DNA from: Escherichia phage vB_EcoP-101114UKE3
Strand: one strand, 5' to 3'
Sequence record: NC_070982.1
DNA: 64,000 bases
Shown: positions 1-64,000 of the stretch, one piece after another
How positions within the stretch are numbered: the first letter of the stretch is position 1
Layout of the letters: each line of letters opens with the position of its first letter
Made by a program: the position numbers and the translations under genes
Notes under the pieces: generated by a model
Seen by the model: the letters and a program-made list of their open reading frames with translations, nothing else
The model's database searches: none
What the model was told of the DNA's origin: nothing

Positions 1-676
1 AAGACCTGACGGCGCTCTTGTTTTTGATACTACTTCACAAGACCAACTTCTTGCTGGACTTGACACTTATGGGCTGTGTGTGTTTAGGAATAACCAACAA
101 ATAGCAGCACCTTGGGACATATGGAACTACTCCTCAAACCTTTTCTTTAGGGCGGGTGACACATATAGTATGATAAGTATTCCGTTTGAGTCTGCCGGTA
201 AGATAAAAGTTTTTGGTGGTGCATCAGGCAGTGGGTGGAAAACCTCAAGGACGGTATATGATACTGTAAATACAACTGTTGACGTCAATGGCTTTATCAA
301 AGCAGCGTCACCAATAGTTAAGGTATTCCATGACGGAAGTTTTGAAACAAACGAACAATCTGATGGAGTTAGTGTTAAGAAAATCTCCACCGGGGTTTAT
401 TTAATTTCAGGGTGTCTTGGTCTTAATTCTGATGCAGGGTGGGGTGGGGTAGATGGAGGTTTTGAAATCCCAATAGACCGAAACAAACAACCTAGAGTTT
501 GGCTTGACTATGAGGTTAAAGAGGATGGTTCTCTTTTAATTAAAACTTATCATAGAACCCATTCAACATCCCCAGCTTTTGCTAGAAACGAGTTGGAAGG
601 TTTTTCTGACGGAGACCCTGTTGACATTCCTAAGGATGCGTTCATTTCGGTTCGTGTTGAAATGCCTTCTAAGTAA
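1..676 (+). CDS. virion structural protein, C-terminal part (5' end outside window)
   Basis: Frame open from nt 2 to stop 674-676; track Met at 80 is an internal GTG; Gly/Ser/Thr-rich; directly precedes tail fibre gene. Confidence 0.45.
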   Translation, partial: RPDGALVFDTTSQDQLLAGLDTYGLCVFRNNQQIAAPWDIWNYSSNLFFRAGDTYSMISIPFESAGKIKVFGGASGSGWKTSRTVYDTVNTTVDVNGFIKAASPIVKVFHDGSFETNEQSDGVSVKKISTGVYLISGCLGLNSDAGWGGVDGGFEIPIDRNKQPRVWLDYEVKEDGSLLIKTYHRTHSTSPAFARNELEGFSDGDPVDIPKDAFISVRVEMPSK

Positions 677-685
677 ATTAACAAT

Positions 686-705
686 GCTCCCTTCGGGGAG
701 CTTTA
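686..705 (+). terminator. GC hairpin with TTCG loop plus T-run
   Basis: gctccc-ttcg-gggagc followed by ttt; sits between stop 676 and SD/ATG 717. Confidence 0.45.
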
Positions 706-716
706 AGGAGATTTTA

Positions 717-2864
717 ATGTCTAGAGAACTAATGCCCAAATCTGGCATAATGATGCCTCATGTAGTTGTAACCAGAGATGCGGCTGTTGTTGGCGTTTCT
801 ACTGTAGATGGGGCCGCTGGTGCTATCAACTTAACAGAAAAATACCTTCAGAAATCTGACGCTGAAGCAACCTATCAAACGAAAGCAGAAGGGGCTACTA
901 AGCAATATGTAACCGACGCTATCAACCCCATTATGACAAATGCTCTTTTTAAAGATGACCCCTTTGTTAATAATGACACACCTATTCGCTCTGGCGGTGG
1001 TAATGGTGTTGAATCGGTAGATATGATTAAAGTCACCCCTGAGAACACCATCAAACTAGGGAGCTATGCTTCTTCTGTTCAGGGGGTTGAGATTCATTCT
1101 GCTGGTCGTCTTCAGGTTGTTGATCAGAATGATAGTGGTGTAGAAACTAAATACCCTGTGTATTCTAAGCGCTATCGTCCTGAGATTGAAGATTTACCTT
1201 TTGCTGCAATCGGTTCTTATGTTAAGGATTCAAAAGGTCGTACTGTTGGTGTAACCCGTACCGGTATCAACTCTGATATCAAACAACTTACACAGAAAGT
1301 CACTTTTACTCAACCTGTAACCGTAGCCGATGCTGTAGGCGATTATGATGCAGTGACACTGAGACAGCTTCGTAACAGTGGTGGTGGTTCTGGAGGTCCT
1401 ACCATGAGTGGTATCTCGAACTTTGGTATCGGTGATTTCCACTTACGCGATAGTCGTGCTTTTATCCCAGCTTTTGAAGTAGTGTCTGATGGTCAGCTTT
1501 TGAATCGTGCTGATTATCCAGATTTGTGGGCTTATGCTCAACTGCTATCTCCAATCGAGGATTCTCTTTGGTTATCTAACATCTACCAGAGGGGTAAATA
1601 CTCTACGGGTAACGGTACAACGACTTTCCGTGTTCCTGACCGAAATGGTATTCAAGAAGGGTCTCTGAAAGCTCTGTATGGTCGTGGTGATGGTGGAGCT
1701 TCGGCTGCTAATGGTCAAATATTTGATTCTGCTGCTCCTAACATTTATGGAGATATTGGTGGTGTTGTTGCTTATGGCCAGACTGGAGCTATTCTACGAG
1801 GTCAAGAGGAACAACCTCTCGCCCCTCAACCTTCAACTGGAAATGGTGTCTTGAGAGTTAGTTTAGACGCCTCAAAAGCAAGTCCTGTATATGGTCGTTC
1901 CACCGATGAAATCCTAACCCGTAACTTTGTTGGTGTTTGGACTATTCGTGCTCATGGTGGTTTTACTGCTGCTAATACTTCTTGGTCTGTTGTTAACAGT
2001 GACACAAATCGTCCTCCTAAAGGAACTAAAGCTTCTAGCGGTTCTGTTGTTGCTGAATATAAAATTGGTTCAGAAGTAGAGGCTTCTACTACGCTCCAAA
2101 CTGATGCTTATATCGACGGAGCTTATTATGGGATTATCAATGTTTATAATAAAACCAAAGGAGTTACCAAGCAATTAGCTTTTGACGATTCTGGAACCCT
2201 GAACTCTGATAGATATGTTGCTCGGTTTGGGACATTGATGTCTTGGAGTGAAACAGGAAGTCGCAGAGGGACGTTTTCTACAGACAACCAAGGGATCGGT
2301 GCTAACTACTCTTTTAACTCTATACTGAGTGCTTCCCAAGCATCCCAAGGTGGATACAAAACTACTACCCATGTAGGGATGATTCACAATGATGCTGGAA
2401 CTTTTGCTGATTCTTGTTGGCACGTAGCTGGGGATGAAGATAACAAGTATGGTTGTCGTTTAACTCTTCGACCAAACAGAAATGAGATTTATTACTACAC
2501 TTGGCAGCCAAGTTCAACCGGAACTTATACTCTTGCTATGAATCCTGTATCTGATGAAAAGTTGAAACATAACATCCAAGATATCTCTCCTGATGAAGCA
2601 ATTCGTGCGATAAAAGGTTTGGATTTCAAATCGTTTGTGTACAACAATGATAATCAAGGAAGAACTCGTCGTGGTATCATTGCACAGCAGGCAGAGAAAG
2701 TTGAACCTCTTTATGTTAAAACTCGTAAATTCCATGACAACGATGGGGTAGAGCAGGAACAGAAAGAGTTGGATGCAACTCCAATGCTTTTAGATACCAT
2801 GCAGGTTGTTCAAGATCTGCTGAAGCGTATTGAAGTTCTAGAAGCGAAGTTAGCAGAGAAGTGA
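717..2864 (+). CDS. tail fibre/tailspike with C-terminal intramolecular chaperone (peptidase S74-like) domain
   Basis: ATG 717 with AAGGAG SD (track start 579 lies upstream of hairpin); C-terminus VSDEKLKHNIQDISPDEAIRAIKGLDFKSF matches the S-D-x-x-L-K-x-N-I autocleavage motif of endosialidase/L-shaped fibre chaperone domains. Confidence 0.8.
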   Translation: MSRELMPKSGIMMPHVVVTRDAAVVGVSTVDGAAGAINLTEKYLQKSDAEATYQTKAEGATKQYVTDAINPIMTNALFKDDPFVNNDTPIRSGGGNGVESVDMIKVTPENTIKLGSYASSVQGVEIHSAGRLQVVDQNDSGVETKYPVYSKRYRPEIEDLPFAAIGSYVKDSKGRTVGVTRTGINSDIKQLTQKVTFTQPVTVADAVGDYDAVTLRQLRNSGGGSGGPTMSGISNFGIGDFHLRDSRAFIPAFEVVSDGQLLNRADYPDLWAYAQLLSPIEDSLWLSNIYQRGKYSTGNGTTTFRVPDRNGIQEGSLKALYGRGDGGASAANGQIFDSAAPNIYGDIGGVVAYGQTGAILRGQEEQPLAPQPSTGNGVLRVSLDASKASPVYGRSTDEILTRNFVGVWTIRAHGGFTAANTSWSVVNSDTNRPPKGTKASSGSVVAEYKIGSEVEASTTLQTDAYIDGAYYGIINVYNKTKGVTKQLAFDDSGTLNSDRYVARFGTLMSWSETGSRRGTFSTDNQGIGANYSFNSILSASQASQGGYKTTTHVGMIHNDAGTFADSCWHVAGDEDNKYGCRLTLRPNRNEIYYYTWQPSSTGTYTLAMNPVSDEKLKHNIQDISPDEAIRAIKGLDFKSFVYNNDNQGRTRRGIIAQQAEKVEPLYVKTRKFHDNDGVEQEQKELDATPMLLDTMQVVQDLLKRIEVLEAKLAEK

Positions 2865-2869
2865 GATAA

Positions 2870-2887
2870 GCCCCTTCGGGGGCTTTT
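2870..2887 (+). terminator. GC hairpin with TTCG loop plus T-run
   Basis: gcccc-ttcg-ggggc then tttt immediately after fibre stop. Confidence 0.45.
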
Positions 2888-2953
2888 AGGAGTGAAACTG
2901 GTGAATAAGTAATGAAACTACTATATCCAAAAGGAAAATGAAAGGAGAAGAAA

Positions 2954-3172
2954 ATGAAAATGATGAAACAGGTAACTTATGGTCTAGCTTGCTTAGGGAC
3001 AGGTTTTGTGATTTCCACAGCAGTACCTGTAAATGCAGTAGGCTCTCATTCTATTATAGAAGCTCCTGTAGAGAAGCTTAGTTCTCAATGTAAACAAAGG
3101 ACCATTCAAAATAATTTGGTTGTTATTTGCCCAGACGCTCAATCTTCAGCTCTGAGAAAAATTCTTCCTTAA
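2954..3172 (+). CDS. small membrane/secreted protein (holin candidate)
   Basis: SD aaaggag; N-terminal hydrophobic segment VTYGLACLGTGFVISTAVPV; immediately upstream of lysozyme. Confidence 0.35.
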   Translation: MKMMKQVTYGLACLGTGFVISTAVPVNAVGSHSIIEAPVEKLSSQCKQRTIQNNLVVICPDAQSSALRKILP

Positions 3173-3205
3173 TTGACCTAAAATAACAACAAAAGGAGGT
3201 CAAAG

Positions 3206-3697
3206 ATGGACGCTATCGCATTGCCGCCTATACAGATGAGCCTAAGTCCGGCTGGTATGGAGTTTATCATGAAGCATGAAGGCATGAGAACTAAAGCCTA
3301 TAAAGACTCCGCTGGAATCTGGACTATATGTGTAGGGGCTACGCGCGATATGAATGGGTATCCAGTAAGACAAGGATTAACGTATTCTATAGAGGATTGT
3401 CTAGCTCTGCTAGATAGAGACACACAAGACTCTGTTCGTGCTACTCAGAAAAACATAAGAGTTCCTATGCTAGCTCATGAATTTGATGCTGTCACTTCTT
3501 TCAACTTTAATGTTGGTGGTGGTGCTTTGTCAGCTTCAAAACTTAGGAAAGTGATCAACGGAGATGTGAAGGGTGATGTTTACTCAGAGTTCTTACGTTG
3601 GGATAAGATAACTGTTAAAGGTGTAAAGCAGCGGAGTCCGGGACTTCACAATCGCAGGGTTGCAGAAGCAAATCTATACACTACAGGAAAATATTAA
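3206..3697 (+). CDS. lysozyme (GH24 muramidase, endolysin)
   Basis: HEGMRTKAYKDSAGIWTICVGAT motif typical of T4/lambda-type lysozymes; SD aaggagg. Confidence 0.8.
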   Translation: MDAIALPPIQMSLSPAGMEFIMKHEGMRTKAYKDSAGIWTICVGATRDMNGYPVRQGLTYSIEDCLALLDRDTQDSVRATQKNIRVPMLAHEFDAVTSFNFNVGGGALSASKLRKVINGDVKGDVYSEFLRWDKITVKGVKQRSPGLHNRRVAEANLYTTGKY

Positions 3698-3709
3698 TGG
3701 AGGTGCCTT

Positions 3710-4513
3710 TTGGCTATCGAAACAACTGCGGTAGTTACTACCGATTTAAACCCCCTATACCCACGGGACAGGGATTATCTTTATGAAGGGGCTGCCCAGA
3801 TACGACTGGTCAAACAAGTATTAATTAACACCTTTCCTAACATCACAGAGCCAGTTCAACTTGACTCAGATTCTTTCAACATCTTAGCAAACAAGGTTTC
3901 CTTTACTGGAGATTCTATGGATGTTGGAGGTTTGATGATCAAAAACTTAACTCCGGGAACTGGTGATAAAGATGCTGTAACCAAAGGTCAGATGGAAGCT
4001 TTCATGTTAAACTGGATGCAGAATAAACTCTATCGTATTGGGGCTTACTATATCACTGAAGAAGATATCAACCCCGGAGATTCTAGCTCTCTTGGTTTTG
4101 GTTCTTGGGCTAAAGTAACTGGTGTTGTTATGGGTACTGGTGTTGTTAACCCTGATGGCTCTGTTCCTAATGCTCAGCGTGTAGAGTTCCAAGCAGGTGG
4201 TACTGGTGGTCGTGTATTTAACACAATTCGTGCTGACAACATGCCTCTGACTACAATCAATGGTTCTAGTTTTCAAGTTAGTTCTTATTCTCACTCACAT
4301 AATATCACAATGGGTCGTGGAGATGCTAGTGGTCACAACAGCAGTCCTAATTGGTATAGTCCGGGTGGTGGTTATACTCAGGTAACTGACACTAACACCC
4401 ACTCTCACTCAATTACAGGTTCTGTTAGTTTTGGACGTGATGATGTATCGAGACAACCCATCAACACTTTGCCGCCTTTCAGAGCAGCGCATATCTGGAG
4501 ACGTATTAGCTAA
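3710..4513 (+). CDS. tail fibre protein with HxH repeats; probable TTG start
   Basis: In-frame stop at 3695-3697 leaves TTG 3710 as only start, GGAGG SD 6 nt upstream; SHSHNIT and THSHSIT motifs resemble metal-binding HxH repeats of fibre tips. Confidence 0.5.
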   Translation: MAIETTAVVTTDLNPLYPRDRDYLYEGAAQIRLVKQVLINTFPNITEPVQLDSDSFNILANKVSFTGDSMDVGGLMIKNLTPGTGDKDAVTKGQMEAFMLNWMQNKLYRIGAYYITEEDINPGDSSSLGFGSWAKVTGVVMGTGVVNPDGSVPNAQRVEFQAGGTGGRVFNTIRADNMPLTTINGSSFQVSSYSHSHNITMGRGDASGHNSSPNWYSPGGGYTQVTDTNTHSHSITGSVSFGRDDVSRQPINTLPPFRAAHIWRRIS

Positions 4514-4522
4514 GGAGGAACT

Positions 4523-7500
4523 ATGGCGCTTTATCCAATAAAATCTTTAGGGGCTGTAGGGGTTATTGCTGACCAAGCTCCGACTGATTTAGCACCTAAT
4601 GCTTTCACTAATGCTATCAATGCCCGCTTTGTAGAGCAAAGAGTTTTTAAGACGGGGGGCAATGCCCCTCTTTCTTATGTAGAAGAAGATAAAGAGATTA
4701 CACCACTTTCTTTTATATCAATGCCTTTTGACTACTATAGTGCAGGTAATAGCTTTCTGATTGTTGGTACAGACAAAAAGCTATACAAGCTAACAGATGA
4801 AAGTTTGACAGATATTAGCCGAAAGGTTGCTACTGTCACAAAAAGAGCTTCCGCTTCTATTAAGATATATCCGGTTGTTTCTCAGATTGTTCCTAAAGAA
4901 ACTTCTATTTCAATGAATTTCAATCAAACTAAAACCTTGGAAGTTTCTATTCTTCCTGAAGATGCTAATAACACAGCTTTAGTTTGGGAGGTTAGTAATT
5001 CTTCTTATGGTAAAGTAGAAGCTGACACCGAGAACCCTAAAACTGCAACCTTGACGTCTTATGAAAAAGAAGGGAATTTAGTAGTTACTGTATCAACAGC
5101 TGATAAATCTATTAGTGCTCAGATTGCAGTAAACATCATAGATGGTGATTCTGGTATCTTCTTAAGTCAGGATACAATAACTGTCCGCAAAGGTGGTAAC
5201 ACAACACTAACTGCTGTTACTGGAAAAACTCCTGTAACTTGGGTCTCTAGTAATGCTTCTGTTGTGTCTGTAACACCTAATGCTAATACACTGACAGCTA
5301 CTTTGTCTGCTAATGGTGAGGGTACTGTAACAATAACTGCTGATAACGGAACTAAGAGTGCTTCTTGTCAAATTACTGTTATACCTCAGATAGACAGTAT
5401 CACTCTGAGTCAGACAAGCGTTCAAATGAGCAGGGGTACTCAGTATGTTTTAACTGCTACGGTTAATCCTTCAGATGCTCCCAATAAAAGCATAACTTGG
5501 ACTTCCTCTAATCCTGCCATTGCCACAGTTTCTGGAAATAGTACAGAAGCGGTAATAACAGGGTTACTAGCTGGGTTTACTGAAATCACAGCTGTTACTC
5601 AAGAGGGTGATAGATCAGCAACCTGTACAGTGAGAGTTGATTTAGCTGGGAGAATGATGCGAACTTCTGCAATGGCTTTATCAGAACCTGTTGTAGATTC
5701 TATACAAGAAGAAGAAACCAATAATACTCCTATCGAATCAGAAGAGGTTTTATATTTTGTTAATGAGCCATCTGGAGTTGATACCTCAGGGATGTATGAA
5801 GGTAACAACTTCTATGATTACTCAAACGTCAATGATATGGAAGGTTTTGCACGAGCTGCACTTATGTCCAGCGATACTCCGTTGCAATCTTTATCACTAG
5901 ATATCATCGATGCCTCTCTTGATGTTGGGGAAGATATTGTAATTACAGCCAATGCTTTGCCTGAGGGAGAGTATTTCTATCAGTGGACAGTGGACAAAGC
6001 AGGATATGTTTCAACCACATCTACTACCGGGAAATCTCTAAAACTGACAGCTATTCGTAAAGGTGAGATCAAAGTTACTTGTACTGCTAGTCAAATGACT
6101 CAGAAAGATTATGATGCTTTTGACGACTATCCTTGGTATCACACCATAATCTCTAACTGTGCAGTGGCTACCACTCACTATGAAACACCACAGGTCAAAG
6201 AATTTGAATCTGAGTATTTCGTAGATCTTCCGGGATGGGGTGAGCAAACAGTCGTTGATAATGATGGCAACCCTTCTGTTAAGAAATTTAACTGGAAGTG
6301 TGAGCGTATTCGTGCATTCAACAACAGACTTTTTGCTCTGAATATGAGGGAATCTAATGCATCTGGTGTAACTACTCACTACCCTCTAAGACTTCGGTGG
6401 TCGAATTTCGCTAACGAAAACAAAGCTCCATCTCTTTGGGATGATTATGCTTATGATCGTTTAACAACTTCAGACCTATCAGCAAACATTGTTGGTCAAA
6501 CTGAGGCTTTGGAAAATGGGTACGCTGGGTATATAGATTTAGCAGATTCTAACGGAAGCTTGATTGATGTACTTCCTCTGAAAGATTACCTTTTTGTTTA
6601 CACGGAGTTCGAAACCTACATTGGTTCTCCAACCAATAACACATATCAGCCTCTTATGTTTAAGAAGCTGTTTAATGACTCTGGCATACTTGCTCCTGAG
6701 TGTGCAGTTGAAGTCGAAGGTGGACACTTCGTAGTAACTCAAAATGATGTGATCTTACACAATGGTGCATCTAAAAAATCTATAGCATCTAACCGAGTCA
6801 AGAATCTTCTCATTAATGAGATCTGTCTAGTAAACCCTCTAGCTACTAGAGTTCACCTACACCAAGACAAGAAAGAGGTTTGGGTTTTATATGTAGGTCC
6901 GGGAGAGCCTAAAGAGAGTTTTGCTTGTAATAAAGCCGCTGTTTGGAATTATGAGTTTGACACTTGGTCTTTCCGTACAATACCATATGCTCAGTGTATT
7001 GGGTTAGTCGATCCACCAGTTCTTGAGAGAGGTCCAATCTGGGCAGATTTTCAAGAGATCACTTGGGATGATCCCTCTATTAACCAATTAGTCTGGAGAA
7101 AGGATGCTAATAACTTCCGTCAAAGGATTACAATAGTTGGCTCTTTCCTGAAAGGATTCTATCAAGTGGATGTTGGTGCTCTGGATTACATCTATGATAG
7201 AACCAACGATAGGATTATAGAAAAACCTTTAGAAATGAGGCTAGAAAGAACTGGTATTGATTTTGATAGTGTCACTAACGAGTGGAATCAAAAACATATT
7301 AATAGATTTAGACCTCAAGTCACTGGTACGGGTACCTATACTTTTGAAGTCGGTGGAAGTCAATTCTCAAACGAGTATGGACATAATCACTCAACTAAAG
7401 AGTTTAGGGTAGGCTCAGATCGTCATGTATCCGTGAGACTGAACCATCCATACCTATTCTATAATGTTATAGATAATGATGTTAACAGTAATGCTTCTAT

Positions 7501-7543
7501 GAATGGTTTAACTATAGAGTTTAGTGTTGGCGGTCGAAGATAA
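4523..7543 (+). CDS. large structural protein with tandem bacterial Ig-like (Big_2-type) repeats
   Basis: 1006 aa; repeated approx 80-aa T/S/V-rich segments (TLTA..TVTITA..) in N-terminal third; SD aaggagg. Confidence 0.6.
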   Translation: MALYPIKSLGAVGVIADQAPTDLAPNAFTNAINARFVEQRVFKTGGNAPLSYVEEDKEITPLSFISMPFDYYSAGNSFLIVGTDKKLYKLTDESLTDISRKVATVTKRASASIKIYPVVSQIVPKETSISMNFNQTKTLEVSILPEDANNTALVWEVSNSSYGKVEADTENPKTATLTSYEKEGNLVVTVSTADKSISAQIAVNIIDGDSGIFLSQDTITVRKGGNTTLTAVTGKTPVTWVSSNASVVSVTPNANTLTATLSANGEGTVTITADNGTKSASCQITVIPQIDSITLSQTSVQMSRGTQYVLTATVNPSDAPNKSITWTSSNPAIATVSGNSTEAVITGLLAGFTEITAVTQEGDRSATCTVRVDLAGRMMRTSAMALSEPVVDSIQEEETNNTPIESEEVLYFVNEPSGVDTSGMYEGNNFYDYSNVNDMEGFARAALMSSDTPLQSLSLDIIDASLDVGEDIVITANALPEGEYFYQWTVDKAGYVSTTSTTGKSLKLTAIRKGEIKVTCTASQMTQKDYDAFDDYPWYHTIISNCAVATTHYETPQVKEFESEYFVDLPGWGEQTVVDNDGNPSVKKFNWKCERIRAFNNRLFALNMRESNASGVTTHYPLRLRWSNFANENKAPSLWDDYAYDRLTTSDLSANIVGQTEALENGYAGYIDLADSNGSLIDVLPLKDYLFVYTEFETYIGSPTNNTYQPLMFKKLFNDSGILAPECAVEVEGGHFVVTQNDVILHNGASKKSIASNRVKNLLINEICLVNPLATRVHLHQDKKEVWVLYVGPGEPKESFACNKAAVWNYEFDTWSFRTIPYAQCIGLVDPPVLERGPIWADFQEITWDDPSINQLVWRKDANNFRQRITIVGSFLKGFYQVDVGALDYIYDRTNDRIIEKPLEMRLERTGIDFDSVTNEWNQKHINRFRPQVTGTGTYTFEVGGSQFSNEYGHNHSTKEFRVGSDRHVSVRLNHPYLFYNVIDNDVNSNASMNGLTIEFSVGGRR

Positions 7544-7549
7544 CAAATA

Positions 7550-7575
7550 GGGGCTTCGGCCCCTTTTATTGTTTT
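7550..7575 (+). terminator. GC hairpin with TTCG loop plus T-run
   Basis: ggggc-ttcg-gcccc then ttttattgttttt. Confidence 0.5.
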
Positions 7576-7590
7576 TAATTGGAGGTACTT

Positions 7591-8559
7591 ATGGGTGCTG
7601 GAGGTTTTCGAAAGAATACTGGTAGAAACAACACCACACTTCCGTACAATGTTGGTTTTCTAAACAATGTGCAGGATACAGAAACTTACAACGTTGCCGT
7701 CTATGATGAACTACAAAAAGTTAGTACAGCAACTAATCAGATGTTTCAAGCCATTGATGAAATACATGAAGAAATTGATGTTAGGATTAAAGCTCTTAAT
7801 GCAATGAATCTTCAATTTGATGAACTTGAAAACAGAATTACTACAGAGATCGAAACAGCTATTGCTGATATTCAAACACAGATGGGCAATCTGTCCACTG
7901 AAGATATTTGGGATAATTCAGTACAACCGCCAGTTAAGCTAGAAAGTTCTATGGCAGGGTTTAAAACTTCTATAGAAGGTAATGAGGTTAAGATACAATC
8001 TGTTGAGGGAATCGTAAACCAGCAGGGAGAGGAAATTGGCTTAGTTCAAACAGAGATCTCTAATATCAATAGCAGCCTATCTTCTTATATGAAGCTATCT
8101 GACTACGAGGCTACGTGGGGGGTTAACTCAAATGTCAACGGTAGGTATGCTGGTGTCAAACTAACTAACAATGGCACGAACAGTCAGTTCCAAGTTACGG
8201 CTGATAAGTTTGTTGTGGGTGACGGTAACTCAGGTAATACACCTTTTGTGTTTGAAGGAGGTCGAGCTAAGATAGAGTTTGCTGATATTAAGAATGTCAA
8301 TATCACAACTGCTCAGATTGCTAATGCTCGTATCCAGTTTGCTCAGATAGATAACGTGTGGATTACTGATGGTCAGATTGCCAATCTTACAGCTAACAAG
8401 ATCACTGCTGGCTCTATGTCCGGTTCTAACTGGAGACTTACAGTAGGTGGAGATTTTGTAATGGGTGGTACAGGCGGTTCTCAGTTATGGATGAACGGTA
8501 ATAGAATAGATTTTTATGATGGGAGTGGAACTCTTCGCATAAGAATAGGGAGTTGGTAA
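7591..8559 (+). CDS. tail fibre-like structural protein
   Basis: ATG 7591 with GGAGG SD (track start 7579 is TTG); coiled-coil N-terminus, Gly-rich beta C-terminus. Confidence 0.5.
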   Translation: MGAGGFRKNTGRNNTTLPYNVGFLNNVQDTETYNVAVYDELQKVSTATNQMFQAIDEIHEEIDVRIKALNAMNLQFDELENRITTEIETAIADIQTQMGNLSTEDIWDNSVQPPVKLESSMAGFKTSIEGNEVKIQSVEGIVNQQGEEIGLVQTEISNINSSLSSYMKLSDYEATWGVNSNVNGRYAGVKLTNNGTNSQFQVTADKFVVGDGNSGNTPFVFEGGRAKIEFADIKNVNITTAQIANARIQFAQIDNVWITDGQIANLTANKITAGSMSGSNWRLTVGGDFVMGGTGGSQLWMNGNRIDFYDGSGTLRIRIGSW

Positions 8560-8560
8560 T

Positions 8561-9595
8561 ATGGCATATGGAATATGGACAAGACCTGTTGGTCCGGGTC
8601 CGGCGGCACCTGCTGACATTTACATTGATAGTGGTAGCACGTTTCCTCAACTCAAGAATAGAGTTAGCGGTAACTTTGCATTTAGTGGAAACATTTGTGA
8701 CCTCCCTATAAACGGGTGGGATGGAAGTGGTCAAATAGTTATTGTCCCAACAGGCTCTGTGGTATGGGAAAGATACATACCGCCTAATGTGACCTCTGAC
8801 GTATACTGGATAAATAACATCTCAGTTATTAATAACTCTACTTTTCGAGTTACTATGGATTATAATGTTAATGGGTGGATATTTGATATGGCTTTTAATG
8901 TGTATCAGATATGGCCTAGAGCTAATAGAAACTACGGAATTACTTTTTCTAACACAGCTGATTACTTCTCTATTTCTGACTCTGGTACTGTTGGTCAGTG
9001 TATCTGGGCTTGGGAAGGTGACATAAACGGCTCTCTTCAGATACCAGATATTGGAGGTTTTGATATGAGCCGGGCAACTGTTTATGCAAACTGGAGTCAC
9101 GGAGGGGCTGGGTTGTTATATAACCCGTCTAACAGGGTTGTTTATGTGTACCAAAACAGGTCTCACGATAACAGTAACACAAACCAAACAGGATATATTG
9201 GTGGTGTTAGGATTGCTGTTTTCTGCGATGGTTCTGTGGTACCAACTCACAACGGTGGCCTAAATATCTTTTCCCCAAATGGGTCTCAGTGCGTATTCTC
9301 TACCTACAGAACCCCTTTTAGTGTTGAGGGGTTTATGCCTATGAGTGGAGGTAATACATCTCTGGCCTATCCAATGATACCACTGTCTTATGGGGCTGGG
9401 GCTATACGAGGAAGTGCTAGTGGTTGGTACTTTCAACACACAAGATCTCATATGATGAATGGATCTTCTTTTGGGACAGGGTATGGAAGAATGATATACT
9501 CTTGGTCAAATCAGTATGATCTCGGTGGTGGGGGTGCTCTAGGATTAAGTATTCCGGTATTAGACGCCAAGAAGATTTTTAGAAGCATACAATAA
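8561..9595 (+). CDS. virion structural protein
   Basis: 344 aa, N/G/S/Y-rich, start overlaps upstream stop, in late operon. Confidence 0.4.
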   Translation: MAYGIWTRPVGPGPAAPADIYIDSGSTFPQLKNRVSGNFAFSGNICDLPINGWDGSGQIVIVPTGSVVWERYIPPNVTSDVYWINNISVINNSTFRVTMDYNVNGWIFDMAFNVYQIWPRANRNYGITFSNTADYFSISDSGTVGQCIWAWEGDINGSLQIPDIGGFDMSRATVYANWSHGGAGLLYNPSNRVVYVYQNRSHDNSNTNQTGYIGGVRIAVFCDGSVVPTHNGGLNIFSPNGSQCVFSTYRTPFSVEGFMPMSGGNTSLAYPMIPLSYGAGAIRGSASGWYFQHTRSHMMNGSSFGTGYGRMIYSWSNQYDLGGGGALGLSIPVLDAKKIFRSIQ

Positions 9596-9604
9596 GGAGA
9601 GGAT

Positions 9605-10402
9605 ATGGATAGGATTTTAGGAGTTTCAGAACTAGACCCACTGGTTCAACAAGCTGCTAAGAAGTATGGTATTCCTGCTGCTCTTGTTCATGCGGTGATT
9701 CAGAGGGAGTCTAGTGGTAAACCCTCTGCCGCTTCAGGAACAGGGCCAGTAGGATTGATGCAGATTAGTAAAGGCTTGGCTAAAGATTATGGATATAAAC
9801 TTGAAGATAGGTTAGACCCTGCAAAGAATATTGACATGGGTGCTAGATATTTAAGAGATAACCTGAAAGCTTTTGACGGCGATGTGAGGAAGGCTTTGGT
9901 GGGGTATTCAGAAGGGACTGGTGGTGCTAAGCAAATGTTTGCTGGTAAGAAAGGGTTTACACCTCAAGCTTTAGATTCAATGAATAATAAGCTGTTCCTA
10001 CCATTCTTTGATAAGAACACAGCAGCGGCACAAGTGGCTAATCCTGTAGGTGCTTTGAAAGCAGTACAGCCTGTGGACCAGTTTGATTCTAATACGCTGA
10101 CTAGAGAAGGTGCTGCAAATGCTCCCACTCAAGCAGAGATGGCTGCAAGCAAGGCTGGGGCTTTGGGTGGTCGTCCTGTAGAGTTTTACTCTGATGAACA
10201 ACAGTCTGGAGAAGATCAAAAACCTCAACAGAACTTTGGTAATGCTGTGTTGGCAGCTGCTTCTATGCTTGCAGGAAAACAGCCTAACTCTCAAACTGTA
10301 CAGAGAGCACACGCCCCTACTCAAGCAGGTTCTCGATATAGTCCACAAACACAAGCTGTGCTGAGACGTCTGTCTAGCATAGGTACTGACATTTACAGAT
10401 AA
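9605..10402 (+). CDS. virion-associated lytic transglycosylase (SLT domain)
   Basis: IQRESSGKPSAASGTGPVGLMQI matches SLT catalytic E-S...GLMQ motif. Confidence 0.75.
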   Translation: MDRILGVSELDPLVQQAAKKYGIPAALVHAVIQRESSGKPSAASGTGPVGLMQISKGLAKDYGYKLEDRLDPAKNIDMGARYLRDNLKAFDGDVRKALVGYSEGTGGAKQMFAGKKGFTPQALDSMNNKLFLPFFDKNTAAAQVANPVGALKAVQPVDQFDSNTLTREGAANAPTQAEMAASKAGALGGRPVEFYSDEQQSGEDQKPQQNFGNAVLAAASMLAGKQPNSQTVQRAHAPTQAGSRYSPQTQAVLRRLSSIGTDIYR

Positions 10403-10411
10403 GGAGGACTT

Positions 10412-11464
10412 ATGTCTCTTTTCGGTTCTGCTCCTAAATCTAAGACTACGGTAGCTCCGTCTTCTCAGGTTGATGCTCTTCTGAAACAGATTGTAGCAAA
10501 TGCTCAGGCTATGAATCAAAACGATCAAGGTTTTATTAATCGTAACATAGCAGGTTTTAATGAAAATCAAACAGCAGCTCTTTCTAATTTAGCAAATTCT
10601 AACACACTCAACCAACTCAGTCAGATGTACACCCCTAGAACTCAACAAGGGTTGGACCAGATGAATGAGTTGGCTCAGAAATATCAAAACCTAGTTAATA
10701 AGGGTGGTATCTCCGCTCAAGATGTTAATAATTTTAGCTCTGGACTGAATAACTCTGCACTAGCTAAGTCTACAGGTAAAGCTGCTGCTAATATATCTCT
10801 TGGTAATGGCTCTGATTCAGGTTCTCTGAGACGTGCTGCTGCTCAAGGTGCTGCTCTCTCTTCAGCGAATACAAATCTTTCTCGTTCTATTCAAGGTAAG
10901 AATATGGGTGTTAACACTCTTCTGAATAACAACTCCTATCAGCAAGGTTTGCTCAATGCTCAGTCTGGTTTAGCAAATCAGAACCTGAATCTAGGAGCTG
11001 CTGGGGTACAAGCTGGTCAACAGGCAATACATAATCAGCTCACTGCCGGGAATCTTCAACAGCAGCAAGATCAACTCCAAGCTAACAACAATTGGGAGAA
11101 TGCTATTGGCAATCAGCAGTATGGTTGGAATCAGCTTAACAATCAGCTTAATGTATTAAACTCAGTAAGTCCAATGGCTGGGTACACTATTACTAATAGA
11201 GGTGCTGCCCCTAATGCTTCACAACAAATCCTTGGTGCTGGGGTTACTGGTCTTGGTATTGCTGGTCGTCTAGGTGCTTTTACCCCTAACCAGCAAACTA
11301 CTAATGCTTGGAATTCGTACAATGCTTCTGGAGGTCAAGCTGGGATGGCTGGTCCTATGATTGGTGGCTCAAACCTGTCTCAACAGAACGGTCAGAGCAA
11401 CTGGTTATCTACCGCAGGGAGTAATATCTTAGGTGGTGTTCTAGGAGCCTTTGGAGCAAATTAA
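10412..11464 (+). CDS. internal virion protein, Q/N/S-rich
   Basis: low-complexity Q/N/G/S composition typical of podovirus internal core proteins; SD aaggagg. Confidence 0.45.
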   Translation: MSLFGSAPKSKTTVAPSSQVDALLKQIVANAQAMNQNDQGFINRNIAGFNENQTAALSNLANSNTLNQLSQMYTPRTQQGLDQMNELAQKYQNLVNKGGISAQDVNNFSSGLNNSALAKSTGKAAANISLGNGSDSGSLRRAAAQGAALSSANTNLSRSIQGKNMGVNTLLNNNSYQQGLLNAQSGLANQNLNLGAAGVQAGQQAIHNQLTAGNLQQQQDQLQANNNWENAIGNQQYGWNQLNNQLNVLNSVSPMAGYTITNRGAAPNASQQILGAGVTGLGIAGRLGAFTPNQQTTNAWNSYNASGGQAGMAGPMIGGSNLSQQNGQSNWLSTAGSNILGGVLGAFGAN

Positions 11465-11473
11465 GGAGGAGCT

Positions 11474-12442
11474 ATGGCTTTATTTGGTGGTGGGAGTAGC
11501 AAGACTACTTCTAAAATGACAAGACCTGACTACATTCAATCCTATATTGATCAGTTGGTCAATCAGGTTAATAACACTAGTTCAGGCGATTATGTGTATC
11601 GAGAAAATGTTGGACTTAATCAAAACCAGCAAGAAGCTCTGAATAATCTATCACAATCTGGTGCATTAGGTGCACTTTCTTCTCAGTATATGGATGCTGC
11701 TCAATCTGGCTTAGGTTATCTAGATAATGCATACTCTGGATATAACAACCTGTCTAACTCTGGTCAAATCACTGGGGAACAGATTGGTGCTCTTGCAGGC
11801 CAGCTCTATGACGATGAGGCTGTGCAAGCAGCTATTGCAGCGAATAATGAACAAACCCAACAGAGTTTGGCTAGGAATGCACTTCCTCAAATCTCTCAGC
11901 AGTTTGCTGGTCAGCAAGGTTCTGGTGCACGTATGGCTAAATCTTTTGCTCAGGGTGATGCTCTGAACCAGATGCAGAACACAGCAACTAATATTACTAA
12001 TAGTGCCTATGACTCCGCTCTAACTCAAGCACAGAACATTCTTTCTGGTAATAGACAAACACAAGCATCTGCTTTAGGTGGTTTATCTAACATTGGCTCC
12101 AATCTTGCTAATCTAGGAAACCAAGCTGGTCAGTTATCACAACAGCAAATGATGAATCAGTGGAATGCAGGACTGCAACAGCAGCAACAACAGCAGTCTG
12201 ATTTGAACAATGCTTATGAGAATGCTCAGAATGCTGCTAATTGGGGTTGGCAGGATATTAACAATCAACTAGGTGCTGCCGGGGTTCTTAATGGAGCTTT
12301 AGGGACAACCACAACTACTAAAACATCTGGTGGTAGTGGAGGCTTCCTAGGTGGTGCTGCGAGTGGTGCTGCTGCTGGTTCAGCTTTTGGCCCTTGGGGT
12401 GCTTTAGCTGGCGGTGTTATCGGTGGATTAGCTAGCTCTTAA
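11474..12442 (+). CDS. internal virion protein, Q/N-rich with Gly-rich C-terminus
   Basis: composition and operon position. Confidence 0.45.
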   Translation: MALFGGGSSKTTSKMTRPDYIQSYIDQLVNQVNNTSSGDYVYRENVGLNQNQQEALNNLSQSGALGALSSQYMDAAQSGLGYLDNAYSGYNNLSNSGQITGEQIGALAGQLYDDEAVQAAIAANNEQTQQSLARNALPQISQQFAGQQGSGARMAKSFAQGDALNQMQNTATNITNSAYDSALTQAQNILSGNRQTQASALGGLSNIGSNLANLGNQAGQLSQQQMMNQWNAGLQQQQQQQSDLNNAYENAQNAANWGWQDINNQLGAAGVLNGALGTTTTTKTSGGSGGFLGGAASGAAAGSAFGPWGALAGGVIGGLASS

Positions 12443-12456
12443 TTAGGAGAATAATT

Positions 12457-14124
12457 ATGCAACAAACTTCTTATGCGTATCTTCGCAGTCAAGACCCAAG
12501 AAATCAGATTTATGGTGTTAAACAAGGGGCCGCTTCGGCCTCTCCATACATGGCAAGACCTGCTTATCCAGCTGCTGATGTTTCTATGTATAACCGGAGA
12601 CCTCCTGCTTCTCCTGTAGGTTTGTCTTCTCTTGTTGCCAATGCTCAAGAAGACCAAGAAGCTATGTTAAATCCGGGATTTAGACAGCGCCTTATGGAAG
12701 CAGAGAATCAAGGAACTCCTACAAGCCTTCAGGGTATTGATATTGGTGAACCAGCTCCTGCTATGAATAACCCAGATCTATCCTCTGATGAGGGTCTACA
12801 AGCTGCTGGGTTGATGCCTAGTGACCCACTTCCTGTTACTCCTCCTCGTAAACCTCTGGAAGAAACAGATAAAGAGTTCTCTCCAGTTCAGGTGGAACAG
12901 GCTCAGAATGTTATTAACACTTTAGCTAATAGTAATCCAGCTCCTGAAGGTATGGCTGGTGCAACTCGTGCTAAAGATCAAGAACGTATTAATAATGATA
13001 TTATGGAAGTAGCTAAAGCTAAAGACCCAGCACAAGCTTGGAATGAGCTTCAGAAGCAACCGTTCTATCAGAAGTCTAGTTTCTACACTGGCTTAATGGG
13101 TGTTGGTCTTTCTATCATGTCAGGTAAATCCCCTATTGAAGCTTTCCAGATTGGTTCTGGCTTAGCTGCTCAGGATGAAACTAAACAACAACTAGAAGCC
13201 AATCGCGATGCTCTGTTAGAACAAGGCTACTCTCAAGATTCAGTTGCTGCTGCAATTGCTTCGGGAGATCCTTCTCTTCTCAAGATGCGTCAGATGAGTC
13301 CTCAGGAGAAAATGGCTCTTGCTGCTCAGGATGAAGAACGTGCCAATCGTGAGTGGGATAGACGTCAACAGATTCAAGAGAATTCGATGCGGGAACGTGC
13401 TGCTGAAACTCGTCGTGCTGCTGAAGAACGTGCTAATGCTCAGTTCGAGAAACAGAAAGAACTTATTGGATATCGTGATCAAGTTAAAGCAGAGCGTGCA
13501 GAGAAAGCTGCTCAGAGCTTTACTTTCAACCCTAAAGAAGTTCGTCTGGCTCAGAATACAGCAGAAGGTACTGTTGCTAAACAGTGGGCAGAAAAAGCAG
13601 GTCTGTTTAATCAGTCTCACAAAGACTTGGATTTAGCTGACAAAGCTATTAAAGATAAGGATTATCAAACTGCTCGTTCTGCTTACATGCAGGCTATCAT
13701 GAACTCCGCAAGGGCAGAAATTGGTGCTAACCGCTCTCTCCAAGCTGATGACTTGGCTCACTTTGCAGAAGACCCGTCAATCTTTGTTAAGGTTGGTAAT
13801 ACTTGGTCCCTTAAAGCAGGCTATCGTCCTTCTGATGCTGCTCTGTCATATGCTCGTAAGCAGGCAACTGTTGGTGCTACTTCCGCTGAGAAAGGTGTGA
13901 AGGATGCTAAGAAAGCAACAATTGAGGCATATATCGGTTCTGGTATGGATAAGAAACGAGCGACAGCTCTTGTCAACCGTGCTATTCCTTCTGCTGGTTT
14001 CTATGACCCATTCGGTACGTTTGAGAGTGAAGCTGAAGCAGCTGTTGGTGGAGATGCTACAAATCCTCGATTAACAGGTGCTCTTTCTTCTTCAGCGGCA
14101 GATACGAGTTGGATGTTCCAGTAA
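12457..14124 (+). CDS. internal virion/ejection protein
   Basis: 555 aa, Pro/Ala-rich N-terminus, E/K/R-rich helical centre; SD aggag. Confidence 0.45.
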   Translation: MQQTSYAYLRSQDPRNQIYGVKQGAASASPYMARPAYPAADVSMYNRRPPASPVGLSSLVANAQEDQEAMLNPGFRQRLMEAENQGTPTSLQGIDIGEPAPAMNNPDLSSDEGLQAAGLMPSDPLPVTPPRKPLEETDKEFSPVQVEQAQNVINTLANSNPAPEGMAGATRAKDQERINNDIMEVAKAKDPAQAWNELQKQPFYQKSSFYTGLMGVGLSIMSGKSPIEAFQIGSGLAAQDETKQQLEANRDALLEQGYSQDSVAAAIASGDPSLLKMRQMSPQEKMALAAQDEERANREWDRRQQIQENSMRERAAETRRAAEERANAQFEKQKELIGYRDQVKAERAEKAAQSFTFNPKEVRLAQNTAEGTVAKQWAEKAGLFNQSHKDLDLADKAIKDKDYQTARSAYMQAIMNSARAEIGANRSLQADDLAHFAEDPSIFVKVGNTWSLKAGYRPSDAALSYARKQATVGATSAEKGVKDAKKATIEAYIGSGMDKKRATALVNRAIPSAGFYDPFGTFESEAEAAVGGDATNPRLTGALSSSAADTSWMFQ

Positions 14125-14148
14125 TCTAAGACCTAAGTCCTATCTCTT

Positions 14149-14159
14149 ATAATGTATAT
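14149..14159 (+). promoter_or_regulatory. phage-specific promoter-like motif TAATGTATATA
   Basis: motif 36 nt upstream of ATG 14195; near-identical copies upstream of three minus-strand genes. Confidence 0.5.
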
Positions 14160-14194
14160 AGGAGGTAGGACATTTTTATTTATAAGGAGACGTT

Positions 14195-17100
14195 ATGGCT
14201 AATTTAAAATCGTGGGAAGAAGCTTCCAAAGCTCCTGCGTATCTGAACGCCTCTCCAGAGCAACAGGCTCAAATGAGAGAACAATACAAGGCAGCAGGGG
14301 GCACTATTCCTGAGACTCAACCACAAGAGCAACCACAACAAGAAGAACGAGGTGCTATTGGGGAGTTTGCTCAAGGTGTGTCTAACGCTCTTCAATCAGG
14401 TGGTGCTAACATTGCAGCTAGTGCTGCTAAAGGTTTAGGTGGGCTGGTAGAGATTGGTGAAAACTTAACTGGTTCGGAAACAAGCTATGGTAAGCGCATT
14501 CAAGAGAACTCTAAACAGTTGCTGGAAGAACGCTTATCTAAGATAGAAGATGGTTTTGGTAAAACAGCTGGTCAGTATGCTGGTGTTGCTGCTGATATTG
14601 GTTTGACAGTTGCAAACCCTGCTGTTGCTGCTGCTGTTATCGCAGCTCGTGAAACAGGTCGTGCTTATGCTGATCAAACTCCTAAAGAAGATGAAGATAA
14701 ATCAGTCTTAGATGCTGCTCTTGTTGGTGGTGCTAACTACGCTGCTCAGAAGATCCTTCCGGGCATGACTGGTACAGCTTCTACTACTCTTGGTCGTGTA
14801 GGACAAAGCGTAGCCTCTAACGCAGTTGCTGGTGCTAAGGGTGGTGCTATTGTTGGTGCTGCTGAAGCTCAGAACAAATATGGGGATGACACTACTCTAG
14901 CTAACGTATTAGAAGGGGCTATTGAAGAGGGTGCACTCGGTGCTGCTTATGGTGGGGCGATTGGTGGGGTTCATGGGTTAATAAGCCGTCCTAGCCCTCA
15001 AGTGTTTGATCGTACTCCTGAGCATGTTAAGACTGACATTGCTGCTGAAGATGAGGCTATTCGTAAAGCTGCTAACGCTGATGAACTTCGTGAAGCCTAT
15101 GCTAAAGCTGAGAATGCTAATGCTGCCTCTGCTTTAAACCTTCTGGATGAAAATGGTTTCCGAATCACAGATGCAGTTGCTATGGACTCTCCTGCTGTTC
15201 AGCGTATATTAAATACAGACCAAAGTCGTGCAGAGAAAGCTGCTACGGTTCAGAAAGATAGCTCTAATGTTCCCGGTCTCAATCCTCTCGCTTCTCCTAA
15301 GAAGACTCAAGGTAAAGCTTTTGCTGACAATGAGTACAACCAGAAACAAGCTGTGGCAATGAAAGATGCAATGGCTGACTACACTAAAGATAACACCAAA
15401 GCCCTTACTGATGTTCTAGACAACCTAGACCGAGAGTTAGTAGCTCTGAGAGCAAGTGGTGATTTTACTGGTAGTGCTATTGACATTAAAAACCGTACTC
15501 AAGCTGATCGTGATTTTATTGATGCTTATAAAACTTTTTACAGTGAAGCTAATCGTTTCAAAGCTCGTGATGGTGAAGACCTAAACAACTTCATTGATAA
15601 AGCTACTCAGTTGCAGAAGCTATCTGAAAATGTTTCTCCAGAAATGAAGAAGGCCATTGGTGGATTAAAGAAACTAAAAGGTATGCCTGAAGGTTTTAAC
15701 CCTATCCAAGATGCTTTCACTCTGAATAATACAGCTAAGTTCATGAGTAACCAAGACCGTGGTTGGACCTCTCTGACTGATGACGGTTTTCGTGAAGCTC
15801 CGGCTCCTGTGTTAGTTAAGAATCCTCTCGGTGCAGCCAAGTATGTACTTAACCGCTTTACTTCCGATCGTGCTCGTGCTCAACGTGAGAAGCAACAGTC
15901 AGCTAATAGTGAAGCTATCCGCTCTTTGGCTAGGGCTGATTTAGAAGTACAACGAGCTAGGACTCAGGCTGAAGAAGCAAGAGCAAAAATGGAAGAAGAA
16001 CCAACCACAGAAGACATCAAATTCCGTACTCAAAATGATGCACCTTCCGAACCGGTTCGTGAGGAGCCTTCTGCTACTACTGTGACGGAAGAAATTCCGT
16101 CCTCTCCAGCTCCAACTGAAACACCTCTTACTGCGAGGGATTTGGTTGCTCAAAGACGTGCTCTCCAACAAGCAGAGCTTAGACGTCAAGAAGCTGAAGC
16201 TGCTCAGGCTCAAGAAAGTGCTACACCAGAACCTGAACCACAGCAAGAAGCTCTTACAGCTAGAGAATTAGTAGCTCAGCGTAGGGCTGTAGCAGAGGCT
16301 AAGAAACGTCAAGAGGCAGAAGAAGCAGAACGTGCTAAAGAAGCTCCTGAGGAAGCCGTAGAAGAGCCTAAAGAGAAACCTGAGCCATTACCTGCTCGTG
16401 CTCCTAAAGCTCCTGAGAAGGCTCCTGAGCCTGTTAAACCGTCACTTGGTGTAGAGCGTCTAGCTTCTATGTCAACTGCTGCTCGTCAAGCAACGAAAGA
16501 CCGTGCTGATCGATTTGCTCGTTCTTTGTATTCGGCTGCTGCTAAAGCTAAAGCCACTGCGGAAAATTTCCTTTCTTACAAGGGAGATCCTAAAGAGCTT
16601 ATGCGTCGTATCCGTCAGGAAGACCAAGCAAACAACACACAGCGTCATGAAGAGATGGCTAGAAACCAACTAGCTTCACAGCAAGGCATTGCTTCTGCTA
16701 AATCTCAACATGTTCGTGCTTCTTTTGCTGATTGGGTGAAAGAACGTGGGTTGCCTTCTGATATTGCTACTAAGGCTTTACGGGCTGAAGAGAAAGGTTT
16801 AGGTGGGAACGTCACAAGTCTAGATTCACTGAAGCGAAGAGCTGAGCGTTTATATCAGAAACAAAGAGATGATGAGTTTGACCGTCTCTATCGAGAGGCT
16901 CTGGAAGAGAATAAAGCTTTTGATAAGAGAGATGCTCCTAAACTGGTAGACCAGAAGAAAGAGCTTCAGGATGAAATTGGTGCGTTGCTTGATGCTGAAC
17001 CGTTACGTCCTGCTCAGAAAGATGCTATGCGTAGGATTATGGAAGACTTCGTGGAGAGTAAGTTTAAATCTTCAGAGAAAGCTGGAAGGGTTGAGGCTTT

Positions 17101-18640
17101 GGAAGTTGGTCAGATGAAGGATGTGTGGGATGGGTTTATTAATACCTATAACCGAGAAGTTAACATGTTCAACAAGGCTAACAAGAATTCTCAATACGAA
17201 GCAGCAGCTAAACACTTGCAAGCACGTCAAGAACGTCTTGAGACGCTCCGTAACAGAGCTAAAGCTCGCAGTGATGCTAAGGCAGCCATGGAGGCTGAGA
17301 AGCAGTCCTTGGAGGCTATAGCGGCTCAGAAATCAGAGATAGAGAAGATGTTCAAAGAATTGCCTGAAAGTGTCAGAGAGGCTCAGGAAGGGCGTACTTT
17401 GAAACAGCTTGCTGCTCACCATGATAAGAACTCTCCAGTACCACCAGAGCGTTTCCGTAGTATCATTGAACGTATTCACAACGCTGAGAGTGATTACCTC
17501 GATCGCAAACGTCGTTTGACCGAAGCAGAGGAAGATGCTCGTGAAGCTAAGTGGAATAGGATGTATGAACAGGCTGAGGAAATGAACCGTAAGTTTGATA
17601 TCGATGCTAGAGTGAAGAGAGATAAGGCTCTGAAGGAAGCTCAAGAACGAGAGAATGACTTAATGGCAGTTCAACGTCAGCGTGACGACATTCATAAGCG
17701 TTTGGTCAATACTCTGGAAGAGAAGGGAGTTTCTAGAGAAGATGCTGAAGCATATGCTGGGTCTTATATGGATAATCGGTATGCTTTGTTAGAGAAACCA
17801 ATGACTCCAGTGGAACATCAGAATGCTCGTGCTCGTATCGAATCTGACGTAGAGAAGTTTGTTAAGAAATACGAAACAGCTACTCCAATCGAAAGAGAGA
17901 TTGCTAAAGCAACTGGTGATGCAGATGGGAAACCTTCTGACTTAGATGCAGAAACATTAAAAGCTATCGAAGATGCTCGTAAAGTTGATTCCGATTTTAA
18001 GAAACTCTTAGATGAAGAGAAGGAAATGGAGAAGATTCGTTCAGCTCTACCTGAAGATGAAAGATCTCAGGCGAACTCTGATATTCTGGAAAGTATTAAG
18101 AAACAGGAAGATGATTTTGCTAGCAAAGCAGAGAAAGCTTTTATTGAAGGGAAGGACTTGCAGGAGTTAGCGAGTGTTGCAGAAGTTCTAGATAGGGTTC
18201 ATGGTGCAGACAAGGCTGGTAACAACCGTCGATTTGTACGTGCTCTACAGACTGCTGCCGAGAACAAGAAACGTTATGGGGATAATCCAGTGGCTTGGTT
18301 TAGTGCTGATGATTACTCTGCTATTGCGAAACTTGGTGCTGCTTCGGCAGGTGGTAACAAATCTCGAGCACTTGAGAAAATCTTTGGTTCTACAGCAGAA
18401 CAAGCTAAAGGGAAACTTTTAGGGCGGGATGATGTAGCTAAGATTAGACGTGTGATTGAAGCGAATCCCAATGTTAAGATTCCTTCTTACAAGACAACTA
18501 CTCGACAAGAGTACATGCAGTTCTTGGAGAAGTATAATGACGAGGGAGAGTTGAAAGTCAAACGTGGTTCTCTGTCTGACAAGTTGGAGAGAGGTAAGCG
18601 TCAAGCTAAACTCCGTGTTAGAGTTCGAGCTAAGGAGTAA
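14195..18640 (+). CDS. very large internal virion/DNA-ejection protein (1481 aa)
   Basis: A/E/K/R-rich with long predicted coiled coils and repeated QRRA..EA segments; last gene of late operon. Confidence 0.55.
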   Translation: MANLKSWEEASKAPAYLNASPEQQAQMREQYKAAGGTIPETQPQEQPQQEERGAIGEFAQGVSNALQSGGANIAASAAKGLGGLVEIGENLTGSETSYGKRIQENSKQLLEERLSKIEDGFGKTAGQYAGVAADIGLTVANPAVAAAVIAARETGRAYADQTPKEDEDKSVLDAALVGGANYAAQKILPGMTGTASTTLGRVGQSVASNAVAGAKGGAIVGAAEAQNKYGDDTTLANVLEGAIEEGALGAAYGGAIGGVHGLISRPSPQVFDRTPEHVKTDIAAEDEAIRKAANADELREAYAKAENANAASALNLLDENGFRITDAVAMDSPAVQRILNTDQSRAEKAATVQKDSSNVPGLNPLASPKKTQGKAFADNEYNQKQAVAMKDAMADYTKDNTKALTDVLDNLDRELVALRASGDFTGSAIDIKNRTQADRDFIDAYKTFYSEANRFKARDGEDLNNFIDKATQLQKLSENVSPEMKKAIGGLKKLKGMPEGFNPIQDAFTLNNTAKFMSNQDRGWTSLTDDGFREAPAPVLVKNPLGAAKYVLNRFTSDRARAQREKQQSANSEAIRSLARADLEVQRARTQAEEARAKMEEEPTTEDIKFRTQNDAPSEPVREEPSATTVTEEIPSSPAPTETPLTARDLVAQRRALQQAELRRQEAEAAQAQESATPEPEPQQEALTARELVAQRRAVAEAKKRQEAEEAERAKEAPEEAVEEPKEKPEPLPARAPKAPEKAPEPVKPSLGVERLASMSTAARQATKDRADRFARSLYSAAAKAKATAENFLSYKGDPKELMRRIRQEDQANNTQRHEEMARNQLASQQGIASAKSQHVRASFADWVKERGLPSDIATKALRAEEKGLGGNVTSLDSLKRRAERLYQKQRDDEFDRLYREALEENKAFDKRDAPKLVDQKKELQDEIGALLDAEPLRPAQKDAMRRIMEDFVESKFKSSEKAGRVEALEVGQMKDVWDGFINTYNREVNMFNKANKNSQYEAAAKHLQARQERLETLRNRAKARSDAKAAMEAEKQSLEAIAAQKSEIEKMFKELPESVREAQEGRTLKQLAAHHDKNSPVPPERFRSIIERIHNAESDYLDRKRRLTEAEEDAREAKWNRMYEQAEEMNRKFDIDARVKRDKALKEAQERENDLMAVQRQRDDIHKRLVNTLEEKGVSREDAEAYAGSYMDNRYALLEKPMTPVEHQNARARIESDVEKFVKKYETATPIEREIAKATGDADGKPSDLDAETLKAIEDARKVDSDFKKLLDEEKEMEKIRSALPEDERSQANSDILESIKKQEDDFASKAEKAFIEGKDLQELASVAEVLDRVHGADKAGNNRRFVRALQTAAENKKRYGDNPVAWFSADDYSAIAKLGAASAGGNKSRALEKIFGSTAEQAKGKLLGRDDVAKIRRVIEANPNVKIPSYKTTTRQEYMQFLEKYNDEGELKVKRGSLSDKLERGKRQAKLRVRVRAKE

Positions 18641-18648
18641 ACAAGAAA

Positions 18649-18690
18649 AGCCCCCAACCTGTAAAAAGGAAGGGGGCTTCTTTATTTCTA
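18649..18690. terminator. bidirectional terminator at convergence of plus and minus transcription
   Basis: gccccc...gggggc hairpin flanked by T-run on plus strand and gcttttcttg on minus strand. Confidence 0.5.
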
Positions 18691-18757
18691 GATGTTAGAA
18701 TCCATCAAATTCATCATACATCCCAATTTTCTTCTTCAAAGTCAATCATAAAACCTC

Positions 18758-19057
18758 CTAGATTAAATCGTAATACTTAATAATATCAGAGAGCTTAAAC
18801 TCTCTAATGTCATTCTTGTCATTATCCCAAGCAGTCATTATCCAACAAGGTTTGCCCCCATTATGATAAGGGGAAGAAGCAACTGAGGTTCGTATAGGAA
18901 TAACGGAGCGGTCTGCAATCTCGCCTCTCCAATTACGATAGCTAAAGCGAAGAATTTGTTTCGTAGATACTTGATCATTTGTGCTTTCCTTGTTCATTGA
19001 TTCAAAGACTTCTTTTTCTTCAGGAGTCTCTAGATTTTTTAAATTCACGTCTTGCAT
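18758..19057 (-). CDS. hypothetical protein
   Basis: ATG 19057 (MQDVNL) with AGAGGA SD; track start 19180 would overlap HNH gene by 160 nt. Confidence 0.4.
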   Translation of the reverse strand: MQDVNLKNLETPEEKEVFESMNKESTNDQVSTKQILRFSYRNWRGEIADRSVIPIRTSVASSPYHNGGKPCWIMTAWDNDKNDIREFKLSDIIKYYDLI

Positions 19058-19424
19058 CGTTTTCCTCTTTAGTTTTAATCTTATGGCATGGTTCTTTACA
19101 TAAGACCTGAAAGCCATCTTTCTCAACCAAAGCTCTCTCAATAATCTCATCCCAAGTAGCTTCATGGTCCACTGGAACAATAGGCTCGATGTGGTCGACA
19201 GCCACCTCTTTCAGAGGAGAGTCATTACCGCACATGGCACACTTGTAGTGCATTGCCAGCTTGCCAGTCTTAGGATTGATTTTACGTTCTGTCTGAGCTT
19301 CTTTGAGAGCATCAAACATAGGCTTCCACTTTCTAGTCAGAGAACGAATCCCTGACTTAATGAAGGAGTTGTAACGTGCTTCAGTCCACTGATTTGAACA
19401 TCTTGTCTTCTCAGCCTTCGCCAT
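19020..19424 (-). CDS. HNH endonuclease
   Basis: CAMCG...VDHIEPI...CKEPCH zinc/HNH motifs. Confidence 0.6.
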   Translation of the reverse strand: MAKAEKTRCSNQWTEARYNSFIKSGIRSLTRKWKPMFDALKEAQTERKINPKTGKLAMHYKCAMCGNDSPLKEVAVDHIEPIVPVDHEATWDEIIERALVEKDGFQVLCKEPCHKIKTKEENDARREFKKSRDS

Positions 19425-19602
19425 AACCTACATCCATATCAGCGTCTTCCCAAATGCGTTTATTGACTCGGTGTGATTCTTTATCAGCACGAGGGATACG
19501 ACCTGTGCGACGATCAAATGCTTGGTGCTTAATCTTTTGATCTTTACGAGATTCACGAGTAGAGAAGTTTTCATCATACGAACGATAGTCAAATTTACCC
19601 AT
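19411..19602 (-). CDS. hypothetical basic protein
   Basis: ORF with coupled start/stop. Confidence 0.3.
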   Translation of the reverse strand: MGKFDYRSYDENFSTRESRKDQKIKHQAFDRRTGRIPRADKESHRVNKRIWEDADMDVGYGEG

Positions 19603-19612
19603 TATAATATCC

Positions 19613-20461
19613 TTATTCCCAAGTTTTATCTAACCATGACCAATCAAAGAGGTCACCTTCAGCTTGTCCAACGAAGAGCAATCGAGCGTTTTCTAACATC
19701 TTATCTTCTGCTTCTTCCTCGAACCTCTTATAGTATTCCATTCGTATAATATGATAAAGAGTCCACTTATCGAATACCTTCTCAATAAGTTTGATTGCAG
19801 CCTTGCTACCAATGCCTTTACGGCGCATAACCAAGTTGCCACCCCACATCATTTCAACCTTCTCACCACAACCGGGAATATTATCTGTATTATCCCCAAT
19901 CAACATTTGGTAGAAGAAATTCTGCCATGCTACTTCTTCTGATACATAATGAGGAGGTACTTCTTTCTGTCTTTCTCCACAAGCCCAACGATAATGCCAT
20001 CCGGGAGTGATTAACAAATCTTTATCACGAGTACAGATAATCGTATTCTTATCTCGTCTCTGTCTTTCAGCTAGGGCATCATCTGCCTCTCTCCCAAAGA
20101 CTTCTACATACTCGTAATTTTCTTTAATATAATCACTAACGTTCTGCCAGTGGTGGGGTCTTTCTCCCGGTGGGCGATTAGCTTTGTAGCCTTGCTGTTT
20201 AGCAATGTTAAATCGAAAGTTACCACCTTCACTGAAGTAAAAGATTGTTTTCTCACAACCTGACCTTGCAATGATTACATCAATTTTGTGTTGAAGTCGT
20301 TCAATCAAGAATCCATAATCAACTGGAACACGACCTGTGTCTAGAAAAGGATGCTCTTGTGTAAGAGCACCGACTTCATATCGCAGAACATCTGCATCCA
20401 CAATTGCTACTTCAGGATAGATTACATCAGACATAGAGTTCTCTCCGTGTCCGTACAACAA
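19613..20461 (-). CDS. 5'-3' exonuclease/flap endonuclease
   Basis: N-terminal VAIVDADVL and H3TH-like GIGSKAAIKLIEKV motifs. Confidence 0.7.
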   Translation of the reverse strand: MLYGHGENSMSDVIYPEVAIVDADVLRYEVGALTQEHPFLDTGRVPVDYGFLIERLQHKIDVIIARSGCEKTIFYFSEGGNFRFNIAKQQGYKANRPPGERPHHWQNVSDYIKENYEYVEVFGREADDALAERQRRDKNTIICTRDKDLLITPGWHYRWACGERQKEVPPHYVSEEVAWQNFFYQMLIGDNTDNIPGCGEKVEMMWGGNLVMRRKGIGSKAAIKLIEKVFDKWTLYHIIRMEYYKRFEEEAEDKMLENARLLFVGQAEGDLFDWSWLDKTWE

Positions 20462-21023
20462 TCCAGTTTAAATAATCTACTGCATCTTCTACAGTAGAAT
20501 TATTCGCTAGGTAGTATGTATTTCTCTGACTACCTTCAATGTAGGAACGAGAATCTCCTTTAAAATCACAACCTTCACGAATCACCTGAATTACCTGAAC
20601 ATGGAAATGTTTCTCTAGTTCTTCAACTTCGGCTTTGAACCCACCATCAGAGAAGACGATAACATCATTCTGTGATGGGATACGTTGTTGAATACTGCTA
20701 ACAGCAAGTTTACCCATGCAGGTCTCACCAAACATAGGCTTCAGGTAATTCTCGCTAGTTGCAATCATCAAGTCTCGAACTGACTTACCGTCCCATTCAG
20801 GACGGCTATGTTCTTTCCACTCACGATCGTTGTACAGCTCCATGAACTCATAAAGAGGTAGACCTAATGCAGCAGCAGCCACTCGATACATAGGCTCCTT
20901 AAAAGCCTTTACATGAGGCCTAAACTCGGTGTTACCAAGTGTTTTCTCTAACCAAGAATTAGCGATTGTATCTTTACCACAACCCGGTGGTCCATTCAGA
21001 ATTACTACTAATGGTTTACTCAT
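20427..21023 (-). CDS. P-loop deoxynucleoside monophosphate kinase
   Basis: Walker A GPPGCGKDT; size and context. Confidence 0.55.
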   Translation of the reverse strand: MSKPLVVILNGPPGCGKDTIANSWLEKTLGNTEFRPHVKAFKEPMYRVAAAALGLPLYEFMELYNDREWKEHSRPEWDGKSVRDLMIATSENYLKPMFGETCMGKLAVSSIQQRIPSQNDVIVFSDGGFKAEVEELEKHFHVQVIQVIREGCDFKGDSRSYIEGSQRNTYYLANNSTVEDAVDYLNWIVVRTRRELYV

Positions 21024-21673
21024 TATTGAATCATCCCTTGAAGATCTTCTTTATCAAAGTGCTTCTCTACTACCGCTTCATACAGATCACGATTCTCTGA
21101 ATAACGACGATAGAAGGTTCCGTGTGAAATTCCCAACTCTTGCTGGATGTGATCATGTGGGATGCCGAGAAAGAGCATTGAGAACATGCTTGCCATCTTA
21201 CGGTTTTCCATAATGTCACTCAGGTCTTGGAAGAAGAAAAAGATTCTAGATTCCAAGAACGGGTCTCCAGTAGAATCATGCTTATCCATCGCAATCTCTA
21301 AAGGACTTTCCCATGAATTCATCTCAGGAGGTCTAAACATATCAGCCTCTGGAATAGAGTAGATACGTCGGTCTCCAACTGTCTGGCGATTAGAACGAAT
21401 CGACCAGATGATATTCTTGACACGATAAGTCATGTGCTCAATATCTTTTTCATCAGTGAGCAGAAGTTCTTCTTGCTTTGCAAACACAAAACGCCAAGCG
21501 TTCAGTAATACTTCCTGAGCAACATCCTCTGCCTCGTGATAGTCTTTAATGTCATACATAAAATACTTATGCACAACTTTCCAATTCTCTCGATAGAATT
21601 CATCGAAGGTTGGGTAGTACTTAATAGGTATGCCATGAATACGATAGCGTGTGGGTGTTGTCTTTTTCTTCAT
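21023..21673 (-). CDS. phage ECF-like sigma factor
   Basis: region-2-like [16 protein letters not shown] and C-terminal [24 protein letters not shown]. Confidence 0.65.
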
Positions 21674-21697
21674 AAGTCATCCTTAACTTACTTTACA

Positions 21698-21922
21698 TTA
21701 AACTACACAGAATAAATACATTGCTGTTTCAGGGGAAGGTATGTGGTCACTAGGATATCTAACCCTAATCCACTCATCATCTTCTGCTACATAATAAGCC
21801 CAATAAGACCCATTTTCATTAATAAAGAACTTGAAGGTACAACCAAAGATTTGGTTATTGTGTTCCCATACTGCATGAAACTGAGTAACACCTTCTGGTA
21901 TTGTAAGTTCCGCTCTGATCAT
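21698..21922 (-). CDS. hypothetical protein
   Basis: 74-aa ORF coupled to sigma gene. Confidence 0.35.
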   Translation of the reverse strand: MIRAELTIPEGVTQFHAVWEHNNQIFGCTFKFFINENGSYWAYYVAEDDEWIRVRYPSDHIPSPETAMYLFCVV

Positions 21923-22179
21923 TGTATTCCTCTCTCCTTTAGAGCTTTAAGCAAACCGTTGTGGTTAGCGGCACAGGTTGTATAAGTGTCCTGATACCAC
22001 TCGAGTGTTGTTGCAAGTGCTACTCCCTGTCCACTCTGAAGTAAAGGGAGGTCTACATCACATTCAGCTTTTAGGTTTGTTGGTAAGGGCATTAGCTGCC
22101 TGCTGTTGTCGCTCGTTGAACAAGCTGACATACTCATCACTAGCACACACATTGTAAAAAACTGGCTTAGTCTTTTCAT
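21919..22179 (-). CDS. o-spanin candidate (secreted/lipoprotein, Rz1-like)
   Basis: signal peptide ending SMSACS; overlaps 3' end of i-spanin gene in another frame. Confidence 0.55.
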   Translation of the reverse strand: MKRLSQFFTMCVLVMSMSACSTSDNSRQLMPLPTNLKAECDVDLPLLQSGQGVALATTLEWYQDTYTTCAANHNGLLKALKERGIQ

Positions 22180-22411
22180 AATGCATCTCTTTGTAAATAG
22201 TTTCCGTGTTCTTCTTCCAGTTAGATAAACCAGTCAGAACTTTCTGAGCCACTTCATCAGCAGCCTTAGCTCTCTCAACCTCAATCTCTTGCTGTTTCTT
22301 CTCATGGTCAAGAGCATTACTATCACTTCTGTATTGCTCAAACTTGACACCACCAAAGAAAATAATAGCTGTGAAAATAAGAAAGCCTATATTGTTTTGA
22401 AGCTTTTCCAT
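22064..22411 (-). CDS. i-spanin candidate (Rz-like)
   Basis: start MEKLQ at 22411 after terminator hairpin; N-terminal TM IGFLIFTAIIFFGGV then coiled coil. Confidence 0.55.
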   Translation of the reverse strand: MEKLQNNIGFLIFTAIIFFGGVKFEQYRSDSNALDHEKKQQEIEVERAKAADEVAQKVLTGLSNWKKNTETIYKEMHYEKTKPVFYNVCASDEYVSLFNERQQQAANALTNKPKS

Positions 22412-22423
22412 TTTAACTCCAAC

Positions 22424-22446
22424 GAAAAAAGCCACCCGAAGGTGGC
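22424..22446 (-). terminator. intrinsic terminator (TTCG hairpin plus U-run)
   Basis: minus-strand gccacc-ttcg-ggtggc followed by tttttt. Confidence 0.5.
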
Positions 22447-22470
22447 TAAGCTATTACAAGGAGAGATTCA

Positions 22471-23211
22471 TTAGAAAGGGCTGTCATCTTCTTCAAAGGT
22501 AGACTGCGGCTCTTCGTTAATAGTAGGGATACTTGGAGTAGCATCTTTCTGTTCAGTATCAGAAGCTTTAGTAACTTCACGACCAGCCAGAGGGATGTTC
22601 TTAGCATCATTAGCTTGGGTCAGAAGATTACGTTGGAATGGGAAGATTGCTTGATAAGCAGCCAAGTTAGCATCAGTCTCAGCATACGGTTCGAAGAAGA
22701 TCAACTCACTACGAGGGGCACCTACAGCATCACGATATTTGGTAGGGATTGGAGTGATACTCTTAATGGAGTTTTTCTTCTCACCAGCTTTGTTTACATA
22801 GGAATTAACCAGAATGTTAACAGGCTGACCTAGCAGCATATCTTTAAACCAACCCAAATCACCTTTCAGTGCTTGAACACTTGGGTCGATCATTTTAATC
22901 AGATTCAGAATACCAGAGTTCTTAGCTCGTGGGTTTACGTCGAAAGTTTTAAACTGGCAAGCAGGACGAGGGTCCAGAGGTTTGCCTTCATTATCAGTCC
23001 CTGTTGCATCTACGCCAATCAGCTCAAAAGCTAAGTCCATACGGAAAGCTGGGTTCTTAGGGGTAACTGCTTTGGTCTTAGGGTCAATCCAAGGGTCACG
23101 ATTGTGAACACCTAAACCTACAACACGAACAATACGTGCTTCGTACTCACCATCAGGGATTACATCGTAGTTGGATTTACGGGATACAGACAGTTCAGGG
23201 ATCATAGACAT
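22471..23211 (-). CDS. ssDNA-binding protein candidate
   Basis: acidic C-terminal tail ending EEDDSPF, as in SSB and T7 gp2.5. Confidence 0.5.
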   Translation of the reverse strand: MSMIPELSVSRKSNYDVIPDGEYEARIVRVVGLGVHNRDPWIDPKTKAVTPKNPAFRMDLAFELIGVDATGTDNEGKPLDPRPACQFKTFDVNPRAKNSGILNLIKMIDPSVQALKGDLGWFKDMLLGQPVNILVNSYVNKAGEKKNSIKSITPIPTKYRDAVGAPRSELIFFEPYAETDANLAAYQAIFPFQRNLLTQANDAKNIPLAGREVTKASDTEQKDATPSIPTINEEPQSTFEEDDSPF

Positions 23212-23268
23212 ATTAATATTTCCTTATATAAATTTAAGATTGTTGCTCTCTTTGAGCGGTTTGTATAC

Positions 23269-23279
23269 TATATACATTA
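23269..23279 (-). promoter_or_regulatory. promoter-like motif TAATGTATATA (minus)
   Basis: about 60 nt upstream of SSB start. Confidence 0.45.
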
Positions 23280-23341
23280 CACTTATACAGATAAGGTTCT
23301 ATTATACTATAACCTTTTTGGTAGTAGATAATGACAAGTAG

Positions 23342-23352
23342 TAATGTATATA
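23342..23352 (+). promoter_or_regulatory. promoter-like motif TAATGTATATA (plus, divergent)
   Basis: exact motif on plus strand in 410-bp ORF-free region; no downstream plus-strand gene. Confidence 0.35.
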
Positions 23353-23625
23353 TGGTATAGCTAGTAAAGCTATTGCAGGCTTGTATATTGGGCAATCATT
23401 GTAACCCTTGCAAGTACCGAAGGGCAGGAGACACCTGCGAGATAAAATAGAGAATTAAGGAAATCCTTGATTTAGGTTGTAGGGACTCCTAGGGACTTTG
23501 ATTCTCTATTTAAAAGAATATTAATTACTTACTACCTAAATAATTAACTAACTTACTTAAACCAAACTCAAGAATAATAGATAAAAAGATTATTCCTAAG
23601 AAAGCTAAAAAGTAAAGGATATAAG

Positions 23626-24246
23626 TTACCATTCAAGTAAACCTTTAAAGTTAGTTTGTTCTACTATCCTCTGATAAGGTAAGTTAGATTCTGCTTGTTT
23701 GCTTAACACCTCTTGTACTTTATCAGTAATTGAATAATCTTTTTGTAATAAAGAAGCTACCCACTCTTTCCTACTTTCCAGTTCTTTTCTAATCTCTTGC
23801 AGAGACACAGCTCTGTAATCAATTTGTTCCATAGAAGTACAGAAGTATCTCCAATCTCTGATAGTAGAATTATGAGTATGAGCATAGATATTATACTTTC
23901 CTCTCATTTCATCAGAGTGAATAGGAATATGAGTTACCCAAAACTCTTTGTACTTATAATCACCACTGATGTGTCTAAAGACTTTCATCATATCAGGGAG
24001 AAGTTCTAATCTGTCATGGTTTCCTAAGACAAGATGTTTCTCTCCTTTTACTTCAGCGATAATATCAAGTGCATATTTCTCAAACACCCAATCACCTGTA
24101 AAGAAAGTTTTATCACGTTTAGTAACATGGTCAAACGCTGCTAAGATAGCTTTGTCGTGTTCTTCAATACTACTAAACTTCTTCCTAAAGTTACAGATGT
24201 TACGATGGCCTAGGTGACCATCACCTGCAAAATAAACTTCAGCCAT
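23626..24246 (-). CDS. calcineurin-like metallophosphoesterase
   Basis: GDGHLGH ... GNHD motifs. Confidence 0.65.
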   Translation of the reverse strand: MAEVYFAGDGHLGHRNICNFRKKFSSIEEHDKAILAAFDHVTKRDKTFFTGDWVFEKYALDIIAEVKGEKHLVLGNHDRLELLPDMMKVFRHISGDYKYKEFWVTHIPIHSDEMRGKYNIYAHTHNSTIRDWRYFCTSMEQIDYRAVSLQEIRKELESRKEWVASLLQKDYSITDKVQEVLSKQAESNLPYQRIVEQTNFKGLLEW

Positions 24247-24457
24247 TCTCGTATGTGTCCTCGTAATATGAGTAGTTGAAGGATTCAGCTTTCGTTTCAG
24301 CCTCCTCCCTATCGTCTGTTTCTAAAATAACTCTCCAGCCAAAACCCTCAGGATACTCAGCCCCTTCGTCTAGCCAGACTTTATATCGTTTAGATAGTGC
24401 AACCATCGCAGATGTAATCTCCACTGAGTGACTCTTGTAGGAGGCGAGATTGTTCAT
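24239..24457 (-). CDS. small hypothetical protein (paralog of 24974..25153)
   Basis: shared KRYKVWLDEG...GWRVILETDD pattern; start uncertain. Confidence 0.35.
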   Translation of the reverse strand: MNNLASYKSHSVEITSAMVALSKRYKVWLDEGAEYPEGFGWRVILETDDREEAETKAESFNYSYYEDTYENG

Positions 24458-24593
24458 CTGACACCAGTTTGTCAACCTCCTCTTTCAGAGCCATAAGGTC
24501 AACAAAGGTTAGTAGCTCATGCCGGTCAGCAATTATTTGGTATTTGTAATCACTGATGTGCCCTACGGTTTGTGCGACGTAAATATTAGACAT
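24390..24593 (-). CDS. small hypothetical protein
   Basis: 67-aa ORF. Confidence 0.35.
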   Translation of the reverse strand: MSNIYVAQTVGHISDYKYQIIADRHELLTFVDLMALKEEVDKLVSDEQSRLLQESLSGDYICDGCTI

Positions 24594-24817
24594 TATAAGA
24601 TCTCCCTTTGTTTAGCGTTAATGACTGACATTGCTGTGATTGGATTATTTGTTCCGAGATACTCTAGAACAGGTGGACTGCTAACTGGTTTATCAGCCTC
24701 CACATAATTCTTAACCTTGCCACCAAGAACCGCTAGAGAAGCCTGAGCTTCCGCTTCATCATAGTGAATTCGGTCAACTGTTTTCTTTCCAATCCTATAA
24801 GTGTGAACGTAAATCAT
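24593..24817 (-). CDS. small hypothetical protein
   Basis: 74-aa ORF with coupled start/stop. Confidence 0.35.
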   Translation of the reverse strand: MIYVHTYRIGKKTVDRIHYDEAEAQASLAVLGGKVKNYVEADKPVSSPPVLEYLGTNNPITAMSVINAKQREIL

Positions 24818-25020
24818 TTAACTTCCTCAATATCAACTAATTCAAAACTTCCTATTTCTTCAAGCTTAATAATCTCTTTAACTTTCTCAACAGCTTTAAT
24901 AGGGTTTTCTTCTTCTACAACTTTACACCCTGATACTTCAAGACTGCCTGTTCCACGAAGGTATAAATTCAACTTATAAACTACTTTGTAGTATCTCATC
25001 GTGCTCCCAATTTCTTTCAT
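24814..25020 (-). CDS. small hypothetical protein
   Basis: 68-aa ORF. Confidence 0.35.
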   Translation of the reverse strand: MKEIGSTMRYYKVVYKLNLYLRGTGSLEVSGCKVVEEENPIKAVEKVKEIIKLEEIGSFELVDIEEVK

Positions 25021-25153
25021 AATATCCAGAGTTGTAGTTTAGGGCGCATTTCTCGGCCTCTTCTATGTCGTCTGTGTTTAGGATATTAACCCAACCACCA
25101 ACTTCATCAAAACCCTCTTCTACCTCATTGAACCACACGCTGTATTTCTTCAT
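24974..25153 (-). CDS. small hypothetical protein (paralog of 24239..24457)
   Basis: start MKKYSVW at 25153 overlaps upstream stop (ATGA). Confidence 0.4.
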   Translation of the reverse strand: MKKYSVWFNEVEEGFDEVGGWVNILNTDDIEEAEKCALNYNSGYYERNWEHDEILQSSL

Positions 25154-25329
25154 CTTGATAAGACCCTTCCCCAATCCTTGATGTAACATCGACCATCAAC
25201 CCACTTGGTCTCTGATTTAAACTTTTGAGAGATTCTTGTTTCACAGTCTTCTTTACTGTAATCACCAAGAGCATCCATCACCCAAAGAAACAGAGCAATT
25301 ACAATAGACCAGATTAGAAACTTCTTCAT
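25150..25329 (-). CDS. small membrane protein (59 aa), not in ORF track
   Basis: MKKFLIWSIVIALFLWV...; ATGA overlaps with both neighbours. Confidence 0.35.
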   Translation of the reverse strand: MKKFLIWSIVIALFLWVMDALGDYSKEDCETRISQKFKSETKWVDGRCYIKDWGRVLSR

Positions 25330-25718
25330 CGTATCACCAGAGGCTCTTCAGAGTACACAGGAGAGGTTATTTCTACCGGAGGTGCTGCTCTAAGGTCATT
25401 AAGCCTTACGCCCTTCAGCATACCATCTAGGTGGTCCATTTTAGGGATACCTACAGGGAAGTCATCAATCCAAACATCCACAAAGAAACCCAAGCTCTGA
25501 GTGACGGAATCCTTCTGAACACCATTGCAAAAGATAACAGGAATATCTAGACTTGCTGCATCTGCTAGAAGCTCCTCATTTGAATACCCATTAGGTTGAG
25601 CAAAACGATAGGTGACAATACGTACATCATGTCCACGAGATTTCATAAGACCTACAATGTGGGTCCACATCTCTTTGTCCACTGTAAAAGTGTCATCATA
25701 ATCTAAACCAATATTCAT
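25326..25718 (-). CDS. HAD-superfamily phosphatase (5'-nucleotidase-like)
   Basis: N-terminal DYDDT (DxDxT) motif. Confidence 0.5.
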   Translation of the reverse strand: MNIGLDYDDTFTVDKEMWTHIVGLMKSRGHDVRIVTYRFAQPNGYSNEELLADAASLDIPVIFCNGVQKDSVTQSLGFFVDVWIDDFPVGIPKMDHLDGMLKGVRLNDLRAAPPVEITSPVYSEEPLVIR

Positions 25719-25734
25719 ATTAGCCTCTTAGACA

Positions 25735-25756
25735 AGAAAAGCCACCCGAAGGTAGC
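25735..25756 (-). terminator. intrinsic terminator (TTCG hairpin plus U-run)
   Basis: minus-strand gcuacc-uucg-gguggc with G-U pair only on this strand, then uuuucuug. Confidence 0.45.
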
Positions 25757-26002
25757 TTATTTATTCTGTGTTTCCAGTTCGCTGATACGAACTTTCAAAC
25801 CGTTAATCTCAGCCTGAGCAGCTTCTAGTTTAATTAGAGCTTCTTCAGCGTCAGCTTCTGTTTGAAGAACCGCAGTGGTTAGTTCGTATAAAGCTTGGCG
25901 GAGAGAATCTTTTCCCATAGCATGAATCTGTGCAACAAAGAATTGCTTACCTTCCGTGGTTTCCAAAGTCTCTTTTAATTCTTTAGATGTTAAAGTCATC
26001 AT
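25757..26002 (-). CDS. hypothetical coiled-coil protein
   Basis: 81-aa helical ORF. Confidence 0.4.
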   Translation of the reverse strand: MMTLTSKELKETLETTEGKQFFVAQIHAMGKDSLRQALYELTTAVLQTEADAEEALIKLEAAQAEINGLKVRISELETQNK

Positions 26003-26381
26003 TACTCCCTTTCATAAATTTTAAGAACTGTACCGCCATCTGCTTCAATCTGAGCAACTACTTCATCGCGCTCTTCATCAGAATAAACCAGTTGGTTGTG
26101 AAATTTGCCTGTACTATCTTGGAAATACACATTCCATTTTGGAGCAGGTTTACGAATCAAATCCATCATTGATCTTTCTCCTCTCGTTCAACCCATGTAT
26201 GGAAAAGCTCCCCATACACTTTGGCATCATCAAAACGTCCTTCTTCCTGTGCGAGTTTTTGTTGCTTCAAGCACCATTCAGAACTTTTTACTTCTTCCAC
26301 TTCCTTGTCTCCTTAAAAAGAACTAATCAATAAGACTAGTTCATTTCATAATACGATTCAGCTCTTCCACTGAACTAATCA

Positions 26382-26693
26382 CTACTTCTCCACCACAAAG
26401 AGGTTAACTTCAATGAAAGTTTCGTATTGTGTTGACTCCTGCTTACGGGTGTAGTAGAAATGACGACCTTCTAATGCACCTCCGTACTGAGTGGCACATC
26501 TTTTAACCATCTCTTTTATCACATCTACAACTGATTCGCCTTTCCACGGACGTAACCCCTGAGTTGGGACTTTTGCTGTACAGGTTACTTGTGTGTAACC
26601 TACATCTTGTAGAGATATCTCAAGAATCAGCTTTGCCCAAGCATCAAAATTAAGCTTGGGGTTATATTTAACTTCAGTTTTGATATCAATCAT
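26382..26693 (-). CDS. hypothetical protein
   Basis: 103-aa ORF coupled downstream of DNA polymerase. Confidence 0.4.
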   Translation of the reverse strand: MIDIKTEVKYNPKLNFDAWAKLILEISLQDVGYTQVTCTAKVPTQGLRPWKGESVVDVIKEMVKRCATQYGGALEGRHFYYTRKQESTQYETFIEVNLFVVEK

Positions 26694-28537
26694 TAGTGAG
26701 TATGATTCCAGTTTAATCCAATCTTACAATCTGATGCAAGAGGACATTCCATCTTGAGGTATTCCCCTGCTTTACGAACACATTCTTCAGTGAGGGTACG
26801 AAGTTTGTTAACATCATCACGATGTACAGTGAACTGTCCTTCATCATGCATGTCAATAACCTTCGCACAACGAACACCATCCCGCTCAATCCATTTATTG
26901 AGGAATAGCATTGCATACTTCATAACAATCGCCCCAGCGCTCTGTAAGAGTGTATTTAAGGCTTTATGGACCATAACCTTTCCAGTTGCATCTCTTCTCA
27001 TTGTAATACGACGTCCATCCACACCGTAGATATATCCACTTTGCGCTTTCTCTGTCATACGTTCAATAAGGATTGCAATACAAGGGTTCTCTGCTAAGAA
27101 TCTTGCTCTCATGATAGCCCCTTCGTCAGAGCCACCACCTACAATACTTCCTAACTTAGCGTCACCTGCCCCATAGTTAAAGGCATAGATAAACGTTTTA
27201 GCATTATCACGAGTAGGAAGGCCAGCAAGTTTTTGGTTATGTGAGTGAATATCTCCTTCTAAAAGAATATCTCTATACATAACAGCAGAAGCTAGACCAC
27301 GTTCAGCTTCTCGTTTCTTAGCCGGGTTGTTTTCTCGCTCTGCTTCAGCGAGCATCTCACGACATTCTTTAATAAGGTAGTGAGCTAGCATCCTCAGCTC
27401 AAGACCAGAGCCATCGTAACCTAAGAAGATTTCACGACCAGCAGGAACATAGAACTTATAGGCACCTACGGGTTTGTCTTTCTTGCCCGGTTTTCCCACT
27501 TCGTAGATAATGTTAGTACCCTTTCGTACGTAACACCCATCAGGGATATGGTTGGTAATGATGAAAGGATGGTTATGACTATCGTCTGAGGAATAGTCAG
27601 ATTGAAAAAGACTGCGGCACTCGTGACCAAACAAACCGCGAGAAGGAATATTAACAACAATGCGATGTTTAAAACGAAATGTCGGAGTAGCGCAGCTATT
27701 AGCTTCGGCGGACAACTTACCATCTTTACGTTCCTTGTCGATAAGCCCGCTAATCAAACCTAGCCTGTGAGCCGCTACAACGCGTCTCTTAAGCAAACTT
27801 CCTACACCCCCTAGCTCACCCCCAAGCCCCTCTTCAAGAGTCTCCTCAAGGTTTGTAGGGGCTGTGGGCCACTTGTTTGATGTAGCCAAAGCTTTTTTGA
27901 TTTCATCAAAGGTTACAGGTTTCTTCCTATTCGGATTAAGACCTAAACCACTGACGTAGGCTTTCATGTAGTTGACAGTGTGATAACGGAAATGTTTATC
28001 CAAAAATCTTCGGATATCAGCATCTATCATCTCCGCTGTCTGTTTCTCTTTAGCATTACCTCGAATCCAAGCAGAATACCATGCAGAGTATGTACCATAC
28101 TTCTTCATAGCTCTACGGATTTCAAATGTATTCCAAGGTTTCTTAGAATAATTCCACTCTGGAGGTATGAAGCCCTCATCCATCAAGGCTTCTTTAATAC
28201 GTGCATCTTTCGATGGGTCGAAGTCTACATACTCAACGCAAGTAAACGCCCCACCGATATCTTCTCTTTTAAGACCAACCCTATCGCAATAGAGCTGAGG
28301 CCACTTCTGTAAAGCACCTGATTTCTTAAAAGGCTTAGCATAAGTTGAACCATCCACCCGCATTTTAGGGAGGAGAGGAATCAGTTCTTTATCAATATTG
28401 ACAATAATCTCTTTGAGAAGGTGAACAAACCACCGAGCGTTTCTTCTGTTGAAGTTGACTCCATGCTTCGCTTGTTTTGAGATTATATCAGCGACTGTCA
28501 TCTCCGTTATGAAAGGTAACTTATCAGGGTTATCCAT
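26693..28537 (-). CDS. DNA polymerase, family A (polymerase domain only)
   Basis: motif A FLGYDGSGLELRMLAHY, motif B RDNAKTFIYAFNYGAG, motif C VHDE; ATG 28537 with AAGGAG SD (track start 28540 is GTG). Confidence 0.85.
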   Translation of the reverse strand: MDNPDKLPFITEMTVADIISKQAKHGVNFNRRNARWFVHLLKEIIVNIDKELIPLLPKMRVDGSTYAKPFKKSGALQKWPQLYCDRVGLKREDIGGAFTCVEYVDFDPSKDARIKEALMDEGFIPPEWNYSKKPWNTFEIRRAMKKYGTYSAWYSAWIRGNAKEKQTAEMIDADIRRFLDKHFRYHTVNYMKAYVSGLGLNPNRKKPVTFDEIKKALATSNKWPTAPTNLEETLEEGLGGELGGVGSLLKRRVVAAHRLGLISGLIDKERKDGKLSAEANSCATPTFRFKHRIVVNIPSRGLFGHECRSLFQSDYSSDDSHNHPFIITNHIPDGCYVRKGTNIIYEVGKPGKKDKPVGAYKFYVPAGREIFLGYDGSGLELRMLAHYLIKECREMLAEAERENNPAKKREAERGLASAVMYRDILLEGDIHSHNQKLAGLPTRDNAKTFIYAFNYGAGDAKLGSIVGGGSDEGAIMRARFLAENPCIAILIERMTEKAQSGYIYGVDGRRITMRRDATGKVMVHKALNTLLQSAGAIVMKYAMLFLNKWIERDGVRCAKVIDMHDEGQFTVHRDDVNKLRTLTEECVRKAGEYLKMECPLASDCKIGLNWNHTH

Positions 28538-28553
28538 CACCCACTCCTTATAG

Positions 28554-28907
28554 TTATTGGTATATTAAGTCTGTGAATGCTTGGTTGTCTTCAACAATAT
28601 CTAAAGCTTCATATGAATCAGACAATTCATCCACATAAAAGACTGCTGGAATATCTTCTGCTCGCTGTCTACGAGATTCCCTTTGTTCATTGATATTTCT
28701 TTGAACCTGTGCAAGTTTCATACCCCACACCTGCTCATACAACTCTGGATATTTGTCACTAACCACTACATAATTTCGAGCTGGTTGGTTTCTATTAATC
28801 TTCGCTGTCAACTCAATAAACTGGCGAAACTCTTGAATAGAGAGGTTGTCATGAATATTATCCCATTTGAGAACGCAGTGACGTTCTAGGCATTGAGGTA
28901 CTGGCAT
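28554..28907 (-). CDS. hypothetical protein
   Basis: 117-aa ORF. Confidence 0.4.
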   Translation of the reverse strand: MPVPQCLERHCVLKWDNIHDNLSIQEFRQFIELTAKINRNQPARNYVVVSDKYPELYEQVWGMKLAQVQRNINEQRESRRQRAEDIPAVFYVDELSDSYEALDIVEDNQAFTDLIYQ

Positions 28908-28910
28908 AAC

Positions 28911-29180
28911 TTACTCCACTGTCGGGAATGGTTTTAGGTTGTTCATGGCTGTACGAACATCAGCACAGATTTCAGGATCACGATAAGAGAGGAATTTACC
29001 ATCCTTACCACGAATCATTACATTAGTCCGTGATGTTTTATTAGGCAATAAAGAAATCCCTCCAATAAGATGGTTGGTAGGGTGTTGTCCTTGATTAACC
29101 TTGTAGTCATGAGTCTGAGCGTCACCATTAAAGAGATGATCACGAATTTGGATTAAGCTAATCTTCATATTATGCACCAA
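28911..29180 (-). CDS. small protein, tandem paralog
   Basis: shares TxRTNVxxRGxDGKFxSxRD...NLKPFP with next gene. Confidence 0.4.
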   Translation of the reverse strand: MVHNMKISLIQIRDHLFNGDAQTHDYKVNQGQHPTNHLIGGISLLPNKTSRTNVMIRGKDGKFLSYRDPEICADVRTAMNNLKPFPTVE

Positions 29181-29421
29181 AGTTAGGGAAAGGTTTCAGA
29201 TTTTCAATAGACTTAGCAATACGCTTAGGAACAGCCTTATCACGGAAGGAGATGAACTTTCCATCAGGACCACGAAGGGCTACATTAGTACGAGCTGTTG
29301 TTTTGTTAAACTGAATCATCTCAACAGAGCTTGTAACATTTTCTACAGGAAAAGTATAGCTCTCAGTTGTGTTCAGAGAAGGGAGGAAATCAGTTACAGT
29401 GATGTAAGTTACTTTAGACAT
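29170..29421 (-). CDS. small protein, tandem paralog
   Basis: start MSKVTYI at 29421 after terminator hairpin. Confidence 0.4.
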   Translation of the reverse strand: MSKVTYITVTDFLPSLNTTESYTFPVENVTSSVEMIQFNKTTARTNVALRGPDGKFISFRDKAVPKRIAKSIENLKPFPNFGA

Positions 29422-29442
29422 ATTTATTACCTTAGGTTCTAT

Positions 29443-29472
29443 AAAAGAAAAGGCCACCCGAAATGGGTAGCC
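29443..29472 (-). terminator. intrinsic terminator
   Basis: minus-strand ggcuaccc-auuuc-ggguggcc (G-U on this strand) then uuuucuuuu. Confidence 0.5.
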
Positions 29473-29477
29473 TTATA

Positions 29478-29792
29478 TCAACTTGAGCTTAAAGCTCCTT
29501 TGCGACCGCCTGCTGATTTTCCAGCACGATCTCCACTTTTGCCGCCGTTCGAGCGATTTCGAGAGACTGATTCAACACGTAAGTTACTTGACGCATTAGA
29601 ACCTCCCGACTTGATTGATCGTTTGTGTCCAACATCTTTACCTCGGACAGCAGCTTTTCCATCGCGCTTTTCAACGATGCGACGTGCACGGTGGCGCTGA
29701 GCATCTCCGCTCTTGCTACCAACGCCGGTCTCACCCCTTGCGATTGCAGTTCTTCGTTCTTGTGCATAATCACGTTTCGCCTTATCGGTCAT
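29478..29792 (-). CDS. basic low-complexity protein
   Basis: strong AAGGAG SD before MTDKAK; K/R/G/S-rich; overlapping alternative frame 29489..29773 has weak start context. Confidence 0.3.
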   Translation of the reverse strand: MTDKAKRDYAQERRTAIARGETGVGSKSGDAQRHRARRIVEKRDGKAAVRGKDVGHKRSIKSGGSNASSNLRVESVSRNRSNGGKSGDRAGKSAGGRKGALSSS

Positions 29793-29826
29793 CATAACTC
29801 CTTAATATATCAGTGTACACTAAGGA

Positions 29827-29836
29827 GTATACATTA
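29827..29836 (-). promoter_or_regulatory. promoter-like motif TAATGTATAC
   Basis: variant of TAATGTATATA about 35 nt upstream of start at 29792. Confidence 0.35.
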
Positions 29837-29839
29837 TGT

Positions 29840-30577
29840 TTATGATTTTTCAGATTCCATTGCTTTAACAATAGCTTTACAGAAACCTGAACGAACAATA
29901 TCATCCGATTCGCCATCTACTAGAGCGGCAAATTCAAATAACTGGTGACGGTAGATGAAATCAGTAGCCCAATCAAGACCGCTCTCACCACGCATGTCGT
30001 GCTGGTTAGTGTCCCCCATGCAGAACATCTGAGAGGTTTCACCAAGACGTGTCATGATTGAATATGCTTCATCAGGAGTAGTGTTCTGGAACTCATCAAC
30101 AATCACGATAGCATCGTTGAACGAGCGACCACGTAGATATTCCAGAGGTACGAACTCAATATTACCATTACCTACTTGACATTCGTAGAAACCTTTACCG
30201 TAGCGCTGAGTAATAACATCAACGATTGGCATTAGGTATGGTTCAAACTTCTCACGAAGCCCACCGGGAAGTAATCCAAGACTATTACCCATACCAACAG
30301 CAGGTCGGCTTAGGATAATCTTCTCAATCTTCCCACTCTTCAGAGCATCAATCACTGTAGAAGTGATTACGAAGGTCTTACCACAACCAGCAGGAGCATC
30401 TGTGAATACAACCTGTTTGGTTTTAATTGCATCAAGCAGCTCACTCTGGAATTGGTTCTGAGGTACTACCGGCTTAGCAAGAACTACTTCTTCAAATTCC
30501 CGCTTTCCTTTCTTGGTGACGAGAGCTTCACGACGTAATTCTCTCCGTGATGCTTTCCGAGATTCTCTACGACTCAT
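29840..30577 (-). CDS. phoH: PhoH-like ATPase
   Basis: Walker A APAGCGKT and PhoH-like core. Confidence 0.8.
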   Translation of the reverse strand: MSRRESRKASRRELRREALVTKKGKREFEEVVLAKPVVPQNQFQSELLDAIKTKQVVFTDAPAGCGKTFVITSTVIDALKSGKIEKIILSRPAVGMGNSLGLLPGGLREKFEPYLMPIVDVITQRYGKGFYECQVGNGNIEFVPLEYLRGRSFNDAIVIVDEFQNTTPDEAYSIMTRLGETSQMFCMGDTNQHDMRGESGLDWATDFIYRHQLFEFAALVDGESDDIVRSGFCKAIVKAMESEKS

Positions 30578-30755
30578 TTCCTACCTCCGTGTTCTTCATA
30601 TAAGAAGCTACAGGATTTACACTCTGAGCAATGGATACCTATAACCTTAATTTCGACAAACTTCTTATTCTTCCCTTTAGTCGGGGAGCCTTTGGCAAGC
30701 TCCCGTATTACTTTCGAGTCCAAATGGAGAAGAGTTGATTCACATTTAAAACATT

Positions 30756-31076
30756 TCAGATTGATTTGTCCTTATGTAAACGGTATACTTCAGTAGCCAT
30801 ACAAGCTATACGCTCGTCATGTGGGAGATGCATACCAGTAGAGCCGTTCCATCCTTCGAACTCTGAATCAAAGAATCCAATAGGCTCGGGATACATCTCT
30901 TGCAAGGTGGTTAAGTCATCAGCCACTTGTTGCCACTTATCGTCAGACCAGATTGGGTCATCCAACCAATAATACAAATAGGAGTGGATAAGCATCTGTG
31001 TTCTATGTCGTTTAATCACTTCAGCAGGACTGATTTCATTTCCGTTACCAGTCCTAAATGTATTATTGTTGATCAT
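30756..31076 (-). CDS. NAD-dependent DNA ligase domain-Ia-like small protein
   Basis: HSYLYYWLDDPIWSDDKWQQVADDLTTLQEMYPE matches LigA N-terminal H-x-YLY-x-D-P-x-I-D-EYD-L-LE-HPE pattern; no adenylation domain. Confidence 0.45.
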   Translation of the reverse strand: MINNNTFRTGNGNEISPAEVIKRHRTQMLIHSYLYYWLDDPIWSDDKWQQVADDLTTLQEMYPEPIGFFDSEFEGWNGSTGMHLPHDERIACMATEVYRLHKDKSI

Positions 31077-31552
31077 TCCAAAACCCTTTCTTCTAAATCA
31101 TAAAAGATTTGATTTGTCCCATTATTCTCAACAAGCACTGTTCCATTATCTAGCAGGGTAGCAACTTGGGAATAAGGAATGTTCTTTAACATCAGAGCAT
31201 TAATGGTCGGCTTGTTTTTGAAGTAAGCGACAGGCTCAACATAGAAGGAAATCCCACGACTTCCTTTAATTGGGGTGCTTGAAGATAGAACCCAAATTGT
31301 TTCTGGCTTGTCTATTTCCTTTTCAACACCAACCTCAACAAGAGAGTCAGCAGCGAAACCTACAGGACGCCTAGAAGAACCAAGCAACCGAACATATCCC
31401 GGTAATTTTGACATATTAGACCAACTACCAGTGTTTTCATTAAACACAGGTCTTACATCACCATATGCCCAAACCAGATTATCATAGTCACGGGCTATGT
31501 ATTTAACCCAATCAGGAACATCATACTCCCTTCCTTCAAAAATAGCTTTCAT
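31073..31552 (-). CDS. hypothetical protein
   Basis: 159-aa ORF. Confidence 0.4.
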   Translation of the reverse strand: MKAIFEGREYDVPDWVKYIARDYDNLVWAYGDVRPVFNENTGSWSNMSKLPGYVRLLGSSRRPVGFAADSLVEVGVEKEIDKPETIWVLSSSTPIKGSRGISFYVEPVAYFKNKPTINALMLKNIPYSQVATLLDNGTVLVENNGTNQIFYDLEERVLE

Positions 31553-31747
31553 TTAGATAACCTTGTGCTTATAGATGTTAGGGTTGTAGTAATGCAACCA
31601 GTTTATGTATTGTTTCTGTTCAAGGTAGTGTCTGCAATCATGACAAAAAGCATGACCCAAACCTGTTTCCTCGTTCAGCTTGAAGTTGATAAGAAGCTTC
31701 TGCTTTTGACAGAAGCTACATGCTTTAGTGGGCTTCACGTAATGCAT
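31553..31747 (-). CDS. small zinc-ribbon protein
   Basis: CSFC...CHDC cysteine pairs; start chosen to minimise overlap with ThyX. Confidence 0.35.
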   Translation of the reverse strand: MHYVKPTKACSFCQKQKLLINFKLNEETGLGHAFCHDCRHYLEQKQYINWLHYYNPNIYKHKVI

Positions 31748-32375
31748 CCCATGAGATTGGGAAAAGTTTACGAAGCTCTTCATCAACAGTTGATGCGAAC
31801 ACTCGTACTTCATACTGAGCATGGTCGGACAGTCGCTGACGACATAACTCTGACCAGCCATATAAAGAACCTGTCCACACCCACTCAGTGATCATACCTT
31901 GAGGTAGAACGAATCGGGCTTGCTCTGGAGCAATAAACTTAATCAACTCATCATATGACTCAAGAGCTGTTTCATATGCCCGATTAATCAGAACTAGTGC
32001 AGAGTTTTGCGCTCCCGTGGTGAGGAGATTCCCCGCACCTGCATGGAGGTCCGAAGGTCTTTCAAAAATCTCTTTAGGGATGAAGAGTTCAACTGCTCCA
32101 TCTTTATACCGCCGGGACATTTCGTTCCACGAGAATCCAACTTGATGCTTGCCCAGCTGTCTCGCAATTGCGATTGGCGCTTTGCATCGGAAGCTAATTG
32201 TCGGATGGCGGAATGGTGTGACATGCTTTTCTCTGGCAAGGAACTTGATAAGGCGTTCATCTCGTTCATTTAACTCTCCTTCACGAGTAACCCCAAAGGA
32301 AACTCGAGCTGCATTAACAACAGATTTATCAGAACCCATTGCTTCAATTAGTGTTGCTTGTAATTGTTCGTTCAT
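31725..32375 (-). CDS. thyX: flavin-dependent thymidylate synthase-like (ThyX)
   Basis: PFRHPTISFRCKAPIAIARQLGKHQVGFSWNEMSRRY aligns to ThyX signature region, with K-H-Q in place of R-H-R. Confidence 0.7.
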   Translation of the reverse strand: MNEQLQATLIEAMGSDKSVVNAARVSFGVTREGELNERDERLIKFLAREKHVTPFRHPTISFRCKAPIAIARQLGKHQVGFSWNEMSRRYKDGAVELFIPKEIFERPSDLHAGAGNLLTTGAQNSALVLINRAYETALESYDELIKFIAPEQARFVLPQGMITEWVWTGSLYGWSELCRQRLSDHAQYEVRVFASTVDEELRKLFPISWDALREAH

Positions 32376-32389
32376 CCTTGAATTCTTCC

Positions 32390-32605
32390 TTAGTAATGAA
32401 TCTTTTTATAAATCAGGTTGCTTCCACTTTCTGTTTCAATCCCTTTCTGGATTGTAATCTTAGAAGCACCGGTATTAGCAATTTTTAAAGCTCGTTTAAA
32501 GCGGCGAGCCTCTCTCCGTGTTGTGTATGAGGAGAAGCTAGGGATTGTACTATCAAAATTAAACCACTTAACTACCCAAAAAGTAATCCAAGGTTTCTTT
32601 TCCAT
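32390..32605 (-). CDS. small protein, TR(Q/R)EAR family paralog
   Basis: TRREARRFKRAL ... KKIHY shared with 34470..34685 and 34685..34897. Confidence 0.4.
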   Translation of the reverse strand: MEKKPWITFWVVKWFNFDSTIPSFSSYTTRREARRFKRALKIANTGASKITIQKGIETESGSNLIYKKIHY

Positions 32606-32606
32606 A

Positions 32607-32882
32607 TTAAATACCTTTCAGAGCTGTATCTAAAAACGCACGGAGGTTTGATTCAGTTTGCATACCGGACAAGCTGTAGTGAGCACCACTGTTCATGTTA
32701 GGAACCACAAAGGCTGGGATACTGCGAACACCATATTCAATGGCTCGCTCTCGACCATTACCTTCAGAGATATTTACTTCTTCAACTTCTACGTTGTAAT
32801 CAGCTACAACTTTCTTAAACACAGGAGCCATAGCTGCACACGGAGCACAGGAATTACTATAAAACTTAATTACTTTACTCAT
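32607..32882 (-). CDS. thioredoxin/glutaredoxin-like protein
   Basis: start MSKVIKF; CAPC active-site motif. Confidence 0.65.
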   Translation of the reverse strand: MSKVIKFYSNSCAPCAAMAPVFKKVVADYNVEVEEVNISEGNGRERAIEYGVRSIPAFVVPNMNSGAHYSLSGMQTESNLRAFLDTALKGI

Positions 32883-33072
32883 TTTATTCCTTGTTAATAA
32901 ACAGATTGATATGACGTTGGGTAGCAGGAACAACAATAAAAGATTTATACTGACCTTTTGCTAAGTCATGAGCAATCTTCTTTGTCTGACTAAGACCCAT
33001 TACACAGCCACTAACAATAATAGCATGTGCTTGTAGCTCTTCAGGTAGGTTTAGTTTCACTCTTTGGGTTCC

Positions 33073-33258
33073 TTATAGCATACAAAGAATAATAACAAGA
33101 GGTAGTGTTATAGCAAAATGTACCAGAACAACACTACCTAGCTTGATAGCTTTAACATCCTCTTCTGCTGGGTTTTCTTTAATTGCTAAATTTCGAGCTT
33201 TATATATAACAGTACCAACTATTAACGACCACACGGCCCACACAATCAGTGAAATCAT
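33073..33258 (-). CDS. small membrane protein (tandem paralog)
   Basis: two TM segments; similar to 33268..33489. Confidence 0.45.
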   Translation of the reverse strand: MISLIVWAVWSLIVGTVIYKARNLAIKENPAEEDVKAIKLGSVVLVHFAITLPLVIILCML

Positions 33259-33267
33259 ATCAAACCC

Positions 33268-33489
33268 TTATGCAGTCAACAGGTGGAGAAGGAAAGGAAT
33301 GACAACAGAGAAGACTACCAGAGCAATGCTGCCATGTTTAATGGGTTTAGCGTCATTCGGGTTCTCTTTAAGCATCTGTTTCTGAGCTACATAAACGATA
33401 CCGCCAACAAAAATTGCCCATACAGACCATACGATTGCTGAAAACATACTCATATCCTTATAAAGAAGTTCGCCCCACCTCTTGAACAA
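33268..33489 (-). CDS. small membrane protein (tandem paralog)
   Basis: two TM segments. Confidence 0.45.
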   Translation of the reverse strand: MFKRWGELLYKDMSMFSAIVWSVWAIFVGGIVYVAQKQMLKENPNDAKPIKHGSIALVVFSVVIPFLLHLLTA

Positions 33490-33510
33490 AGAGACAGGGC
33501 GGAGGTTTGA

Positions 33511-34086
33511 TTAGTAAGACACATCACCACTGGAGTGGGACATGTTGCTCTTGACGAAGTAACAGAACTTGCCAAGACCTTCATTAATTTCTTGAAGCAT
33601 ACTCTGGTCCACTGGATAGGTGCACAAGTCTGAATCAAACTCATCCATCTTCTCAATGATACACATAAGAGTCATGCACATGTCGGAAAGCATACCGTCC
33701 ATGTCAAGATCAGCGTTACCTTCTCGGAACCAAGCATGACCTAAATAATTACTAGCAGTAGCATCCACTTTAACACAATGAAAGCGCATACGCTCTGCTA
33801 TTCGGTCGCCTGCCTCACGAGCATAATCTTCTAGTTCATCGAACATACCATGAACACCTTGGAAACCAGCTCCAGAGACGTTCCAGTGGTAGTTCTTTGC
33901 TTTGATGTGTAGAAGTTCAAGGTTAGCTTGCACACCACACAAGATGTGTTCTAAGCTGTTACCGCTAATCAGTTTATTCATTCCCTCAAGACGAGAGATA
34001 GAAGAGTCAGTAGCAGAGAATGGGTTGCTAGAACCCACTCGTGTTAGTTCTGGTAAGTCGAAGACATTATTATGCATTAGGTGCAT
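33511..34086 (-). CDS. Dps/ferritin-like protein
   Basis: YHWNVSGAGFQGVHGMFDELEDYAREAGDRIAER matches Dps ferroxidase-site region. Confidence 0.55.
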   Translation of the reverse strand: MHLMHNNVFDLPELTRVGSSNPFSATDSSISRLEGMNKLISGNSLEHILCGVQANLELLHIKAKNYHWNVSGAGFQGVHGMFDELEDYAREAGDRIAERMRFHCVKVDATASNYLGHAWFREGNADLDMDGMLSDMCMTLMCIIEKMDEFDSDLCTYPVDQSMLQEINEGLGKFCYFVKSNMSHSSGDVSY

Positions 34087-34399
34087 CCCCTTCTAAGTTA
34101 GTTGAATTAGCTACATTACGAGCAATGTTATCCATGACCTGCTGTGTAATAACAATGCAATTCTGAGGGTCTACTGATTTAGAACGCCCCATCTCAGGGT
34201 CATAGACTTTGACTCGCTTGGCTGTTGAGCCAGTAACTTGCAACACTTTGAGAAGATAGCCTTGGTTTCCAATAGACCATGCAACAACATCACGATTCTT
34301 GATATAACGACCAAGCATGTCACGATGATAGAACTGCTGCATAACTTTAGCTTTGCTAATCTCTTCAGATGGCGGGGCCACTTTACTCAAATCTAACAT
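34070..34399 (-). CDS. hypothetical protein
   Basis: second ATG (MLDLSKV, 34399) has AGGAG SD; promoter motif just upstream. Confidence 0.4.
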   Translation of the reverse strand: MLDLSKVAPPSEEISKAKVMQQFYHRDMLGRYIKNRDVVAWSIGNQGYLLKVLQVTGSTAKRVKVYDPEMGRSKSVDPQNCIVITQQVMDNIARNVANSTNLEGDAPNA

Positions 34400-34435
34400 A
34401 ACTCTCTCCTGTTTCATACAATATTCTTATACTGT

Positions 34436-34446
34436 ATATACATTTG
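34436..34446 (-). promoter_or_regulatory. promoter-like motif AAATGTATATA
   Basis: about 37 nt upstream of start at 34399. Confidence 0.45.
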
Positions 34447-34469
34447 AGAGTTATCATATCTACTACCAA

Positions 34470-34685
34470 CTAGTAATAAACCTTGCTGGATATGAATCCA
34501 GCACTGTTATGGATATTTTCAATCCAACGATGAATCTCCACCTTTTCAGCGATTCCTAAAGCTTTTGTAGCTTTTATAGTTTTCTTAGCAAGACGAGCCT
34601 CTTGTCTTGTGTTGAATAATTGAATACAATCACCACCAAGAGCTTTGTTAGCCCATTTAGTACGAACTGCCCATAATTTATCCAT
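34470..34685 (-). CDS. small protein, TR(Q/R)EAR family paralog
   Basis: NTRQEARLAKK. Confidence 0.4.
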   Translation of the reverse strand: MDKLWAVRTKWANKALGGDCIQLFNTRQEARLAKKTIKATKALGIAEKVEIHRWIENIHNSAGFISSKVYY

Positions 34686-34897
34686 TAGTAATGTACCTTT
34701 CCGCTGATATAGAAACGACCTGATTTAAAGTCTTGAGCTTTGTGGATAGTGATCTTATTAATTGTGCTTTCACAACTTAATAAGAACTTCTTATGAGCGC
34801 GAGCTTCTTGACGGGTATTCCTAATACCCATTGACTCTGTACCACTGCTCCAGTGAATACGAACTACCCAACGTCTTTTCATTGTTCCAAACTCCAC
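34685..34897 (-). CDS. small protein, TR(Q/R)EAR family paralog
   Basis: NTRQEARAHKK. Confidence 0.4.
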   Translation of the reverse strand: MEFGTMKRRWVVRIHWSSGTESMGIRNTRQEARAHKKFLLSCESTINKITIHKAQDFKSGRFYISGKVHY

Positions 34898-35088
34898 TAT
34901 CTGTCAACCGATTTAGGGACAAACTGCATTACACAGACCTGACTACGAGGGAGATTTATTTCACAAGCGGCTCTTCTCGTCTCAATCTTAACGCTAGAAT
35001 CTGGACCAACGTTAGATATAAATACTCCCATAGCAAATGCCCCAACTACAAAACCTATAGCTAAGTAAGTAGCTTTTTCTTCTTTCAT
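34897..35088 (-). CDS. small membrane protein
   Basis: TM segment LAIGFVVGAFAMGVFI. Confidence 0.35.
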   Translation of the reverse strand: MKEEKATYLAIGFVVGAFAMGVFISNVGPDSSVKIETRRAACEINLPRSQVCVMQFVPKSVDR

Positions 35089-35093
35089 CTTGG

Positions 35094-35627
35094 TTATACA
35101 CCCTTAGATGCAACTACACCATTACTGCCGTTGTATCGACCCTTCACTGCATAAGAGTCATCACCAGCGTGAGAGTGTTCGAACATAACCATTTGACCAA
35201 CACGCATCCCAGCACGAACTCGTAAGCTATGATTATGGGTAACGTTATGAAATTCAAAGGTTAGTTTACTGCTGTTAAACCCTGCATCAGCCCAACCAGC
35301 ATGGAGGTGGTTTAAACCACAACGAGCCATTGAGGAGCGAAGTACAAACAGGCTTGAGATGTTATCTGGAAGGTTAAACTCTTCCATTGAGTGCGCTAAG
35401 AAGAATTGCCCCGGAGTGATAACAATACCATCTTCAGGGATTTTTACTTCTTTCCACTTGAGGTTTTCTTTAGCATCAATGTCAACAATTCCGTCAGCCT
35501 GTTCTTCAACAAGGATAGTATCACCAATACGGATATCCACGCTAGCAGCGTTAACATATTTATGCTCCGCATCTAAAAAGCCATTATCAATAACGCTGTG
35601 TAATTCTTGAGAACCTAAAAGACTCAT
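35094..35627 (-). CDS. dcd: dCTP deaminase (dUTPase-fold)
   Basis: HAGWADAGFNSSKLTFEFHN motif. Confidence 0.7.
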   Translation of the reverse strand: MSLLGSQELHSVIDNGFLDAEHKYVNAASVDIRIGDTILVEEQADGIVDIDAKENLKWKEVKIPEDGIVITPGQFFLAHSMEEFNLPDNISSLFVLRSSMARCGLNHLHAGWADAGFNSSKLTFEFHNVTHNHSLRVRAGMRVGQMVMFEHSHAGDDSYAVKGRYNGSNGVVASKGV

Positions 35628-37087
35628 GAGTTTCTGTTTCCTTGTACAGATGATGCCAAATTATTAATCATGTTACGAGCTGTTTCACGAGATAGTGTAA
35701 CACCTGCTAAGTTGTTATGAAGCTCACCAGATAGCTCACGAGCAGCAGCTCGAAGTTCTGTACCAAGTGTAGTATCGGAGTGAGCCAAACCATTACGACG
35801 ACTATAAGGTCGAGGAGCTTCGTTAGCGTCATTAGCCAATGATGCAAAACCAATATGAGCAGCTTCACGAGACGCTATAGTTGACACTCGATCTTCCGTA
35901 GGGGTTGGCAAATCACCAACTTCTACACGTTCTATATCACCAGCACGTAGACCCTGAACGACTGAGCTTACTGTTTCCCATGAACGACGAGAACGCTGTA
36001 AATCACCCATTGACGGAGAAGAAGCAGGTCGAACAGTTACTCCACCTGTATCATGAGTGACATGCCATGTACGAGTATCCATTCCAGAAGAGCGTGCACT
36101 ACCAAAACTGCCAGTGAAAGTGTCACGAGGTGCCATTGTAGGAGGAACTGCGAATCTTTCCTGTTGCCAAGAATCGCGTCTGTTAGTTCCCGGAGTCCAA
36201 GGCTGCGTGATTGCTTCAGCACCTATAGTGGTTAATCCGCTAGACCATTCTGTCTGTAGGTTAACTTCCTCGTCCAGATAACTACGACCCCTTTCCTGAG
36301 GAATGTTTAATATAGTTTCCATCATCTTCAGGGTATAATGACGACGCTGATTCTGATATAAATTTACACCAGCCATAGGTCCAACTAAATCACTAATCAG
36401 GTGAACTTCTGGCTCACCGAAAGCTCCCATTGCAAGGTGCATATATTCGGTAGAACTGCTATAAACTGCAACAGTTGCTTCAGGCCACTTCTTGTGAACA
36501 TACTTCATTTCACGACCAGATACCACAGGAATGTCACGAGTGTATGACATTGCAAACAAACCTTCGTTTGACACATACATGTCATCAAGAGACATGAACC
36601 CCTGACAGATCATAGGAAAGCGACGGCTTAAAGTATCCATATCCAAAGGTAGATTAATCATCATCTGGATTTTAACTTGATCAATCTCAATTTCCAGAAT
36701 CTCTTGGAAAGTGAAAAGTGCTTCAGCGTAAGTTGTCCCACTAACAGGCTGAACTAGGCGAGATGTAGTTTGAAGCCCTTTACTCTCTGTCCAAGACAAG
36801 AAGTTGTCAAGGAACAGTGCAGCATTCATCACGTTAGCAGGGTTGTTTTCCTGACGGGTGTTCCAACGAAACCCTCCTTGGACTAGGAAGATATCCACAT
36901 CATTCGGAGTTCGGTTCTGGAAGAACGTATCACGGATAGCACCACCTGCAATAACAGGGTAGATACCATCAGGAACTACGTTGTCTCTGATCAGATTGCG
37001 AATCAGATCAAGCCCTACGCTGAGGGCTTCTCCTTCTTGAAGGTTTAATTCAGACAATGGAATCTTAATCATTTCTACATTTTCCAA
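35624..37087 (-). CDS. nucleotidyltransferase (CCA-adding/poly(A)-polymerase-type head) with low-complexity C-terminal half
   Basis: [10 protein letters not shown]...DVDIFLV polymerase-beta-type NTase motifs; C-terminal 230 aa S/T/R/A-rich. Confidence 0.5.
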
Positions 37088-37623
37088 TTTAGAGATGGGG
37101 GATTCTTATAATCAAATCCAGCCATTTGGCAAAGACACATGTAAACCTTAACTGTCAAGTTAACGTCTTGCTCACAATACGTGAACATGTCTTCAGTGAA
37201 TGCATCCCATGCTTCTTCCTGTTCACCATAATCACCCTTCAGCTCTCCCAGAAATTCGCCCCATTGCTTGAGGCCATGACCGCGAGGGCCATGTCTAGGG
37301 TCGCCTTTGGGGTATTCTGGACTATCACCAATACGGTCAGGCTTGAGATATCTACTCAGGCACAAAGTATCGAAGACGTTAAAGCGAAAAGGTATCACAT
37401 GAGAATAAAACTTAAACAAAGCAGGAAGGTCAAAATCAATAATATTGTGACCTATTACTACATCAGCTTCTTTCAGTTTGTGTAGTGCTTCTTCAATTTG
37501 GTGAGGGCGATACCCCCACCGCTCTCCAGATAATACATCAAATATCCAGATACACCAGACATTCTGAATACCATCATAGAGATTATCACCCTCGATATCA
37601 AACGCATACAGTTTCTTTACCAC
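37075..37623 (-). CDS. DnaQ-like 3'-5' exonuclease (stand-alone)
   Basis: Exo I YAFDIEGD, Exo II HNIIDFD, Exo III YCEQD. Confidence 0.6.
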
Positions 37624-39407
37624 GGACGTGCCTCCCCTTCCTGTGCAAGTAAGGAAGCTGCATCCTCTCCATTGGTAACGGTAAAAGGATGCTCTTCATC
37701 AACTTCATGATCTTCTCGTTCTACAAGACGACCTGTTTCGTTAATGTATTTGGTATAGCAAACCCCTGTCTGTCCATAGTTACGCTCTTTGAGCAGTCGT
37801 ATGATTGACAAGTTTTTACCTAACCCATCCGCTTGTTTGTTACGTTCAAAACCAATAATACACTGACACCAGCGCATCAATGAACGTGAACCAGTAAACT
37901 GTACTTCTTTAACCTGACCACCTTCTTCGTGAGGTGCACCACCTGCCGGAGCGTTCAAGTGAGATAATACAAAAGCAGTGAAGTCTAATTCCTTACACAT
38001 ACCAGCAAGCTCTGAAGCAATCTTGCTGATTTCTGTGTTTACCTCAGATGGGGTTAAGTGAGATACCAATGCAGTGATGTTATCAAGAATGATAAATTTA
38101 CACTGATTCTCAACTACCCAAAAGCGAATACACTGCTTAATGTCTTCCCACTCGTTCTGCCCAAAGTTGTCATACAAGAAAAACTTATCAGCGTATCGAA
38201 GTGCTTCATCTCGTAGCTGGCTTTCTTCGTACTCAACATCTGGTCGGTGGAATGGAATAGATGCAGATTTACCTGCAATGTTCTTAACAGACATGCCTAC
38301 CTTCTCTTCCAAGAAGAAGCCACCACCATTAAAACCATGCTCAAGGCAAAGCCATGCTACTAGTTCGTGTGCGATTAAGGTTTTACCTGAACCAACACCA
38401 CCGCCGATTGCAACCATCTCTCCCCAACGAATACCAAAGGTCATGTCGTTAAGAGTTTTCCACGGATAAGGAATACCCCATTCCGCTTTCTTCAGAGCAT
38501 CTTCGAGGCAATCAAAAACTGTAACAGCTCCAGCAGGAGATTCCCGCTTAGCTGAATATTTCAGATTGTTGAAAAGCTCTTGACCTCTCCCTGCAAGTAA
38601 CATGTCGTTTGCATCTTTGATTTCCTTTTCTTGTCCGTTATAAGTGAACGTACCTTTTGGAATCCTTGCAAACTTAACATGCGGGTACAGAGAACGACCC
38701 TTAGTTAAAGCAATCTCACCTGCATCATCATTGTCCATGCAGAGTACAATCTCCTCGAAACCATTAATAAAATCACGGTTTCTTGATAATACAGAAGAGA
38801 TTGAACCTGCACCGAACGGAAGAGAGACGCAAGCAGGTTTGATGTTAGTTGCGTTTGTAAACGCGGTAAGTACGTGGAACCCAGACATACAAGAGAGAGG
38901 ATCTTCAAAGATGAAGAGTTTCTTGTTGTATACGTCACCACGTTGTGCTTGAGCCATACCAAACAAGTCGGCTTCTTTCACATTACCTACATAATAGAAC
39001 TTCTTGCTGTCTAGAAGTTTTACTTCATATCCAACAATGTTCCCATCACGTTCACGAGGGAAGAAGTAGCTGTCAGGAGTTTGACCATCTGTTTGGCTTA
39101 AACCGATACGGCATCCATAACGTTCAGATACAGCTTTAGGAATTAAGCGACGAGTCAACTCTCCCTGAGGAAGCTCTAAGCAATCGTCTAAGACTTCTCG
39201 GAGTTCTTCAGGGGACAGCTCTTTCTTTTCATTAGGAGTGGGCGTCGTTCCTTTCTCGAAGATTTCATACGCACCACATCTGTTACATGAACCCCACTCC
39301 TCACCGGACTCTTCATTTCGGAAGAGAATCATGTGATTGCGGGTCTTATCACGACCATGAGAGATACACTCTTTACAGCCTGTGTCTCCCAAAATGATCT
39401 TTGACAT
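37617..39407 (-). CDS. primase-helicase
   Basis: N-terminal Cys4 zinc ribbon, [13 protein letters not shown], Walker [10 protein letters not shown]. Confidence 0.85.
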
Positions 39408-39442
39408 GCTCTATCCTCCTTGGAATTCCTTGAGCAATCTTC

Positions 39443-39650
39443 TTAGTAAAACGATCGTATTTCTTCCCACACATCATCTTGCAAGTTTCTAAAACCCTGC
39501 AAGGTTTGCTTTGTTCTGTGAATAAATTCTTCAGAGTGCTTATCAGGTGTGAGCATACTGACAAACTTTTCATAGCGATTAATCTTCCACCGCATCTTCA
39601 AGTAGTCAGATTCCAGCTTTCTTAACTTCTGCCTGTCAGTTACTGTCATC
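39443..39650 (-). CDS. hypothetical protein
   Basis: start MTVTDRQ at 39650; track start 39745 would overlap GGCT gene. Confidence 0.3.
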
Positions 39651-40067
39651 CTTCTCACCTGCCAGATATGCTGTCCAGTCACCAGATTCAACCAGAACAT
39701 CTTGTTCTTCGTCGATGTGATAAATCCACGCTTCCACAGTTTCACCGCTGTCCAATAATACTGGAATCAGTGTACGCTTGTAAAAGGTGTATGGGTTATC
39801 ATTACCACGATGACCTTCCAGACCGTCATACGGACCTTCCAGACCAGCTTGGGTTGTTTCAAAGACTTCTACACGAACAGGCTTACCATTGCTGTCATGC
39901 TCCAAAGATACACTTGGGAAGTATGCTGTGCAATACTGATACAGGTTACAGTTGTTTACTGTCCACCCTTCACCAATAGACACACCACCTGCACGAGCAT
40001 TGATAGCGTGGTTGTGTTGACCTTTACGAAGAGAACCATACGTTGCAACTAATACTTTATCAGACAT
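39636..40067 (-). CDS. gamma-glutamyl cyclotransferase-like (AIG2/GGCT fold)
   Basis: N-terminal VATYGSLRKG motif. Confidence 0.6.
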   Translation of the reverse strand: MSDKVLVATYGSLRKGQHNHAINARAGGVSIGEGWTVNNCNLYQYCTAYFPSVSLEHDSNGKPVRVEVFETTQAGLEGPYDGLEGHRGNDNPYTFYKRTLIPVLLDSGETVEAWIYHIDEEQDVLVESGDWTAYLAGEKDDSN

Positions 40068-40071
40068 TACA

Positions 40072-40269
40072 TTACCTTTTGTTTAAAATTTCTTTTGTAC
40101 AAGAAGTCCCGTTACACACGAGAACTGTTTGAGTTATAGAATCGACAACTGTTACATGGCTGCCGCATTGAGTTATGATTTGACCTCTCCCTGAATCTTT
40201 AGAGATGCATTCATCAGCGGCGATCGCTGACACACTGAATAAGGAGAGGAAAAATAGAATCTTTTTCAT
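40072..40269 (-). CDS. small secreted Cys-rich protein
   Basis: signal peptide MKKILFFLSLFSVSAIAA; 6 Cys in mature part. Confidence 0.4.
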   Translation of the reverse strand: MKKILFFLSLFSVSAIAADECISKDSGRGQIITQCGSHVTVVDSITQTVLVCNGTSCTKEILNKR

Positions 40270-40275
40270 GGCTGC

Positions 40276-40692
40276 TTACCAATCATGTTGGAAACCAGAA
40301 TATCCAGAGAAGATGATTGATCGGATTGGCTTTTCAGGGAATCCTTCAAAACATCCCTTAATGGCTTTCTTGGTTTCATCAGAAATTGACTCTTTTTCAC
40401 CAAACCAATATTCTTCAAAAATATCAGAGAAGATATAAGTTCGGTATCTTTCCAAGTCATAAAAACCTTCCACTGCACTTGTAACAGCTCTACTAATTAC
40501 ACTTGAAGCTACAGGAAATAAGTCACCGTGTTCCAGAAACAAGCACCAACGATCAAAGAGAGGAATCTCTTCATCTTTCAGAAGACTTTCTAACTCTTCC
40601 TTTGCCTCTTTCTTGTGCTTCTCAAAGAGGTTTTTGGAATACTCTACATCTAAGATACGACTTTTAAACATATCCAGTTTATTATTAACCAT
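40276..40692 (-). CDS. hypothetical protein
   Basis: 138-aa ORF. Confidence 0.4.
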   Translation of the reverse strand: MVNNKLDMFKSRILDVEYSKNLFEKHKKEAKEELESLLKDEEIPLFDRWCLFLEHGDLFPVASSVISRAVTSAVEGFYDLERYRTYIFSDIFEEYWFGEKESISDETKKAIKGCFEGFPEKPIRSIIFSGYSGFQHDW

Positions 40693-40718
40693 TTTACAAC
40701 CTCTAGTTAAATTCGAAC

Positions 40719-40742
40719 TAGCCTCCTCTTTCGAAGAGGCTA
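40719..40742 (-). promoter_or_regulatory. intergenic RNA hairpin with GAAA tetraloop
   Basis: perfect 10-bp stem on minus strand (C-A mismatch on plus strand); no U-run. Confidence 0.35.
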
Positions 40743-40749
40743 AAGCAAA

Positions 40750-40935
40750 TTATTCTACTTCGAAGTGTTTGATCACACCAGTCAGTACATCAGATTGGAA
40801 TGTACCCACTAGCTCTGTACCTCGGAAAAAGTTAACACTTGTTCCAAGTGATTCAAAGCGATCTGCTTGAATGTCCAGAGATTGAATATTTCCTTCTGCT
40901 GACATTGTACGAAACATGATTGTGTATTTATTCAC
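40750..40935 (-). CDS. small hypothetical protein
   Basis: 61-aa ORF. Confidence 0.35.
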   Translation of the reverse strand: MNKYTIMFRTMSAEGNIQSLDIQADRFESLGTSVNFFRGTELVGTFQSDVLTGVIKHFEVE

Positions 40936-41174
40936 AGACTCGTTACTCCCTTATCTGCTTGTGCAATTGCGATGATACGCTCAGCACATTCCATTGAATA
41001 CTTATCACCTCGTTTGAGGAAGGTGATGATTGCAGAGAACTGATTACCAATCATTCTCTTATTTGTGATACCAAACTCTTCACAGAGTTGGTTGATAGCT
41101 TTACGAGAGCCTACAATCAGAGGCTCTTTTTCTTCGGTCATTCCACGGCTGATCAAATCTTCGATAGACAACAT
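40932..41174 (-). CDS. small hypothetical protein
   Basis: 80-aa ORF. Confidence 0.35.
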   Translation of the reverse strand: MLSIEDLISRGMTEEKEPLIVGSRKAINQLCEEFGITNKRMIGNQFSAIITFLKRGDKYSMECAERIIAIAQADKGVTSL

Positions 41175-41200
41175 TACAAATTCCTTTTTGTTTAATTTAA

Positions 41201-42436
41201 TTACAGAGTTACTGCTACTTCGCTACCTTCAACATTGACAGACTCTAACTTGCGAGGGTTATGAATCTGGACTGGATTGACCGGAACGTTCCAACCACTG
41301 CGGTAGAAGTTACGACCATCACAGAACAAAATGACATTGGCAGACATTGCATTCGGTTGAAGGTTGTTGTGGACGTGACGGATATCTGCAATCCAGTAAC
41401 CACGAGACAAAGTGTAACCAGTAGGTGCATTACGAATAGTTTGAGTATTCATCTGACCTTCTAGCTGCATTTCTTCAGGAACTACATCTACCGAATCAAC
41501 CGGCTGTGCTACTTGTCCTTCCAGTGCAAAGTTTTCATCATCAGCACTTTCAATATCATCCACTAACTCACCGTCTCCATCTTCAATCGGAGTCTGGTAA
41601 ACCACTTTATACTGAGGAGTATAGAGAGGGTTCTGAGCTTTAACAAACTCAAGAATGTTATGACGGTAGGTATCCAGAGTTGTACCAGTCAGGCCCGGTG
41701 CTGTATTAACTTCCAGTACCCACGCTTCTTGACCTTTGGTGATAATATCAACTGCACCGAAATCCAGACCCATTGATTCAACAGCTTTCACTGCATTGAT
41801 CAGAGAGGCGTCATTCGGAGCATCTGTGAAGGAGCTTGAGTAAACCCAGCCAGTGTGGTGATTACGAATATCTTCACGATAGTTAGGGTCTTCGCGATAA
41901 CCATTGCGACGAATCTTCTTCTGAACATAGGTGATTACACCTTTGAACACATGGACACGCCACTCACGACGTGGGCCTTGAATGCCTTTAGTGTACAGTT
42001 CAGCTCGACCAAGACCATCACCCGGTTCTACAACAACAATGCCCGAACCAGAGTGACCAGTCAGCTCATGGCGCTCATACACAATATTACCAGTGTTTGA
42101 CCACTCTTGAGCAGTCTCTTGAACATCTGTGTATTCCACAGTTTTAACACCTGCTTGGTCCATCACGCTGAAAGCACGACGTTTGTTCGCTGCCATATGT
42201 AAGGCTGCGGTACGGTTAAGGACGGTTGCAGAACCAAAGAATGATTCAGGATAGCGACGGTTCCCGTAGTTAACAACCACATCACCTTCACGAGAACGCC
42301 AGCGGCTATTCTCTGAAAGAAGACCCATCACGTTAGCATTGATGCGTTCATCACGGATAGTATCACTGATAGCAGATACTAGAGCGTTAACAGAATCAGA
42401 CGGGCCATACGGAAGAACACGGATACGAGTAGTCAT
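41201..42436 (-). CDS. ATP-grasp amidoligase
   Basis: C-terminal WVLEVNTAPGLTG ATP-grasp signature. Confidence 0.75.
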   Translation of the reverse strand: MTTRIRVLPYGPSDSVNALVSAISDTIRDERINANVMGLLSENSRWRSREGDVVVNYGNRRYPESFFGSATVLNRTAALHMAANKRRAFSVMDQAGVKTVEYTDVQETAQEWSNTGNIVYERHELTGHSGSGIVVVEPGDGLGRAELYTKGIQGPRREWRVHVFKGVITYVQKKIRRNGYREDPNYREDIRNHHTGWVYSSSFTDAPNDASLINAVKAVESMGLDFGAVDIITKGQEAWVLEVNTAPGLTGTTLDTYRHNILEFVKAQNPLYTPQYKVVYQTPIEDGDGELVDDIESADDENFALEGQVAQPVDSVDVVPEEMQLEGQMNTQTIRNAPTGYTLSRGYWIADIRHVHNNLQPNAMSANVILFCDGRNFYRSGWNVPVNPVQIHNPRKLESVNVEGSEVAVTL

Positions 42437-42438
42437 TT

Positions 42439-42669
42439 TTAGATACCTTTTAGTTTAAGAATTTCGTTACGACAGGATTGAATTTTAGCTTCGATTGCCC
42501 AATACTCAGCGAACATTTCGTCTTCTTGGGCATCGCTTGGAGAGTCGATTAAGTTAAAAGCAAACGGATACAGCTTTCGCTGCTCCGTTACCAGTTGTTG
42601 AAGTCGGAGTTGTTGATACTCCAGCATTGTCAGGTGAGGCTTAGCTCCCTTGCTTGACATGAGGCTCAA
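42439..42669 (-). CDS. small hypothetical protein
   Basis: 76-aa ORF. Confidence 0.35.
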   Translation of the reverse strand: MSLMSSKGAKPHLTMLEYQQLRLQQLVTEQRKLYPFAFNLIDSPSDAQEDEMFAEYWAIEAKIQSCRNEILKLKGI

Positions 42670-42874
42670 CTTTAATCCCCTTCATTTTAACATAGTCAGC
42701 CAACACGTTATTGATAACGGTTGGAAAAGGGATTTCTACTGGAGAGTCAACCAGCTTCCCAATACCTTCTTGCATCCACTTCTGGATTGCTCGGAGGTTA
42801 TCACATCCTGTGCTTGTCATCGGAATACGGCGGGTAGTTACCACGTTATCCAACATCAGTTTACGAACTTCCAT
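42641..42874 (-). CDS. small hypothetical protein
   Basis: 77-aa ORF overlapping previous by 29 nt. Confidence 0.35.
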   Translation of the reverse strand: MEVRKLMLDNVVTTRRIPMTSTGCDNLRAIQKWMQEGIGKLVDSPVEIPFPTVINNVLADYVKMKGIKVEPHVKQGS

Positions 42875-42885
42875 AACTATACCTC

Positions 42886-44919
42886 TTAGTGTTTACCTTT
42901 ACAGTAATCTGAATTACAGATCACCCTGTTTTCTTTGTTCAGTGAGCAAGTTTCTGCATCACGCCACGGAATTTGTTTATAACAGACTGCACAAAACCCA
43001 ATTGAAGTCCAGAGGGCTTTTGTAAACTCAGCTGTTCGTTGTCCATCGTAACTGACAACTGTTTTTCGGAGAGAGGTTGACTTTTCTGGAAATGTCTCCG
43101 CTTTCTCAGCGGGTACCTCCTTTGGGGCATTCTTTGGACCATAAACAGAGATGGCATAAGTATCACCACCACGTTTTTCCAAATACGAATTAGGAACATC
43201 TGCAAGTGTGATGTCCCCTGAACGTTTTGCTGAGCTGACCATTACAATCATACGGCTAAGCATACGTTCATCAACACGAACAGCTACTTCAGGACGACGT
43301 GGGTTGGTTGTGTCTACTGCTTTAGTCCAAATATAACCTTCAGATAGAGTAACATTCTTTACTTTATCTTTGATTTCTTTGGAGCAGATATAACAAACGT
43401 CTTCACCACGAAGTTTACTCATTTCGTTGTCAAACTCGAAATCAGTCTTGACTTCACCACAGATAGCACATACACCCAAAGGCACATCTTCTTCCTCTTC
43501 AGAGGTTTTAGATAACGCTTCGAAGCATTCTGGATGCCAGTATGCCTGATAAGCAAACACAGCCTTACGAGCATCTTTCCAGTCAATGTGCTTATCACAA
43601 CCACCACAGTCACCATGAGAGTGAGATTCCCAGAACTTACGAGTGACTTCTACACCATTCTTAGTGATGAAGGAGTCCTCTGCATCAAAAGGGATATCAT
43701 CATCAAAATCAGCAGTAGTGCTTTGAGGCTCCTTATCTGTAGCATCAACAAACAGCCCTGAAGTTAGTACGAGGCGAATCATACTGTCCACTTCGGAGAT
43801 ACAAGCAATCGTCCCGCGATATACTACCTTTGGGTTTTCAAGAGCCTTAAGATATTCATCTTTGGCTACGTTGTGAACATCCCCTTCGACATACTCTTGA
43901 GCTTTATCATCGTAGATGTAACCAACCATCTTACCACGATCTGTGTTGTTATAAGCATGGAACTCGTGAGGAATAATATCCACACGACCATCACGACGAT
44001 AAGGAAGACCGCGATCGGCAGCCAGTTTGTTCTGGTCTTCAATCGCTTTACGACGACGAATGTCTCCGCTTGTCACGCCGGGCTTGTCGTCTTTGTTTCC
44101 GTAAATGTCGCTTGTGCTGCTGCTTGATTTGTTTGTCTGTTGGTTCTGATAAAGAGAGGAGTTCGAGTAATAGCCGCCCCAGCGACTCGTTACCGTAAAA
44201 ACCGGAAGCGTGTGCTCCACCTCTTGAACCAGAGTCATACGACTGTTAGACACATCAAAGATATACTCAGTTCCCACTTTACATTCGAAGTGGTCATTGA
44301 TATGGTTCTTATGGGACTTAGAACGCTCTAAAATCCACATAAGCATAGCTTCTTCAGAAGCTCCAAACCAATCCAAACCACAGCGGGCTAGGTGGAAAGG
44401 ACGCTCATCATTACGGATAATGTGAAGTGTGTTGTCTTTAGCATCATGCCAAATCAAAGTGAATGCACCATCCAGTTTTTGGATAGTCTCTGCTGCTCCA
44501 ATGGTGTTAATTGAGTGGCAGATGTTTTCACTATCAACTTCGAAACGCTTACTGTCAGGAAGGAGATCTTGATCTAACAGGGTTCCATTATGAACCAGAG
44601 TAATATCCCCGTGAGTAAATGGGTGAGCATTTCGAGCATTGACAGCCCCACGAGTGGCATGTCGGCTGTGACCAACAATCCACGAAGGAGGAACTACGTA
44701 GTTCGTAAGCCCTTTGGTAATATTTGTATATTCTGTCTGGAGCATAAAAGCATAAGAAGGAAGAGCTTCTTTATAAGAGAAGACTTGCTTTTCACCTTTA
44801 CGCTGACCAAACACACCAGTTGAGTGCTGTCCACGGAAAACACCAGCATACAGAAGTTGGTTGAAAATGTCCAAATCTGCTGAGGTCATGTTGCCGCCAG
44901 CTAATACGATACCACAAAT
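42886..44919 (-). CDS. class-II (Ntn) glutamine amidotransferase fused to Cys-rich Zn-ribbon region; proposed AUU start
   Basis: CGIVLAGGN...YAGVFRGQHSTGVFG and HSRHATRGAVNARNAHPF...LVHNGTL match PurF/AsnB-type domain; catalytic Cys lies 9 codons upstream of track ATG (44889), preceded only by ATT then AAA then TAG, with AGGTGG SD 8 nt before ATT. Confidence 0.65.
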   Translation of the reverse strand: MCGIVLAGGNMTSADLDIFNQLLYAGVFRGQHSTGVFGQRKGEKQVFSYKEALPSYAFMLQTEYTNITKGLTNYVVPPSWIVGHSRHATRGAVNARNAHPFTHGDITLVHNGTLLDQDLLPDSKRFEVDSENICHSINTIGAAETIQKLDGAFTLIWHDAKDNTLHIIRNDERPFHLARCGLDWFGASEEAMLMWILERSKSHKNHINDHFECKVGTEYIFDVSNSRMTLVQEVEHTLPVFTVTSRWGGYYSNSSLYQNQQTNKSSSSTSDIYGNKDDKPGVTSGDIRRRKAIEDQNKLAADRGLPYRRDGRVDIIPHEFHAYNNTDRGKMVGYIYDDKAQEYVEGDVHNVAKDEYLKALENPKVVYRGTIACISEVDSMIRLVLTSGLFVDATDKEPQSTTADFDDDIPFDAEDSFITKNGVEVTRKFWESHSHGDCGGCDKHIDWKDARKAVFAYQAYWHPECFEALSKTSEEEEDVPLGVCAICGEVKTDFEFDNEMSKLRGEDVCYICSKEIKDKVKNVTLSEGYIWTKAVDTTNPRRPEVAVRVDERMLSRMIVMVSSAKRSGDITLADVPNSYLEKRGGDTYAISVYGPKNAPKEVPAEKAETFPEKSTSLRKTVVSYDGQRTAEFTKALWTSIGFCAVCYKQIPWRDAETCSLNKENRVICNSDYCKGKH

Positions 44920-44996
44920 TTTCTAATCCACCTGAAGGGTAAACCCTTTCATCTAATTAACCTTTAAATGCGCCCTGTATAAGAGCGCCCGTTGTG

Positions 44997-46097
44997 TTAC
45001 AGCAGTCGTTCTAATTGCATTTCCAGATGGTCTGGAATATAACCAGTGACGTTATCATCACTGCTACCTGATTCACGCATCAATGCAAACATGTGACGAA
45101 TTTCACGAACCGTTGCGATTCGAGTGCTTTCAATCTGAGGGGTGTAGTAGGTCATGATCTCTTCGTAGACACTGTTGGCATTACCGCGCACATATCCCAA
45201 GAAACCATAGAAGTCATTCATATCACGTAAGTTGATAAGGACTTCACCATCAGGGCCAGTCTGTTGCACACGAACACGACCAACCAAAGTTACAGATTGC
45301 TCACGACAGAAGAGAATATCACGAGCAAGACGATACCCTTCAGTGAGATCACTGTCTCTTGGAGTATAGTCTAGGGGTAGATGTTGAATCATAGGAGCGA
45401 AGCGCAGCTCATTCAACTTCTCAACATAAGCTTCATTGTCTAAATCTGCATATTCAACAGCCAGTTTCTTGAGAACCAAGAAGCGGTTGACCAGATTCAG
45501 AAGTTGGCTCTTTTTCCACTTCGGCTCTGAGATACGGAACTCAACAGAACCAAATTGAGATAGAGGCAAAAGATTAAGGGAGGTGTATTTATCCCAGCTA
45601 TTAACAAGAGAGTGGAAGAAAGCTTCCCCGTCTCGGTTGAACGCTGACGAAGCATTCATAACTTGTGCTTGAACGACAGCAAAAGCTGGACAGAAGTTGC
45701 TACGATAGCGATGGTATCCAGAACATTTGAACATCATCTTTTCATAGAACGTCCATCCAAGAATAACTTTCTTAAGGATATTACTATCAGCGTCACGCAT
45801 ATCCATATGAACGTGAGTGGAGCAGCGCCAAGTTCCCTCGGCTCCAGAATCCTGTACTGCTTCACTCAGATTGTTAATAGCACGAAGTAATTCTTCACCG
45901 TTGTAAGGTCGTGCACATACTAATTCACAACCATCACGAAGAGAGCCATCTTCAGTACAAACCCACATATCAGCGTCAATGTCAGTTGTACCTTCGACTT
46001 CTAACTCAATACCAACACCACACTGAAAAGCAATACTTGGATGCGGTTCAGATAAGCGAGGGTTACGGTATCCAAAAACTTGTGCTACGGTTGTCAT
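44997..46097 (-). CDS. amidoligase (glutamine synthetase/GCS-like fold)
   Basis: GIELEVEG ... CSTHVH motif pattern. Confidence 0.5.
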   Translation of the reverse strand: MTTVAQVFGYRNPRLSEPHPSIAFQCGVGIELEVEGTTDIDADMWVCTEDGSLRDGCELVCARPYNGEELLRAINNLSEAVQDSGAEGTWRCSTHVHMDMRDADSNILKKVILGWTFYEKMMFKCSGYHRYRSNFCPAFAVVQAQVMNASSAFNRDGEAFFHSLVNSWDKYTSLNLLPLSQFGSVEFRISEPKWKKSQLLNLVNRFLVLKKLAVEYADLDNEAYVEKLNELRFAPMIQHLPLDYTPRDSDLTEGYRLARDILFCREQSVTLVGRVRVQQTGPDGEVLINLRDMNDFYGFLGYVRGNANSVYEEIMTYYTPQIESTRIATVREIRHMFALMRESGSSDDNVTGYIPDHLEMQLERLL

Positions 46098-46720
46098 AAT
46101 GATTCCACCAACTCTACATTATATGATGACAGGTCTGAAGAAATATGCTTGAACTTCTCCAGAAGGTTTAAAGATTGACGACCATTGTCGCCATAACCAG
46201 CTTCAAGAAGCACGTTTCCAACGTAAGCCCCTTTGTAATAAACTTTTCCATCGACAGGATTGATATAGATGAAACGAGTAACCAACCCTTCAAACTCTGG
46301 ATTAAACAGGTTATACACCAAATCACCCGGAATCGAACGTCCGAGAGAAGGTGGAGTACCACGAAGTTTATTCCCCATCAAGCCTTTAGCTCGCTGACGA
46401 ACAGGGTTGATATGGGTCCAGCTCACCACGTTATTACCATGCTGAAGGTATCCTACATCTGGAGACTCCAGAATGAGGCTGTGATCAAACACTGGGATAT
46501 TACTAACAATCTGACGTTCAAACTGACCTTCGGAGTTTTTAGTCCAGCGTTCCGCCTCAAACACTAAAGACATTTCAGCGTCGTGTGAGTAGTCGTCGAT
46601 ATCAAAGTTACCTTGCTGACGAACATCAAGCACATATAGAGGGAGGTTTTTACCATCAGGTGATCGCTGAGCAATCCATGTTCCACAATAATAGTGTTGA
46701 AAATCTCTTAACAAGCTCAC
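46094..46720 (-). CDS. hypothetical protein (cassette member)
   Basis: 208-aa ORF translationally coupled within cassette. Confidence 0.4.
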   Translation of the reverse strand: MSLLRDFQHYYCGTWIAQRSPDGKNLPLYVLDVRQQGNFDIDDYSHDAEMSLVFEAERWTKNSEGQFERQIVSNIPVFDHSLILESPDVGYLQHGNNVVSWTHINPVRQRAKGLMGNKLRGTPPSLGRSIPGDLVYNLFNPEFEGLVTRFIYINPVDGKVYYKGAYVGNVLLEAGYGDNGRQSLNLLEKFKHISSDLSSYNVELVESL

Positions 46721-46729
46721 AATATCACC

Positions 46730-47536
46730 TTATACAATCTGGAGTTTAGAGGAGAATTTATCTGCTTCTTTAACATCGTTACTGTTGATGATGTTGTGAA
46801 GCTTTTCAATTGGAAGGCGAGAGTGAAGTGACATCAATACTTCCATATCACAGCCTTGAACAACCTTATCAACTTGCTCATAAACAAACTTGCGGGTTGA
46901 CTTCTCGCCAATCCAGAAGTTAGAAAGAGAACGATATTCAATACCGTAATCCTTGTAACGAATGGCAGAAGCCTTTCCGTATAACTCTTTACGACGAGTG
47001 TCTTTATCCATGATTACAGCTGGCAAGGACAGGAAATAATCACACAACACACCCAACATCATTTGAGTTTGTCGAGTAATCTCTAAAGTCCCGGAGACAC
47101 CAAGGTGCACATGACCCCCAGCAGTACGCAAACCCTTATTAGTTGCGACCGGTGAAGGGTTCTTTTGTCCAGTGAAGGCATTGAAATCAGGAGTACAACC
47201 AAATACAAAGGCTGACGGATGGAAAGATTCAAGCTCTTCTGAAGTGAACACATGAGAGCTAATCCCAAGTGCTGCCTCCATGCCACGTTCATTGAGAACT
47301 TTGTTAGTCAGATCAATACCACGCTGAATGTTATCATCAAACGCTTCAAACCCTTCCTGTGGGTTAATATCAAACTCGGCCAGAACGTTGTCTTCTTGAA
47401 GACGAACATCAGGAGCCAGATCAATTTTATTGTCTTTAGAACAGCCCAGCTTACCAGCCACAGAGGTGATAATACCGGAAGCAGTACGAACAAACATTTC
47501 AGGGTCAGAGCCAATAAGGAAAGCGCGCTTAGTCAT
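46730..47536 (-). CDS. COOH-NH2 ligase-like protein (second amidoligase)
   Basis: start MTKRAF at 47536 with GGAG SD; GSDPEMF ... GCTPDF ... GGHVHLG motifs. Confidence 0.5.
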   Translation of the reverse strand: MTKRAFLIGSDPEMFVRTASGIITSVAGKLGCSKDNKIDLAPDVRLQEDNVLAEFDINPQEGFEAFDDNIQRGIDLTNKVLNERGMEAALGISSHVFTSEELESFHPSAFVFGCTPDFNAFTGQKNPSPVATNKGLRTAGGHVHLGVSGTLEITRQTQMMLGVLCDYFLSLPAVIMDKDTRRKELYGKASAIRYKDYGIEYRSLSNFWIGEKSTRKFVYEQVDKVVQGCDMEVLMSLHSRLPIEKLHNIINSNDVKEADKFSSKLQIV

Positions 47537-48479
47537 TGTAATACTCCACGAGTTCATCAAAAAGGGAAACAACACGAGCACCAGCTTCTTCTGGTGTCAT
47601 TGAGGAAGGTACTGCTTGCATCAGACGTTCGATAAAACTTTGAACAGTAATTCTGTCCATACGCTGATCTAATACTTCTCGCTTGTGACCTGCACAAGTT
47701 GACCAGAGACGTAACCACTCACTCATACTCTCATAATGGTCAGGGTCTTGGTCACGACGACGTGCCATACGACGGAGAACTCCATCATTATGGTTTCGTA
47801 CATAACCATCTCGGTTGTCATCAACACCGAATACATTCTGAACCCATACGTTTTCAGAAAATTCATCAGTGGTGCAAATTAATGGCAGAAATGCAATTGC
47901 ACTCATGTCGCCATCAAAATAAGTCGCTGCTGACTCATCGGTTGAGTCTACGTCATTACTATAACACCAGCGACCAAAGAAGTTACGACTTAAACCAGCT
48001 AAGCGTAGAGCTAAACCGATTCGTTGTCGCTTAAGCAACTCTTCCTTGTCTTGTACGCCTTCCTGAAGGAACTCCATTCCATTAAAATCACCATCCAAAT
48101 AGCTACGGATGGTCATTAGTCCAGTAAACACCTTGTCTGCTGGATGGTTTCGAAGGTTCACGGCAATAGAGTTCACCGAAGTGACAGAGAACATATCTTT
48201 ATAGCAAGACATTGAGTTAAAAATGTCTGTTGCTTCAACTAAAGCTCTTTCGATATCTTTAGCTGGTACGCCATAAAAATTGTGAGGCCAGAAGTTAATA
48301 ACTTCAATTTCTGAAGTTCTGTCACGAAGGCTTGTTCGGTTACGACTTTCACCGTTAATGTCTGTAACAGAATACATGTGCATACAGTTAAAAGTACCAA
48401 AGCAAGCTCTTCCTTTGAACACTGACTCACCGAAATCCTCTGCCGGTGTTACCGGAGCAATCGATGCGGAGATTGACAT
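47529..48479 (-). CDS. hypothetical protein (cassette member)
   Basis: 316-aa ORF. Confidence 0.45.
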   Translation of the reverse strand: MSISASIAPVTPAEDFGESVFKGRACFGTFNCMHMYSVTDINGESRNRTSLRDRTSEIEVINFWPHNFYGVPAKDIERALVEATDIFNSMSCYKDMFSVTSVNSIAVNLRNHPADKVFTGLMTIRSYLDGDFNGMEFLQEGVQDKEELLKRQRIGLALRLAGLSRNFFGRWCYSNDVDSTDESAATYFDGDMSAIAFLPLICTTDEFSENVWVQNVFGVDDNRDGYVRNHNDGVLRRMARRRDQDPDHYESMSEWLRLWSTCAGHKREVLDQRMDRITVQSFIERLMQAVPSSMTPEEAGARVVSLFDELVEYYND

Positions 48480-48487
48480 ATTCGCCT

Positions 48488-49705
48488 CTATTTATTAAAG
48501 AATAATTTTTCCATAATGGTTTCCCACTCTTCTGAGGGGAGGGTTGAGAACCCGTTTCCGTGAAGCCTGTTTGTCATGCAACTAATAATATTGTACATGT
48601 TGTAGCTTCGGGTGGATTCTGTTCCATTGTTCCAGTTATAACCGAAAACAATTTTATCGAAGGAGGTTTTATCCGTAGTTACTTCTCGGATGAACTCAAC
48701 CAAGAGCGATTTCTCTGTGATGACCGCACGTTCACCATCTGGCAGATTACAATACTGAGGAAGAAGAATTGGTAAGAACATCGAATTGTTCACTCGACAA
48801 TCACGAACATCTTCACTGCGATAGATTAGGCTTGAGAAGTCTTCATCACGCAGGTGTCCTTCACCTTCAGTGTATTCACACTGTCGCCATTTGGTCTGAC
48901 GAGGTTCAATCATTGTACTACCAACGCCTACTGTATACAGAGACGCTTGGAAGATACACGAGTCGTAATCATTCCCTGTTAAAGCAACTTGCTCATTGCC
49001 GAACACATCCACTGAAGAGTTAATCAGTCGGCTGAATGCAAGAGAGGCTAGTGGAGACCAACCTTTCTTATACATCTTGTTCAGCATTTCATACACAGCA
49101 GATTTTTCATCATCTGTATAGAATGTACGATTCAGCATCAGATAGAACAGAGCGCGATCAGCAGGACAACCATCAGTACAAACACCCATGAATCCTACTT
49201 CATGCCATACCAGACATGAGTCAGAATCTTTATCCATGAATGCTTCAAAGGCTTCCATTACAGCCCTGTCAGTAACATCAGGACGGTTGTTTTCTTCTGC
49301 CCATGTTTCTACATGAGAAGGAGGACGAGGGTCTCCATTCTCCACCCCTTCGCGGAAATATTGAGTGGTAATAGGCTTTTTATCACCATAACGTTTTACA
49401 CCATAAGCGGGAAGGTGTGTACCAGAGTTCCAGATGTACTTAATTTCGGACATAGGCATCATGTTTTCGAGAACGTTCTCTTCAGCAGTGCCTTGACGAA
49501 CCATCATATTTTCACTCCACACCTTAATGCGGATATTCCAGCCGTAGTTGCTGTCATACGTGTTATAATAATCAGGATCACCATCTTCATCTTCATCATA
49601 ATCACCACCCTGATAGTAACCTGCTTTCAGGAAACCATAACAAGGAGGCCAGACGGTTACAACATCATCTGATTCTTTCCAGCTTTGAAGTGTTACAGGG
49701 AACAT
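48488..49705 (-). CDS. hypothetical protein (cassette member)
   Basis: 405-aa ORF, acidic N-terminus. Confidence 0.45.
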   Translation of the reverse strand: MFPVTLQSWKESDDVVTVWPPCYGFLKAGYYQGGDYDEDEDGDPDYYNTYDSNYGWNIRIKVWSENMMVRQGTAEENVLENMMPMSEIKYIWNSGTHLPAYGVKRYGDKKPITTQYFREGVENGDPRPPSHVETWAEENNRPDVTDRAVMEAFEAFMDKDSDSCLVWHEVGFMGVCTDGCPADRALFYLMLNRTFYTDDEKSAVYEMLNKMYKKGWSPLASLAFSRLINSSVDVFGNEQVALTGNDYDSCIFQASLYTVGVGSTMIEPRQTKWRQCEYTEGEGHLRDEDFSSLIYRSEDVRDCRVNNSMFLPILLPQYCNLPDGERAVITEKSLLVEFIREVTTDKTSFDKIVFGYNWNNGTESTRSYNMYNIISCMTNRLHGNGFSTLPSEEWETIMEKLFFNK

Positions 49706-49716
49706 CTTTTACCTCT

Positions 49717-50079
49717 TTACTCTGCTACCAAAAGGCTCAGAGATTTGCGAATGTAGTCAATACTACGGAAGTTTCGATAGTTCTCTTGGAAGCGCATTTT
49801 TTCAAACTCTGCTTCCTGAAGCTCTACCTCTGCTGCTTTATATCCTGATAAAGCTAAACTTACCACATCCTGAGGTAAGGTATTACGACGGCGAATAAGA
49901 TATTTATTCGCTTTTAGTTTACCTTGTGCACGAGCCATTTTGGCCTTTGCCGCCTTGATACCATGAGAAATCCAAAGCAGTTGCTGTTTCAGATCTTCCT
50001 CATCCATACCACCTAAATCATTTGCTACTTTATGCAGCGTAGACAGGTTCACATGGCCTTTAATGGGGCGTAGGTTCAT
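49717..50079 (-). CDS. hypothetical protein
   Basis: 120-aa basic helical ORF. Confidence 0.4.
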   Translation of the reverse strand: MNLRPIKGHVNLSTLHKVANDLGGMDEEDLKQQLLWISHGIKAAKAKMARAQGKLKANKYLIRRRNTLPQDVVSLALSGYKAAEVELQEAEFEKMRFQENYRNFRSIDYIRKSLSLLVAE

Positions 50080-50243
50080 AACTTCTCCTGTTTGTCACAT
50101 TGATTGGTTAGCCAGTTGTAAGACCCACTGTTGTTCTTGCTTAACTCGCAAGATGCAAAAGAGTACATCCTGACAAACCCCACAGTGGCTAAGCAAATAA
50201 AGATTGCTGCCAATAAGAATTTAGCTTTCAACTTATTATCCAT
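50076..50243 (-). CDS. small membrane/secreted protein (55 aa), not in ORF track
   Basis: MDNKLKAKFLLAAIFICLATVGFV...; GAGG SD; stop overlaps next ATG. Confidence 0.35.
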   Translation of the reverse strand: MDNKLKAKFLLAAIFICLATVGFVRMYSFASCELSKNNSGSYNWLTNQCDKQEKL

Positions 50244-50446
50244 ACAACCTCTTCTTTGAGCTTAAAAAAGGACTCTCCTAAGAGAGCCAAGCTTTAAGGC
50301 CAATTAAATAGATATCACCCAATATCTGTGGATAACCTGCTCTTAAAATATTCTATCCGACGGATGTTCGAGGATTATTCCTCTCCCTAGCATCGGCCCC
50401 ATACGGGAAAGATTAAATTAAGTTTAGGTTAGTTGAGCCAGAATAG

Positions 50447-50489
50447 CTCACATAGCCCTCTGATACTCACAAGGGCTATAGATGTTACT
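50447..50489 (-). repeat. conserved hairpin element, copy A
   Basis: CACATAGCCCTCTGATACTCACAAGGGCTATAG directly after stop codon; 8-bp stem, 12-nt loop; near-identical copy at 56084-56130. Confidence 0.5.
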
Positions 50490-50733
50490 CTGTGGCTCCG
50501 TCGAATCGGAGGATTGCTGCTGGAACAGGGTATGCTTCCAGATCTTCATCCAGTCGGTATAGATGCCCTGTACTTAAATTTACAGCTGTTACTGGCTTAG
50601 AGTGGCCTCCAGCCTGTATGGAAGGAACTCTGATAAAGAACTCTTCTGGATATTCAACAGAGTGGAACACACTTCCTGAATAAAGATCTTTTATTTTAGA
50701 AGTTTGTTTAGGAGTTTTATCAGCAATTTTCAT
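50485..50733 (-). CDS. small protein, five-member paralog family
   Basis: L-x-x-G-[DS]-x-F ... V-x-L-S-x-G pattern shared with 51854, 52124, 54939, 56130 ORFs. Confidence 0.45.
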   Translation of the reverse strand: MKIADKTPKQTSKIKDLYSGSVFHSVEYPEEFFIRVPSIQAGGHSKPVTAVNLSTGHLYRLDEDLEAYPVPAAILRFDGATE

Positions 50734-50966
50734 TACAGACCTTTCTTAGCACGATCTTTGGCAGTTTTGCCAGTGCGGATACGATGGGAAACATTAACCA
50801 GCTCGCCACCTTCGACGATGGTTACGCTTTTGTTTTTCGCAATATCAAACACAGTTTTCTCTGTGCCGCCCAGACGAATCTGTTTAGGCTCACTGTGGGT
50901 CTGAGTTGATTTAGACTGGAACTGGAACGGCTGACGGATGGCATCAATTGCGCTAACTTTAGACAT
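50733..50966 (-). CDS. small hypothetical protein
   Basis: 77-aa ORF. Confidence 0.4.
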   Translation of the reverse strand: MSKVSAIDAIRQPFQFQSKSTQTHSEPKQIRLGGTEKTVFDIAKNKSVTIVEGGELVNVSHRIRTGKTAKDRAKKGL

Positions 50967-50994
50967 GTTTTTATTACCTTACATTAAAGAGAGA

Positions 50995-51408
50995 TTAAAC
51001 AACGAATTGGAACGCTTCGTATCCAAACTTGTATAAGAAATCGTGTTTGAACTTTACTACACGACCACGATCGCGGAAAGCTTTCAGGCGACTGCTGAAC
51101 CCAACCATTGGCTCAGGGTCAATAGGGCTACGAATCTTCATAGCTACAGAGTGCAGCTTGAAGCGTTTACCAGTGCTACAGGCCATCATCACATACTCCA
51201 TACGAGTAGTCCAGATGTTGAGCACCATGCTTGTTTTCTCCGCTGACCAACCAGTCTTGCGGGCGATTTCTTTATGGACATTAAGCTCCAAAGGAAGAGG
51301 GAATTGCTTGTTGAATGAAGCCGGATATAGCTTGACCAGAAGGTCAATGTTTTCTTTATACGTTAAGTAAGCCAATTTCTTGCTTACGTTAGGGAATTTC
51401 CCAGACAT
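50995..51408 (-). CDS. ProQ/FinO-domain-like RNA-binding protein
   Basis: KENIDLLVKLYPASF..PLPLELNVHKEIARKTGWSAEKTSMVLNIWTTRMEYV...GKRFKLHS aligns by pattern to E. coli ProQ N-terminal domain. Confidence 0.45.
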   Translation of the reverse strand: MSGKFPNVSKKLAYLTYKENIDLLVKLYPASFNKQFPLPLELNVHKEIARKTGWSAEKTSMVLNIWTTRMEYVMMACSTGKRFKLHSVAMKIRSPIDPEPMVGFSSRLKAFRDRGRVVKFKHDFLYKFGYEAFQFVV

Positions 51409-51606
51409 TTTTGAAGCTCCAAAACAGCGCCGAAAAGAGAGGCGTCATAGTAGCTAAAAGGAGGAGAGAAGAGGGCTTATTTACTTGCCTTTTTCTGTCC
51501 GTTAATGTACCAGATAACTGAACCGTCAGGCTGTCGTTGACCGAAGCCTTTCAAGTTAACCATTTCTTCTTCAGAGTAGGCACGTTTTCTCACTGATTTT
51601 CTCCTG

Positions 51607-51864
51607 TCAGTAGAAGGTGTGTGTAGAGTCGTCGTTCATAGATAACCAAACGAAGAAGACAATCACACAGAAAGCAATAATACCGAGAGTTGCAAGGATT
51701 ATAGTGTTAGCTAATGTGATATCTAACACGCTTTGCAGATATATAAAGAACTGTACGACACCACATACCATCAGCACAACCCCAACGACAATGAGGAGCC
51801 AATATGTGCAGAGAAGGACTGCATCTAATAGTGATACATACTTTGGATGATCTTTATGTCTCAC
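51607..51864 (-). CDS. small membrane protein
   Basis: two or three TM segments. Confidence 0.4.
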   Translation of the reverse strand: MRHKDHPKYVSLLDAVLLCTYWLLIVVGVVLMVCGVVQFFIYLQSVLDITLANTIILATLGIIAFCVIVFFVWLSMNDDSTHTFY

Positions 51865-52120
51865 TGATCTTTTCCACTAAATCCAGAGTTGCTGATTCAA
51901 ATACAACACCAACTACCATATTAGGTGCCATATTACGAACGTATCCGCTCTGCATAGACACGGCCCGAGAGTATTCAGAACCGTTAGAACTTTTGTTTAC
52001 CTTCATGTAAAGGGTTTGCTCTTTATCTTCTTTCAGAGTAAAGAAAGAGCCGGGAAGAAGCCTCTGAACAGTCAGAGGGATATCTGCAACATGAGTCTTA
52101 TTGATAGTAAGAACTGTCAT
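51854..52120 (-). CDS. small protein, five-member paralog family
   Basis: LLPGSFFTLKEDKEQTLYMKV. Confidence 0.45.
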   Translation of the reverse strand: MTVLTINKTHVADIPLTVQRLLPGSFFTLKEDKEQTLYMKVNKSSNGSEYSRAVSMQSGYVRNMAPNMVVGVVFESATLDLVEKISET

Positions 52121-52123
52121 TGC

Positions 52124-52378
52124 TTATTCCTTAATAGTTGCTTCAGCTTTAATAGGAATAACAGCAACATCTTTACGAGGTGCTGTCGCTCGACCTGTGT
52201 TAAGGCAGGCTACAAGTCTATGCTCGTCCGCACCCTTGATGCAGAGTCGAGTTGAGAACTCAGTAGACAGCAAGATGTACAAATCATCATCTTCACTGTT
52301 AGGGTACATGAAGCAATCCCCAAGTCGTAAAGCACTGAGAGGTATTGCACTCTTACCTGCTGGTTTATTAACTTTCAT
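52124..52378 (-). CDS. small protein, five-member paralog family
   Basis: LRLGDCFMYPNSEDDDLYILLS. Confidence 0.45.
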   Translation of the reverse strand: MKVNKPAGKSAIPLSALRLGDCFMYPNSEDDDLYILLSTEFSTRLCIKGADEHRLVACLNTGRATAPRKDVAVIPIKAEATIKE

Positions 52379-52654
52379 TTTACCACCTTTAGTTATGGAC
52401 CAATTTATGAGAGAACTCTCGGAAGAATGCTTTCATAAATAGGGGGAGGGGACGAATCCTCCCATATCCTATTAATTAATATTGCATGTAAGATCTAACA
52501 ATTCGATGCTGTAGTGGATAGCGTAAAACGCTTACCGGCATTAAACCCAGCCCATGAGGGGCTTATGTGAATAAAATGCTCAACATTGAGCGGTTAGTTG
52601 ATAGGAGATCTGAAGTCCTATCTCAAAGGACTCTCGTAAGAATCCTTCACGATA

Positions 52655-52909
52655 TCACTTAGTAAGAAAGATTATCAACTTATCCGCTACCCAGCCTATT
52701 AACATAAGGACAGGTAAGAAGAAGATAAAGATCAGCATAAAAGGCCAGAAGAATATCACCGTCCAAATAGAAAGTATATCAGGCTGACCACTCCATGAGC
52801 AGTGGAAGAAGTTGTAGAGTGTATTGGTTTTGAAGCACCATTTAACTACAATGGCTGCTAACCACCAACCAATAACATAAATCAGGAGGACATACGCTGC
52901 TGTAACCAT
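52655..52909 (-). CDS. small membrane protein
   Basis: multiple TM segments. Confidence 0.4.
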   Translation of the reverse strand: MVTAAYVLLIYVIGWWLAAIVVKWCFKTNTLYNFFHCSWSGQPDILSIWTVIFFWPFMLIFIFFLPVLMLIGWVADKLIIFLTK

Positions 52910-53136
52910 TCACCGTTCCATTGATAGTTGCGAGTTACCACGTTTCCGTGGATAAGGAAGTGCTGGCGGCGAAGGATATCTTTAACGTTGTAGTAGGCAG
53001 CGTTACCGAGATGACCTTCTTTAATAAGCCAACGAAGATTACGGATATCAACCAACAGCATTTTTACTTGCTGTTGGCATGAAGTTTGAGCTGCTGTTTC
53101 AAGTAGAGCTTTCGTATCAGAATAATGACCGGACAT
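52882..53136 (-). CDS. hypothetical protein
   Basis: 84-aa ORF. Confidence 0.35.
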   Translation of the reverse strand: MSGHYSDTKALLETAAQTSCQQQVKMLLVDIRNLRWLIKEGHLGNAAYYNVKDILRRQHFLIHGNVVTRNYQWNGEWLQQRMSS

Positions 53137-53137
53137 A

Positions 53138-53464
53138 TCACCACTCCTTACCCTTTGTTGTTACAGAGCCACTACACTGTACACCACGGGAGATAAAGTC
53201 ATAACGCGACCAATCACCTTGTGTCTCCATATCACGCCCTACATAAGCCTTCTCATCAACAGCACCGCCGTTGGAACAAGAAGCACCAGCATAACGCATA
53301 TCAATTTCACCACTAGGAATCTTCTCCCCGCTGTGCCAACGGGAAACACAGACACCTTCTACCGATAATGCACACCATCCATCAGGACGATGCTGTACGC
53401 AGCCTGTAAGAGCTACACAGGCGATAAAGATACAGGTTAAGGTAATTACACCACCCCAGCTCAT
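53138..53464 (-). CDS. secreted protein/lipoprotein candidate
   Basis: signal peptide with LTGC lipobox-like motif. Confidence 0.5.
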   Translation of the reverse strand: MSWGGVITLTCIFIACVALTGCVQHRPDGWCALSVEGVCVSRWHSGEKIPSGEIDMRYAGASCSNGGAVDEKAYVGRDMETQGDWSRYDFISRGVQCSGSVTTKGKEW

Positions 53465-53601
53465 AATCCCTCCTGAAGCGCCTTACGGCGGCTATCTCGC
53501 CAAGCCATCCATAGGTAGGTTTTAAGTTCTTCTCTTTCTTCTTCGCTGAACAAAGGAGAAGTAAAGATATCATCGAACCACTCATTAAACTCAGGGGTCA
53601 T
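53461..53601 (-). CDS. small acidic protein (46 aa), replaces track ORF 53382..53585
   Basis: AGGAGG SD 4 nt before ATG 53601; TGA overlaps ATG of downstream gene. Confidence 0.35.
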   Translation of the reverse strand: MTPEFNEWFDDIFTSPLFSEEEREELKTYLWMAWRDSRRKALQEGL

Positions 53602-53740
53602 AAACCCTCCTATTTGATTTGGTGGACTATCTGGAATCGAACCAGAAGCTCACTAAGAAAGCAATTCCCACTGTTATAAAAGCACTTGCCTCAACAGGGA
53701 TACACTAACTTTGGTGCCGCACCCATACTAGCCCTAAATG

Positions 53741-53816
53741 TGGTGCGCCCTACAGGACTCGAACCTGTAACCAATAGCTTAGAAGGCTACTGCTCTATCC
53801 GTTGAGCTAAGAGCGC
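53741..53816 (-). tRNA. tRNA-Arg(UCU): tRNA-Arg (anticodon UCU), CCA encoded
   Basis: hand-folded cloverleaf: 7-bp acceptor, D arm GCTC/GAGC, anticodon loop CTTCTAA, T arm ACAGG-TTCGAGT-CCTGT, discriminator A plus CCA. Confidence 0.85.
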
Positions 53817-53824
53817 GGAATTGT

Positions 53825-54034
53825 TTAACTGAAGATACGCAAGGCCACATCATGACCAATATGACCGGGAACTTTATGCTGCTCTATTTTCAAGCAGCGC
53901 TTACAGATACGAGATACACGAGACTCTTTTCTCTCTACTGGAGTGTCTTTAGCGTGAGTGATGTGTAGGTTTTCAGTGATCACCCACTCGTGTTTACATC
54001 CAGAATCTTCGGGCTTTTTCTTACGAAAGAACAT
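53825..54034 (-). CDS. small zinc-ribbon protein (triplet member)
   Basis: start MFFRKKK; CKHEW ... CKRC. Confidence 0.4.
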   Translation of the reverse strand: MFFRKKKPEDSGCKHEWVITENLHITHAKDTPVERKESRVSRICKRCLKIEQHKVPGHIGHDVALRIFS

Positions 54035-54042
54035 AACACCTC

Positions 54043-54207
54043 TTAGATCAGATCTGTTTTCTTGTGCAGACCACACACTTTACAGCGAGAGTAGATACGC
54101 AACCCTTGTCGCTCTCTGTCAGTAAGTTTATTTGTGATCGTCAGTTCATAAGTATGAAGATCTTCCCACTCATGGAAATGAAATAGACGTTTGAACCATT
54201 TGATCAT
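54043..54207 (-). CDS. small zinc-ribbon protein (triplet member), not in ORF track
   Basis: 54 aa MIKWFKRLFHFHEW...CKVCG; near-duplicate N-terminus of 54217..54402. Confidence 0.4.
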   Translation of the reverse strand: MIKWFKRLFHFHEWEDLHTYELTITNKLTDRERQGLRIYSRCKVCGLHKKTDLI

Positions 54208-54216
54208 AATGATTCC

Positions 54217-54402
54217 TTAGATTACATCACGATGACTAATATCACCACACACCTTACACTGAATAATGTAACGTGTGCCCTTGTCATTGTTCCCATCTGA
54301 ATCCGTATAGACCAGAGGACGGGTGTTAATAATCTTCCAATCATGACAATGGAAGACACGCTTTAGCCACTTAATCATATTAAGCACACGCCGGTAATTC
54401 AA
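54217..54402 (-). CDS. small zinc-ribbon protein (triplet member)
   Basis: MIKWLKRVFHCHDW...CKVCG. Confidence 0.4.
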   Translation of the reverse strand: MNYRRVLNMIKWLKRVFHCHDWKIINTRPLVYTDSDGNNDKGTRYIIQCKVCGDISHRDVI

Positions 54403-54637
54403 TTAACTGAGGAGTACGACAAGGGCCATCCTCATACACACCTACCAGTGTTGGCATGTAAGGCCCAGCGCACTGGTATTCATCGAACAGTTCATTGTAA
54501 GTAGGCTTCCACTTCCAAGCCCACACATAACCCATTCGATCAATGGCAATGTAACGAGTGTTCAGAGGAACCTGCATCATCACATCACCAACTGCTATTA
54601 CTTTCGTAATAACTGCTGCTCGGAAGTTTGTCTTCAT
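54380..54637 (-). CDS. hypothetical protein
   Basis: 85-aa ORF. Confidence 0.35.
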   Translation of the reverse strand: MKTNFRAAVITKVIAVGDVMMQVPLNTRYIAIDRMGYVWAWKWKPTYNELFDEYQCAGPYMPTLVGVYEDGPCRTPQLIELPACA

Positions 54638-54942
54638 GACTTTGCAGCCTCCATCATTTTATTCATTTTAGCCACACCTTTACGGATAAGAGGCATAAAT
54701 TCATCAGCCAGTTCAGTGGATAAAAGTTTAAGCCCGCCTGATTTAATACCGTTCACCGCCTTCTCAACTTCATCCGACAGCAATGTCATTGTTAACCACG
54801 GGGATTTTATTACCACAGTAAAGCCCGGTTCATACCGCGAGTGACTGTAGGTGAACTCTAAATGAGTAACACCGGGCATCTTAGACATTTGAGCACGGAT
54901 ATCTACATTAGGGTTGCAGCGAGTTGAAGATGAAATTGTCAT
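54634..54942 (-). CDS. hypothetical protein
   Basis: 102-aa ORF. Confidence 0.35.
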   Translation of the reverse strand: MTISSSTRCNPNVDIRAQMSKMPGVTHLEFTYSHSRYEPGFTVVIKSPWLTMTLLSDEVEKAVNGIKSGGLKLLSTELADEFMPLIRKGVAKMNKMMEAAKS

Positions 54943-55190
54943 GGCGCTTTAATCTCAATCTGAACGTTGACGACGAATACAGTATGGTTTGCACTGTACA
55001 CTGAAGTGCCTATGATTGGCTTATCATCACTGAGGATTTCAACAGCGTGCTCAAGGTTAATCTTCAGATGAAGACGCCCTGATTCCATGAAGAAATCACC
55101 AGCACGTATCTCACCGAACTTAGCTGGCACACCGATAGAGGGTATCAGTATGTCAGTGCGACCTTTACGGTCAAATAAACGATTGAACAT
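54939..55190 (-). CDS. small protein, five-member paralog family
   Basis: IRAGDFFMESGRLHLKIN. Confidence 0.45.
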   Translation of the reverse strand: MFNRLFDRKGRTDILIPSIGVPAKFGEIRAGDFFMESGRLHLKINLEHAVEILSDDKPIIGTSVYSANHTVFVVNVQIEIKAP

Positions 55191-55199
55191 ATCACCCCC

Positions 55200-55409
55200 T
55201 TATGTAATATCAACCTCAAACCAACAGGTAAGAGCTTTTTCATTGTTGCGTTTTGGCTCAAAGGATTTAACAACCGATAACACTCGGCGCTGTTCTCCAT
55301 CAAACCAGATAGTTTCATCTTTTTCAGGGAGTAGGTTGTGTGCAGCACAAACAATCTCACCTAGTACAACCTGTCTGCCATCTTGCTTACGAACTAAACG
55401 AATGTTCAT
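55200..55409 (-). CDS. small hypothetical protein
   Basis: start MNIRLV after terminator hairpin. Confidence 0.35.
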   Translation of the reverse strand: MNIRLVRKQDGRQVVLGEIVCAAHNLLPEKDETIWFDGEQRRVLSVVKSFEPKRNNEKALTCWFEVDIT

Positions 55410-55452
55410 AACAACCTCTCTTGTTAGTTTAAGTAAGAGTTGTCCCTTAATT

Positions 55453-55483
55453 AAAACAACAAAGGCCACCCCTAAGGGCAGCC
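55453..55483 (-). terminator. intrinsic terminator
   Basis: minus-strand ggcugccc-uuag-ggguggcc with two G-U pairs (C-A on plus strand), then U-rich run. Confidence 0.5.
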
Positions 55484-55489
55484 TCTTAT

Positions 55490-55693
55490 TTAAGCGCAAG
55501 CACTACGCAGTTTGTTATTCAAGAAGCGATCTTCTGCATTATACAGGAATGCATAGAACAACTCTTTTGCTACATCCCGATCGCAATTGAGACATTTAGA
55601 GATCTGTAACAACAAACCATCACGACTATTAGGATGGTCAATTATCGCAAGACGAATAATCTCACGAATACCAATGTCATGCTCAGCCGCCAT
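55490..55693 (-). CDS. small hypothetical protein
   Basis: 67-aa ORF. Confidence 0.35.
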   Translation of the reverse strand: MAAEHDIGIREIIRLAIIDHPNSRDGLLLQISKCLNCDRDVAKELFYAFLYNAEDRFLNNKLRSACA

Positions 55694-56083
55694 AGAACCA
55701 ATCACCCTGACGTTTACGAATGTTAGTTGTCAGACGAAGCATGGCAGACTCAATCTTCAGAGCACCATTTGCTACTGCATCCATACGTTCAGGACGGTTC
55801 ATACGTTTGGTTGTCTTTTTCATAATGTTCTCTCTTTATTGATGGAGGCAGGATTGCCAGTTAATATAAAGGGAAGCCCTACACGTTAAGACTTCCGCTT
55901 GTACAAACTGTCGAGAACTCTCTACCCCTAGATTGTTCTCTATCCCAAACCGATACATACCCCTACATATCGGAAAGCTGTTCGAAAATTAACAGGTTTT
56001 AGTCTATCACCGGATGTTTGAGACAAGTCTCGCCCTAGCGGTGAGCCATATGGCGTTGAGATTATAGTTAATTGAGGAACACC

Positions 56084-56130
56084 CTCACATAGCCCTCTGA
56101 TAAACACAAGGGCTATAAGTCGATGTTACT
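56084..56130 (-). repeat. conserved hairpin element, copy B
   Basis: CACATAGCCCTCTGATAAACACAAGGGCTATAAG directly after stop of 56130..56360. Confidence 0.5.
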
Positions 56131-56360
56131 TAACCATTAATATGAGTTACTTGAACATCAGGTACAGGGATAACTTCATGGTCTTCCTGTAATTGGAACA
56201 GTGTCCCCTGACTAAGACCAACCACACGATGCATATCGTTAAGTCTAGTGTCTGTCTTTAGGTAGACATTTTCAGAGTTAGTTGGTAAACGGAACACATC
56301 GCCCGGACGTAACTCACTGAGCTTTTTAGTAACAACTACAGAGAAGAGATTAATTTTCAT
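56130..56360 (-). CDS. small protein, five-member paralog family
   Basis: LRPGDVFRLPTNSENVYLKT ... VVGLSQGTLFQLQED. Confidence 0.45.
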   Translation of the reverse strand: MKINLFSVVVTKKLSELRPGDVFRLPTNSENVYLKTDTRLNDMHRVVGLSQGTLFQLQEDHEVIPVPDVQVTHING

Positions 56361-56533
56361 TTGATTAACACCAAATCAGTACGACGTTCGAAGGAAGGGG
56401 AGGATTCACCATTCCACTGAACAAGATAACAGAGAACACCATCAATCGTTGTTCTCCGACGAATAACACCTGTAACAGTTCCACCAACAAGACGAACGGT
56501 GTCGCCAACGGTAAATTTAACCTTTGAGCGCAT
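56357..56533 (-). CDS. small hypothetical protein
   Basis: start MRSKVKF with AGGAG SD. Confidence 0.35.
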   Translation of the reverse strand: MRSKVKFTVGDTVRLVGGTVTGVIRRRTTIDGVLCYLVQWNGESSPSFERRTDLVLIK

Positions 56534-56822
56534 CTCCTGTTTCCTCATTCTGGCGTTTAATTTCTTCAGTGAGTTGCTTATTAAGATCTTGAATACGCTT
56601 AATCTCCCAACCCAAAGAAGCCAAACGATCGTTACGTGCTTCGATTTGTTCCTGCATTTTAAGTAATTTGGAACGAACATCAGCATTAAAAACTTCTTCT
56701 TGCTTAAGAAGGAACTCGTAACGACGCTTCCAGCTTGCTGATTTATTTCTTAAAATAATAAACCCTAGAGTAGAAACCGTTACAGTGAGTACGAAAAGGA
56801 ACTTATAAACCTCTAAAGACAT
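56517..56822 (-). CDS. membrane-anchored coiled-coil protein
   Basis: N-terminal TM then helical E/K-rich region. Confidence 0.4.
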   Translation of the reverse strand: MSLEVYKFLFVLTVTVSTLGFIILRNKSASWKRRYEFLLKQEEVFNADVRSKLLKMQEQIEARNDRLASLGWEIKRIQDLNKQLTEEIKRQNEETGDALKG

Positions 56823-57023
56823 ATCTTTATCCTCTTAAAGTAAGATATTATAAGAAATATTATTTAGAATTTATTATTTCTAAACTTAATTCCTATCAAT
56901 AATTTTCAGAGGTCTATATACAGTCATTACCTCTGGTCCCAAATCACTTCCACTTTTTACAGAGAAAATCATAAGTGTGTGATTTATAAGGAAATTTAGT
57001 TTGTCAATATTGGCACTTATGAA

Positions 57024-57410
57024 TCAGTCACGGGAGCTGTTATTGAACACTAAATCACCACAATACATCGGATTGGTATACCACTTTGGCACCCCTTCGC
57101 TCTTACTCTGAAAGTATGTACCGCTGTACAAAGGCACATAACCTTTCTTCAGTGCACGCCTTGCAAGCCGCTCGCTCTCTCTGATTGATTTCTTTATCAG
57201 AGGGTTATCATCACGAATTAGCTTTACATAACGCTTAAAAGGTTTCTCCTTCTTTAATAGGACGGGTATCCACTCGAACTGGTTTCGTTGATTTATAACC
57301 TGCTCGGCAGTCAGTTTTCGTTGTGACATTCTGTTTATTACGGTATCCGCTACTAATGCTTTGCAAGCGGTTGGCTGATTCCCTGCCTCATAATAAATAG
57401 TCAATGTCAA
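57024..57410 (-). CDS. SleB/CwlJ-like cell-wall hydrolase domain protein
   Basis: IYYEAGNQPTACKALVADTVINR matches IYAEARGEP..AV..V.NR core motif. Confidence 0.5.
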   Translation of the reverse strand: MTLTIYYEAGNQPTACKALVADTVINRMSQRKLTAEQVINQRNQFEWIPVLLKKEKPFKRYVKLIRDDNPLIKKSIRESERLARRALKKGYVPLYSGTYFQSKSEGVPKWYTNPMYCGDLVFNNSSRD

Positions 57411-57462
57411 AAGTAGCTGGGCTGTCGTTATCAGAACTTACTACCCCCTTGTTTTACGGGCA

Positions 57463-57489
57463 TAAAAAAGCCCCATCCGAAGACGGGGC
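57463..57489 (-). terminator. intrinsic terminator (TTCG hairpin plus U6)
   Basis: minus-strand gccccguc-uucg-gauggggc (G-U only on this strand) then uuuuuu. Confidence 0.55.
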
Positions 57490-57727
57490 GACCTGAAAGA
57501 GTGAACATGACCTCACTCATTTAAGAATCCTCGTAAAGACTCTTAAAAAAGAGGCCTCGTTAAAGGCCCGGTCAAATGACCATCCAATAGGGATTGAACC
57601 ATGCCAATGATTCACAAAGGGAGTTCCCTTTAGGTATCACTAGCTACGCAAAAAGCCGCACAAAGGCGGCAGACAAAGACGCTCAAGAAGAGCGTCATAG
57701 TAGTTGACCACTGGTCCAGAAGAGGGC

Positions 57728-58171
57728 TTACTTAACTCTTGCTGTTTTGAGTGGGTCAATATATTTTTCAACTCCCCACTTATGTTTACTATCAGCGTAG
57801 AAAACATCTGGTGCACATTGGCTAGTAGTAGGAAATGCTTTCGGTGGCTTAGTGCTACCTTTATTCTTCTGCTTACCTTTAGTGCGACCATTACAAAAGA
57901 TTTCTAAACGTTTTTCTTGTTCTGTTTTTGCTGCACCATTGGTTAACAGAGAACGCTTGTGATCAGCAAGAAGAAGCGCATCAGCACGATGAACACGACG
58001 ACCTAACACCTTCGCTACGGTAGAAGGTTTATGTTCTTGAGCGGCTTGTTTGATAGCTCTTCGTTTAAGGCTACGTTTGCTAATATGGTTAACAGCGGCT
58101 GGCTTTTCTTTTTCCAGCTCATTCATAGAGAACACTCGTCCGCCTTTCATGCTGATTTTAGATTTAGCCAT
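57728..58171 (-). CDS. hypothetical basic protein
   Basis: 147-aa K/R-rich ORF. Confidence 0.4.
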   Translation of the reverse strand: MAKSKISMKGGRVFSMNELEKEKPAAVNHISKRSLKRRAIKQAAQEHKPSTVAKVLGRRVHRADALLLADHKRSLLTNGAAKTEQEKRLEIFCNGRTKGKQKNKGSTKPPKAFPTTSQCAPDVFYADSKHKWGVEKYIDPLKTARVK

Positions 58172-58241
58172 TGTTTTATTCCTTTCGCTGATAAATTATA
58201 TCATGCAAGCCTTACCACATAGCAAGGCTTAACCAAATAAC

Positions 58242-58451
58242 TTAATCAATTAAACTAAACGATTTCCAACTACGTGTAATTGCTACCTTTTCGCCATCAA
58301 AGAGAACACTTACAGAGATCAGTTTACCGCGACAACTGGATACCGTGGTAATACGTCCGGTTAATGCCTTACCTTTATTCAGGTAGTGATAGCGGACACG
58401 ACGTCCTAACAAACGAGTAGCTTTCTTCTCTAACGTGCTTAAGCTGGTCAT
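58242..58451 (-). CDS. small hypothetical protein
   Basis: 69-aa ORF. Confidence 0.35.
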   Translation of the reverse strand: MTSLSTLEKKATRLLGRRVRYHYLNKGKALTGRITTVSSCRGKLISVSVLFDGEKVAITRSWKSFSLID

Positions 58452-58672
58452 TAAATAGCCCCTTTATGTTGGAGTGATCTTACACGACGATACATAACAG
58501 TTGATGCACTAATCGCCGCTTGTTTTCTTTCGTGCTCATGCTGATTCTTTCGAATCTTATCCATCTCGGCATCATTACGACGACGTTGTAAGATTCTGCT
58601 ACATTTGCGATGGTTGTTATTAGCACGTGCTTTCTTACAGATAGGGCAAAGGTGGGATTGAGTTAAAATCAT
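58451..58672 (-). CDS. small basic zinc-finger protein
   Basis: CPIC...C motif. Confidence 0.35.
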   Translation of the reverse strand: MILTQSHLCPICKKARANNNHRKCSRILQRRRNDAEMDKIRKNQHEHERKQAAISASTVMYRRVRSLQHKGAI

Positions 58673-58893
58673 TTGCGAAGCCCTAACTTACGAAGGAATC
58701 GGCCTAGCTTAGTTTCCTGCGTGATAGTGTAAGTAACAGAGTTTTCAATCAATGCTTGTTCTTGAATCGGCGACGGATACCACTCGCCAGTAAGAATGCA
58801 TTTGCATTCGATTCCGTATTTATCGGTTTTACGATATGTCATGTTGTTGAGAATGTTACGATACATCTTAACTTCTGTTTTCAGTTTTGGCAT
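58669..58893 (-). CDS. small hypothetical protein
   Basis: 74-aa ORF. Confidence 0.35.
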   Translation of the reverse strand: MPKLKTEVKMYRNILNNMTYRKTDKYGIECKCILTGEWYPSPIQEQALIENSVTYTITQETKLGRFLRKLGLRK

Positions 58894-59001
58894 GGTGTTT
58901 ATCTCTTTTTAGTTTCTTTGATTAGTACACTGAATCAATGCACTAGTAAAAGAAAAGGCGCTACCCTTTCGAATAGCGCCTTATGTGTTCTTTATTGTTG
59001 G

Positions 59002-59904
59002 TTATGCTGCCTGTTGGCGTGCTGCCATGATTTCGGCAGCTTTGCGCAACACTTCTTCTTCTTCCTGCGCAGCTTTCTCGTTCGCTTTGATAGTTGAAGC
59101 ATTTGAGATGCGACCACGAAGGTTAGACAATTTTTCAGTCATTTCGTTGATCGCTTTTTCCATTTCATCAGCGTATGAGTCCAGAGATTCAAGCTCTTTA
59201 GTCGAGGCATTAATCAGGTAGTCGTCGCTGATAGATACAGTTGATGCGGTCACTTTCTTAAGGAGTGAATCGAAAGTTTTCTTAACTTTGCCTACTTCTT
59301 CACTCAATGCGATAGTATTGTCAGAAGATGCGCCGTTGCGTTCATCTGCCAGTAGTGCCGCTTCAATACGGATTGCAGCCAGACGGTCAACCAGTGCATA
59401 AATATCCTGATTAAAGTTTTCGTTAACCTTCTGGTTGATTTGATTTGCTACCGGAACATTGTCGTTGCAACCTTTGTAGAATGCTGGGTTATCAACCTGC
59501 ACGTCTTCACCTTTAGCAAAGCGTTCAAAGGAATTAGACCAGCGGGCGCGGTTTTGTTCCATTTTGGCCTTAACTTGTTCCGGTTTAGCATCCTCTTTCG
59601 CTTTCGCTTCACCTTCCAGATTAATCCATTTCTTTTTACCGTTCGCCCCGTCAGTGTTATATTTGATAGGAGTAAGGAAAGAGATTGCAACCGAAATTAC
59701 ATCTAAATCACGATAACGCTCAGTTAACAAGAAATCAACCGCCGCCTGCAATACATCCAGTTTCTTACCGTTGGTGCGGAAGTGCTGCAAATGGCCTAAC
59801 AGGAAGTTAGAAACATCTTGTTTGATTGCCGCGTTGTTGCTACGAATGTTGTTAGCCAGTGCATTAAAGCCGGATTCGTTAACCAGATTAAAAACTTTAG
59901 CCAT
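59002..59904 (-). CDS. hypothetical early protein
   Basis: ATG 59904 (MAKVFNL) with AAGGTG SD; helical with E/K-rich C-terminus. Confidence 0.45.
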   Translation of the reverse strand: MAKVFNLVNESGFNALANNIRSNNAAIKQDVSNFLLGHLQHFRTNGKKLDVLQAAVDFLLTERYRDLDVISVAISFLTPIKYNTDGANGKKKWINLEGEAKAKEDAKPEQVKAKMEQNRARWSNSFERFAKGEDVQVDNPAFYKGCNDNVPVANQINQKVNENFNQDIYALVDRLAAIRIEAALLADERNGASSDNTIALSEEVGKVKKTFDSLLKKVTASTVSISDDYLINASTKELESLDSYADEMEKAINEMTEKLSNLRGRISNASTIKANEKAAQEEEEVLRKAAEIMAARQQAA

Positions 59905-59971
59905 GATATTCACCTTTCAATTGTAAGGGCACTATGCCCCGCTCTCTATGAGCTTTTTAAGTCACTATTGA

Positions 59972-60007
59972 CTTATCAATAATCACTCAATATCAAGTAA
60001 TTATTGA
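59972..60007. promoter_or_regulatory. perfect 11-bp inverted repeat TTATCAATAAT / ATTATTGATAA
   Basis: arms separated by about 15 bp, 70 nt upstream of first early gene. Confidence 0.4.
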
Positions 60008-60720
60008 TAAGCGAGGCGGTCTTATCAGGAGTTAACCTTGCCGCCTCCTTATCCGTGATGTTTCATCTGGTATCTTTAATTAGTCGCTATAAATAAAGCC
60101 GACCTGATAGCGATGATCAATCATCACAATAAGGCAGTGCGTCCGACTCTATTTAATTACTTTATCGTAACCGTCGGCAATATCGTCTACTTTGCTTTCG
60201 CTCCCGCCTATCCTTTTGTACTAACTCTCAATCGCTAACCATCGCCCACTACGGGAGGTTATTGCGAAAGAGTCATTAGCCGTCTAATACATTGACGTTT
60301 TATATCTTTCAGCAGGTTTACTACATAAACTGATTATGTACGCCATCAATAGTGGCCTCAAATCATTCACATCGTAAACGTTCACACTAAACCTTATTGT
60401 TAAATAGCAATTTGCCACTTTTTAACCATTCACCGCCGCCCCCAATTGGGCGTTAATTCGTCGGATTTGCCTACCCTGATAAACTTCTTTCACTGTAGCA
60501 CCTTGTTAGCGATGGCCGCCGCTACCCTTTAACCGTGGGCGATTAGTTTAGGCCGTTGCGTGTACTCAATGAATCCGTTTTATCAGTGGTGACGTTTCCA
60601 GTTAAGGGATTGTAAAAACTGTTTACCCTGATAATTTAGGGAGTCTTACGCCGTTTTATCTGGTATGTTTTCCGATGGTTATTATCATCCAACATATTCA
60701 ACCGATATAGGAGAATGTTT

Positions 60721-60737
60721 AAATTGTTAAAGAGCGG
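60721..60737. repeat. 17-bp repeat AAATTGTTAAAGAGCGG (copy 1)
   Basis: exact copy at 61088-61104; core TTAAAGAGCGG also near 60958 and partial near 61498. Confidence 0.5.
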
Positions 60738-60823
60738 TAAATCTATCAGTGTGCTTTCTCACACTATGCAACTGTTAGCCGTTGTTACGCTTTTCTTAAG
60801 CGGTGAATTGCTTAAGTGTGCTC

Positions 60824-60852
60824 ATTATGAATCATGCTGTTTTAGCTGTCAA
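60824..60852 (-). promoter_or_regulatory. sigma70-type early promoter P1
   Basis: minus-strand TTGACA, 17-nt spacer, CATAAT. Confidence 0.5.
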
Positions 60853-60990
60853 CCGCTTTTTTAATCTTTTTCGTCGTTCCCTTTATTGGGAGGATATATC
60901 AATCAGCTATATTTGATTGAAGATTAAGCGGTAAGGCTTAACTCACGATTCATATTTTTAAAGAGCGGTGTTTCTTACTGCTTGGTGAAC

Positions 60991-61018
60991 ATTCTATCAG
61001 AGTATTTCACCTTGTCAA
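60991..61018 (-). promoter_or_regulatory. sigma70-type early promoter P2
   Basis: minus-strand TTGACA, 16-nt spacer, extended -10 TGATAGAAT. Confidence 0.5.
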
Positions 61019-61087
61019 CTCTTTTTATCATCTTCTTTTATTCTATTCCCTTATCTCGCTTGAATCTATGCGAAAGGGCAAGATGAT

Positions 61088-61104
61088 AAATTGTTAAAGA
61101 GCGG
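61088..61104. repeat. 17-bp repeat AAATTGTTAAAGAGCGG (copy 2)
   Basis: exact repeat of 60721-60737. Confidence 0.5.
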
Positions 61105-61149
61105 GGCACTAAGTGCCGGATGTTTCAAGTCATCGCTGACCGTGTGAAC

Positions 61150-61177
61150 ATCTTATCATAATGATTCGATGTGTCAA
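61150..61177 (-). promoter_or_regulatory. sigma70-type early promoter P3
   Basis: minus-strand TTGACA, 16-nt spacer, extended -10 TGATAAGAT. Confidence 0.45.
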
Positions 61178-61239
61178 CAACTATTTTTCGATTAATGCAT
61201 CTTGATAAACTAGCGACCGTTAAGGCCGCTAACCTTACC

Positions 61240-61440
61240 TTAGTTCATACGTTTAAAGGTTAAATCTTTATCTGTACTTACCAGCGATAACACCGCAATA
61301 GCTTTGCCTTTATCGGCATCGGCTACCATCTCTTTTGCCTGCTGTAATGTACTACCGACTATTCTCATAATCATGTTAGTAACGTTAATGCTAGTGCAAG
61401 TGATTTGCGTGTCTTTGCTTGAGAAGGTGTAGATGTTCAT
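61240..61440 (-). CDS. small hypothetical protein
   Basis: start MNIYTF with GAGGA SD. Confidence 0.35.
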   Translation of the reverse strand: MNIYTFSSKDTQITCTSINVTNMIMRIVGSTLQQAKEMVADADKGKAIAVLSLVSTDKDLTFKRMN

Positions 61441-61799
61441 TGATAAATCCTCGTTATGGCATGGTTGAGAGTTTATCAAGATACACTAATCGAATTATTA
61501 AAGAGCAAGGCTAAACATCTAGCCTATCAGGAGGTAACTTACTGCATCACGTCCTGATAAGATTCAATATACACTATCCTAAAACCGTTGCAAGTCTTTT
61601 TCTAAAATAATTTCACTTTCTTTTAGGCATAAAGGAACGAACACACGAATAACATCAAGGGAGGAAGAAAACAAGCTCTATAATCGAAATCTAGGCACAT
61701 AGGAAGCATCCTAGCGAGCTAAACAGGGGCAAGATGTGCAATCACCTTAGAAATGAAAAAAGCGCCTCAAAAGGGCGCTTAGAGAGTCTTACGGATTGG

Positions 61800-62126
61800 T
61801 TACGGATTGGTGCAAGTGCCGTTACCGGATGATATTTCGTTCATCGACTCATCGAACAACGTCATGCTAGACCGCATCATGTGATCTATAGTGATTTGCT
61901 TTCCGGTAATTTCGTTAACAAGCATTGCAGACTTACTATCAACTATCTTGCTGTCGTAGTCGTTCAGGTCAATCAATACTACCTTGCTGGACTTCTTGCC
62001 AGTGTCGTAGTTTTCCATAAGATAGGTGCATTGCAGACCATCTAAACTAGCCTCGTTGAATACGGCAGCATAGGACACGGAAGAAATAGCGAACAAAGCA
62101 GAACATACAGCTAATTTAATTTTCAT
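61800..62126 (-). CDS. small secreted protein
   Basis: signal peptide MKIKLAVCSALFAISSVSYAA. Confidence 0.45.
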   Translation of the reverse strand: MKIKLAVCSALFAISSVSYAAVFNEASLDGLQCTYLMENYDTGKKSSKVVLIDLNDYDSKIVDSKSAMLVNEITGKQITIDHMMRSSMTLFDESMNEISSGNGTCTNP

Positions 62127-62218
62127 GATCCAACCCTTAAGCGGAACGTGCAACAAAGAAAAACAAGTCATAGATAAATGCTATGATACAGAGAACTAAC
62201 AGACAATGCAAAAAATAC

Positions 62219-62491
62219 TTATGTAACATTACTCACCACTTTATCTAGATGATCATCGAACGTTTCACAAATGGATTGCACTTCGTCAATATCTAGTAAC
62301 AGACCGTGACGGGCAAAGAATTGAGCTAACTCAAGATAATCCGCACCAATAAGCATGACACCATTGAAAGGGGCGATCTTAACATCTTGAGATGTTACCA
62401 ATAATAAATTACCAATATCAGCAATAGCGTCATAATTCAGCGTAACGCCTACACCGTAATTGTGTGTTTCAATAATGGCAATAGTTTCCAT
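62219..62491 (-). CDS. hypothetical acidic protein
   Basis: 90-aa ORF coupled to upstream gene. Confidence 0.4.
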   Translation of the reverse strand: METIAIIETHNYGVGVTLNYDAIADIGNLLLVTSQDVKIAPFNGVMLIGADYLELAQFFARHGLLLDIDEVQSICETFDDHLDKVVSNVT

Positions 62492-62493
62492 CG

Positions 62494-62742
62494 TTAATTA
62501 TCCTCGACGGTTAGTAGTTCTTCCAGTGACAAACCGGATTTAACCAGCAAATCACGATATTCGTTAGCATCCATCGGATCGAGGCCGGATAATCGGGCAA
62601 CGGTCATGCGTGCATGTGCTGAAGACAAGGAAGCTAAAGCACGGATAGGGATCAATACAAGCCCATATTTACCGCTGATAACTAAATCACCGTGCTGGAT
62701 GCACATATGAGCATTTACTACGATTGCAAATGATTCATTCAC
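62494..62742 (-). CDS. hypothetical protein
   Basis: 82-aa ORF, start overlaps upstream stop. Confidence 0.4.
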   Translation of the reverse strand: MNESFAIVVNAHMCIQHGDLVISGKYGLVLIPIRALASLSSAHARMTVARLSGLDPMDANEYRDLLVKSGLSLEELLTVEDN

Positions 62743-63239
62743 TGGATAGCCTCACAATTAGCAAAGTTAATAAAGGTTGTATAAACTGCTACACCGTCAT
62801 GATATGCAGTCGTAGCGAGTATGGTTTCACTTACATCACCATAGCTAACGAGATTAGTTACAAACTGTAATTTCTCTTTCTCAACCTTCTGATACAGAGA
62901 ATACGTCACCATATCGTGATCACTATCAGCACGTTTCAATTTAATGACTGACTGAGTGCCGGATTTCTCGCCCAATGGGGTAAGAGTGACACGCACATTA
63001 GCGGTAGTGACTTCATTGAAGTGAACACGCCAGAATGCATCATTGCCATCACTTCCAACGTCACGGCAAGCCATATCAGGAGCGTTCTTAAATGTGCTAA
63101 CAAAAGATTGCAGACCAGTAGGAGCGGATAACCTCTTATCATCTTTAGCCTGCACATTGGTAGCGATAGCACTAACACCGATAGCTGCAACCAGTGCATA
63201 AGACGCTAGATTGATAGCCTGCATTGCTTTGATAGCCAT
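62739..63239 (-). CDS. secreted/periplasmic protein
   Basis: start MAIKAMQ with AGGAG SD; signal peptide ending ATNVQA. Confidence 0.45.
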   Translation of the reverse strand: MAIKAMQAINLASYALVAAIGVSAIATNVQAKDDKRLSAPTGLQSFVSTFKNAPDMACRDVGSDGNDAFWRVHFNEVTTANVRVTLTPLGEKSGTQSVIKLKRADSDHDMVTYSLYQKVEKEKLQFVTNLVSYGDVSETILATTAYHDGVAVYTTFINFANCEAIQ

Positions 63240-63520
63240 TATTACTACTCCTGATAGATGAAAGATTGTTTGTCGTGTGTAGTTACTTAGGCTGATCAAC
63301 CTTCACTACTCACTATCACCGCTAACTACTTTACATCACTGCTTCATTAACGATAATTCAAACTACGATTGCAACTATATATTAAAGGAAAAACATGTCA
63401 ACCACTTATTTTCAAACTCTTTCATAACTCACTGAATATAAAAGGAATTTAATTTACTAAACTTTCTTACTCAGAGATACAGCTTACCAAATAGATGTTA
63501 TTTTATAACACTTACAGAAC

Positions 63521-63615
63521 GGGTAGCAGACCAACGGGATAGATAGATGGGTAAGACGTGCCGCATAGGTTAGCCAATGGGTAAGAAGCCTAACGAGGAA
63601 GGGGAAACGGGTAGG
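63521..63615. repeat. cluster of five GGGTA(A/G)G-type short repeats
   Basis: GGGTAG, GGGATAG, GGGTAAG, GGGTAAG, GGGTAGG at 13-30 bp spacing in ORF-free DNA. Confidence 0.45.
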
Positions 63616-63688
63616 ATATAATGTAAGTTAGTTACAGGTAACAGGTCAGACCATGCGGTAATAAATTACCAGTCAAATTCCTACTCAT

Positions 63689-63760
63689 CAAAAGAAAAAA
63701 GAAACGCTGAAAAAAGAAAAGAATAAAAGAAAGAATAAAAATAATAACTAAAGTAAACAA
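63689..63760. repeat. 70-bp purine (A/G) tract on plus strand
   Basis: aaaagaaaaaagaaacgctgaaaaaagaaaagaataaaagaaagaataaaaataataa. Confidence 0.5.
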
Positions 63761-63848
63761 CTACCAGTCTAATGATACATACATCAATAATCCACTCATG
63801 AAACATTAACATAGGTTATTACTATTAAACTTGGGGTAGTGTGAGGAT

Positions 63849-63857
63849 TGTTATAAT
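63849..63857 (+). promoter_or_regulatory. extended -10 element TGtTATAAT (rightward)
   Basis: perfect TGnTATAAT; weak -35; target lies beyond window. Confidence 0.3.
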
Positions 63858-64000
63858 TGCATGGTGTTACCATTACTAACCTCACTATGATAGCCCTTAC
63901 TATTAGCCCTCTTATTATCACCCCTTAACAGTACATCAGAGTCTAGCCTTTCATCCTTCCTTAACATGAGTAGAAGAAATACGGGTGGGATATTACTGGT

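Follow-up and report, generated by a model that had tools for sequence, protein, structure and literature searches.

The genomic window analyzed here is a stretch of 64,000 nucleotides of Escherichia phage vB_EcoP-101114UKE3 (NC_070982.1). In its early/replication gene block lies thyX (31725..32375, minus strand), an ATG-started open reading frame encoding a 216-aa homologue of flavin-dependent thymidylate synthase, which falls into a clade named here x8/S-R-R-Y. Residues 8-206 of the product align to positions 1-190 of the 191-position Pfam profile Thy1/ThyX (PF02511; E=1.1e-42) with a score of 146.4 bits (curated cut-off 24.8). A match to PHROG 85, 'thymidylate synthase', was obtained as well (E=4e-61). 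In phmmer comparisons, similarity was found to ThyX of Thermus thermophilus (Tth; E=6e-29) and Thermotoga maritima (Tm; E=4e-26). The AF2 model, a ligand-free monomer (pLDDT 86.3, pTM 0.80), has the alpha/beta core and helical flanks of the ThyX fold; Foldseek aligns it to the holo structures 1O26/1O27 of Tm ThyX with TM 0.80-0.83 and a probability of 1.00, and its best 50 matches are exclusively ThyX or PolB. The protein does not adopt the fold of the classical thymidylate synthase ThyA, as its Pfam match is to Thy1/ThyX alone and its structural neighbours are ThyX and PolB. Over the 2 kb compared, the window is 100% identical to MZ234015.1 (Escherichia phage vB_EcoP-101114BS3, Gordonclarkvirinae), in which the gene is annotated as 'thymidylate synthase ThyX'. 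It is an ordinary-looking phiEco32-like coliphage thyX, whose annotation is correct and already known.

The signature loop of the enzyme, encoded at 32106..32150 on the minus strand, translates to KHQVGFSWNEMSRRY (K76-H77-Q78-V-G-F-S-W-N84-E85-M-S87-R88-R89-Y90) and replaces the canonical R-H-R-x7-S-x-R-Y. In the phmmer alignment to Tm ThyX, K76, H77, and Q78 correspond to Tm R78, H79, and R80, and S87-R88-R89-Y90 to Tm S88-G89-R90-Y91. A one-residue insertion in the loop (VGF, compared with IA in Tm ThyX) gives the spacing K-H-Q-x8-S, and only the His and the Ser of the classical R-H-R-x7-S motif are literally matched. The residue that follows the signature Ser is Arg rather than Gly or Ala; all x8 variants read S-R-R-Y, while the canonical RHR-x7 proteins read S-[G/A/Q]-R-Y (n=5: Tm, Tth, L5 gp48, phiYS40, and RcPescado). 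The residue at position 89 of PBCV-1 ThyX can place its side chain in the pocket for the dUMP phosphate (PMC3498832). A previous sequence-only reading of this DNA had described a ThyX-like enzyme with K-H-Q in place of R-H-R and a retained Ser, which Pfam, the alignment, and the translation confirm. Its statement that the third position of the motif is normally a phosphate-binding Arg also holds (PMC6514825); the spacing of x7 that it assumed must be corrected to x8, and it had passed over the Arg after the Ser. Judged by these residues, the product is a ThyX homologue best placed in the variant x8/S-R-R-Y clade, outside the canonical RHR type.

In solved ThyX and PolB complexes, dUMP is contacted by Tm R74, Q75, E86, S88, R90, Y91, R147, and R174 (PMC5003785). 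The phage protein carries the complete set of these substrate-binding and uracil-activating residues, as R72, Q73, E85, S87, R89, Y90, R154, and R181, respectively. The first Arg of the RHR motif stabilises the reduced flavin at N1/C2=O, and His53 stacks the folate (PMC11940539). This folate-stacking residue is H51 in the phage enzyme, and a His is kept there in 139 of 141 clade members. The position of Tm R78, whose basic side chain faces the flavin N1/C2=O, is occupied by K76 (Lys in 118 and Arg in 22 of the 141); K76 is a conservative replacement, presumably equivalent to Arg in function. ThyX enzymes are homotetramers that bind FAD, and each active site is built from three subunits. Canonical RHR residues hydrogen-bond the AMP-phosphate, the ribityl moiety, and the FMN phosphate of FAD (PMC6514825). 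Two arginines that serve the FAD phosphate and ribityl groups, Tm R80 and R165 (the latter equivalent to Mtb R190), are absent, and Q78 and Y172 stand in their places. Across the clade, R80 is exchanged for Q, K, or T, R165 for Y, A, or L, and N163 for S. The thyX product has gained two other arginines, R88 (Tm G89) and R56 (Tm E58), and these may substitute for the lost R80 and R165. The E58 to R exchange is found in 118 of 119 Kuravirus-like sequences, and most other clade sequences have R or H at the position of Tm N169.

A collection of 390 relatives, among them the 150 top-ranking 50%-identity representatives drawn from 1.8 billion proteins, contains no RHR-x7-S motif (0/390). The pattern KHQ.GFSWNE.SRRYK is kept in 119 of 120 close homologues, which share 52-98% identity, and KHQ...S[R/T]RY in all 120 marine relatives; the loop consensus common to the relatives is [K/R]-H-x-(V/I)-G-x3-(N/S)-E-x-S-R-R-Y. 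The residues of Tm S30, H53, H59, R74, Q75, E86, S88, R90, Y91, E144, R147, R174, Q180, and E182 are likewise retained in 85-100% of the 141 clade members, nearly all of them in at least 96%. Ser takes the place of Tm His79 in 15 of these 141 sequences, and loop positions covary within the clade (Q..W 52, K..E 13, T..R 9). Several members carry inteins inside the signature loop, and sites essential for function are the usual homing targets of inteins. The title of a 2004 work by Liu and Yang, 'distinctive ThyX motifs', suggests that intein-bearing ThyX proteins may already have been reported to have variant motifs. The variant motif is under strict purifying selection and accompanied by the correlated changes G89 to R, R165 to Y, and E58 to R, a pattern that resembles remodelling of the flavin-phosphate site rather than drift.

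The distribution of the clade is wide. The diverse 28-sequence alignment was too variable for a genome scan, and an alignment restricted to KHQ sequences worked. Exactly K-H-Q is found in Chaseviridae (phiEcoM-GJ1) and in abundant marine phages, and these share the x8 loop and S-R-R-Y with Schitoviridae (N4-like) and Barbavirus, which differ in reading K-H-K...E. Cellular members of the same clade, 39-45% identical to the phage enzyme, occur in Spirochaetia (KHQ-x8-S-R-R-Y) and Dependentiae/TM6 (RHT/KHS-x8-S-R-R-Y), where, unlike the phage gene, they lie in housekeeping neighbourhoods. In a 1.79-Mb Spirochaetia chromosome (OZ251568.1), the KHQ-x8 gene adjoins pyrD, pyrF/E, pyrB, and pyrC, and its GC content is identical to that of its flanks. 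In Dependentiae, the RHT-x8 thyX overlaps dcd in one genome (L027), a pairing with dCTP deaminase like that in the phage, and RHT-x8 genes of this group adjoin rplS/aaRS or lpxB; yet another thyX of the clade, on a 1.08-Mb contig, adjoins rpsA, efp, and glyA/SHMT. These contexts would support a role of the clade genes as thymidylate synthases. Several other loci were considered as cellular and set aside. The KHQ loci of Novosphingobium, Phenylobacterium, and Hyphomicrobiales proved to be phage replication modules rather than housekeeping genes. A locus in a 'Rickettsiales' MAG (L015), with ClpX and HhH-GPD as neighbours, was dropped because an 86% identical homologue (P0282) lies in a phage-like block with HhH-GPD, ThyX, rotamase, PhoH, Peptidase_M15, 2OG-Fe(II) oxygenase, MazG, and a clamp loader. 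No enzyme assay or thyA complementation was found in the searchable literature for any x8/S-R-R-Y member. Mycobacteriophage L5 gp48, considered as an experimentally active enzyme with a variant motif, has the canonical RHR-x7-S-Q-R-Y and was rejected, and a paper on Dictyostelium ThyX, examined for the same purpose, contains no motif data.

With the T. maritima (TM0449; 1O26/1O27) and T. thermophilus Thy1 (6J61) enzymes, the phage protein shares family, fold, 33% identity, the dUMP ligands, and His53; it differs from them by R78 to K, R80 to Q, the x8 spacing, G89 to R, N163 to S, R165 to Y, and E58 to R. PolB (4P5A/4P5B), the C5-methylase of UMP/dUMP in polyoxin biosynthesis, likewise has the ThyX fold and the same substrate ligands, and gives the highest query-normalised TM (0.85; phmmer E=2e-17). 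It belongs to an antibiotic gene cluster, in contrast to the replication module that holds the phage gene, and its dual specificity depends on the tyrosines Y124 and Y126 of Loop 1/Loop 2, plus Y99 (PMC5003785). Among viral enzymes, PBCV-1 ThyX has been characterised (PMC3498832, PMC10733785). PBCV-1 A674R, L5 gp48, and the ThyX of Thermus phage phiYS40 are virus-encoded ThyX proteins for dTMP supply, as the phage enzyme probably is; L5 gp48 and the phiYS40 protein retain the classical R-H-R-x7-S-[Q/G]-R-Y and are about 30% identical to the protein described here. L5 gp48 is an active enzyme.

Several other genes of nucleotide metabolism accompany thyX. The dCTP deaminase gene (35094..35627, minus strand) encodes a product matching Pfam DCD (PF22769; E=1.6e-34), and it is adjoined by a gene for a conserved 482-aa nucleotidyltransferase. 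A dNMP kinase gene (20427..21023, minus strand) matches PHROG 139, 'deoxynucleoside monophosphate kinase' (E=7e-41), and is annotated likewise in MZ234015.1 and Bas88. The window also contains an amidoligase cassette (PF12224, PF14395, GATase, RimK-like, and GGACT). The dCTP deaminase, the dNMP kinase, and the cassette had all been named in the sequence-only reading; a HAD nucleotidase, which it named as well, could not be recovered, as no HAD-family protein was found by Pfam and PHROG scans of a subset of the ORFs of the window or by a motif-I regex applied to all ORFs of at least 80 aa. A calcineurin-like metallophosphoesterase (23626-24246) was the sole phosphoesterase detected. A linkage between the variant motif and the amidoligase cassette was considered and rejected: the cassette occurs in 261 phage records (109 of them Pseudomonas) and ThyX homologues in 1205, with a different taxonomic spread. 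Judged by organism name, the Gordonclarkvirinae nucleotidyltransferase is confined to Escherichia/Shigella (96 records). Both the cassette and this nucleotidyltransferase are absent from the three clade loci read in other phage groups (L004, L092, and L094).

The product of the ORF is probably an active thymidylate synthase of the flavin-dependent type, which would convert dUMP, CH2-THF, and NAD(P)H to dTMP and THF; it belongs to a large, predominantly phage-borne lineage. This lineage has rebuilt the R-H-R-x7-S-x-R-Y loop in the form of the clade consensus, leaving the nucleotide-binding, uracil-activating, and folate-stacking residues unchanged. K76 could still face the flavin N1/C2=O, and the missing FAD-phosphate arginines would be replaced by R88 and, in the Kuravirus-like group, additionally by R56. 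Catalytic activity of the product and its coupling to the two companion enzymes are presumed. The phage dCTP deaminase would act upstream as a supplier of deoxyuridine nucleotides, turning dCTP into dUTP; host Dut would yield dUMP, ThyX would produce dTMP, and the phage dNMP kinase would carry out the downstream step to dTDP. Such a pathway would raise the supply of dTTP for a genome of 42% GC in a host of about 51% GC, without a need for DHFR.

A different view of the enzyme starts from restriction. Gordonclarkvirinae phages plate at an EOP of about 1 on strains with the tested restriction systems despite many sites, and the authors of the BASEL study suspect that the DNA of this group is covalently modified (PMC11990801); beyond this speculation, literature searches found nothing on ThyX or DNA modification in phiEco32/Kuravirus. 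The S2 table of that study gives six counts for Bas88 (9/6/18/60/106/131), which we take to be the numbers of recognition sites for each of the six restriction systems examined; the counts in the first plating row are close to the vector control. The window itself holds 27 EcoRV and 8 EcoRI sites. An enzyme of altered chemistry or substrate might produce 5-hydroxymethyl-dUMP or a different pyrimidine modified at C5, or use dCMP or UMP, and thereby feed the modification behind this resistance, a proposal that we consider very improbable. It could draw on the remodelled flavin-phosphate environment, on the broadened specificity of the ThyX homologue PolB (PMC5003785), and on the conserved nucleotidyltransferase next to dCTP deaminase. 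However, many phage families unrelated to one another, as well as cellular housekeeping loci, share the same or a related signature, which thus cannot be an adaptation specific to Gordonclarkvirinae. Both arginines that bind uracil O2/O4, R89 and R181, are kept, which disfavours cytosine. None of the scanned ORFs was found to encode a kinase, transferase, or glycosyltransferase of the kinds that 5hmdU-based pathways typically employ, and the thymidine hypermodification pathways known so far use hydroxymethylases of the ThyA family (PMC8989533). The DNA of phiEco32 is cleavable and clonable, given that a map of it was made from restriction profiles and sub-clones (PMC9965538). In the window, CCWGG is completely avoided (0 sites, about 143 expected), which indicates that restriction acts on the phage DNA, and 6-mer palindromes number 597 instead of the expected 1079; such strong avoidance is expected of DNA cleavable by restriction enzymes. 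It is equally hard to credit that the Gordonclarkvirinae enzyme makes no dTMP, or makes it alongside another product, and supplies a non-canonical pyrimidine nucleotide for virion DNA, even though, if true, this would explain how these phages withstand restriction of types I, II, and III. In a milder version, the whole clade may form a ThyX class of its own, distinct in mechanism and binding its flavin in another way.

A related possibility, which is a sub-variant of the thymidylate synthase explanation and compatible with it, is unlikely but has an appreciable chance of being correct: the enzyme would make dTMP with a different handling of cofactors, through a changed flavin mode or affinity (a looser, exchangeable FAD or the use of FMN) or another preference for the reductant. 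The clade-wide loss of R80, R165, and N163 is in line with it, as are the basic residues that reappear at different positions in different sub-clades (E58 to R; N169 to R/H), the His79 to Ser exchange, and the covarying loop positions. This proposal is drawn from sequence comparison, and Thermus ThyX, a canonical enzyme, also lacks R165, having His there. A catalytically dead relic, kept for a nucleotide-binding, structural, or regulatory role, is the least probable of all: the textbook RHR motif is missing, but the catalytic and substrate-binding residues are all invariant across a very deep clade, inteins sit inside the signature loop, and clade genes in cellular genomes occupy positions expected of a housekeeping thymidylate synthase.

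The sequence-only reading had left the variant as either neutral or a mark of changed substrate use, and neither option fits fully. 'Neutral' is not quite right, and changed substrate use is unsupported, given that all dUMP-contact residues and His53 are retained, that the variant is the lineage signature of hundreds of 50%-identity clusters, including genes among pyrimidine-biosynthesis genes, dcd, and glyA, and that it does not covary with the amidoligase cassette or the nucleotidyltransferase. That reading had also asked whether the variant is common among active ThyX enzymes; it is widespread, and it is genomic inference that points to the activity of those enzymes.

K-H-Q is what a large ThyX lineage, carried mostly by phages, normally has as its signature, and it is no evidence of a new activity. 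Since the 'altered signature' is a trait of the clade, it is no pointer to new biology in this genome. For the family, at least the 150 best among some 6,900 50%-identity representatives lack the textbook R-H-R-x7-S motif; they include abundant marine phages and chromosomal enzymes of Dependentiae. Screens that rely on the motif, and inhibitors designed around RHR contacts, are not transferable to the x8/S-R-R-Y clade. For Gordonclarkvirinae, the conserved ThyX and dNMP kinase argue against the published idea that these phages replace T by dU.

The thyX gene of the window (31725-32375, minus strand) encodes a 216-aa protein whose identity is already known, as it is annotated in GenBank as 'thymidylate synthase ThyX'. 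The product covers the entire Pfam Thy1/ThyX profile (E=1.1e-42) and matches PHROG 85 ('thymidylate synthase'). Its AlphaFold2 model (pLDDT 86, pTM 0.80) reaches TM scores of 0.80-0.83 against T. maritima ThyX holo structures, and its top structural matches are without exception ThyX proteins or PolB, a ThyX-like methylase. The gene lies in a tightly packed minus-strand early/replication block, with PhoH/ligase-like genes on one side and a thioredoxin-like gene on the other; a local scan gave no promoter or terminator of note nearby. Among relatives, vB_EcoP-101114BS3 (MZ234015.1), a phiEco32-like podovirus of the Gordonclarkvirinae, shows 100% identity across the 2 kb compared, and for IME267, MLP3 and the BASEL phages Bas87 and Bas88 the figure is 92-98%.

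The signature region, KHQVGFSWNEMSRRY (translation of 32106-32150, minus strand), was aligned with that of T. maritima ThyX (FRHRIA-SYNELSGRY), in which R78, H79, R80 and S88 (Tm numbering) correspond to K76, H77, Q78 and S87 of the phage protein. The K-H-Q in place of R-H-R noted in the sequence-only reading was borne out. Its x7 spacing was wrong, since the alignment places one additional residue between motif and Ser, so that the signature is K-H-Q-x8-S, and R88 after the Ser, where T. maritima has Gly, had been overlooked.

This non-textbook motif is the norm of a large, mostly viral ThyX lineage, called here the x8/S-R-R-Y clade (8 residues between motif and Ser, then R-R-Y). Among the best 120 90%-identity clusters from 5.8 billion proteins, spanning 98% down to 52% identity, 119 of 120 relatives carry ARQL.KHQ.G..WNE.SRRYK. 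HMMER was run exhaustively on 1.84 billion representatives at 50% identity and returned 6,933 members of the family, 359 of them at E<=1e-30; R-H-R-x7-S was found in none of the best 150 of these, and the canonical motif in 0/390 of all proteins collected. The motif pattern parsed 123 of the best 150, namely K-H-Q-x8 (62), K-H-K-x8 (13), R-H-T-x8 (9), R-H-Q-x8 and K-H-T-x8 (7 each), K-H-K-x7 (6) and a few with other motifs. Many of the 27 unparsed representatives have Ser in place of the motif His, as do 15 of 141 aligned clade members, and S-R-R-Y is present in almost all 150. In isolated phages, K-H-Q occurs in Gordonclarkvirinae and Chaseviridae, K-H-K...E in Schitoviridae/N4-like phages and Barbavirus, and S-H-L with x9 spacing in Streptomyces BE-cluster phages. 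Unlike the clade, Thermus phage phiYS40, Rhodobacter phage RcPescado and mycobacteriophage L5 (gp48) have the canonical R-H-R-x7-S-[G/A/Q]-R-Y. In marine metagenomes, the K-H-Q form is extremely abundant, in a large-phage context.

Four relatives from outside the window (P0121, P0132, P0222 and P0260) reach 350-640 aa owing to an intein within the motif loop, located between (V/I)-G and W/x-N-E-x-S-R-R-Y and ending in ...VVHN with Ser or Cys at +1. Liu & Yang 2004 reportedly deals with an 'intein ... distinctive ThyX motifs' and may describe the same situation.

When the 141 clade members were aligned with the T. maritima, T. thermophilus and L5 enzymes, Tm S30, H53, H59, R74, Q75, E86, S88, R90, Y91, E144, R147, R174, Q180 and E182 proved to be kept in 85-100% of members, nearly all of them in at least 96%. 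In PolB/ThyX complex structures, the dUMP phosphate is bound by R74, Q75, S88, backbone 89, R90 and R147, the ribose O3' by E86 and R78, and uracil O2/O4 by R174 and R90 (PMC5003785); folate is stacked by a conserved His (PMC11940539). We count all these ligands and the folate-stacking His within the kept set, R78 itself being replaced by K, which preserves the positive charge of a residue that stabilises the anionic reduced flavin (PMC11940539). The clade further shows R80->Q/K/T and R165->Y/A/L, whose equivalents are arginines H-bonding the FAD phosphates and ribityl (PMC6514825), as well as N163->S, G89->R (137/141), E58->R (118/119 Kuravirus-like sequences) and N169->R/H in most sub-clades other than Kuravirus-like. 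There is also covariation in the loop, between the third residue of the motif and the one preceding N-E (Q/W 52, K/E 13, T/R 9). Judged from the alignment, this pattern looks like concerted remodelling around the flavin phosphates, the nucleotide and folate site being intact, and therefore no pyrimidine substrate change is predicted. Cytosine would not suit the two arginines donating H-bonds to uracil O2/O4.

Across GTDB species, each represented by one genome, 80 clade loci were found, many of which are phage or prophage replication modules; clade thyX stands alongside PolA, T7-type primase-helicase, FEN and RNR in Novosphingobium, Phenylobacterium and Hyphomicrobiales, and alongside a prohead protease on a Nitrosopelagicus-MAG contig. 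Several loci are clearly cellular, in places expected of a housekeeping thymidylate synthase. A complete 1.79-Mb Spirochaetia chromosome bears a 45% identical K-H-Q-x8 gene, operonic with oxidoreductases and adjoining pyrD, pyrF/pyrE, pyrB and pyrC; the gene matches its flanks in GC (0.440 against 0.441/0.442). Dependentiae/TM6 carry R-H-T-x8 genes, a type found in 8 Babeliales/TM6 species. In candidate division TM6 bacterium GW2011_GWF2_37_49 (locus L027, 5890-7265), thyX overlaps the dCTP deaminase gene in an apparent operon, flanked by aminoacyl-tRNA synthetase/rplS and a periplasmic binding protein; this thyX-dcd pairing mirrors the phage gene set. A second TM6 thyX adjoins lpxB and htrA, and an R-H-T-x8 gene on a 1.08-Mb contig lies near rpsA, efp and the gene for the CH2-THF-producing enzyme (glyA/SHMT).

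One further locus (L015, a 46.7-kb contig of the 'Rickettsiales bacterium MED657' MAG, NZHE01000011.1) was withdrawn as cellular, its close homologue being phage-borne; it probably belongs to a marine phage and was mis-binned. The HhH-GPD-ThyX pair is matched on ENA contigs L092-L094, where genes for PhoH, MazG, Cpn10, a 2OG-Fe(II) oxygenase, a Peptidase_M15 protein and a clamp loader are also present, and Tara/ENA marine assemblies contain the K-H-Q ThyX of these phages in very high abundance.

Among the companion genes listed earlier, dCTP deaminase, dNMP kinase and a phiEco32-type amidoligase cassette were confirmed; the HAD nucleotidase was not found. The ORFs scanned gave no Pfam or PHROG match to a HAD phosphatase, no window ORF of 80 aa or more holds a DxDx[TV] motif-I candidate, and the sole phosphoesterase found is a calcineurin-like metallophosphoesterase (23626-24246, minus strand; PF00149, E=6e-5). 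The cassette (39636-49705), entirely on the minus strand, comprises a GGACT gamma-glutamyl cyclotransferase (39636-40067), a RimK-like ATP-grasp protein (41201-42436), a 667-aa class-II glutamine amidotransferase (42886-44889), an Amidoligase_2 (44997-46097), a COOH-NH2 ligase type 2 (46730-47536; PF14395) and four conserved proteins without Pfam match. A 482-aa 'nucleotidyltransferase' (35624-37072, minus strand; PHROG 12715, no Pfam match), whose gene overlaps the end of the dCTP deaminase gene, is confined to 96 records of Escherichia/Shigella phages, which fits Gordonclarkvirinae; most of these conserve no more than the N-terminal ~280 aa (~31% identity). Phage records with the amidoligase gene number 261 (109 Pseudomonas, 91 Escherichia), and its carriers include Pseudomonas Bruynoghevirus phages. 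ThyX homologues (1,205 records) have a taxonomic spread quite unlike either, and therefore the ThyX motif tracks neither gene. A 188-aa protein (33511-34077, minus strand; PHROG 3636) with a short ferritin-like match (PF00210, E=7e-8, residues 56-99) is labelled 'DNA binding protein' in Bas88 and 'integrase' in MZ234015.1; the latter looks wrong for a virulent podovirus.

The suggestion that the altered motif marks changed substrate use is thus unsupported: the dUMP, uracil and folate residues are kept, the motif is clade-wide, and it does not track with amidoligase or nucleotidyltransferase. Non-canonical chemistry of ThyX could draw on the so far unexplained restriction resistance of the phage. 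The BASEL authors tie the nucleotidyltransferase to possible DNA modification and to the unexplained RM resistance of the group, and speculate that it might, with dCTP deaminase, yield dU-DNA, ThyX being unmentioned (PMC11990801). For Bas88, their S2 table gives six counts (9/6/18/60/106/131), read here as site numbers for six tested restriction systems, and the counts in its first plating row are near the vector control. Against such chemistry stands the composition of the window (1-64000), where CCWGG, the Dcm/EcoRII site, is absent (~143 expected from base composition) and about half as many six-base palindromes occur as expected (597 vs 1,079). GATC is halved (124 vs 237), BamHI, PstI and SacI sites are absent, and EcoRV, HindIII and EcoRI have 27, 26 and 8 sites; CAGCAG (85 vs 21) and GAAGA (332 vs 138) are over-represented. 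Moreover, the published mapping of phiEco32 relied on restriction profiling and sub-cloning (PMC9965538). CCWGG absence, palindrome depletion and this mapping speak for largely canonical DNA susceptible to cleavage by restriction enzymes, and replacement of T by U is disfavoured by the strict conservation of ThyX and dNMP kinase. We consider non-canonical chemistry very improbable, and grant it a small residual chance because no nucleoside analysis of Gordonclarkvirinae phages and no assay of any x8/S-R-R-Y clade member was found in the literature. A different flavin-binding mode only, which is compatible with the main explanation, seems rather unlikely.

The most likely function of the phage ThyX is in a thymidylate-supply route, in which phage dCTP deaminase would make dUTP, host Dut would provide dUMP, ThyX would form dTMP with reduced folate not consumed to dihydrofolate, and phage dNMP kinase would yield dTDP. 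Such a route suits a genome of 42% GC replicating in a host of ~51% GC. For the biology of these phages, dU-DNA is an unlikely cause of their restriction resistance; for the enzyme family, the classical ThyX motif fails to describe the x8/S-R-R-Y clade.

Follow-up and report, generated by a model that had tools for sequence, protein, structure and literature searches.

Three small genes on the minus strand of Escherichia phage vB_EcoP-101114UKE3, all within the 64,000-nucleotide stretch of record NC_070982.1 that was analysed here (the window), encode homologous proteins of a single family, for which we use the name TRxEAR. Taken as a whole, the evidence is best explained by one ancient family whose lineages have stayed tied to their genome positions and whose members may act as nucleic-acid-binding factors, a reading that we hold to be moderately probable. 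The finding itself is correct but ordinary, as this uncharacterised family is already present in the databases and the region that carries it is already in GenBank, where all three open reading frames (ORFs) are labelled hypothetical proteins.

Three TRxEAR genes in the replication module

The region between positions 32000 and 35200 is 100% identical to that of Escherichia phage vB_EcoP-101114BS3 (MZ234015), a phiEco32-like podophage, and 92-99% identical to those of HC-25922, IME267, Bas87, Bas88 and ECBP2, all of them phiEco32-like podophages of the Gordonclarkvirinae. The TRxEAR genes lie on the minus strand in a module for replication and nucleotide metabolism, with the DNA polymerase on one side and the primase/helicase on the other. 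Two slots of this module hold them. Slot A has as its upstream edge the annotated dCTP deaminase gene dcd (35094..35627, minus strand; PF22769 in relatives), and contains the beta copy (34685..34882, minus strand, 65 aa), orthologous to phiEco32 gp70, and the gamma copy (34470..34685, minus strand, 71 aa), the orthologue of phiEco32 gp69. Slot B contains the delta copy (32390..32605, minus strand, 71 aa), placed directly downstream of a gene for a thioredoxin-domain protein (32607..32882, minus strand; annotated as such in Bas87, PF00085 in relatives) and directly upstream of the annotated gene of the thymidylate synthase ThyX (31725..32375, minus strand). A 63-aa hydrophobic protein encoded between dcd and the first copy (34897..35088, minus strand) is not a member and belongs to phrog_7508. 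The family HMM found no fourth TRxEAR copy in the window.

The three ORFs and their common ancestry had been proposed in an earlier note, and both stand. Pairwise alignment, the first check suggested there, gave significant scores where non-significant ones were to undo the grouping: BLASTP E values and identities were 6e-10 and 32% for beta/gamma, 2e-9 and 37% for beta/delta, and 2e-5 and 31% for gamma/delta, with Smith-Waterman z scores against shuffled sequences of 14.2, 14.7 and 8.8, respectively, and none of 2000 shuffles reaching the observed score. In this line, the remote homology search matched all three proteins end to end with phrog_4939 (E 3.5e-26 for beta, 2.6e-22 for gamma and 5.9e-22 for delta), covering positions 1-67 of the 67 in the profile, and the comparison with related phages revealed orthologues of each copy at the same position in other genomes. 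The TR(Q/R)EAR motif is also as originally described, residues W5, T23, R24, A27 and R28 being invariant over 89 family members. As to arrangement, only two of the three paralogues are in tandem, and the third lies ~1.9 kb away at the second conserved slot. That the ORFs are not genes, or resemble each other by chance, would fit their short length and their annotation as hypothetical proteins, but we found no support for it, and the idea is refuted, with a probability close to nil, by shuffle z scores of 9-15, PHROG HMM E values of ~1e-22 or lower, conservation of the gene in 97 phage genomes and dN/dS values well below 1.

Shine-Dalgarno-like sequences precede the start codons of the TRxEAR genes, and stop and start codons overlap within the array. 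The beta gene most likely starts at the ATG at 34882, preceded 9 nt upstream by GGAG and also chosen in GenBank, which gives a protein of 65 aa, and not at the GTG at 34897. Its TAA stop overlaps the ATG of gamma (TAATG), an overlap that suggests translational coupling. In slot B, the TAA stop of the thioredoxin gene is followed, after one base, by the ATG of delta, and the end of delta is separated from thyX by 14 nt. A 52-nt gap after gamma holds the sequence AATGTATA (34437-34444, minus strand), found by motif search and a putative core of a promoter for the phage sigma factor, which in phiEco32 and SU10 reads the motif tAATGTAtA (PMC4281155, PMC8948821). The record of phage 4E8 has a promoter annotated at the equivalent place. 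Across the whole window the motif is not enriched (5 matches against 3.0 expected). Given its position in the gap that follows the tandem pair, the copies of slot A are probably in a different transcription unit from that of slot B; the promoter function is one that we infer from the sequence motif.

Family range, lineages and copy number

The family is small and narrowly distributed. When 1.84 billion representative proteins were scanned exhaustively with HMMER, 19 clusters were returned, 18 of which are genuine and comprise proteins of 65-78 aa. The remaining one was the top match (P0011), a protein of 1518 aa with 22 matched stretches, which we treated as spurious because it consists of a near-perfect 69-residue tandem repeat in which each stretch scores ~6 bits and the invariant residues of the family are missing. 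Searching 5.8 billion proteins through a word index gave 64 members, all of 48-72 aa and encoded on contigs no longer than 79 kb. Among isolate phages, a tblastn search with beta matched 97 records, all from Escherichia and Shigella phages of the phiEco32-like group. Beyond this group we found a weaker single copy in an unannotated ORF of Salmonella phage 7-11 (hhalign probability 94%), another weaker single copy in Aeromonas phage LAh_8 (E 5e-14 with a wider HMM) and a marginal single match in Proteus phage 3H10_20, whereas gp075 of phage 7-11, the small gene that precedes thyX, is not a member (hhalign probability 0.2%). Structure matches in BFVD also point to SE131 and GAP52. As judged by these searches, the family is confined to the phiEco32-like podophages (Gordonclarkvirinae), plus distant single copies in 7-11-like, Proteus and Aeromonas relatives. 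Phrog_4939, listed as of unknown function and with no fold class assigned, gathers single-domain proteins of ~65-80 residues from phiEco32-like phages, including phiEco32 gp69 (phi32_69), gp70 and gp71, and the window proteins are members of it that show no difference from this description. These three phiEco32 proteins match the family HMM and are encoded in the slot after dcd, as in the window. Our literature search on the TRxEAR family, its motif and phiEco32 gp69-71 returned nothing relevant.

In a neighbour-joining tree built from 89 distinct members, the clades track genome position and suggest five lineages. Alpha, beta and gamma, with phiEco32 gp71, gp70 and gp69 as their reference members, occupy the array after dcd, whereas delta, which has no reference member, and epsilon, represented by Bas87_0057, are found between the thioredoxin gene and thyX. 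The window contains beta (34685), gamma (34470) and delta (32390), and has no copy of alpha or epsilon. Beta alone is shared by all 97 related phage records; alpha has matches in 65 records, with identities of 60% or more in 61, and delta at 90% identity or more is found in only 17. Altogether, the module carries from two to four copies among relatives. The window has two after dcd and one before thyX, compared with three and none in phiEco32, three and one in 4E8 and KBNP1711, two and two in Bas87, two and none in ES17, and 1-3 and 0-1 (2-3 in total) in metagenomic relatives.

The differences seem to concern whole genes. In phiEco32 the alpha copy gp71, which has no counterpart in the window genome, directly follows dcd, and KBNP1711 has both the 63-aa membrane gene and an alpha copy. 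The leader upstream of the first copy is the same in KBNP1711 and in the window, but the first copy of KBNP1711 is alpha, and the DNA homology between both phages ends ~6 nt into this first copy and is regained close to the end of beta. Such a break agrees with the two genomes differing by one whole unit, through a mechanism that is not readable from the sequence. We do not claim that the beta copy of the window is an alpha/beta recombinant produced by unequal crossover, as it falls into the beta clade of the tree and its body is too diverged to be more informative at the DNA level.

A recent and still ongoing duplication inside this genome could be imagined from two adjacent copies with overlapping stop and start codons. 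Protein identity among the copies, however, is only 31-37%, the only direct repeat among the three genes is a stretch of 30 nt with 73% identity at their ends (coding for KxHY and the stop), and each copy is closer to its orthologues in other genera than to its paralogues in the same genome, which refutes a recent origin and leaves it barely any probability. The low identity, the near absence of DNA similarity and the clustering of copies by position across genera argue instead for ancient and inherited duplications. Moreover, dN/dS values against the orthologues in Bas88, ECBP2 and 4E8 range from 0.04 to 0.43 overall (beta 0.04 and gamma 0.43, both against Bas88; delta 0.05-0.24), indicating that the three copies are real genes under purifying selection. 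Tandem duplication would thus have founded the family well before today's genera separated, and its copies would have diverged into at least five position-tied lineages, with alpha, beta and gamma settled back to back just downstream of dcd, and delta and epsilon between thioredoxin and thyX. Present genomes would differ by the loss or gain of whole units, the one studied here having kept beta, gamma and delta without alpha or epsilon.

These results have little import beyond the phiEco32-like phages, as they describe an ordinary feature of a well-sampled group. The gain is a cleaner description: five position-tied lineages, among which beta, of the gp70 type, is the universal one; two fixed slots, one beside dcd and the other beside thyX; and differences of whole units among Kuravirus-like phages that are therapeutic candidates. 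The family stands among many replication-module genes of unknown role in these phages, and its conservation, its strongly basic character and the purifying selection acting on it make it a sensible choice for an initial functional test.

Predicted fold and possible function

The TRxEAR proteins of all lineages are strongly basic, with a pI of 9.8-10.8 and a net charge of +7 to +10 in ~70 residues. Besides the invariant positions, K31 (97%) and a C-terminal Y (98%) are near-invariant over the 89 members. Two independent AF2 models, one for beta (pLDDT 79.5) and one for delta (pLDDT 88.1, pTM 0.74), show the same beta-beta-alpha-beta-beta topology, so that each protein is predicted to be a single domain of 65-71 residues with this fold. 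In the models, the invariant Trp is located in strand 1, and the Thr-Arg-x-x-Ala-Arg-x-x-Lys stretch opens the only helix.

Scans of Pfam, NCBIfam and PADLOC returned nothing for the three window proteins (Pfam threshold, E <= 1) or for 23 family members. DUF2188 (PF09954), which has a similar 'W.V...F.T..EA' pattern, was followed as a lead; it is absent for the three proteins, and the six families weakly matched by any of the 23 members do not include it. The PADLOC-DB defence models gave no match at E <= 0.1 for nine proteins of the region, and a sequence-profile search of the PDB produced only non-significant matches. The profile of an RRM (CUGBP1/CELF1) aligns weakly, at its strand-3/helix-2 region, through the 'F.TR..A..A' stretch of the family, but membership was rejected given E values of 0.6-0.74 and an RRM order of beta-alpha-beta-beta-alpha-beta versus the predicted beta-beta-alpha-beta-beta.

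Our best guess, tentative and held with low confidence, is that these proteins are small nucleic-acid-binding factors, because they are strongly basic, have a conserved Arg/Lys stretch and are encoded inside the replication and nucleotide-metabolism module. They would be made together with the products of that module, and the basic face of the helix together with the sheet would contact DNA or RNA. The diverged paralogues would then differ in their targets or form hetero-oligomers.

The TRxEAR proteins could also bind other proteins, as modulators of host factors in host takeover or anti-defence, with paralogues diversified for different host targets. The small size and phage-specific nature of the proteins, the presence of several diverged copies, a copy number that differs between close relatives and a fold that is not enzyme-like would all agree with such a role, which we nevertheless find unlikely. 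Low dN/dS values (0.04-0.43) and orthologues fixed in position across genera are unlike an arms race. Many known DNA-mimic inhibitors are acidic, unlike the strongly basic TRxEAR proteins. There is no PADLOC match either, though the models of PADLOC represent defence and not anti-defence proteins. Moreover, their genes belong to the module for replication and nucleotide metabolism and not to the variable early region, which is where the host-takeover genes of the phiEco32-like group are thought to be located (PMC8948821).

Still less probable is that they serve the neighbouring enzymes of dTTP supply, Dcd, thioredoxin and ThyX, as accessory or regulatory subunits, for instance by tethering them into a complex. 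The argument for it comes from gene order: slot A comes right after dcd, and slot B, coupled to the stop codon of the thioredoxin gene, comes right before thyX; a member is found immediately upstream of thyX (Thy1) in the relatives L005, L007 and L022 and in a rearranged distant relative (L020), and the single copy of Aeromonas phage LAh_8 is two genes from thyX. Shared synteny is, however, weak evidence because all these phages are related, and the association is not strict, as phiEco32 and ES17 carry thyX without a copy in slot B, the sole copy of Salmonella phage 7-11 is ~8 kb away from thyX and an unrelated gene precedes the latter, and the marginal match of Proteus phage 3H10_20 adjoins an endolysin gene. 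A bolder version would see in the family an unrecognised class of small basic cofactors for phage thymidylate supply, which would bind nucleic acid or ThyX/Dcd and whose hetero-oligomers would couple dTTP synthesis to the replisome; we regard it as very improbable. Binding to nucleic acids is kept here as the preferred, if tentative, function.

Other paralogous genes in the window

Two further pairs of tandem duplicates had been pointed out in the earlier note, and homology was confirmed for both. The first comprises two small proteins with two hydrophobic segments each, encoded at 33073..33258 (minus strand; GRAVY +1.27) and 33268..33447 (minus strand), which share 45% identity (E 4e-17) and both match phrog_9296 (E 2e-30 and 5e-32, respectively). 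The second pair, characterised by the pattern RTNV..RG.DGKF.S.RD...NLKPFP and encoded at 28911..29168 and 29170..29421 (both minus strand), shows 36% identity (E 6e-15), and both of its members match phrog_6814 (E 6e-31 and 4e-30). An all-against-all BLASTP comparison of the ORFs in the window revealed a total of seven paralogous groups with 15 genes, a single PHROG accounting for each group in six of the seven cases. In addition to those already described, they include the pairs starting at 10412/11474 (both phrog_4287, 'DNA ejection protein'), 24974/24239 (phrog_10314), 54217/54043 (phrog_8294) and 50485/56130. The suggestion that duplication of small genes recurs in this genome is thus borne out by the number of groups, although the duplications are ancient and inherited and not recent.

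Like the TRxEAR genes, the pairs of phrog_9296, phrog_6814, phrog_8294, phrog_10314 and phrog_4287 are mostly adjacent and 30-48% identical, with both members in one PHROG, but their sequences are unrelated to the TRxEAR family, which alone has three copies here and alone occupies two slots.

As for gene limits, the second membrane gene is annotated from the ATG at 33447, whereas its longest ORF begins at the TTG at 33489, and the 28911 gene is annotated from the ATG at 29168 and was previously read from the TTG at 29180. Together with the beta gene, the starts of three ORFs were probably placed a few codons too far upstream in the earlier note.

Slot B in related phages and distant family matches

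In Bas87 and ECBP2, the copies of the TRxEAR family at slot B, the site between thioredoxin and thyX, are separated from thyX by an inserted HNH endonuclease gene (slot-B HNH region at 4869-5556 of L002, the Bas87 locus, and 469-936 of L017, that of ECBP2). A fourth family copy of Bas87, Bas87_0057, lies at this slot-B/thyX site, and an extra copy of the same type is present without the HNH gene in two metagenomic contigs (L022 and L023). An unannotated 73-aa ORF of Salmonella phage 7-11 (L018, NC_015938, 40945-41166, minus strand), which shares ~55 nt with the annotated gp055, matched the family with an HMM E-value of 1e-7 and, in the N-terminal half, an hhalign probability of 94%; judging from these profile matches, it is a distant family member. 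The best score in the exhaustive scan belonged to P0011, a 1518-aa protein from the representative library made of a near-perfect, 22-fold tandem repeat of 69 residues, which looks like a translated satellite; it was treated as spurious because many weakly matching stretches add up to that score.

Other paralogue pairs in the window

Two adjoining proteins of 320-350 aa (10412-11464 and 11474-12442, plus strand), both matching phrog_4287 'DNA ejection protein', are 30% identical (E 4e-11) and, on this alignment, are a tandem duplication within the structural module. Paralogue pairs of small genes, all on the minus strand, were also found at 24974-25189 and 24239-24475 (phrog_10314), in tandem at 54217-54402 and 54043-54207 (phrog_8294), and dispersed at 50485-50733 and 56130-56360 (matching phrog_6570 and phrog_16423).

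Transcription signals and neighbouring genes

A putative promoter, AATGTATA (34437-34444, minus strand), is located in the intergenic space that follows the gamma copy; this sequence is the core of the motif by which the phiEco32-type phage sigma factor recognises promoters. Further exact matches occur at 29828-29835 and 23271-23278 (minus strand) and at 14151-14158 and 23343-23350 (plus strand), with no overall enrichment across the window (5 found vs 3.0 expected). Just ahead of the putative promoter, within the final codons of the gamma gene, lies a terminator-like hairpin (34484-34503, minus strand) with an 8-bp stem followed by AGGTTTATTA, which could be the end point of an upstream transcription unit.

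A strong terminator-like hairpin of 13 pairs, 7 of them G-C (33471-33501, minus strand), occupies the gap between the Dps-like gene (33511-34086, minus strand) and the first membrane-protein gene. The former is labelled 'integrase' in MZ234015 (the close relative vB_EcoP-101114BS3) and several other relatives, which looks like an annotation error, since its orthologues carry a Ferritin/Dps domain (PF00210) and the phiEco32 counterpart is annotated as a Dps-family DNA-binding protein. A tRNA gene (53744-53816, minus strand; Rfam RF00005, 70.8 bits) was found amid the early-region genes.

Follow-up and report, generated by a model that had tools for sequence, protein, structure and literature searches.

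A Dps-family mini-ferritin with a conserved ferroxidase site, encoded downstream of a middle-promoter element in a Kuravirus genome

The stretch of 64,000 nucleotides of Escherichia phage vB_EcoP-101114UKE3 analysed here (NC_070982.1; hereafter the window) represents the genome of a Kuravirus, a prolate podophage of the phiEco32 type. On its minus strand, at 33511..34077, this genome encodes a genuine Dps-family mini-ferritin, whose identity is backed by sequence, by fold and by conservation of the metal ligands. The best explanation for its presence, and one that we regard as reasonably probable, is that the mini-ferritin lowers free Fe2+ and H2O2 during replication. A Dps/ferritin-like protein downstream of a phage-type promoter had been proposed in a previous, sequence-only reading of this DNA; a check for a missing ferritin match, or for ligands lost in a proper alignment, encountered neither.

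The minus-strand open reading frame from 33511 to 34086 described in that reading exists, but the start at its outer end is probably not the one used: the second ATG, in the same frame and 9 nt further inside at 34077, is the likely start and gives 188 amino acids followed by a stop codon. An AAGGGG ribosome-binding site (34087..34092, minus strand, read from the sequence) precedes this ATG by 9 nt, and the start overlaps the stop codon of the upstream gene (ATGCATAA). The resulting N-terminus agrees with that conserved in close homologues of the Kuravirus type, and the start agrees with the annotation of a 100%-identical record, MZ234015. The peptide originally quoted for the Dps assignment (YHWNVSGAGFQGVHGMFDELEDYAREAGDRIAER) is present in the frame and corresponds to residues 63-96 of the protein, which contains six cysteines. 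Comparison with the phiEco32 gene gives a pN of 0.11 and a pS of 0.71; because a pS of around 0.7 means that synonymous sites are saturated, only the contrast between the two values is usable, not a dN/dS ratio. This contrast shows the gene to be under strong purifying selection.

Chance cannot account for the similarity to Dps. In the profile HMM search that had been suggested as a check, the Pfam family Ferritin (PF00210) matches above its gathering cutoff (E=7e-8, 32.9 bits versus 24.5), in an alignment that spans residues 59-102 only, and a weak Pfam match to DUF2538 (E=0.12) stays under the cutoff. PHROG 3636 is the sole PHROGs family matched (E=1e-52). Of PDB sequences, 68 are listed at E<=1, nearly all of them from the Dps family, the best of those listed reaching 7e-10, and the library representatives with E<=1e-3 number 549. 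In NCBIfam only Dps models match, NF006975 with 34.7 bits (cutoff 114) and NF041388 with 31.1 bits (cutoff 170). As these scores lie far under the NCBIfam equivalog cutoffs, the phage protein is no orthologue of host Dps; judged from its sequence, it is a divergent phage branch of the family and not a copy of the host dps gene. The Dps proteins of C3 podophages form a clade of their own in a rough neighbour-joining tree.

The AlphaFold model has a mean pLDDT of 82.6, with values >90 across the helical bundle. Helices A (residues 42-66), B (72-99), C (126-151) and D (155-177) are predicted, together with a short BC helix (108-113) that sits in the long crossover loop, as in the Dps four-helix bundle. 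They are preceded by an N-terminal extension of approximately 41 residues in which a helix, at 26-38, is predicted at low confidence. Foldseek superposes the full-length model on solved Dps chains, including Mycobacterium smegmatis Dps2, Kineococcus Dps, Bacillus anthracis Dlp and Escherichia coli Dps, with a target TM of 0.8-0.9 and an rmsd of 1.2-2.7 A for the best-fitting chains.

The ferroxidase centre maps to a segment of helices A and B (33793..33897, minus strand) identified by alignment with E. coli K-12 Dps. The match to the Dps ferroxidase-site region reported earlier is borne out, as every ligand residue is present: K61, H64, W65, H76, D80, D91 and E95 correspond one-to-one to K48/H51/W52/H63/D67/D78/E82 of E. 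coli Dps, the ligand list for which is taken from PMC6150300. All seven are invariant in 24 sequences of the phage clade, with the exception of D80, which is conserved at 90% or more, and the full set of seven recurs in the proteins of Privateer, 7-11 and LAh_8. Among 188 homologues, the H/H/D residues are found in 188, the glutamate in 185, and aspartate or glutamate at position 80 in 161; ligand conservation across the whole clade extends to 33-43% identity. The ligands that are kept are split between two chains, and at least a two-fold dimer is therefore implied.

Upstream of the gene, a motif search identifies a phage middle-promoter element, AAATGTATA, at 34437..34445 on the minus strand. 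The phage-type promoter motif of the initial description is thus real: read from 34445 to 34437, it is identical in sequence to the published P68 element of phiEco32 and occupies the same location, 37 nt upstream of the start codon of the gene-68 homologue. P68 is listed for phiEco32 and five relatives among predicted promoters (Table S3, PMC8948821). It matches tAATGTAtA, the consensus for promoters read by gp36, the sigma factor of the phage; six phiEco32 promoters identified by experiment served to define this consensus. Transcription begins 6-8 nt downstream of the gp36 element, and from this published spacing a start would be expected at about 34429-34431. The intergenic DNA of the P68 region is 88-94% identical to that of phiEco32, Bas93, Bas89 and EP335 and 100% identical to that of SU7, a degree of conservation that contrasts with the saturated synonymous sites in the neighbouring gene. 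Three more copies, TAATGTATA, are located at 14150 (+), 23279 (-) and 29836 (-), at positions that fit published promoters. The one at 29836 is the next minus-strand copy downstream of P68, which upholds the earlier placement of the Dps gene in an operon that starts at the promoter motif. In the proposed arrangement, the Dps gene would be second in a transcription unit driven from the gp36-dependent middle promoter P68, and the unit would run on into genes of nucleotide metabolism encoding thioredoxin, ThyX and PhoH.

A hairpin with 13 base pairs, including three G-U pairs, starts 9 nt past the Dps stop codon (33471..33501, minus strand) and is followed by AACUUCUUUAU. It is kept in all six genomes compared. 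In the window, this tail is a weak U-run and the z-score of the fold is only -1.6; Bas93 has a cleaner, rebuilt version whose 3' arm differs and next to which a U-run lies (z-score -3.3, tail UUUUCUCUUU). Apart from this rebuilt arm, no compensatory pair changes are found among the six genomes. The phage promoter motif is missing from the genes downstream of the hairpin, and for this reason incomplete termination is favoured: the terminator-like hairpin is more likely an attenuator or a 3'-end stabiliser.

The first gene behind P68 (34070..34399, minus strand) encodes a homologue of phiEco32 gp68 (phrog_10984), a basic protein of 109 amino acids with a pI of 9.1. Its start at 34399 is preceded by a ribosome-binding site, AGGAGAGAG. 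The gp68 stop codon and the Dps start overlap by 8 nt, and translation of Dps is coupled to that of gp68, as judged from the layout of the two genes. Genes 67 and 68 are present in 129 and 133 phage records, respectively, with a genus breakdown that is equal bar one E. coli phage record, and the Dps and gp68 genes co-occur in all lineages of C3 podophages. The partner protein is basic in all four lineages (pI 9.1-9.7). Its model, of low confidence (pLDDT 66), displays a small SH3/Tudor-like beta-barrel between helices, for which Foldseek returns weak matches, with an E of 3e-3 at best, to Tudor, PWWP, KOW and integrase SH3-like domains. No Pfam family matches gp68, and the sole match among PDB profiles, a designed propeller protein, is judged spurious. 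A search of PADLOC for a defence or anti-defence role gave no match for either gp68 or the Dps protein.

By analogy with solved Dps proteins, the phage protein is predicted to assemble into a hollow cage of 12 subunits, in which ferroxidase sites would be shared by two-fold-related subunits, H64, H76 and D80 (with K61 and W65) facing D91 and E95. Fe2+ would be oxidised at these sites, preferentially with H2O2, and Fe3+ would be stored within the cage. In the replication phase, the protein may thereby keep free Fe2+ and H2O2 low, and the putative targets of this protection are replicating phage DNA and redox-sensitive enzymes of nucleotide synthesis. The protection would fall in the period when host transcription, that of host dps included, is shutting off. 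What we infer here is the 12-mer, its enzyme activity and its role in the cell, the likeliest role being removal of Fe2+ and H2O2 while the phage replicates and nucleotides are synthesised. Iron sequestration and oxidative protection, both mentioned in the sequence-only reading, appear a reasonable fit to the intact ferroxidase site. That the mini-ferritin and its partner are kept in every prolate-podophage lineage, under purifying selection, points to a need to control iron and peroxide in infection.

In every lineage examined, the Dps gene is found amid genes of nucleotide metabolism, those for ThyX, thioredoxin, dCTP deaminase, PhoH, NrdD/NrdG, GrcA and a stand-alone ATP-cone protein. The Dps gene of an unrelated Streptomyces phage lies approximately 2.4 kb from ThyX and approximately 3 kb from ribonucleotide reductase. 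Among the best 80 viral Dps loci of IMG/VR, the partner gene, ThyX or NrdD is present near only two, both C3-like, in the flanking DNA stored for each locus (6 kb at most). A general viral link between Dps and ThyX or ribonucleotide reductase is not supported, as the flanks of the other 78 contain none of the three. The association of Dps with ThyX and ribonucleotide reductase is mostly the inherited gene order of one lineage.

Other readings of the protein have been put forward or can be envisaged. It is unlikely that, in line with its label in most GenBank records, it acts mainly by binding or compacting phage DNA or the host nucleoid, possibly with gp68 as a DNA-contacting adaptor. Cellular Dps proteins such as that of E. 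coli do condense DNA, in the latter case relying on a tail with three Lys and one Arg (PMC6150300), and the short N-termini of Privateer, 7-11 and LAh_8, with 3-5 Lys/Arg, resemble such DNA-binding tails; the partner, in addition, is basic in four lineages, is modelled as a small beta-barrel with weak structural matches and is encoded by a gene translationally coupled to that of Dps. The Kuravirus protein, however, has a pI of 4.8 and a net charge of -14 per chain. Its N-terminal 41 residues include 3 K/R and 4 D/E, its C-terminal 11 residues contain no K/R, and a Lys/Arg-rich tail of the type used by E. coli Dps to bind DNA is absent from both termini. Membership of the Dps family at large does not depend on such a tail. 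The Kuravirus protein probably does not bind DNA through a tail of its own and, because it is acidic and without a basic tail, nucleoid remodelling, the third role mentioned in the original description, is a poorer fit. The gp68 model and its fold matches are as weak as stated above, and a purely architectural role needs no invariant ferroxidase site. The same site tells against a catalytically dead Dps fold recruited for another task, such as scaffolding or the inhibition of a host factor, a reading that we consider exceedingly improbable. Such a fate could be read from the confinement of the Pfam match to residues 59-102, from the divergent C-terminal half, in which the usual D-x-x-T-x-D at the start of helix D is YPVDQS in Kuraviruses, and from the unusual N-terminal extension and the six cysteines; yet all ferroxidase ligands are kept clade-wide down to 33-43% identity, a complete four-helix bundle is predicted with a pLDDT above 90, and selection is strongly purifying. 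The label of integrase, carried by dozens of GenBank Kuravirus records, can be dismissed. It has product names in its favour and nothing else (for example MZ234015, IME267 and KBNP1711), and the copy in phage vB_EcoP-101114BS3, 100% identical to the window protein, is mislabelled in this way. Neither Pfam nor NCBIfam nor PHROGs reveals an integrase or recombinase family, and the fold is the Dps helical bundle; family and fold searches thus rule the label out.

A location in or on the virion has to be weighed against more direct observations. Mass spectrometry detected the Dps protein in preparations of both SU10 and Privateer (SU10 and Privateer papers): in SU10 through 6 peptides that gave 35.8% coverage, gp68 being detected as well, and in Privateer in doubly CsCl-purified particles, a sample that allowed the authors to verify ten proteins predicted to be virion-associated. 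The protein might therefore reside in the prolate head or on the particle and be delivered with the genome or stabilise it, a reading to which the joint presence of genes 67 and 68 in essentially all C3 prolate podophages and the Dps-fold domains in uncultured-phage proteins named prohead protease can be added. We nevertheless deem it quite improbable. The SU10 sample was not free of non-structural proteins, since DNA polymerase, sigma factor, PhoH and thioredoxin were also identified in it; the later cryo-EM study of SU10 gives gp20-24 as the ejection proteins, and Dps is absent from its text and supplements; the gene belongs to the middle/replication module, outside the structural module; and a dense, iron-loaded cage could, as we infer, co-band with phage. 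Of the five Dps homologues of greatest length (276-777 aa), four show no protease or scaffold domain in Pfam or PHROGs, and a fusion of Dps with a capsid protease was rejected. Six shorter homologues, scanned with Pfam alone, contain only Ferritin, and no mass-spectrometry table was found in the Privateer supplements. There is similarly little likelihood that the Dps cage and gp68 constitute a module specific to C3 podophages and tied to the virion or to the packaged or incoming genome. This proposal draws on the co-occurrence and coupling of the two genes, on the detection in SU10 and Privateer and on the Dps domains in proteins named prohead protease; in one version, an iron-handling cage is carried in or on the particle. 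If true, it would make the Dps cage more than a cytoplasmic antioxidant. A purely cytoplasmic role leaves the detection in doubly CsCl-purified Privateer virions unexplained.

The Dps identity of this gene has been known since the phiEco32 genome annotation of 2008, in which GenBank describes phi32_67 as "DNA-binding protein, member of the Dps family"; the papers on SU10 and on Privateer likewise noted the Dps domain. With the family assignment that old, little is gained by way of discovery. The literature search on the function of phage-encoded Dps returned annotation and speculation only, and no functional study. The consequences for annotation are more tangible: the integrase label can wrongly mark strictly lytic therapy candidates as temperate, and there is little basis for calling the Kuravirus version a "DNA-binding protein", a label that is doubtful for a protein that is acidic and has no basic N-terminal tail. 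The repeated detection of Dps in virion preparations invites an explanation.

Several known systems provide points of comparison. For the virion reading alone, encapsulins offer an analogy: they hold ferritin-superfamily cargo inside an HK97-fold shell, and the Dps-fold domains in proteins named prohead protease hint at a similar arrangement. Unlike encapsulin cargo, the phage Dps shows no evidence of a targeting peptide or of encapsidation, and its gene lies outside the structural module. Phage-encoded proteins of the same superfamily occur in Lactobacillus plantarum myophages, in 'Gratiaviridae' gut phages, in Bacillus phage G (gp346) and on IMG/VR contigs, and for these, too, protection from iron and reactive oxygen has been proposed; they are distant in sequence (14-30% identity) and differ in having neither a gp68-like partner nor the ThyX/NrdD neighbourhood. 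Among cellular proteins, M. smegmatis Dps2 (PDB 2z90, 4m35) is the best sequence match of those listed (E=7e-10). Together with other actinobacterial and Bacillus Dps proteins it also provides the best structural matches, with a target TM of 0.82-0.91 and an rmsd of 1.4-2.4 A at approximately 23% identity in the structural alignment. We know of no gp68-like partner for Dps proteins of Actinobacteria or Bacillus. E. coli Dps (b0812) has the same four-helix-bundle fold and identical ferroxidase residues (K/H/W/H/D/D/E), but the identity amounts to 19%, and the phage protein scores below the NCBIfam equivalog cutoff. In place of the lysine-rich N-terminal tail of the E. coli protein, the phage protein has a neutral to acidic extension of approximately 41 residues, and it is the more acidic of the two (pI 4.8 versus 5.7, net charge -14 versus -4). 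In contrast to the E. coli gene, moreover, the phage gene is driven from a promoter of the phage sigma factor and has a partner gene to which it is coupled. The closest counterpart is phiEco32 gp67 (phi32_67, ABY52868), which is 84% identical to the window protein and whose gene has the same position, following gene 68 downstream of P68 and preceding thioredoxin and ThyX. Relative to this protein, to SU10 CDS67 and to Privateer QIN94861 nothing substantive differs, and the window copy is a sequence variant of the same phage Dps.

The genome of vB_EcoP-101114UKE3 carries on its minus strand an ORF at 33511..34086 (191 aa), which the sequence-only reading had assigned to a Dps/ferritin-like protein; the ORF listing contains it, and the peptide quoted for the assignment lies inside it. 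The ORF stands, but its start is probably the second ATG. The first ATG (34086) immediately adjoins a GGGG run, and the second (34077) has AAGGGG 9 nt upstream and shares bases with the preceding gene's stop codon (ATGCATAA). Close, Kuravirus-type homologues share a conserved MH-NN-F-LP N-terminus that begins at or beside the second Met, and in the 100% identical record MZ234015 the CDS starts at 34077. On the strength of this spacing, the homologous N-termini and the MZ234015 start, the gene for the Dps-like mini-ferritin is best placed at 33511..34077 (-), encoding 188 aa. Nucleotide comparison of the surrounding 2-kb stretch returned 97 matching records: vB_EcoP-101114BS3 is 100% identical, HC-25922, Bas87, IME267 and ECBP2 show 95–99.5% identity across the whole stretch, SU7 shows 96.6% over 95% of it, and 64 of the 97 fall in the 80–90% band. 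These phages belong to Kuravirus/Gordonclarkvirinae, a group of lytic E. coli podophages whose heads are strongly elongated (C3) and which are related to phiEco32.

The identity of the product as a member of the Dps family is close to certain. Pfam assigns Ferritin (PF00210) at 32.9 bits, where the gathering score is 24.5 (E=7e-8), with only residues 59–102 aligned, and the match to PHROG 3636 ("DNA binding protein") spans the full length (1e-52). The NCBIfam matches are Dps models only, all far under their equivalog cutoffs (34.7 versus 114 bits). Nearly all of the 68 PDB sequences listed by phmmer at E≤1 are Dps-family proteins, led by Mycobacterium smegmatis Dps2 (7e-10). Scanned exhaustively, 1.84 billion cluster representatives yielded 549 proteins at E≤1e-3 and only 12 at E≤1e-10; by these comparisons the phage protein is a small, divergent branch within a large family. 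An AlphaFold model built with 24 homologues (mean pLDDT 82.6, helical core >90) displays the Dps layout, with helices A (42–66), B (72–99), a short BC (108–113), C (126–151) and D (155–177), and an additional helix of low confidence at 26–38. The entire top 50 of a Foldseek search against the PDB consists of solved Dps structures, including those of M. smegmatis, Kineococcus, Bacillus anthracis (Dlp-1/Dlp-2), Treponema (TpF1), B. subtilis (MrgA) and E. coli, with target-normalised TM scores of 0.8–0.9 and an rmsd of 1.2–2.7 Å for the best-fitting chains. Given this superposition, the C-terminal half that Pfam cannot align is still predicted to fold as Dps.

The metal site points the same way. 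In E. coli Dps the iron sites lie between adjacent subunits, one formed by H51, H63 and E82' and the other by K48, D67 and D78' (PMC6150300). Alignment of E. coli K-12 dps, taken from the genome, with the phage clade equates K48, H51, W52, H63, D67, D78 and E82 with phage K61, H64, W65, H76, D80, D91 and E95, all seven residues being kept. Six of the seven are invariant and D80 is kept in at least 90% of 24 phage-clade proteins reaching down to 38% identity; in Privateer, 7-11 and LAh_8, more distant C3 podophages, all seven are identical. Among 188 aligned homologues both His and Asp91 occur in every one, Trp65 in 186, Glu95 in 185, and Asp or Glu at position 80 in 161. The ligands are thus retained in a proper alignment, and the assignment survives the check that the sequence-only reading had named as able to refute it, a loss of the metal ligands. 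Comparison with phiEco32 gives pN 0.11 and pS 0.71; as synonymous sites are saturated, this indicates strong purifying selection on the protein.

The finding is correct and already known: the phiEco32 GenBank record of 2008 carries the annotation "DNA-binding protein; member of the Dps family", and the same assignment appears in the papers on SU10 (2014) and Privateer (2021). Other phage Dps-like genes had been noted in Lactobacillus phages and gut "Gratiaviridae"; a literature search found no functional experiments on the proteins of any of these groups or of phiEco32-type phages. What remains of interest is the function of the protein, its conserved partner, its detection in virions and its misleading annotations. 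The gene is named 'integrase' or 'putative integrase' in many Kuravirus records, among them MZ234015, IME267, KBNP1711, PAS59, MLP3 and E20-1, and 'DNA-binding protein' or 'ferric iron binding protein' in other Kuravirus records. The integrase label is rejected, as Pfam, PHROG, NCBIfam and fold searches detect no integrase similarity; it could falsely mark lytic therapy phages as temperate.

The partner is the homologue of phiEco32 gp68 (34070..34399, -; 109 aa; phrog_10984), whose gene overlaps the Dps start by 8 nt and is translationally coupled to it. Homologues in Privateer, 7-11 and LAh_8 share 30–34% identity by alignment (35–38% by tblastn for Privateer and LAh_8) and a core of the form H-R-D-x-L-x-R ... 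W ... P-x-N-x-V-I-T/S-x-Q. In Kuraviruses, Privateer, LAh_8, BUCT695 and 100-kb metagenomic relatives the partner lies directly upstream of Dps and either overlaps or abuts the Dps start; in 7-11 the distance is 1.3 kb. Partner and Dps are found together in every lineage of C3 podophages. Across the phage collection 129 records contain the partner and 133 the Dps protein, with equal genus breakdowns bar one E. coli phage record; the remaining three with Dps only come from Synechococcus and Streptomyces phages. The SU10 paper already counted CDS67 and CDS68 among the few middle genes common to all five C3 phages then known. Within Kuravirus-like phages the partner is the more conserved of the two (92% identity to phiEco32 versus 84% for Dps). 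It is basic in every lineage (pI 9.1–9.7) and the Dps protein acidic (4.6–5.4); the coupling of the two genes and this charge complementarity are what the present analysis adds. Searches of Pfam, PDB sequences and PADLOC gave no match for the partner, and in its model, of only moderate confidence (pLDDT 66), helices flank a small barrel of five strands that weakly matches Tudor, PWWP, KOW and SH3-like domains.

Promoters dependent on gp36, the phage sigma factor, consist in phiEco32 of a single element, tAATGTAtA, 6–8 nt upstream of the start site (PMC8948821; PMC4281155), a consensus defined on six experimentally identified promoters (PMC8948821). The predicted promoters in Table S3 of that study include aAATGTATA before gene 68 in phiEco32, NJ01, ECBP2, KBNP1711, SU10 and 172-1 (PMC8948821). 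The window holds exactly this element, AAATGTATA, at 34445-34437 (-), with the ATG of the gene-68 homologue 37 nt further on; by match and placement, the phage-type promoter noticed from the sequence is this known middle promoter, P68. The intergenic region between genes 69 and 68 is 88–94% identical to phiEco32, Bas93, Bas89 and EP335, far more conserved than the saturated synonymous sites of the adjoining gene, and some 25 bases upstream of the 9-nt element (TTGGTAGTAGATATGATAACTCTC, within 34400-34480, -) are also conserved between genera. This conservation suggests regulatory information beyond the element, which may include a sigma-70 promoter such as that proposed for SU10.

Three other copies of TAATGTATA, at 14150 (+), 23279 (-) and 29836 (-), fit published promoters. 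As the next minus-strand copy is only at 29836, the operon proposed to start at P68 probably extends as far as PhoH, taking in gene 68, Dps, two small membrane proteins, thioredoxin and ThyX on the way. A 13-pair hairpin (33471..33501, -) starts 9 nt past the Dps stop codon and is kept in all six genomes compared; in the rebuilt Bas93 version the 3' arm is new and the U-run clean. No compensatory changes occur among the six and the window fold z-score is just -1.6. The hairpin is read as a probable attenuator or 3'-end stabiliser and not as a full terminator. Directly downstream are two tandem, hydrophobic phrog_9296 paralogues of ~60 aa (33073-33258 and 33268-33447, -), taken to be membrane proteins; phiEco32, Bas93, Bas89 and EP335 have a single copy. 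Elsewhere, the 23212-23625 intergenic region contains two perfect, divergent TAATGTATA elements 63 nt apart. The minus-strand copy (23271-23279) fits a published middle promoter; the plus-strand copy (23342-23350) points antisense into the minus-strand gene 23626-24246, with no plus-strand ORF of at least 150 aa downstream of it among the minus-strand middle and early genes, and could give rise to an antisense transcript, or else be a decoy or a chance occurrence.

In every lineage examined the pair sits within a replication and nucleotide-metabolism block. Kuraviruses have dCTP deaminase, thioredoxin, ThyX and PhoH around it, and Privateer has thioredoxin and a stand-alone ATP-cone protein. 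In 7-11 the ThyX gene ends where Dps starts. The neighbours in LAh_8 are NrdD, NrdG and an ATP-cone protein, those in BUCT695 are NrdD and GrcA, and the metagenomic relatives have ThyX and NrdD. The Dps-like gene of an unrelated Streptomyces phage lies ~2.4 kb from ThyX and ~3 kb from a ribonucleotide reductase. The arrangement would fit a role beside redox- and oxygen-sensitive enzymes of dNTP synthesis, an argument that is weak, since all C3-phage Dps proteins form one clade in a rough neighbour-joining tree, so that gene order may be simple inheritance, and since among the best 80 of at least 378 IMG/VR loci (flanks of at most 6 kb) ThyX, NrdD or the partner accompanied viral Dps relatives at the two C3-like loci only. 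Stand-alone phrog_36488 proteins of 90–99 aa, absent from Kuraviruses, directly follow Dps in Privateer (L004 3398-3691), 7-11 (L005 3408-3704) and LAh_8 (L006 3429-3698; weakest match, 2.8e-7); they resemble the N-terminal ATP-cone region of NrdD and may be free allosteric nucleotide sensors. Three paralogous phrog_4939 genes (65–71 aa, all on the minus strand) flank the pair, two in tandem just upstream of P68 (34470-34685 and 34685-34882) and one between thioredoxin and ThyX (32390-32605).

The best-supported reading, we infer, is that of a cage-forming mini-ferritin that would oxidize Fe2+ at ligands which subunits share, with H2O2 as the preferred oxidant, and store the iron. Its expression from the middle promoter would fall in the period when host sigma-70 transcription is shut down, which phiEco32-type phages bring about via a phage sigma-70 inhibitor (PMC8948821; PMC4281155). 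The protein would in this way reduce Fenton damage both to the DNA being replicated and to enzymes nearby. A virion-associated role appears very unlikely. Mass spectrometry did detect the protein in doubly CsCl-purified Privateer virions and, at 35.8% coverage and together with gp68, in SU10 preparations, but the SU10 sample also contained polymerase, sigma factor and PhoH, a later structural study of SU10 does not list the Dps protein, and an iron-loaded cage, being dense, could be carried along when phage particles are purified. The capsid idea is kept open by Foldseek matches among viral models (BFVD) to Dps-fold domains in 'Prohead protease'-named proteins of uncultured Caudovirales (A0A6J7XDU5, A0A6J7WPK9, A0A6J7WIS1; 333–763 aa). 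If a Dps domain were fused to a capsid-maturation protease, a mini-ferritin would end up inside the procapsid. Dps-annotated proteins of 290–679 aa are also among these matches. Pfam and PHROGs revealed no protease or scaffold domain in four long Dps homologues (276–777 aa), and Pfam found Ferritin alone, with no protease domain, in six of 208–234 aa.

A DNA-compacting role, possibly exerted through gp68, is likewise unlikely, and the comparison with the host protein bears on it. In E. coli Dps, DNA is bound by a flexible tail at the N-terminus that contains three Lys and one Arg (PMC6150300). The phage protein, at 19% identity, has instead a 41-residue N-terminal extension with 3 K/R against 4 D/E, including a conserved, predicted helical S-x-x-R-L-E/D-x-M segment, and a C-terminus devoid of K/R; each chain is also more acidic (pI 4.8, net charge -14) than that of E. 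coli Dps (pI 5.7, net -4). The "DNA-binding protein" label so widely given to the Kuravirus protein therefore derives from the name of its family and not from features of its own. Privateer, 7-11 and LAh_8 differ again: their Dps proteins are shorter (146–156 aa) and bear short basic tails at the N-terminus.

Follow-up and report, generated by a model that had tools for sequence, protein, structure and literature searches.

A phiEco32-like phage nucleotidyltransferase with a class-II-like head and a predicted disordered tail

The window analyzed here, a stretch of 64,000 nucleotides of Escherichia phage vB_EcoP-101114UKE3 (NC_070982.1), contains a nucleotidyltransferase (NTase) gene that is flanked by the genes of a polymerase exonuclease subunit and a dCTP deaminase (Table 1). 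The phage belongs to the phiEco32-like podoviruses (Gordonclarkvirinae); positions 35000-39500 of the window are 100% identical to Escherichia phage vB_EcoP-101114BS3 (MZ234015.1), and their identity to some twenty phages of the ECBP2 / SU7 / EK010 type is 87-99%. A preliminary description made from the letters of the window had placed the NTase at 35624-37087. The open frame, which runs from 37087 to 35624, is real, but the TTG at 37087 is merely its first possible start. The N-terminus MI.IP common to every NTase homologue maps to the ATG at 37072, and the GenBank CDS in the 100% identical record MZ234015.1 (482 aa) begins at the same ATG; the true start therefore lies 15 nt inside the coordinates first given. 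Over its full length the NTase matches PHROG 12715 (E 2e-165). The translational coupling to both neighbors that had been proposed agrees with the gene boundaries: downstream, the TGA stop of the NTase overlaps the ATG of the dCTP deaminase in the ATGA at 35624-35627, and upstream, the TAG stop of the exonuclease subunit (37075-37077) is located 2 nt ahead of the NTase ATG. The exonuclease subunit aligns with residues 4-142 of T7 gp5 (E 4e-8), and this match to the exonuclease domain of T7 DNA polymerase led us to discard the idea of an RNase D-like RNA enzyme partnering the NTase. The deaminase resembles mono- and bifunctional (dUMP-forming) dCTP deaminases in the PDB; together with ThyX and a dNMP kinase it is fully accounted for as an ordinary route of dTTP supply to an AT-rich genome.

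Table 1. Positions of the NTase gene, its parts and its immediate neighbors in the window.
Feature	Coordinates	Strand	Basis
Upstream gene: 3'-5' exonuclease (proofreading) subunit of a split T7-like DNA polymerase	37075..37623	-	T7 gp5, PF01612, PHROG 403 / 38876
Nucleotidyltransferase CDS (482 aa + stop)	35624..37072	-	ORF list, GenBank CDS, homologue N-termini, PHROG 12715
Folded part, residues 1-283	36224..37072	-	Predicted model
Motif A, residues 41-62; helix-capping GG and catalytic D58, D60	36887..36952	-	Invariant residues
E124, candidate third metal-binding carboxylate, on strand 122-130 beside invariant I125	36701..36703	-	Alignment and model
Helix R187-P197, signature R-[DE]-x-x-Y-x-x-K-K-x-P	36482..36514	-	Alignment of 28 members
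Disordered tail (predicted), residues 284-482	35627..36223	-	pLDDT <50, composition, selection
Hypervariable, indel-rich tail segment, codons 296-345	36038..36187	-	Alignment of relatives
Conserved C-terminal 45 residues	35627..35761	-	Alignment of relatives, model
Downstream gene: dCTP deaminase (177 aa)	35094..35627	-	PF22769 (E 1.6e-34), PDB dCTP deaminases

The family is small: an exhaustive phmmer search of 1.84 billion cluster representatives returned no more than 27 family clusters (274-482 aa), all of which match via their N-terminal 200-330 residues. Word-indexed protein searches, performed with the single sequence or with the family profile, returned family members alone and no bridging families. 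A family member occupies this locus in 96 phage records. The orthologues phiEco32 gp73 and SU10 gp74, which belong to PHROG 12715, occupy the same slot between the exonuclease subunit and the dCTP deaminase. Within the Gordonclarkvirinae the orthologues have the same core, which is 87-100% identical within the genus-level group and about 30% identical to phiEco32, and all of them carry a long variable tail whose sequence and length are genus-specific; the total length is 482 aa here, 437 aa in phiEco32 and 426 aa in EP335. On five longer contigs (23-89 kb) of distant relatives with 22-26% identity, the NTase again lies between the polymerase exonuclease subunit and the dCTP deaminase, the gene order being GGACT, primase/helicase, polymerase exonuclease subunit, NTase, 177-aa dCTP deaminase, thioredoxin and ThyX, with three of the five contigs carrying a Dps/ferritin-like gene after the deaminase and before thioredoxin. 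The NTase start shares 4 nt with the stop of the exonuclease gene in several distant relatives. RtcB and Macro genes are found about 3 kb downstream of the NTase in one distant relative.

The gene as such was already known: it is catalogued as PHROG 12715, RefSeq calls it "nucleotidyltransferase" and two papers have drawn attention to it. In 2014 the SU10 orthologue was annotated as CCA-adding type, and its product gp74, for which one peptide was detected by mass spectrometry, is among the early gene products listed (PMC4281155). The BASEL paper flagged the conserved locus of dCTP deaminase and nucleotidyltransferase (PMC11990801). Our literature searches found no functional or biochemical study of the family. 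Here, we add the failure of the family to qualify as CCA-adding enzymes, the domain boundaries, a tail that is disordered and lysine-poor across the family and conserved in a mosaic fashion, a locus retained over deep divergence and a structural link to the head-only NTases of other podophages.

The polymerase-beta-type motifs noticed earlier at the N-terminus are present, GGAIRD corresponding to residues 43-48 and DVDIF to residues 58-62, and their key residues are invariant. Conservation was scored on an alignment of 28 family members, in which G43, G44, R47, D48, D58, D60, F62, Y115, I125, Q136, P153, Y191 and K195 do not vary. According to the alignment and a predicted model (see below), G43-G44 precede a helix (44-51) and D58-V-D60-I lies on a strand (58-65), and the NTase thus displays the signature of the Pol-beta-like superfamily, i.e. 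hG[GS], a helix and a [DE]h[DE]h strand, along with a probable third carboxylate on a later strand and an alpha/beta NTase fold. Motif A of class II enzymes (GGxVRD, 8-10 residues, DxD) is likewise found. Position 124 is acidic in 28 of 28 members, and E124 probably acts as the third metal-binding carboxylate, an assignment for which the strand was placed from the model. In the helix R187-P197, a candidate contact for the NTP or its triphosphate, E/D188, Y191 and K195 are each seen in 28/28 members and K/R/H194 in 26/28. The invariance of motif A and the acidic residues kept at positions 124 and 188 in all 28 members indicate that the enzyme is probably active.

An AlphaFold2 model was calculated with the family alignment, which comprised only 28 sequences. 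The pLDDT was approximately 85-95 for residues 1-283 and below 50 for residues 284-482, and a model of the domain alone gave a pLDDT of 84.9 and a pTM of 0.85. In the predicted model, residues 1-160 constitute a class-II-like catalytic head and residues 161-283 a confidently folded, lineage-specific region of alpha/beta and helical structure. The confidently folded residues 216-283 are the most conserved portion of the gene, with a dN/dS of about 0 (residues 216-285) compared to 0.03-0.10 over residues 1-215. Neither a hidden promoter nor an RNA structure found support as the cause of the near-invariant codons 196-295. Class II CC-, A- or CCA-adding enzymes accounted for each of the best 33 Foldseek matches in the PDB (E about 1e-4), so the structure prediction that had been proposed as a check supports the original assignment insofar as the fold of the head is closest to class II enzymes, i.e. 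CCA-adding enzymes and poly(A) polymerase. The superposition on class II enzymes (344-517 aa) includes 145-160 of 285 residues, which correspond to the head domain; with only about 150-160 residues superposing, the neck, body and tail domains of class II enzymes are missing. Whereas class II NTases such as CCA-adding enzymes and E. coli poly(A) polymerase I possess an RNA-binding body and tail, the phage NTase has a different region of 120 residues and a disordered tail of 200 residues instead.

Foldseek searches of BFVD gave as nearest matches, after a phiEco32-like orthologue, head-only phage proteins of 167-220 aa described as "nucleotidyltransferase / poly(A) polymerase head" (E 1e-9 to 1e-4, TM up to 0.63 on the target). 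These proteins stem from Autographiviridae-type phages (LKD16 ORF16, Pectobacterium PP2, Providencia PS3, Aeromonas phiAS7) and have neither the extra folded region nor the disordered tail. LKD16 ORF16 aligns with our family profile at motif A only (40 columns, hhalign probability 35%) and is also encoded in a replication module, between helicase and ligase. Gp22 of the Klebsiella podophage fHe-Kpn01, a 182-aa class-II-like NTase that is toxic in E. coli (PMC7291057), is a possible member of this head-only group. A bacterial counterpart without a tail is the 191-aa stand-alone "CCA-adding enzyme head domain" of Streptococcus pneumoniae (NP_344798.1; PDB 2LA3).

The similarity to CCA-adding enzymes did not extend to family membership. 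Against PF01743, for which the gathering threshold is 23 bits, the window NTase gave no match at E<=1; 18 of the 28 members match weakly (best E 2.5e-4), all below threshold, and ten relatives scanned singly, for which bit scores were obtained, reached 16.7 bits at best over profile positions 3-25, at most 3-52. Scans of the window NTase against Pfam, NCBIfam and PADLOC yielded no match, nor did phmmer against PDB sequences. The PDB entries 6IBP and 7OTR, both CCA-adding enzymes, were detected by the family profile through motif A alone (E 0.004), hhalign of the family profile with E. coli Cca again aligned motif A alone, and this motif is the sole stretch that aligns by sequence with CCA-adding enzymes. 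Class II enzymes sense the ribose 2'-OH through motif B (RRD), and in CCA-adding enzymes the amino acids of motif D (EDxxR) act as a template for CTP and ATP. At the columns which we take to be motif B, judged from what is known of class II enzymes and from the E. coli Cca sequence, RRF is found at residues 150-152 here and AAT, LDN, HDA, MDS and others in relatives; RRD was counted as not conserved because only the following F-P is kept across the family. The NTase contains no EDxxR. The R-[DE]-x-x-Y-x-x-K-K helix (187-195) is colinear with motif D, but a relaxed hhalign run gave a posterior confidence of approximately zero at this place, and we do not equate the two. Neck, body and tail domains that would hold the tRNA were not found in the NTase, residues 284-482 being predicted as disordered. 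The single tRNA of the phage has its CCA encoded, for which reason a need for CCA synthesis on this tRNA was rejected.

The label of a CCA-adding-type enzyme thus survives in part: the protein belongs to the Pol-beta superfamily and its relatives are class II enzymes, whereas its PF01743 scores are below threshold, RRD is not conserved and EDxxR, body and tail are lacking. The HMM search suggested as a check went against the label, with no member above the PF01743 cut-off and a similarity confined to motif A. The NTase has a class-II-type head, yet it is no canonical CCA-adding enzyme. A genuine tRNA CCA-adding or repair enzyme that mends 3' ends cut by host nucleases would account for motif A, the head fold and the 2014 annotation of the SU10 orthologue, but we regard it as improbable in view of motifs B and D that are not conserved, the restricted superposition, the sub-threshold PF01743 scores of all tested members, a host that already has Cca and a phage tRNA that encodes its own CCA.

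The C-terminal part had been described as a disordered half of 230 aa, rich in S, T, R and A and of low complexity. A long disordered tail is indeed predicted, but it comprises about 200 aa (284-482), since residues 216-283 fold confidently. Its composition is skewed (S 11.3, T 10.8, R 10.4, A 9.9 and G 8.5% for residues 271-482), but there are no repeated 5-mers and the entropy in 30-residue windows amounts to 3.1-3.6 bits versus 3.3-3.9 bits in the N-terminal part; the tail is compositionally biased, not repetitive. Residues 284-482 contain zero lysines and have a net charge of 0 and a pI of 7.2, and therefore form no obvious RNA-binding arm. The tail is truly coding, as deduced from its codon periodicity (GC1/GC2/GC3 of 0.60/0.59/0.23), purifying selection (dN/dS 0.22-0.45) and indels among relatives that are in frame. 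A fused second gene or a wrong frame was dismissed, given this coding signal and short-tailed relatives that have no separate downstream ORF. Within the tail, 40 of 60 alignment columns in segment 296-345 vary among five close relatives, whereas the last 45 residues are nearly invariant in genus-level relatives and include low-confidence helices at 435-451 and 462-478 (pLDDT about 50 in the model); this end of the protein is possibly a docking element. Every family member carries a tail of 54-275 residues after the core, always S/T/R-rich and with 0-2% lysine, compared to a median of 5.8% in the large ORFs of the window. In the phmmer search of the 1.84 billion cluster representatives no cluster matched through the tail alone, and the tail had no homologue outside the family.

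Such a tail could also serve a purely structural purpose. In a mainly non-catalytic replisome accessory, the NTase site would be vestigial and the tail with its conserved terminal segment would serve for docking on the split polymerase, the helicase or thioredoxin. The translational coupling of the gene to that of the proofreading subunit is in line with this idea, and the last residue of several short-tailed relatives is W, F or Y, similar to the C-terminal Phe of T7 gp2.5 and gp4. The tails are not acidic, however, and that of the window phage ends in NRNS. Despite deep divergence no catalytic residue varies, and the core evolves at a dN/dS of 0.03-0.10; we regard such a role as most improbable.

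Based on these data we are confident that the locus harbors a real phiEco32-like phage gene for a catalytically intact Pol-beta NTase composed of a head remotely homologous to that of class II enzymes, a lineage-specific region and a disordered tail. As to its function, we tentatively propose that the enzyme adds nucleotides to the 3' ends of RNA in a template-independent manner and that its tail brings in a substrate or partner; this proposal is by analogy and has somewhat less than even chances. To our knowledge, all characterized members of the nearest structural family, class II, act on RNA 3' ends, and for this reason addition to RNA 3' ends is taken as the likeliest activity. With two metal ions coordinated by D58, D60 and E124, the enzyme would transfer NMP from an NTP onto a terminal 3'-OH. 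Lacking the templating motifs of the neck as well as the body and tail that measure tRNA, the enzyme would not build CCA with canonical fidelity; it may instead tail or repair the ends of RNA, be it tRNA or other host or phage RNA, and the flexible tail would take the place of a rigid RNA-binding domain in recruiting the substrate or a partner. While gene, fold, conserved catalytic residues, disorder, selection pattern and synteny follow from the analysis itself, acceptor, nucleotide and role of the tail are what we infer in this proposal. The roles suggested in the preliminary description, namely tRNA repair, RNA tailing and a link to the nearby amidoligase genes, are candidates only. The class II Foldseek matches, the profile match at motif A and the sub-threshold PF01743 matches point towards an RNA-end role, as may the early product SU10 gp74 and the RtcB and Macro genes of one relative, and the toxicity of fHe-Kpn01 Gp22 in E. 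coli fits an action on a host component. Arguing against an RNA-end role, the NTase resides in a module for DNA replication and dNTP supply (five contigs) and not near tRNA or RNA-repair genes, there is no recognizable motif D, the tail is uncharged overall and the CCA of the phage tRNA is encoded. In addition, the RRD motif that is not conserved weakens the inference of an rNTP as nucleotide or of RNA as acceptor, and the structural case depends on a model predicted from just 28 sequences.

A rival reading is a DNA-directed enzyme working with the replication/dNTP module, which would add dNMPs onto DNA 3' ends or take part in an anti-restriction DNA modification as suggested by the BASEL authors. 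Their speculation was based on the resistance of these phages to restriction-modification, which is reported to be unusually strong in the Gordonclarkvirinae and for which a modification pathway is not known (PMC11990801). In the window, sites for EcoRV, EcoKI and EcoP1I occur at the expected counts and EcoRI sites are mildly low (8 vs 13), indicating that restriction resistance is not explained by the loss of sites. The order of primase/helicase, exonuclease subunit, NTase and dCTP deaminase that is kept at 22-26% identity in contigs of 27-89 kb, the NTase start that overlaps the exonuclease-subunit stop in several relatives and the location of the structurally similar LKD16 ORF16 between helicase and ligase all suit a role on DNA, and the loss of the ribose-sensing RRD would be compatible with the use of dNTPs. 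On the other hand, dCTP deaminase, ThyX and dNMP kinase are accounted for by dTTP supply, and CCWGG (0 vs 76.5 expected), CTGCAG and GAGCTC are entirely absent from the window; such avoidance means that the DNA can still be attacked at many sites and speaks against a blanket base substitution. Moreover, we know of no DNA modification pathway with a class-II-type NTase head. On balance, we consider a DNA-directed role doubtful, though deserving of serious attention. A broader version, in which the NTase is part of an undescribed nucleic-acid modification or end-tailing process behind the restriction resistance of the Gordonclarkvirinae and is tethered to the replisome by its tail, is a long shot.

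Finally, the NTase might contribute to host takeover or counter-defence by nucleotidylylating a protein, perhaps its own Ser/Thr-rich tail, or a small molecule, or by making or consuming a nucleotide signal. The toxicity in E. coli of fHe-Kpn01 Gp22, which is related in fold, and the SU10 orthologue among the early gene products would both agree with such an activity, and lysine may be avoided after the core so as to escape self-modification or host conjugation systems. Lysine-poor proteins are also encoded among the structural genes of this phage, meaning that lysine avoidance is not specific to the NTase gene. The closest fold and GGxxRD point instead to the RNA-end-modifying class II branch, no PADLOC defence model matched and there is no partner gene hinting at a target. 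Overall, we judge nucleotidylylation of this kind unlikely.

At present, the NTase is an annotated enzyme and not a discovery; it represents a known type of enzyme in a new architecture. It is found in therapeutically relevant coliphages that resist restriction, and head-only, class-II-like NTases recur in the replication modules of podophages. BASEL isolates such as Bas87, whose protein is 92.6% identical, infect E. coli K-12, which makes genetics feasible. The lysine-free, fast-evolving tail offers a clean case for studying the roles of disordered regions in phage enzymes. Once found, the substrate of the NTase would reveal either a new host-takeover mechanism that modifies RNA ends or a new, DNA-directed use of the fold, and if the reading as a modification or end-tailing enzyme were true, a class-II-type NTase head would turn out to have a function of a new sort.

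Codon-level variation in the gene for the 482-aa nucleotidyltransferase (NTase) was compared among five close relatives and was found to be mosaic. Codons 196-295 showed nearly no change, synonymous sites included (dS 0.02-0.17, vs 0.15-0.45 in the N-terminal part), and neither a promoter match nor a stable RNA fold accounts for the invariance of this stretch. The codons that follow contain many indels, with 40/60 columns variable. At the extreme C-terminus, 9/24 family members outside the genus of the window phage end in W, F or Y in alignment A2 of the family (P0026, P0029, P0031-P0034, P0036, P0041 and P0045). The T7 proteins gp2.5 and gp4 dock on the polymerase through a C-terminal Phe, which the aromatic ends of these nine relatives recall; the window NTase differs, its C-terminus (NRNS) not being aromatic.

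Features in and around the NTase locus and elsewhere in the window, and in the metagenomic contig L015
Feature	Position	Strand	Remark
Lysine-poor ORF	8561-9595	+	0.9 % K
Lysine-poor ORF	10412-11464	+	2.3 % K
Lysine-poor ORF	11474-12442	+	1.2 % K
T7-like DNA polymerase, polymerase subunit	about 26693-28537	-	614 aa
Hypervariable, indel-rich NTase stretch	36038-36187	-	codons 296-345, directly after codons 196-295
Near-invariant NTase stretch	36188-36487	-	codons 196-295; five close relatives
T7-like DNA polymerase, proofreading domain	37075-37623	-	182 aa
Ligase-type gene cluster	about 39636-49500	-	upstream of primase/helicase gene; names from annotation of the BASEL isolate Bas87
tRNA-Arg	53741-53816	-	anticodon TCT; 3' CCA encoded in genome
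RtcB RNA ligase and Macro-domain genes	L015 10001-11616		just after ThyX

The T7-like DNA polymerase of the window is split, and its proofreading-domain and polymerase-subunit genes lie ~10 kb, some 22 genes, apart. Between them are the genes for the NTase, dCTP deaminase, a Dps-like protein, thioredoxin, ThyX and PhoH. The ligase-type cluster, which is the "ligase pathway" of the preliminary description, comprises genes annotated in Bas87 as gamma-glutamyl cyclotransferase (GGACT), a RimK-like ATP-grasp enzyme, glutamine amidotransferase, amidoligase and COOH-NH2 ligase. Only GGACT was seen kept beside replication genes in distant relatives, and no tie between the NTase and this cluster was found. 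The tRNA-Arg is the sole tRNA of the window. In L015, an 88.7-kb contig from a distant phiEco32-like relative, the RtcB and Macro-domain genes lie ~3 kb downstream of the NTase, a hint that, in certain lineages, the module with the NTase also includes RNA repair functions.

Restriction sites were compared with the expectations of a third-order Markov model over window 1-64000, and their avoidance is selective by site. CCWGG (76.5 expected), CTGCAG (18), GAGCTC (16) and GCATGC (9) are absent, and 7 EcoBI sites were observed where 18 were expected. Sites for EcoRV (27 observed, 29 expected), EcoKI (6, 6.5) and EcoP1I (104, 96) as well as GATC (124, 124) occur at expectation, and EcoRI sites are only mildly low (8, 13). 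Loss of these latter sites thus does not account for the restriction resistance reported for the subfamily Gordonclarkvirinae (PMC11990801).

Three ORFs, possibly structural genes, have a lysine content as low as that of the NTase, against a median of 5.8 % K for large ORFs of the window; two of them, 10412-11464 and 11474-12442, are paralogues with 29 % identity. All three lie at the opposite end of the window from the NTase. Avoidance of lysine may be a broader trait among some proteins of this phage.
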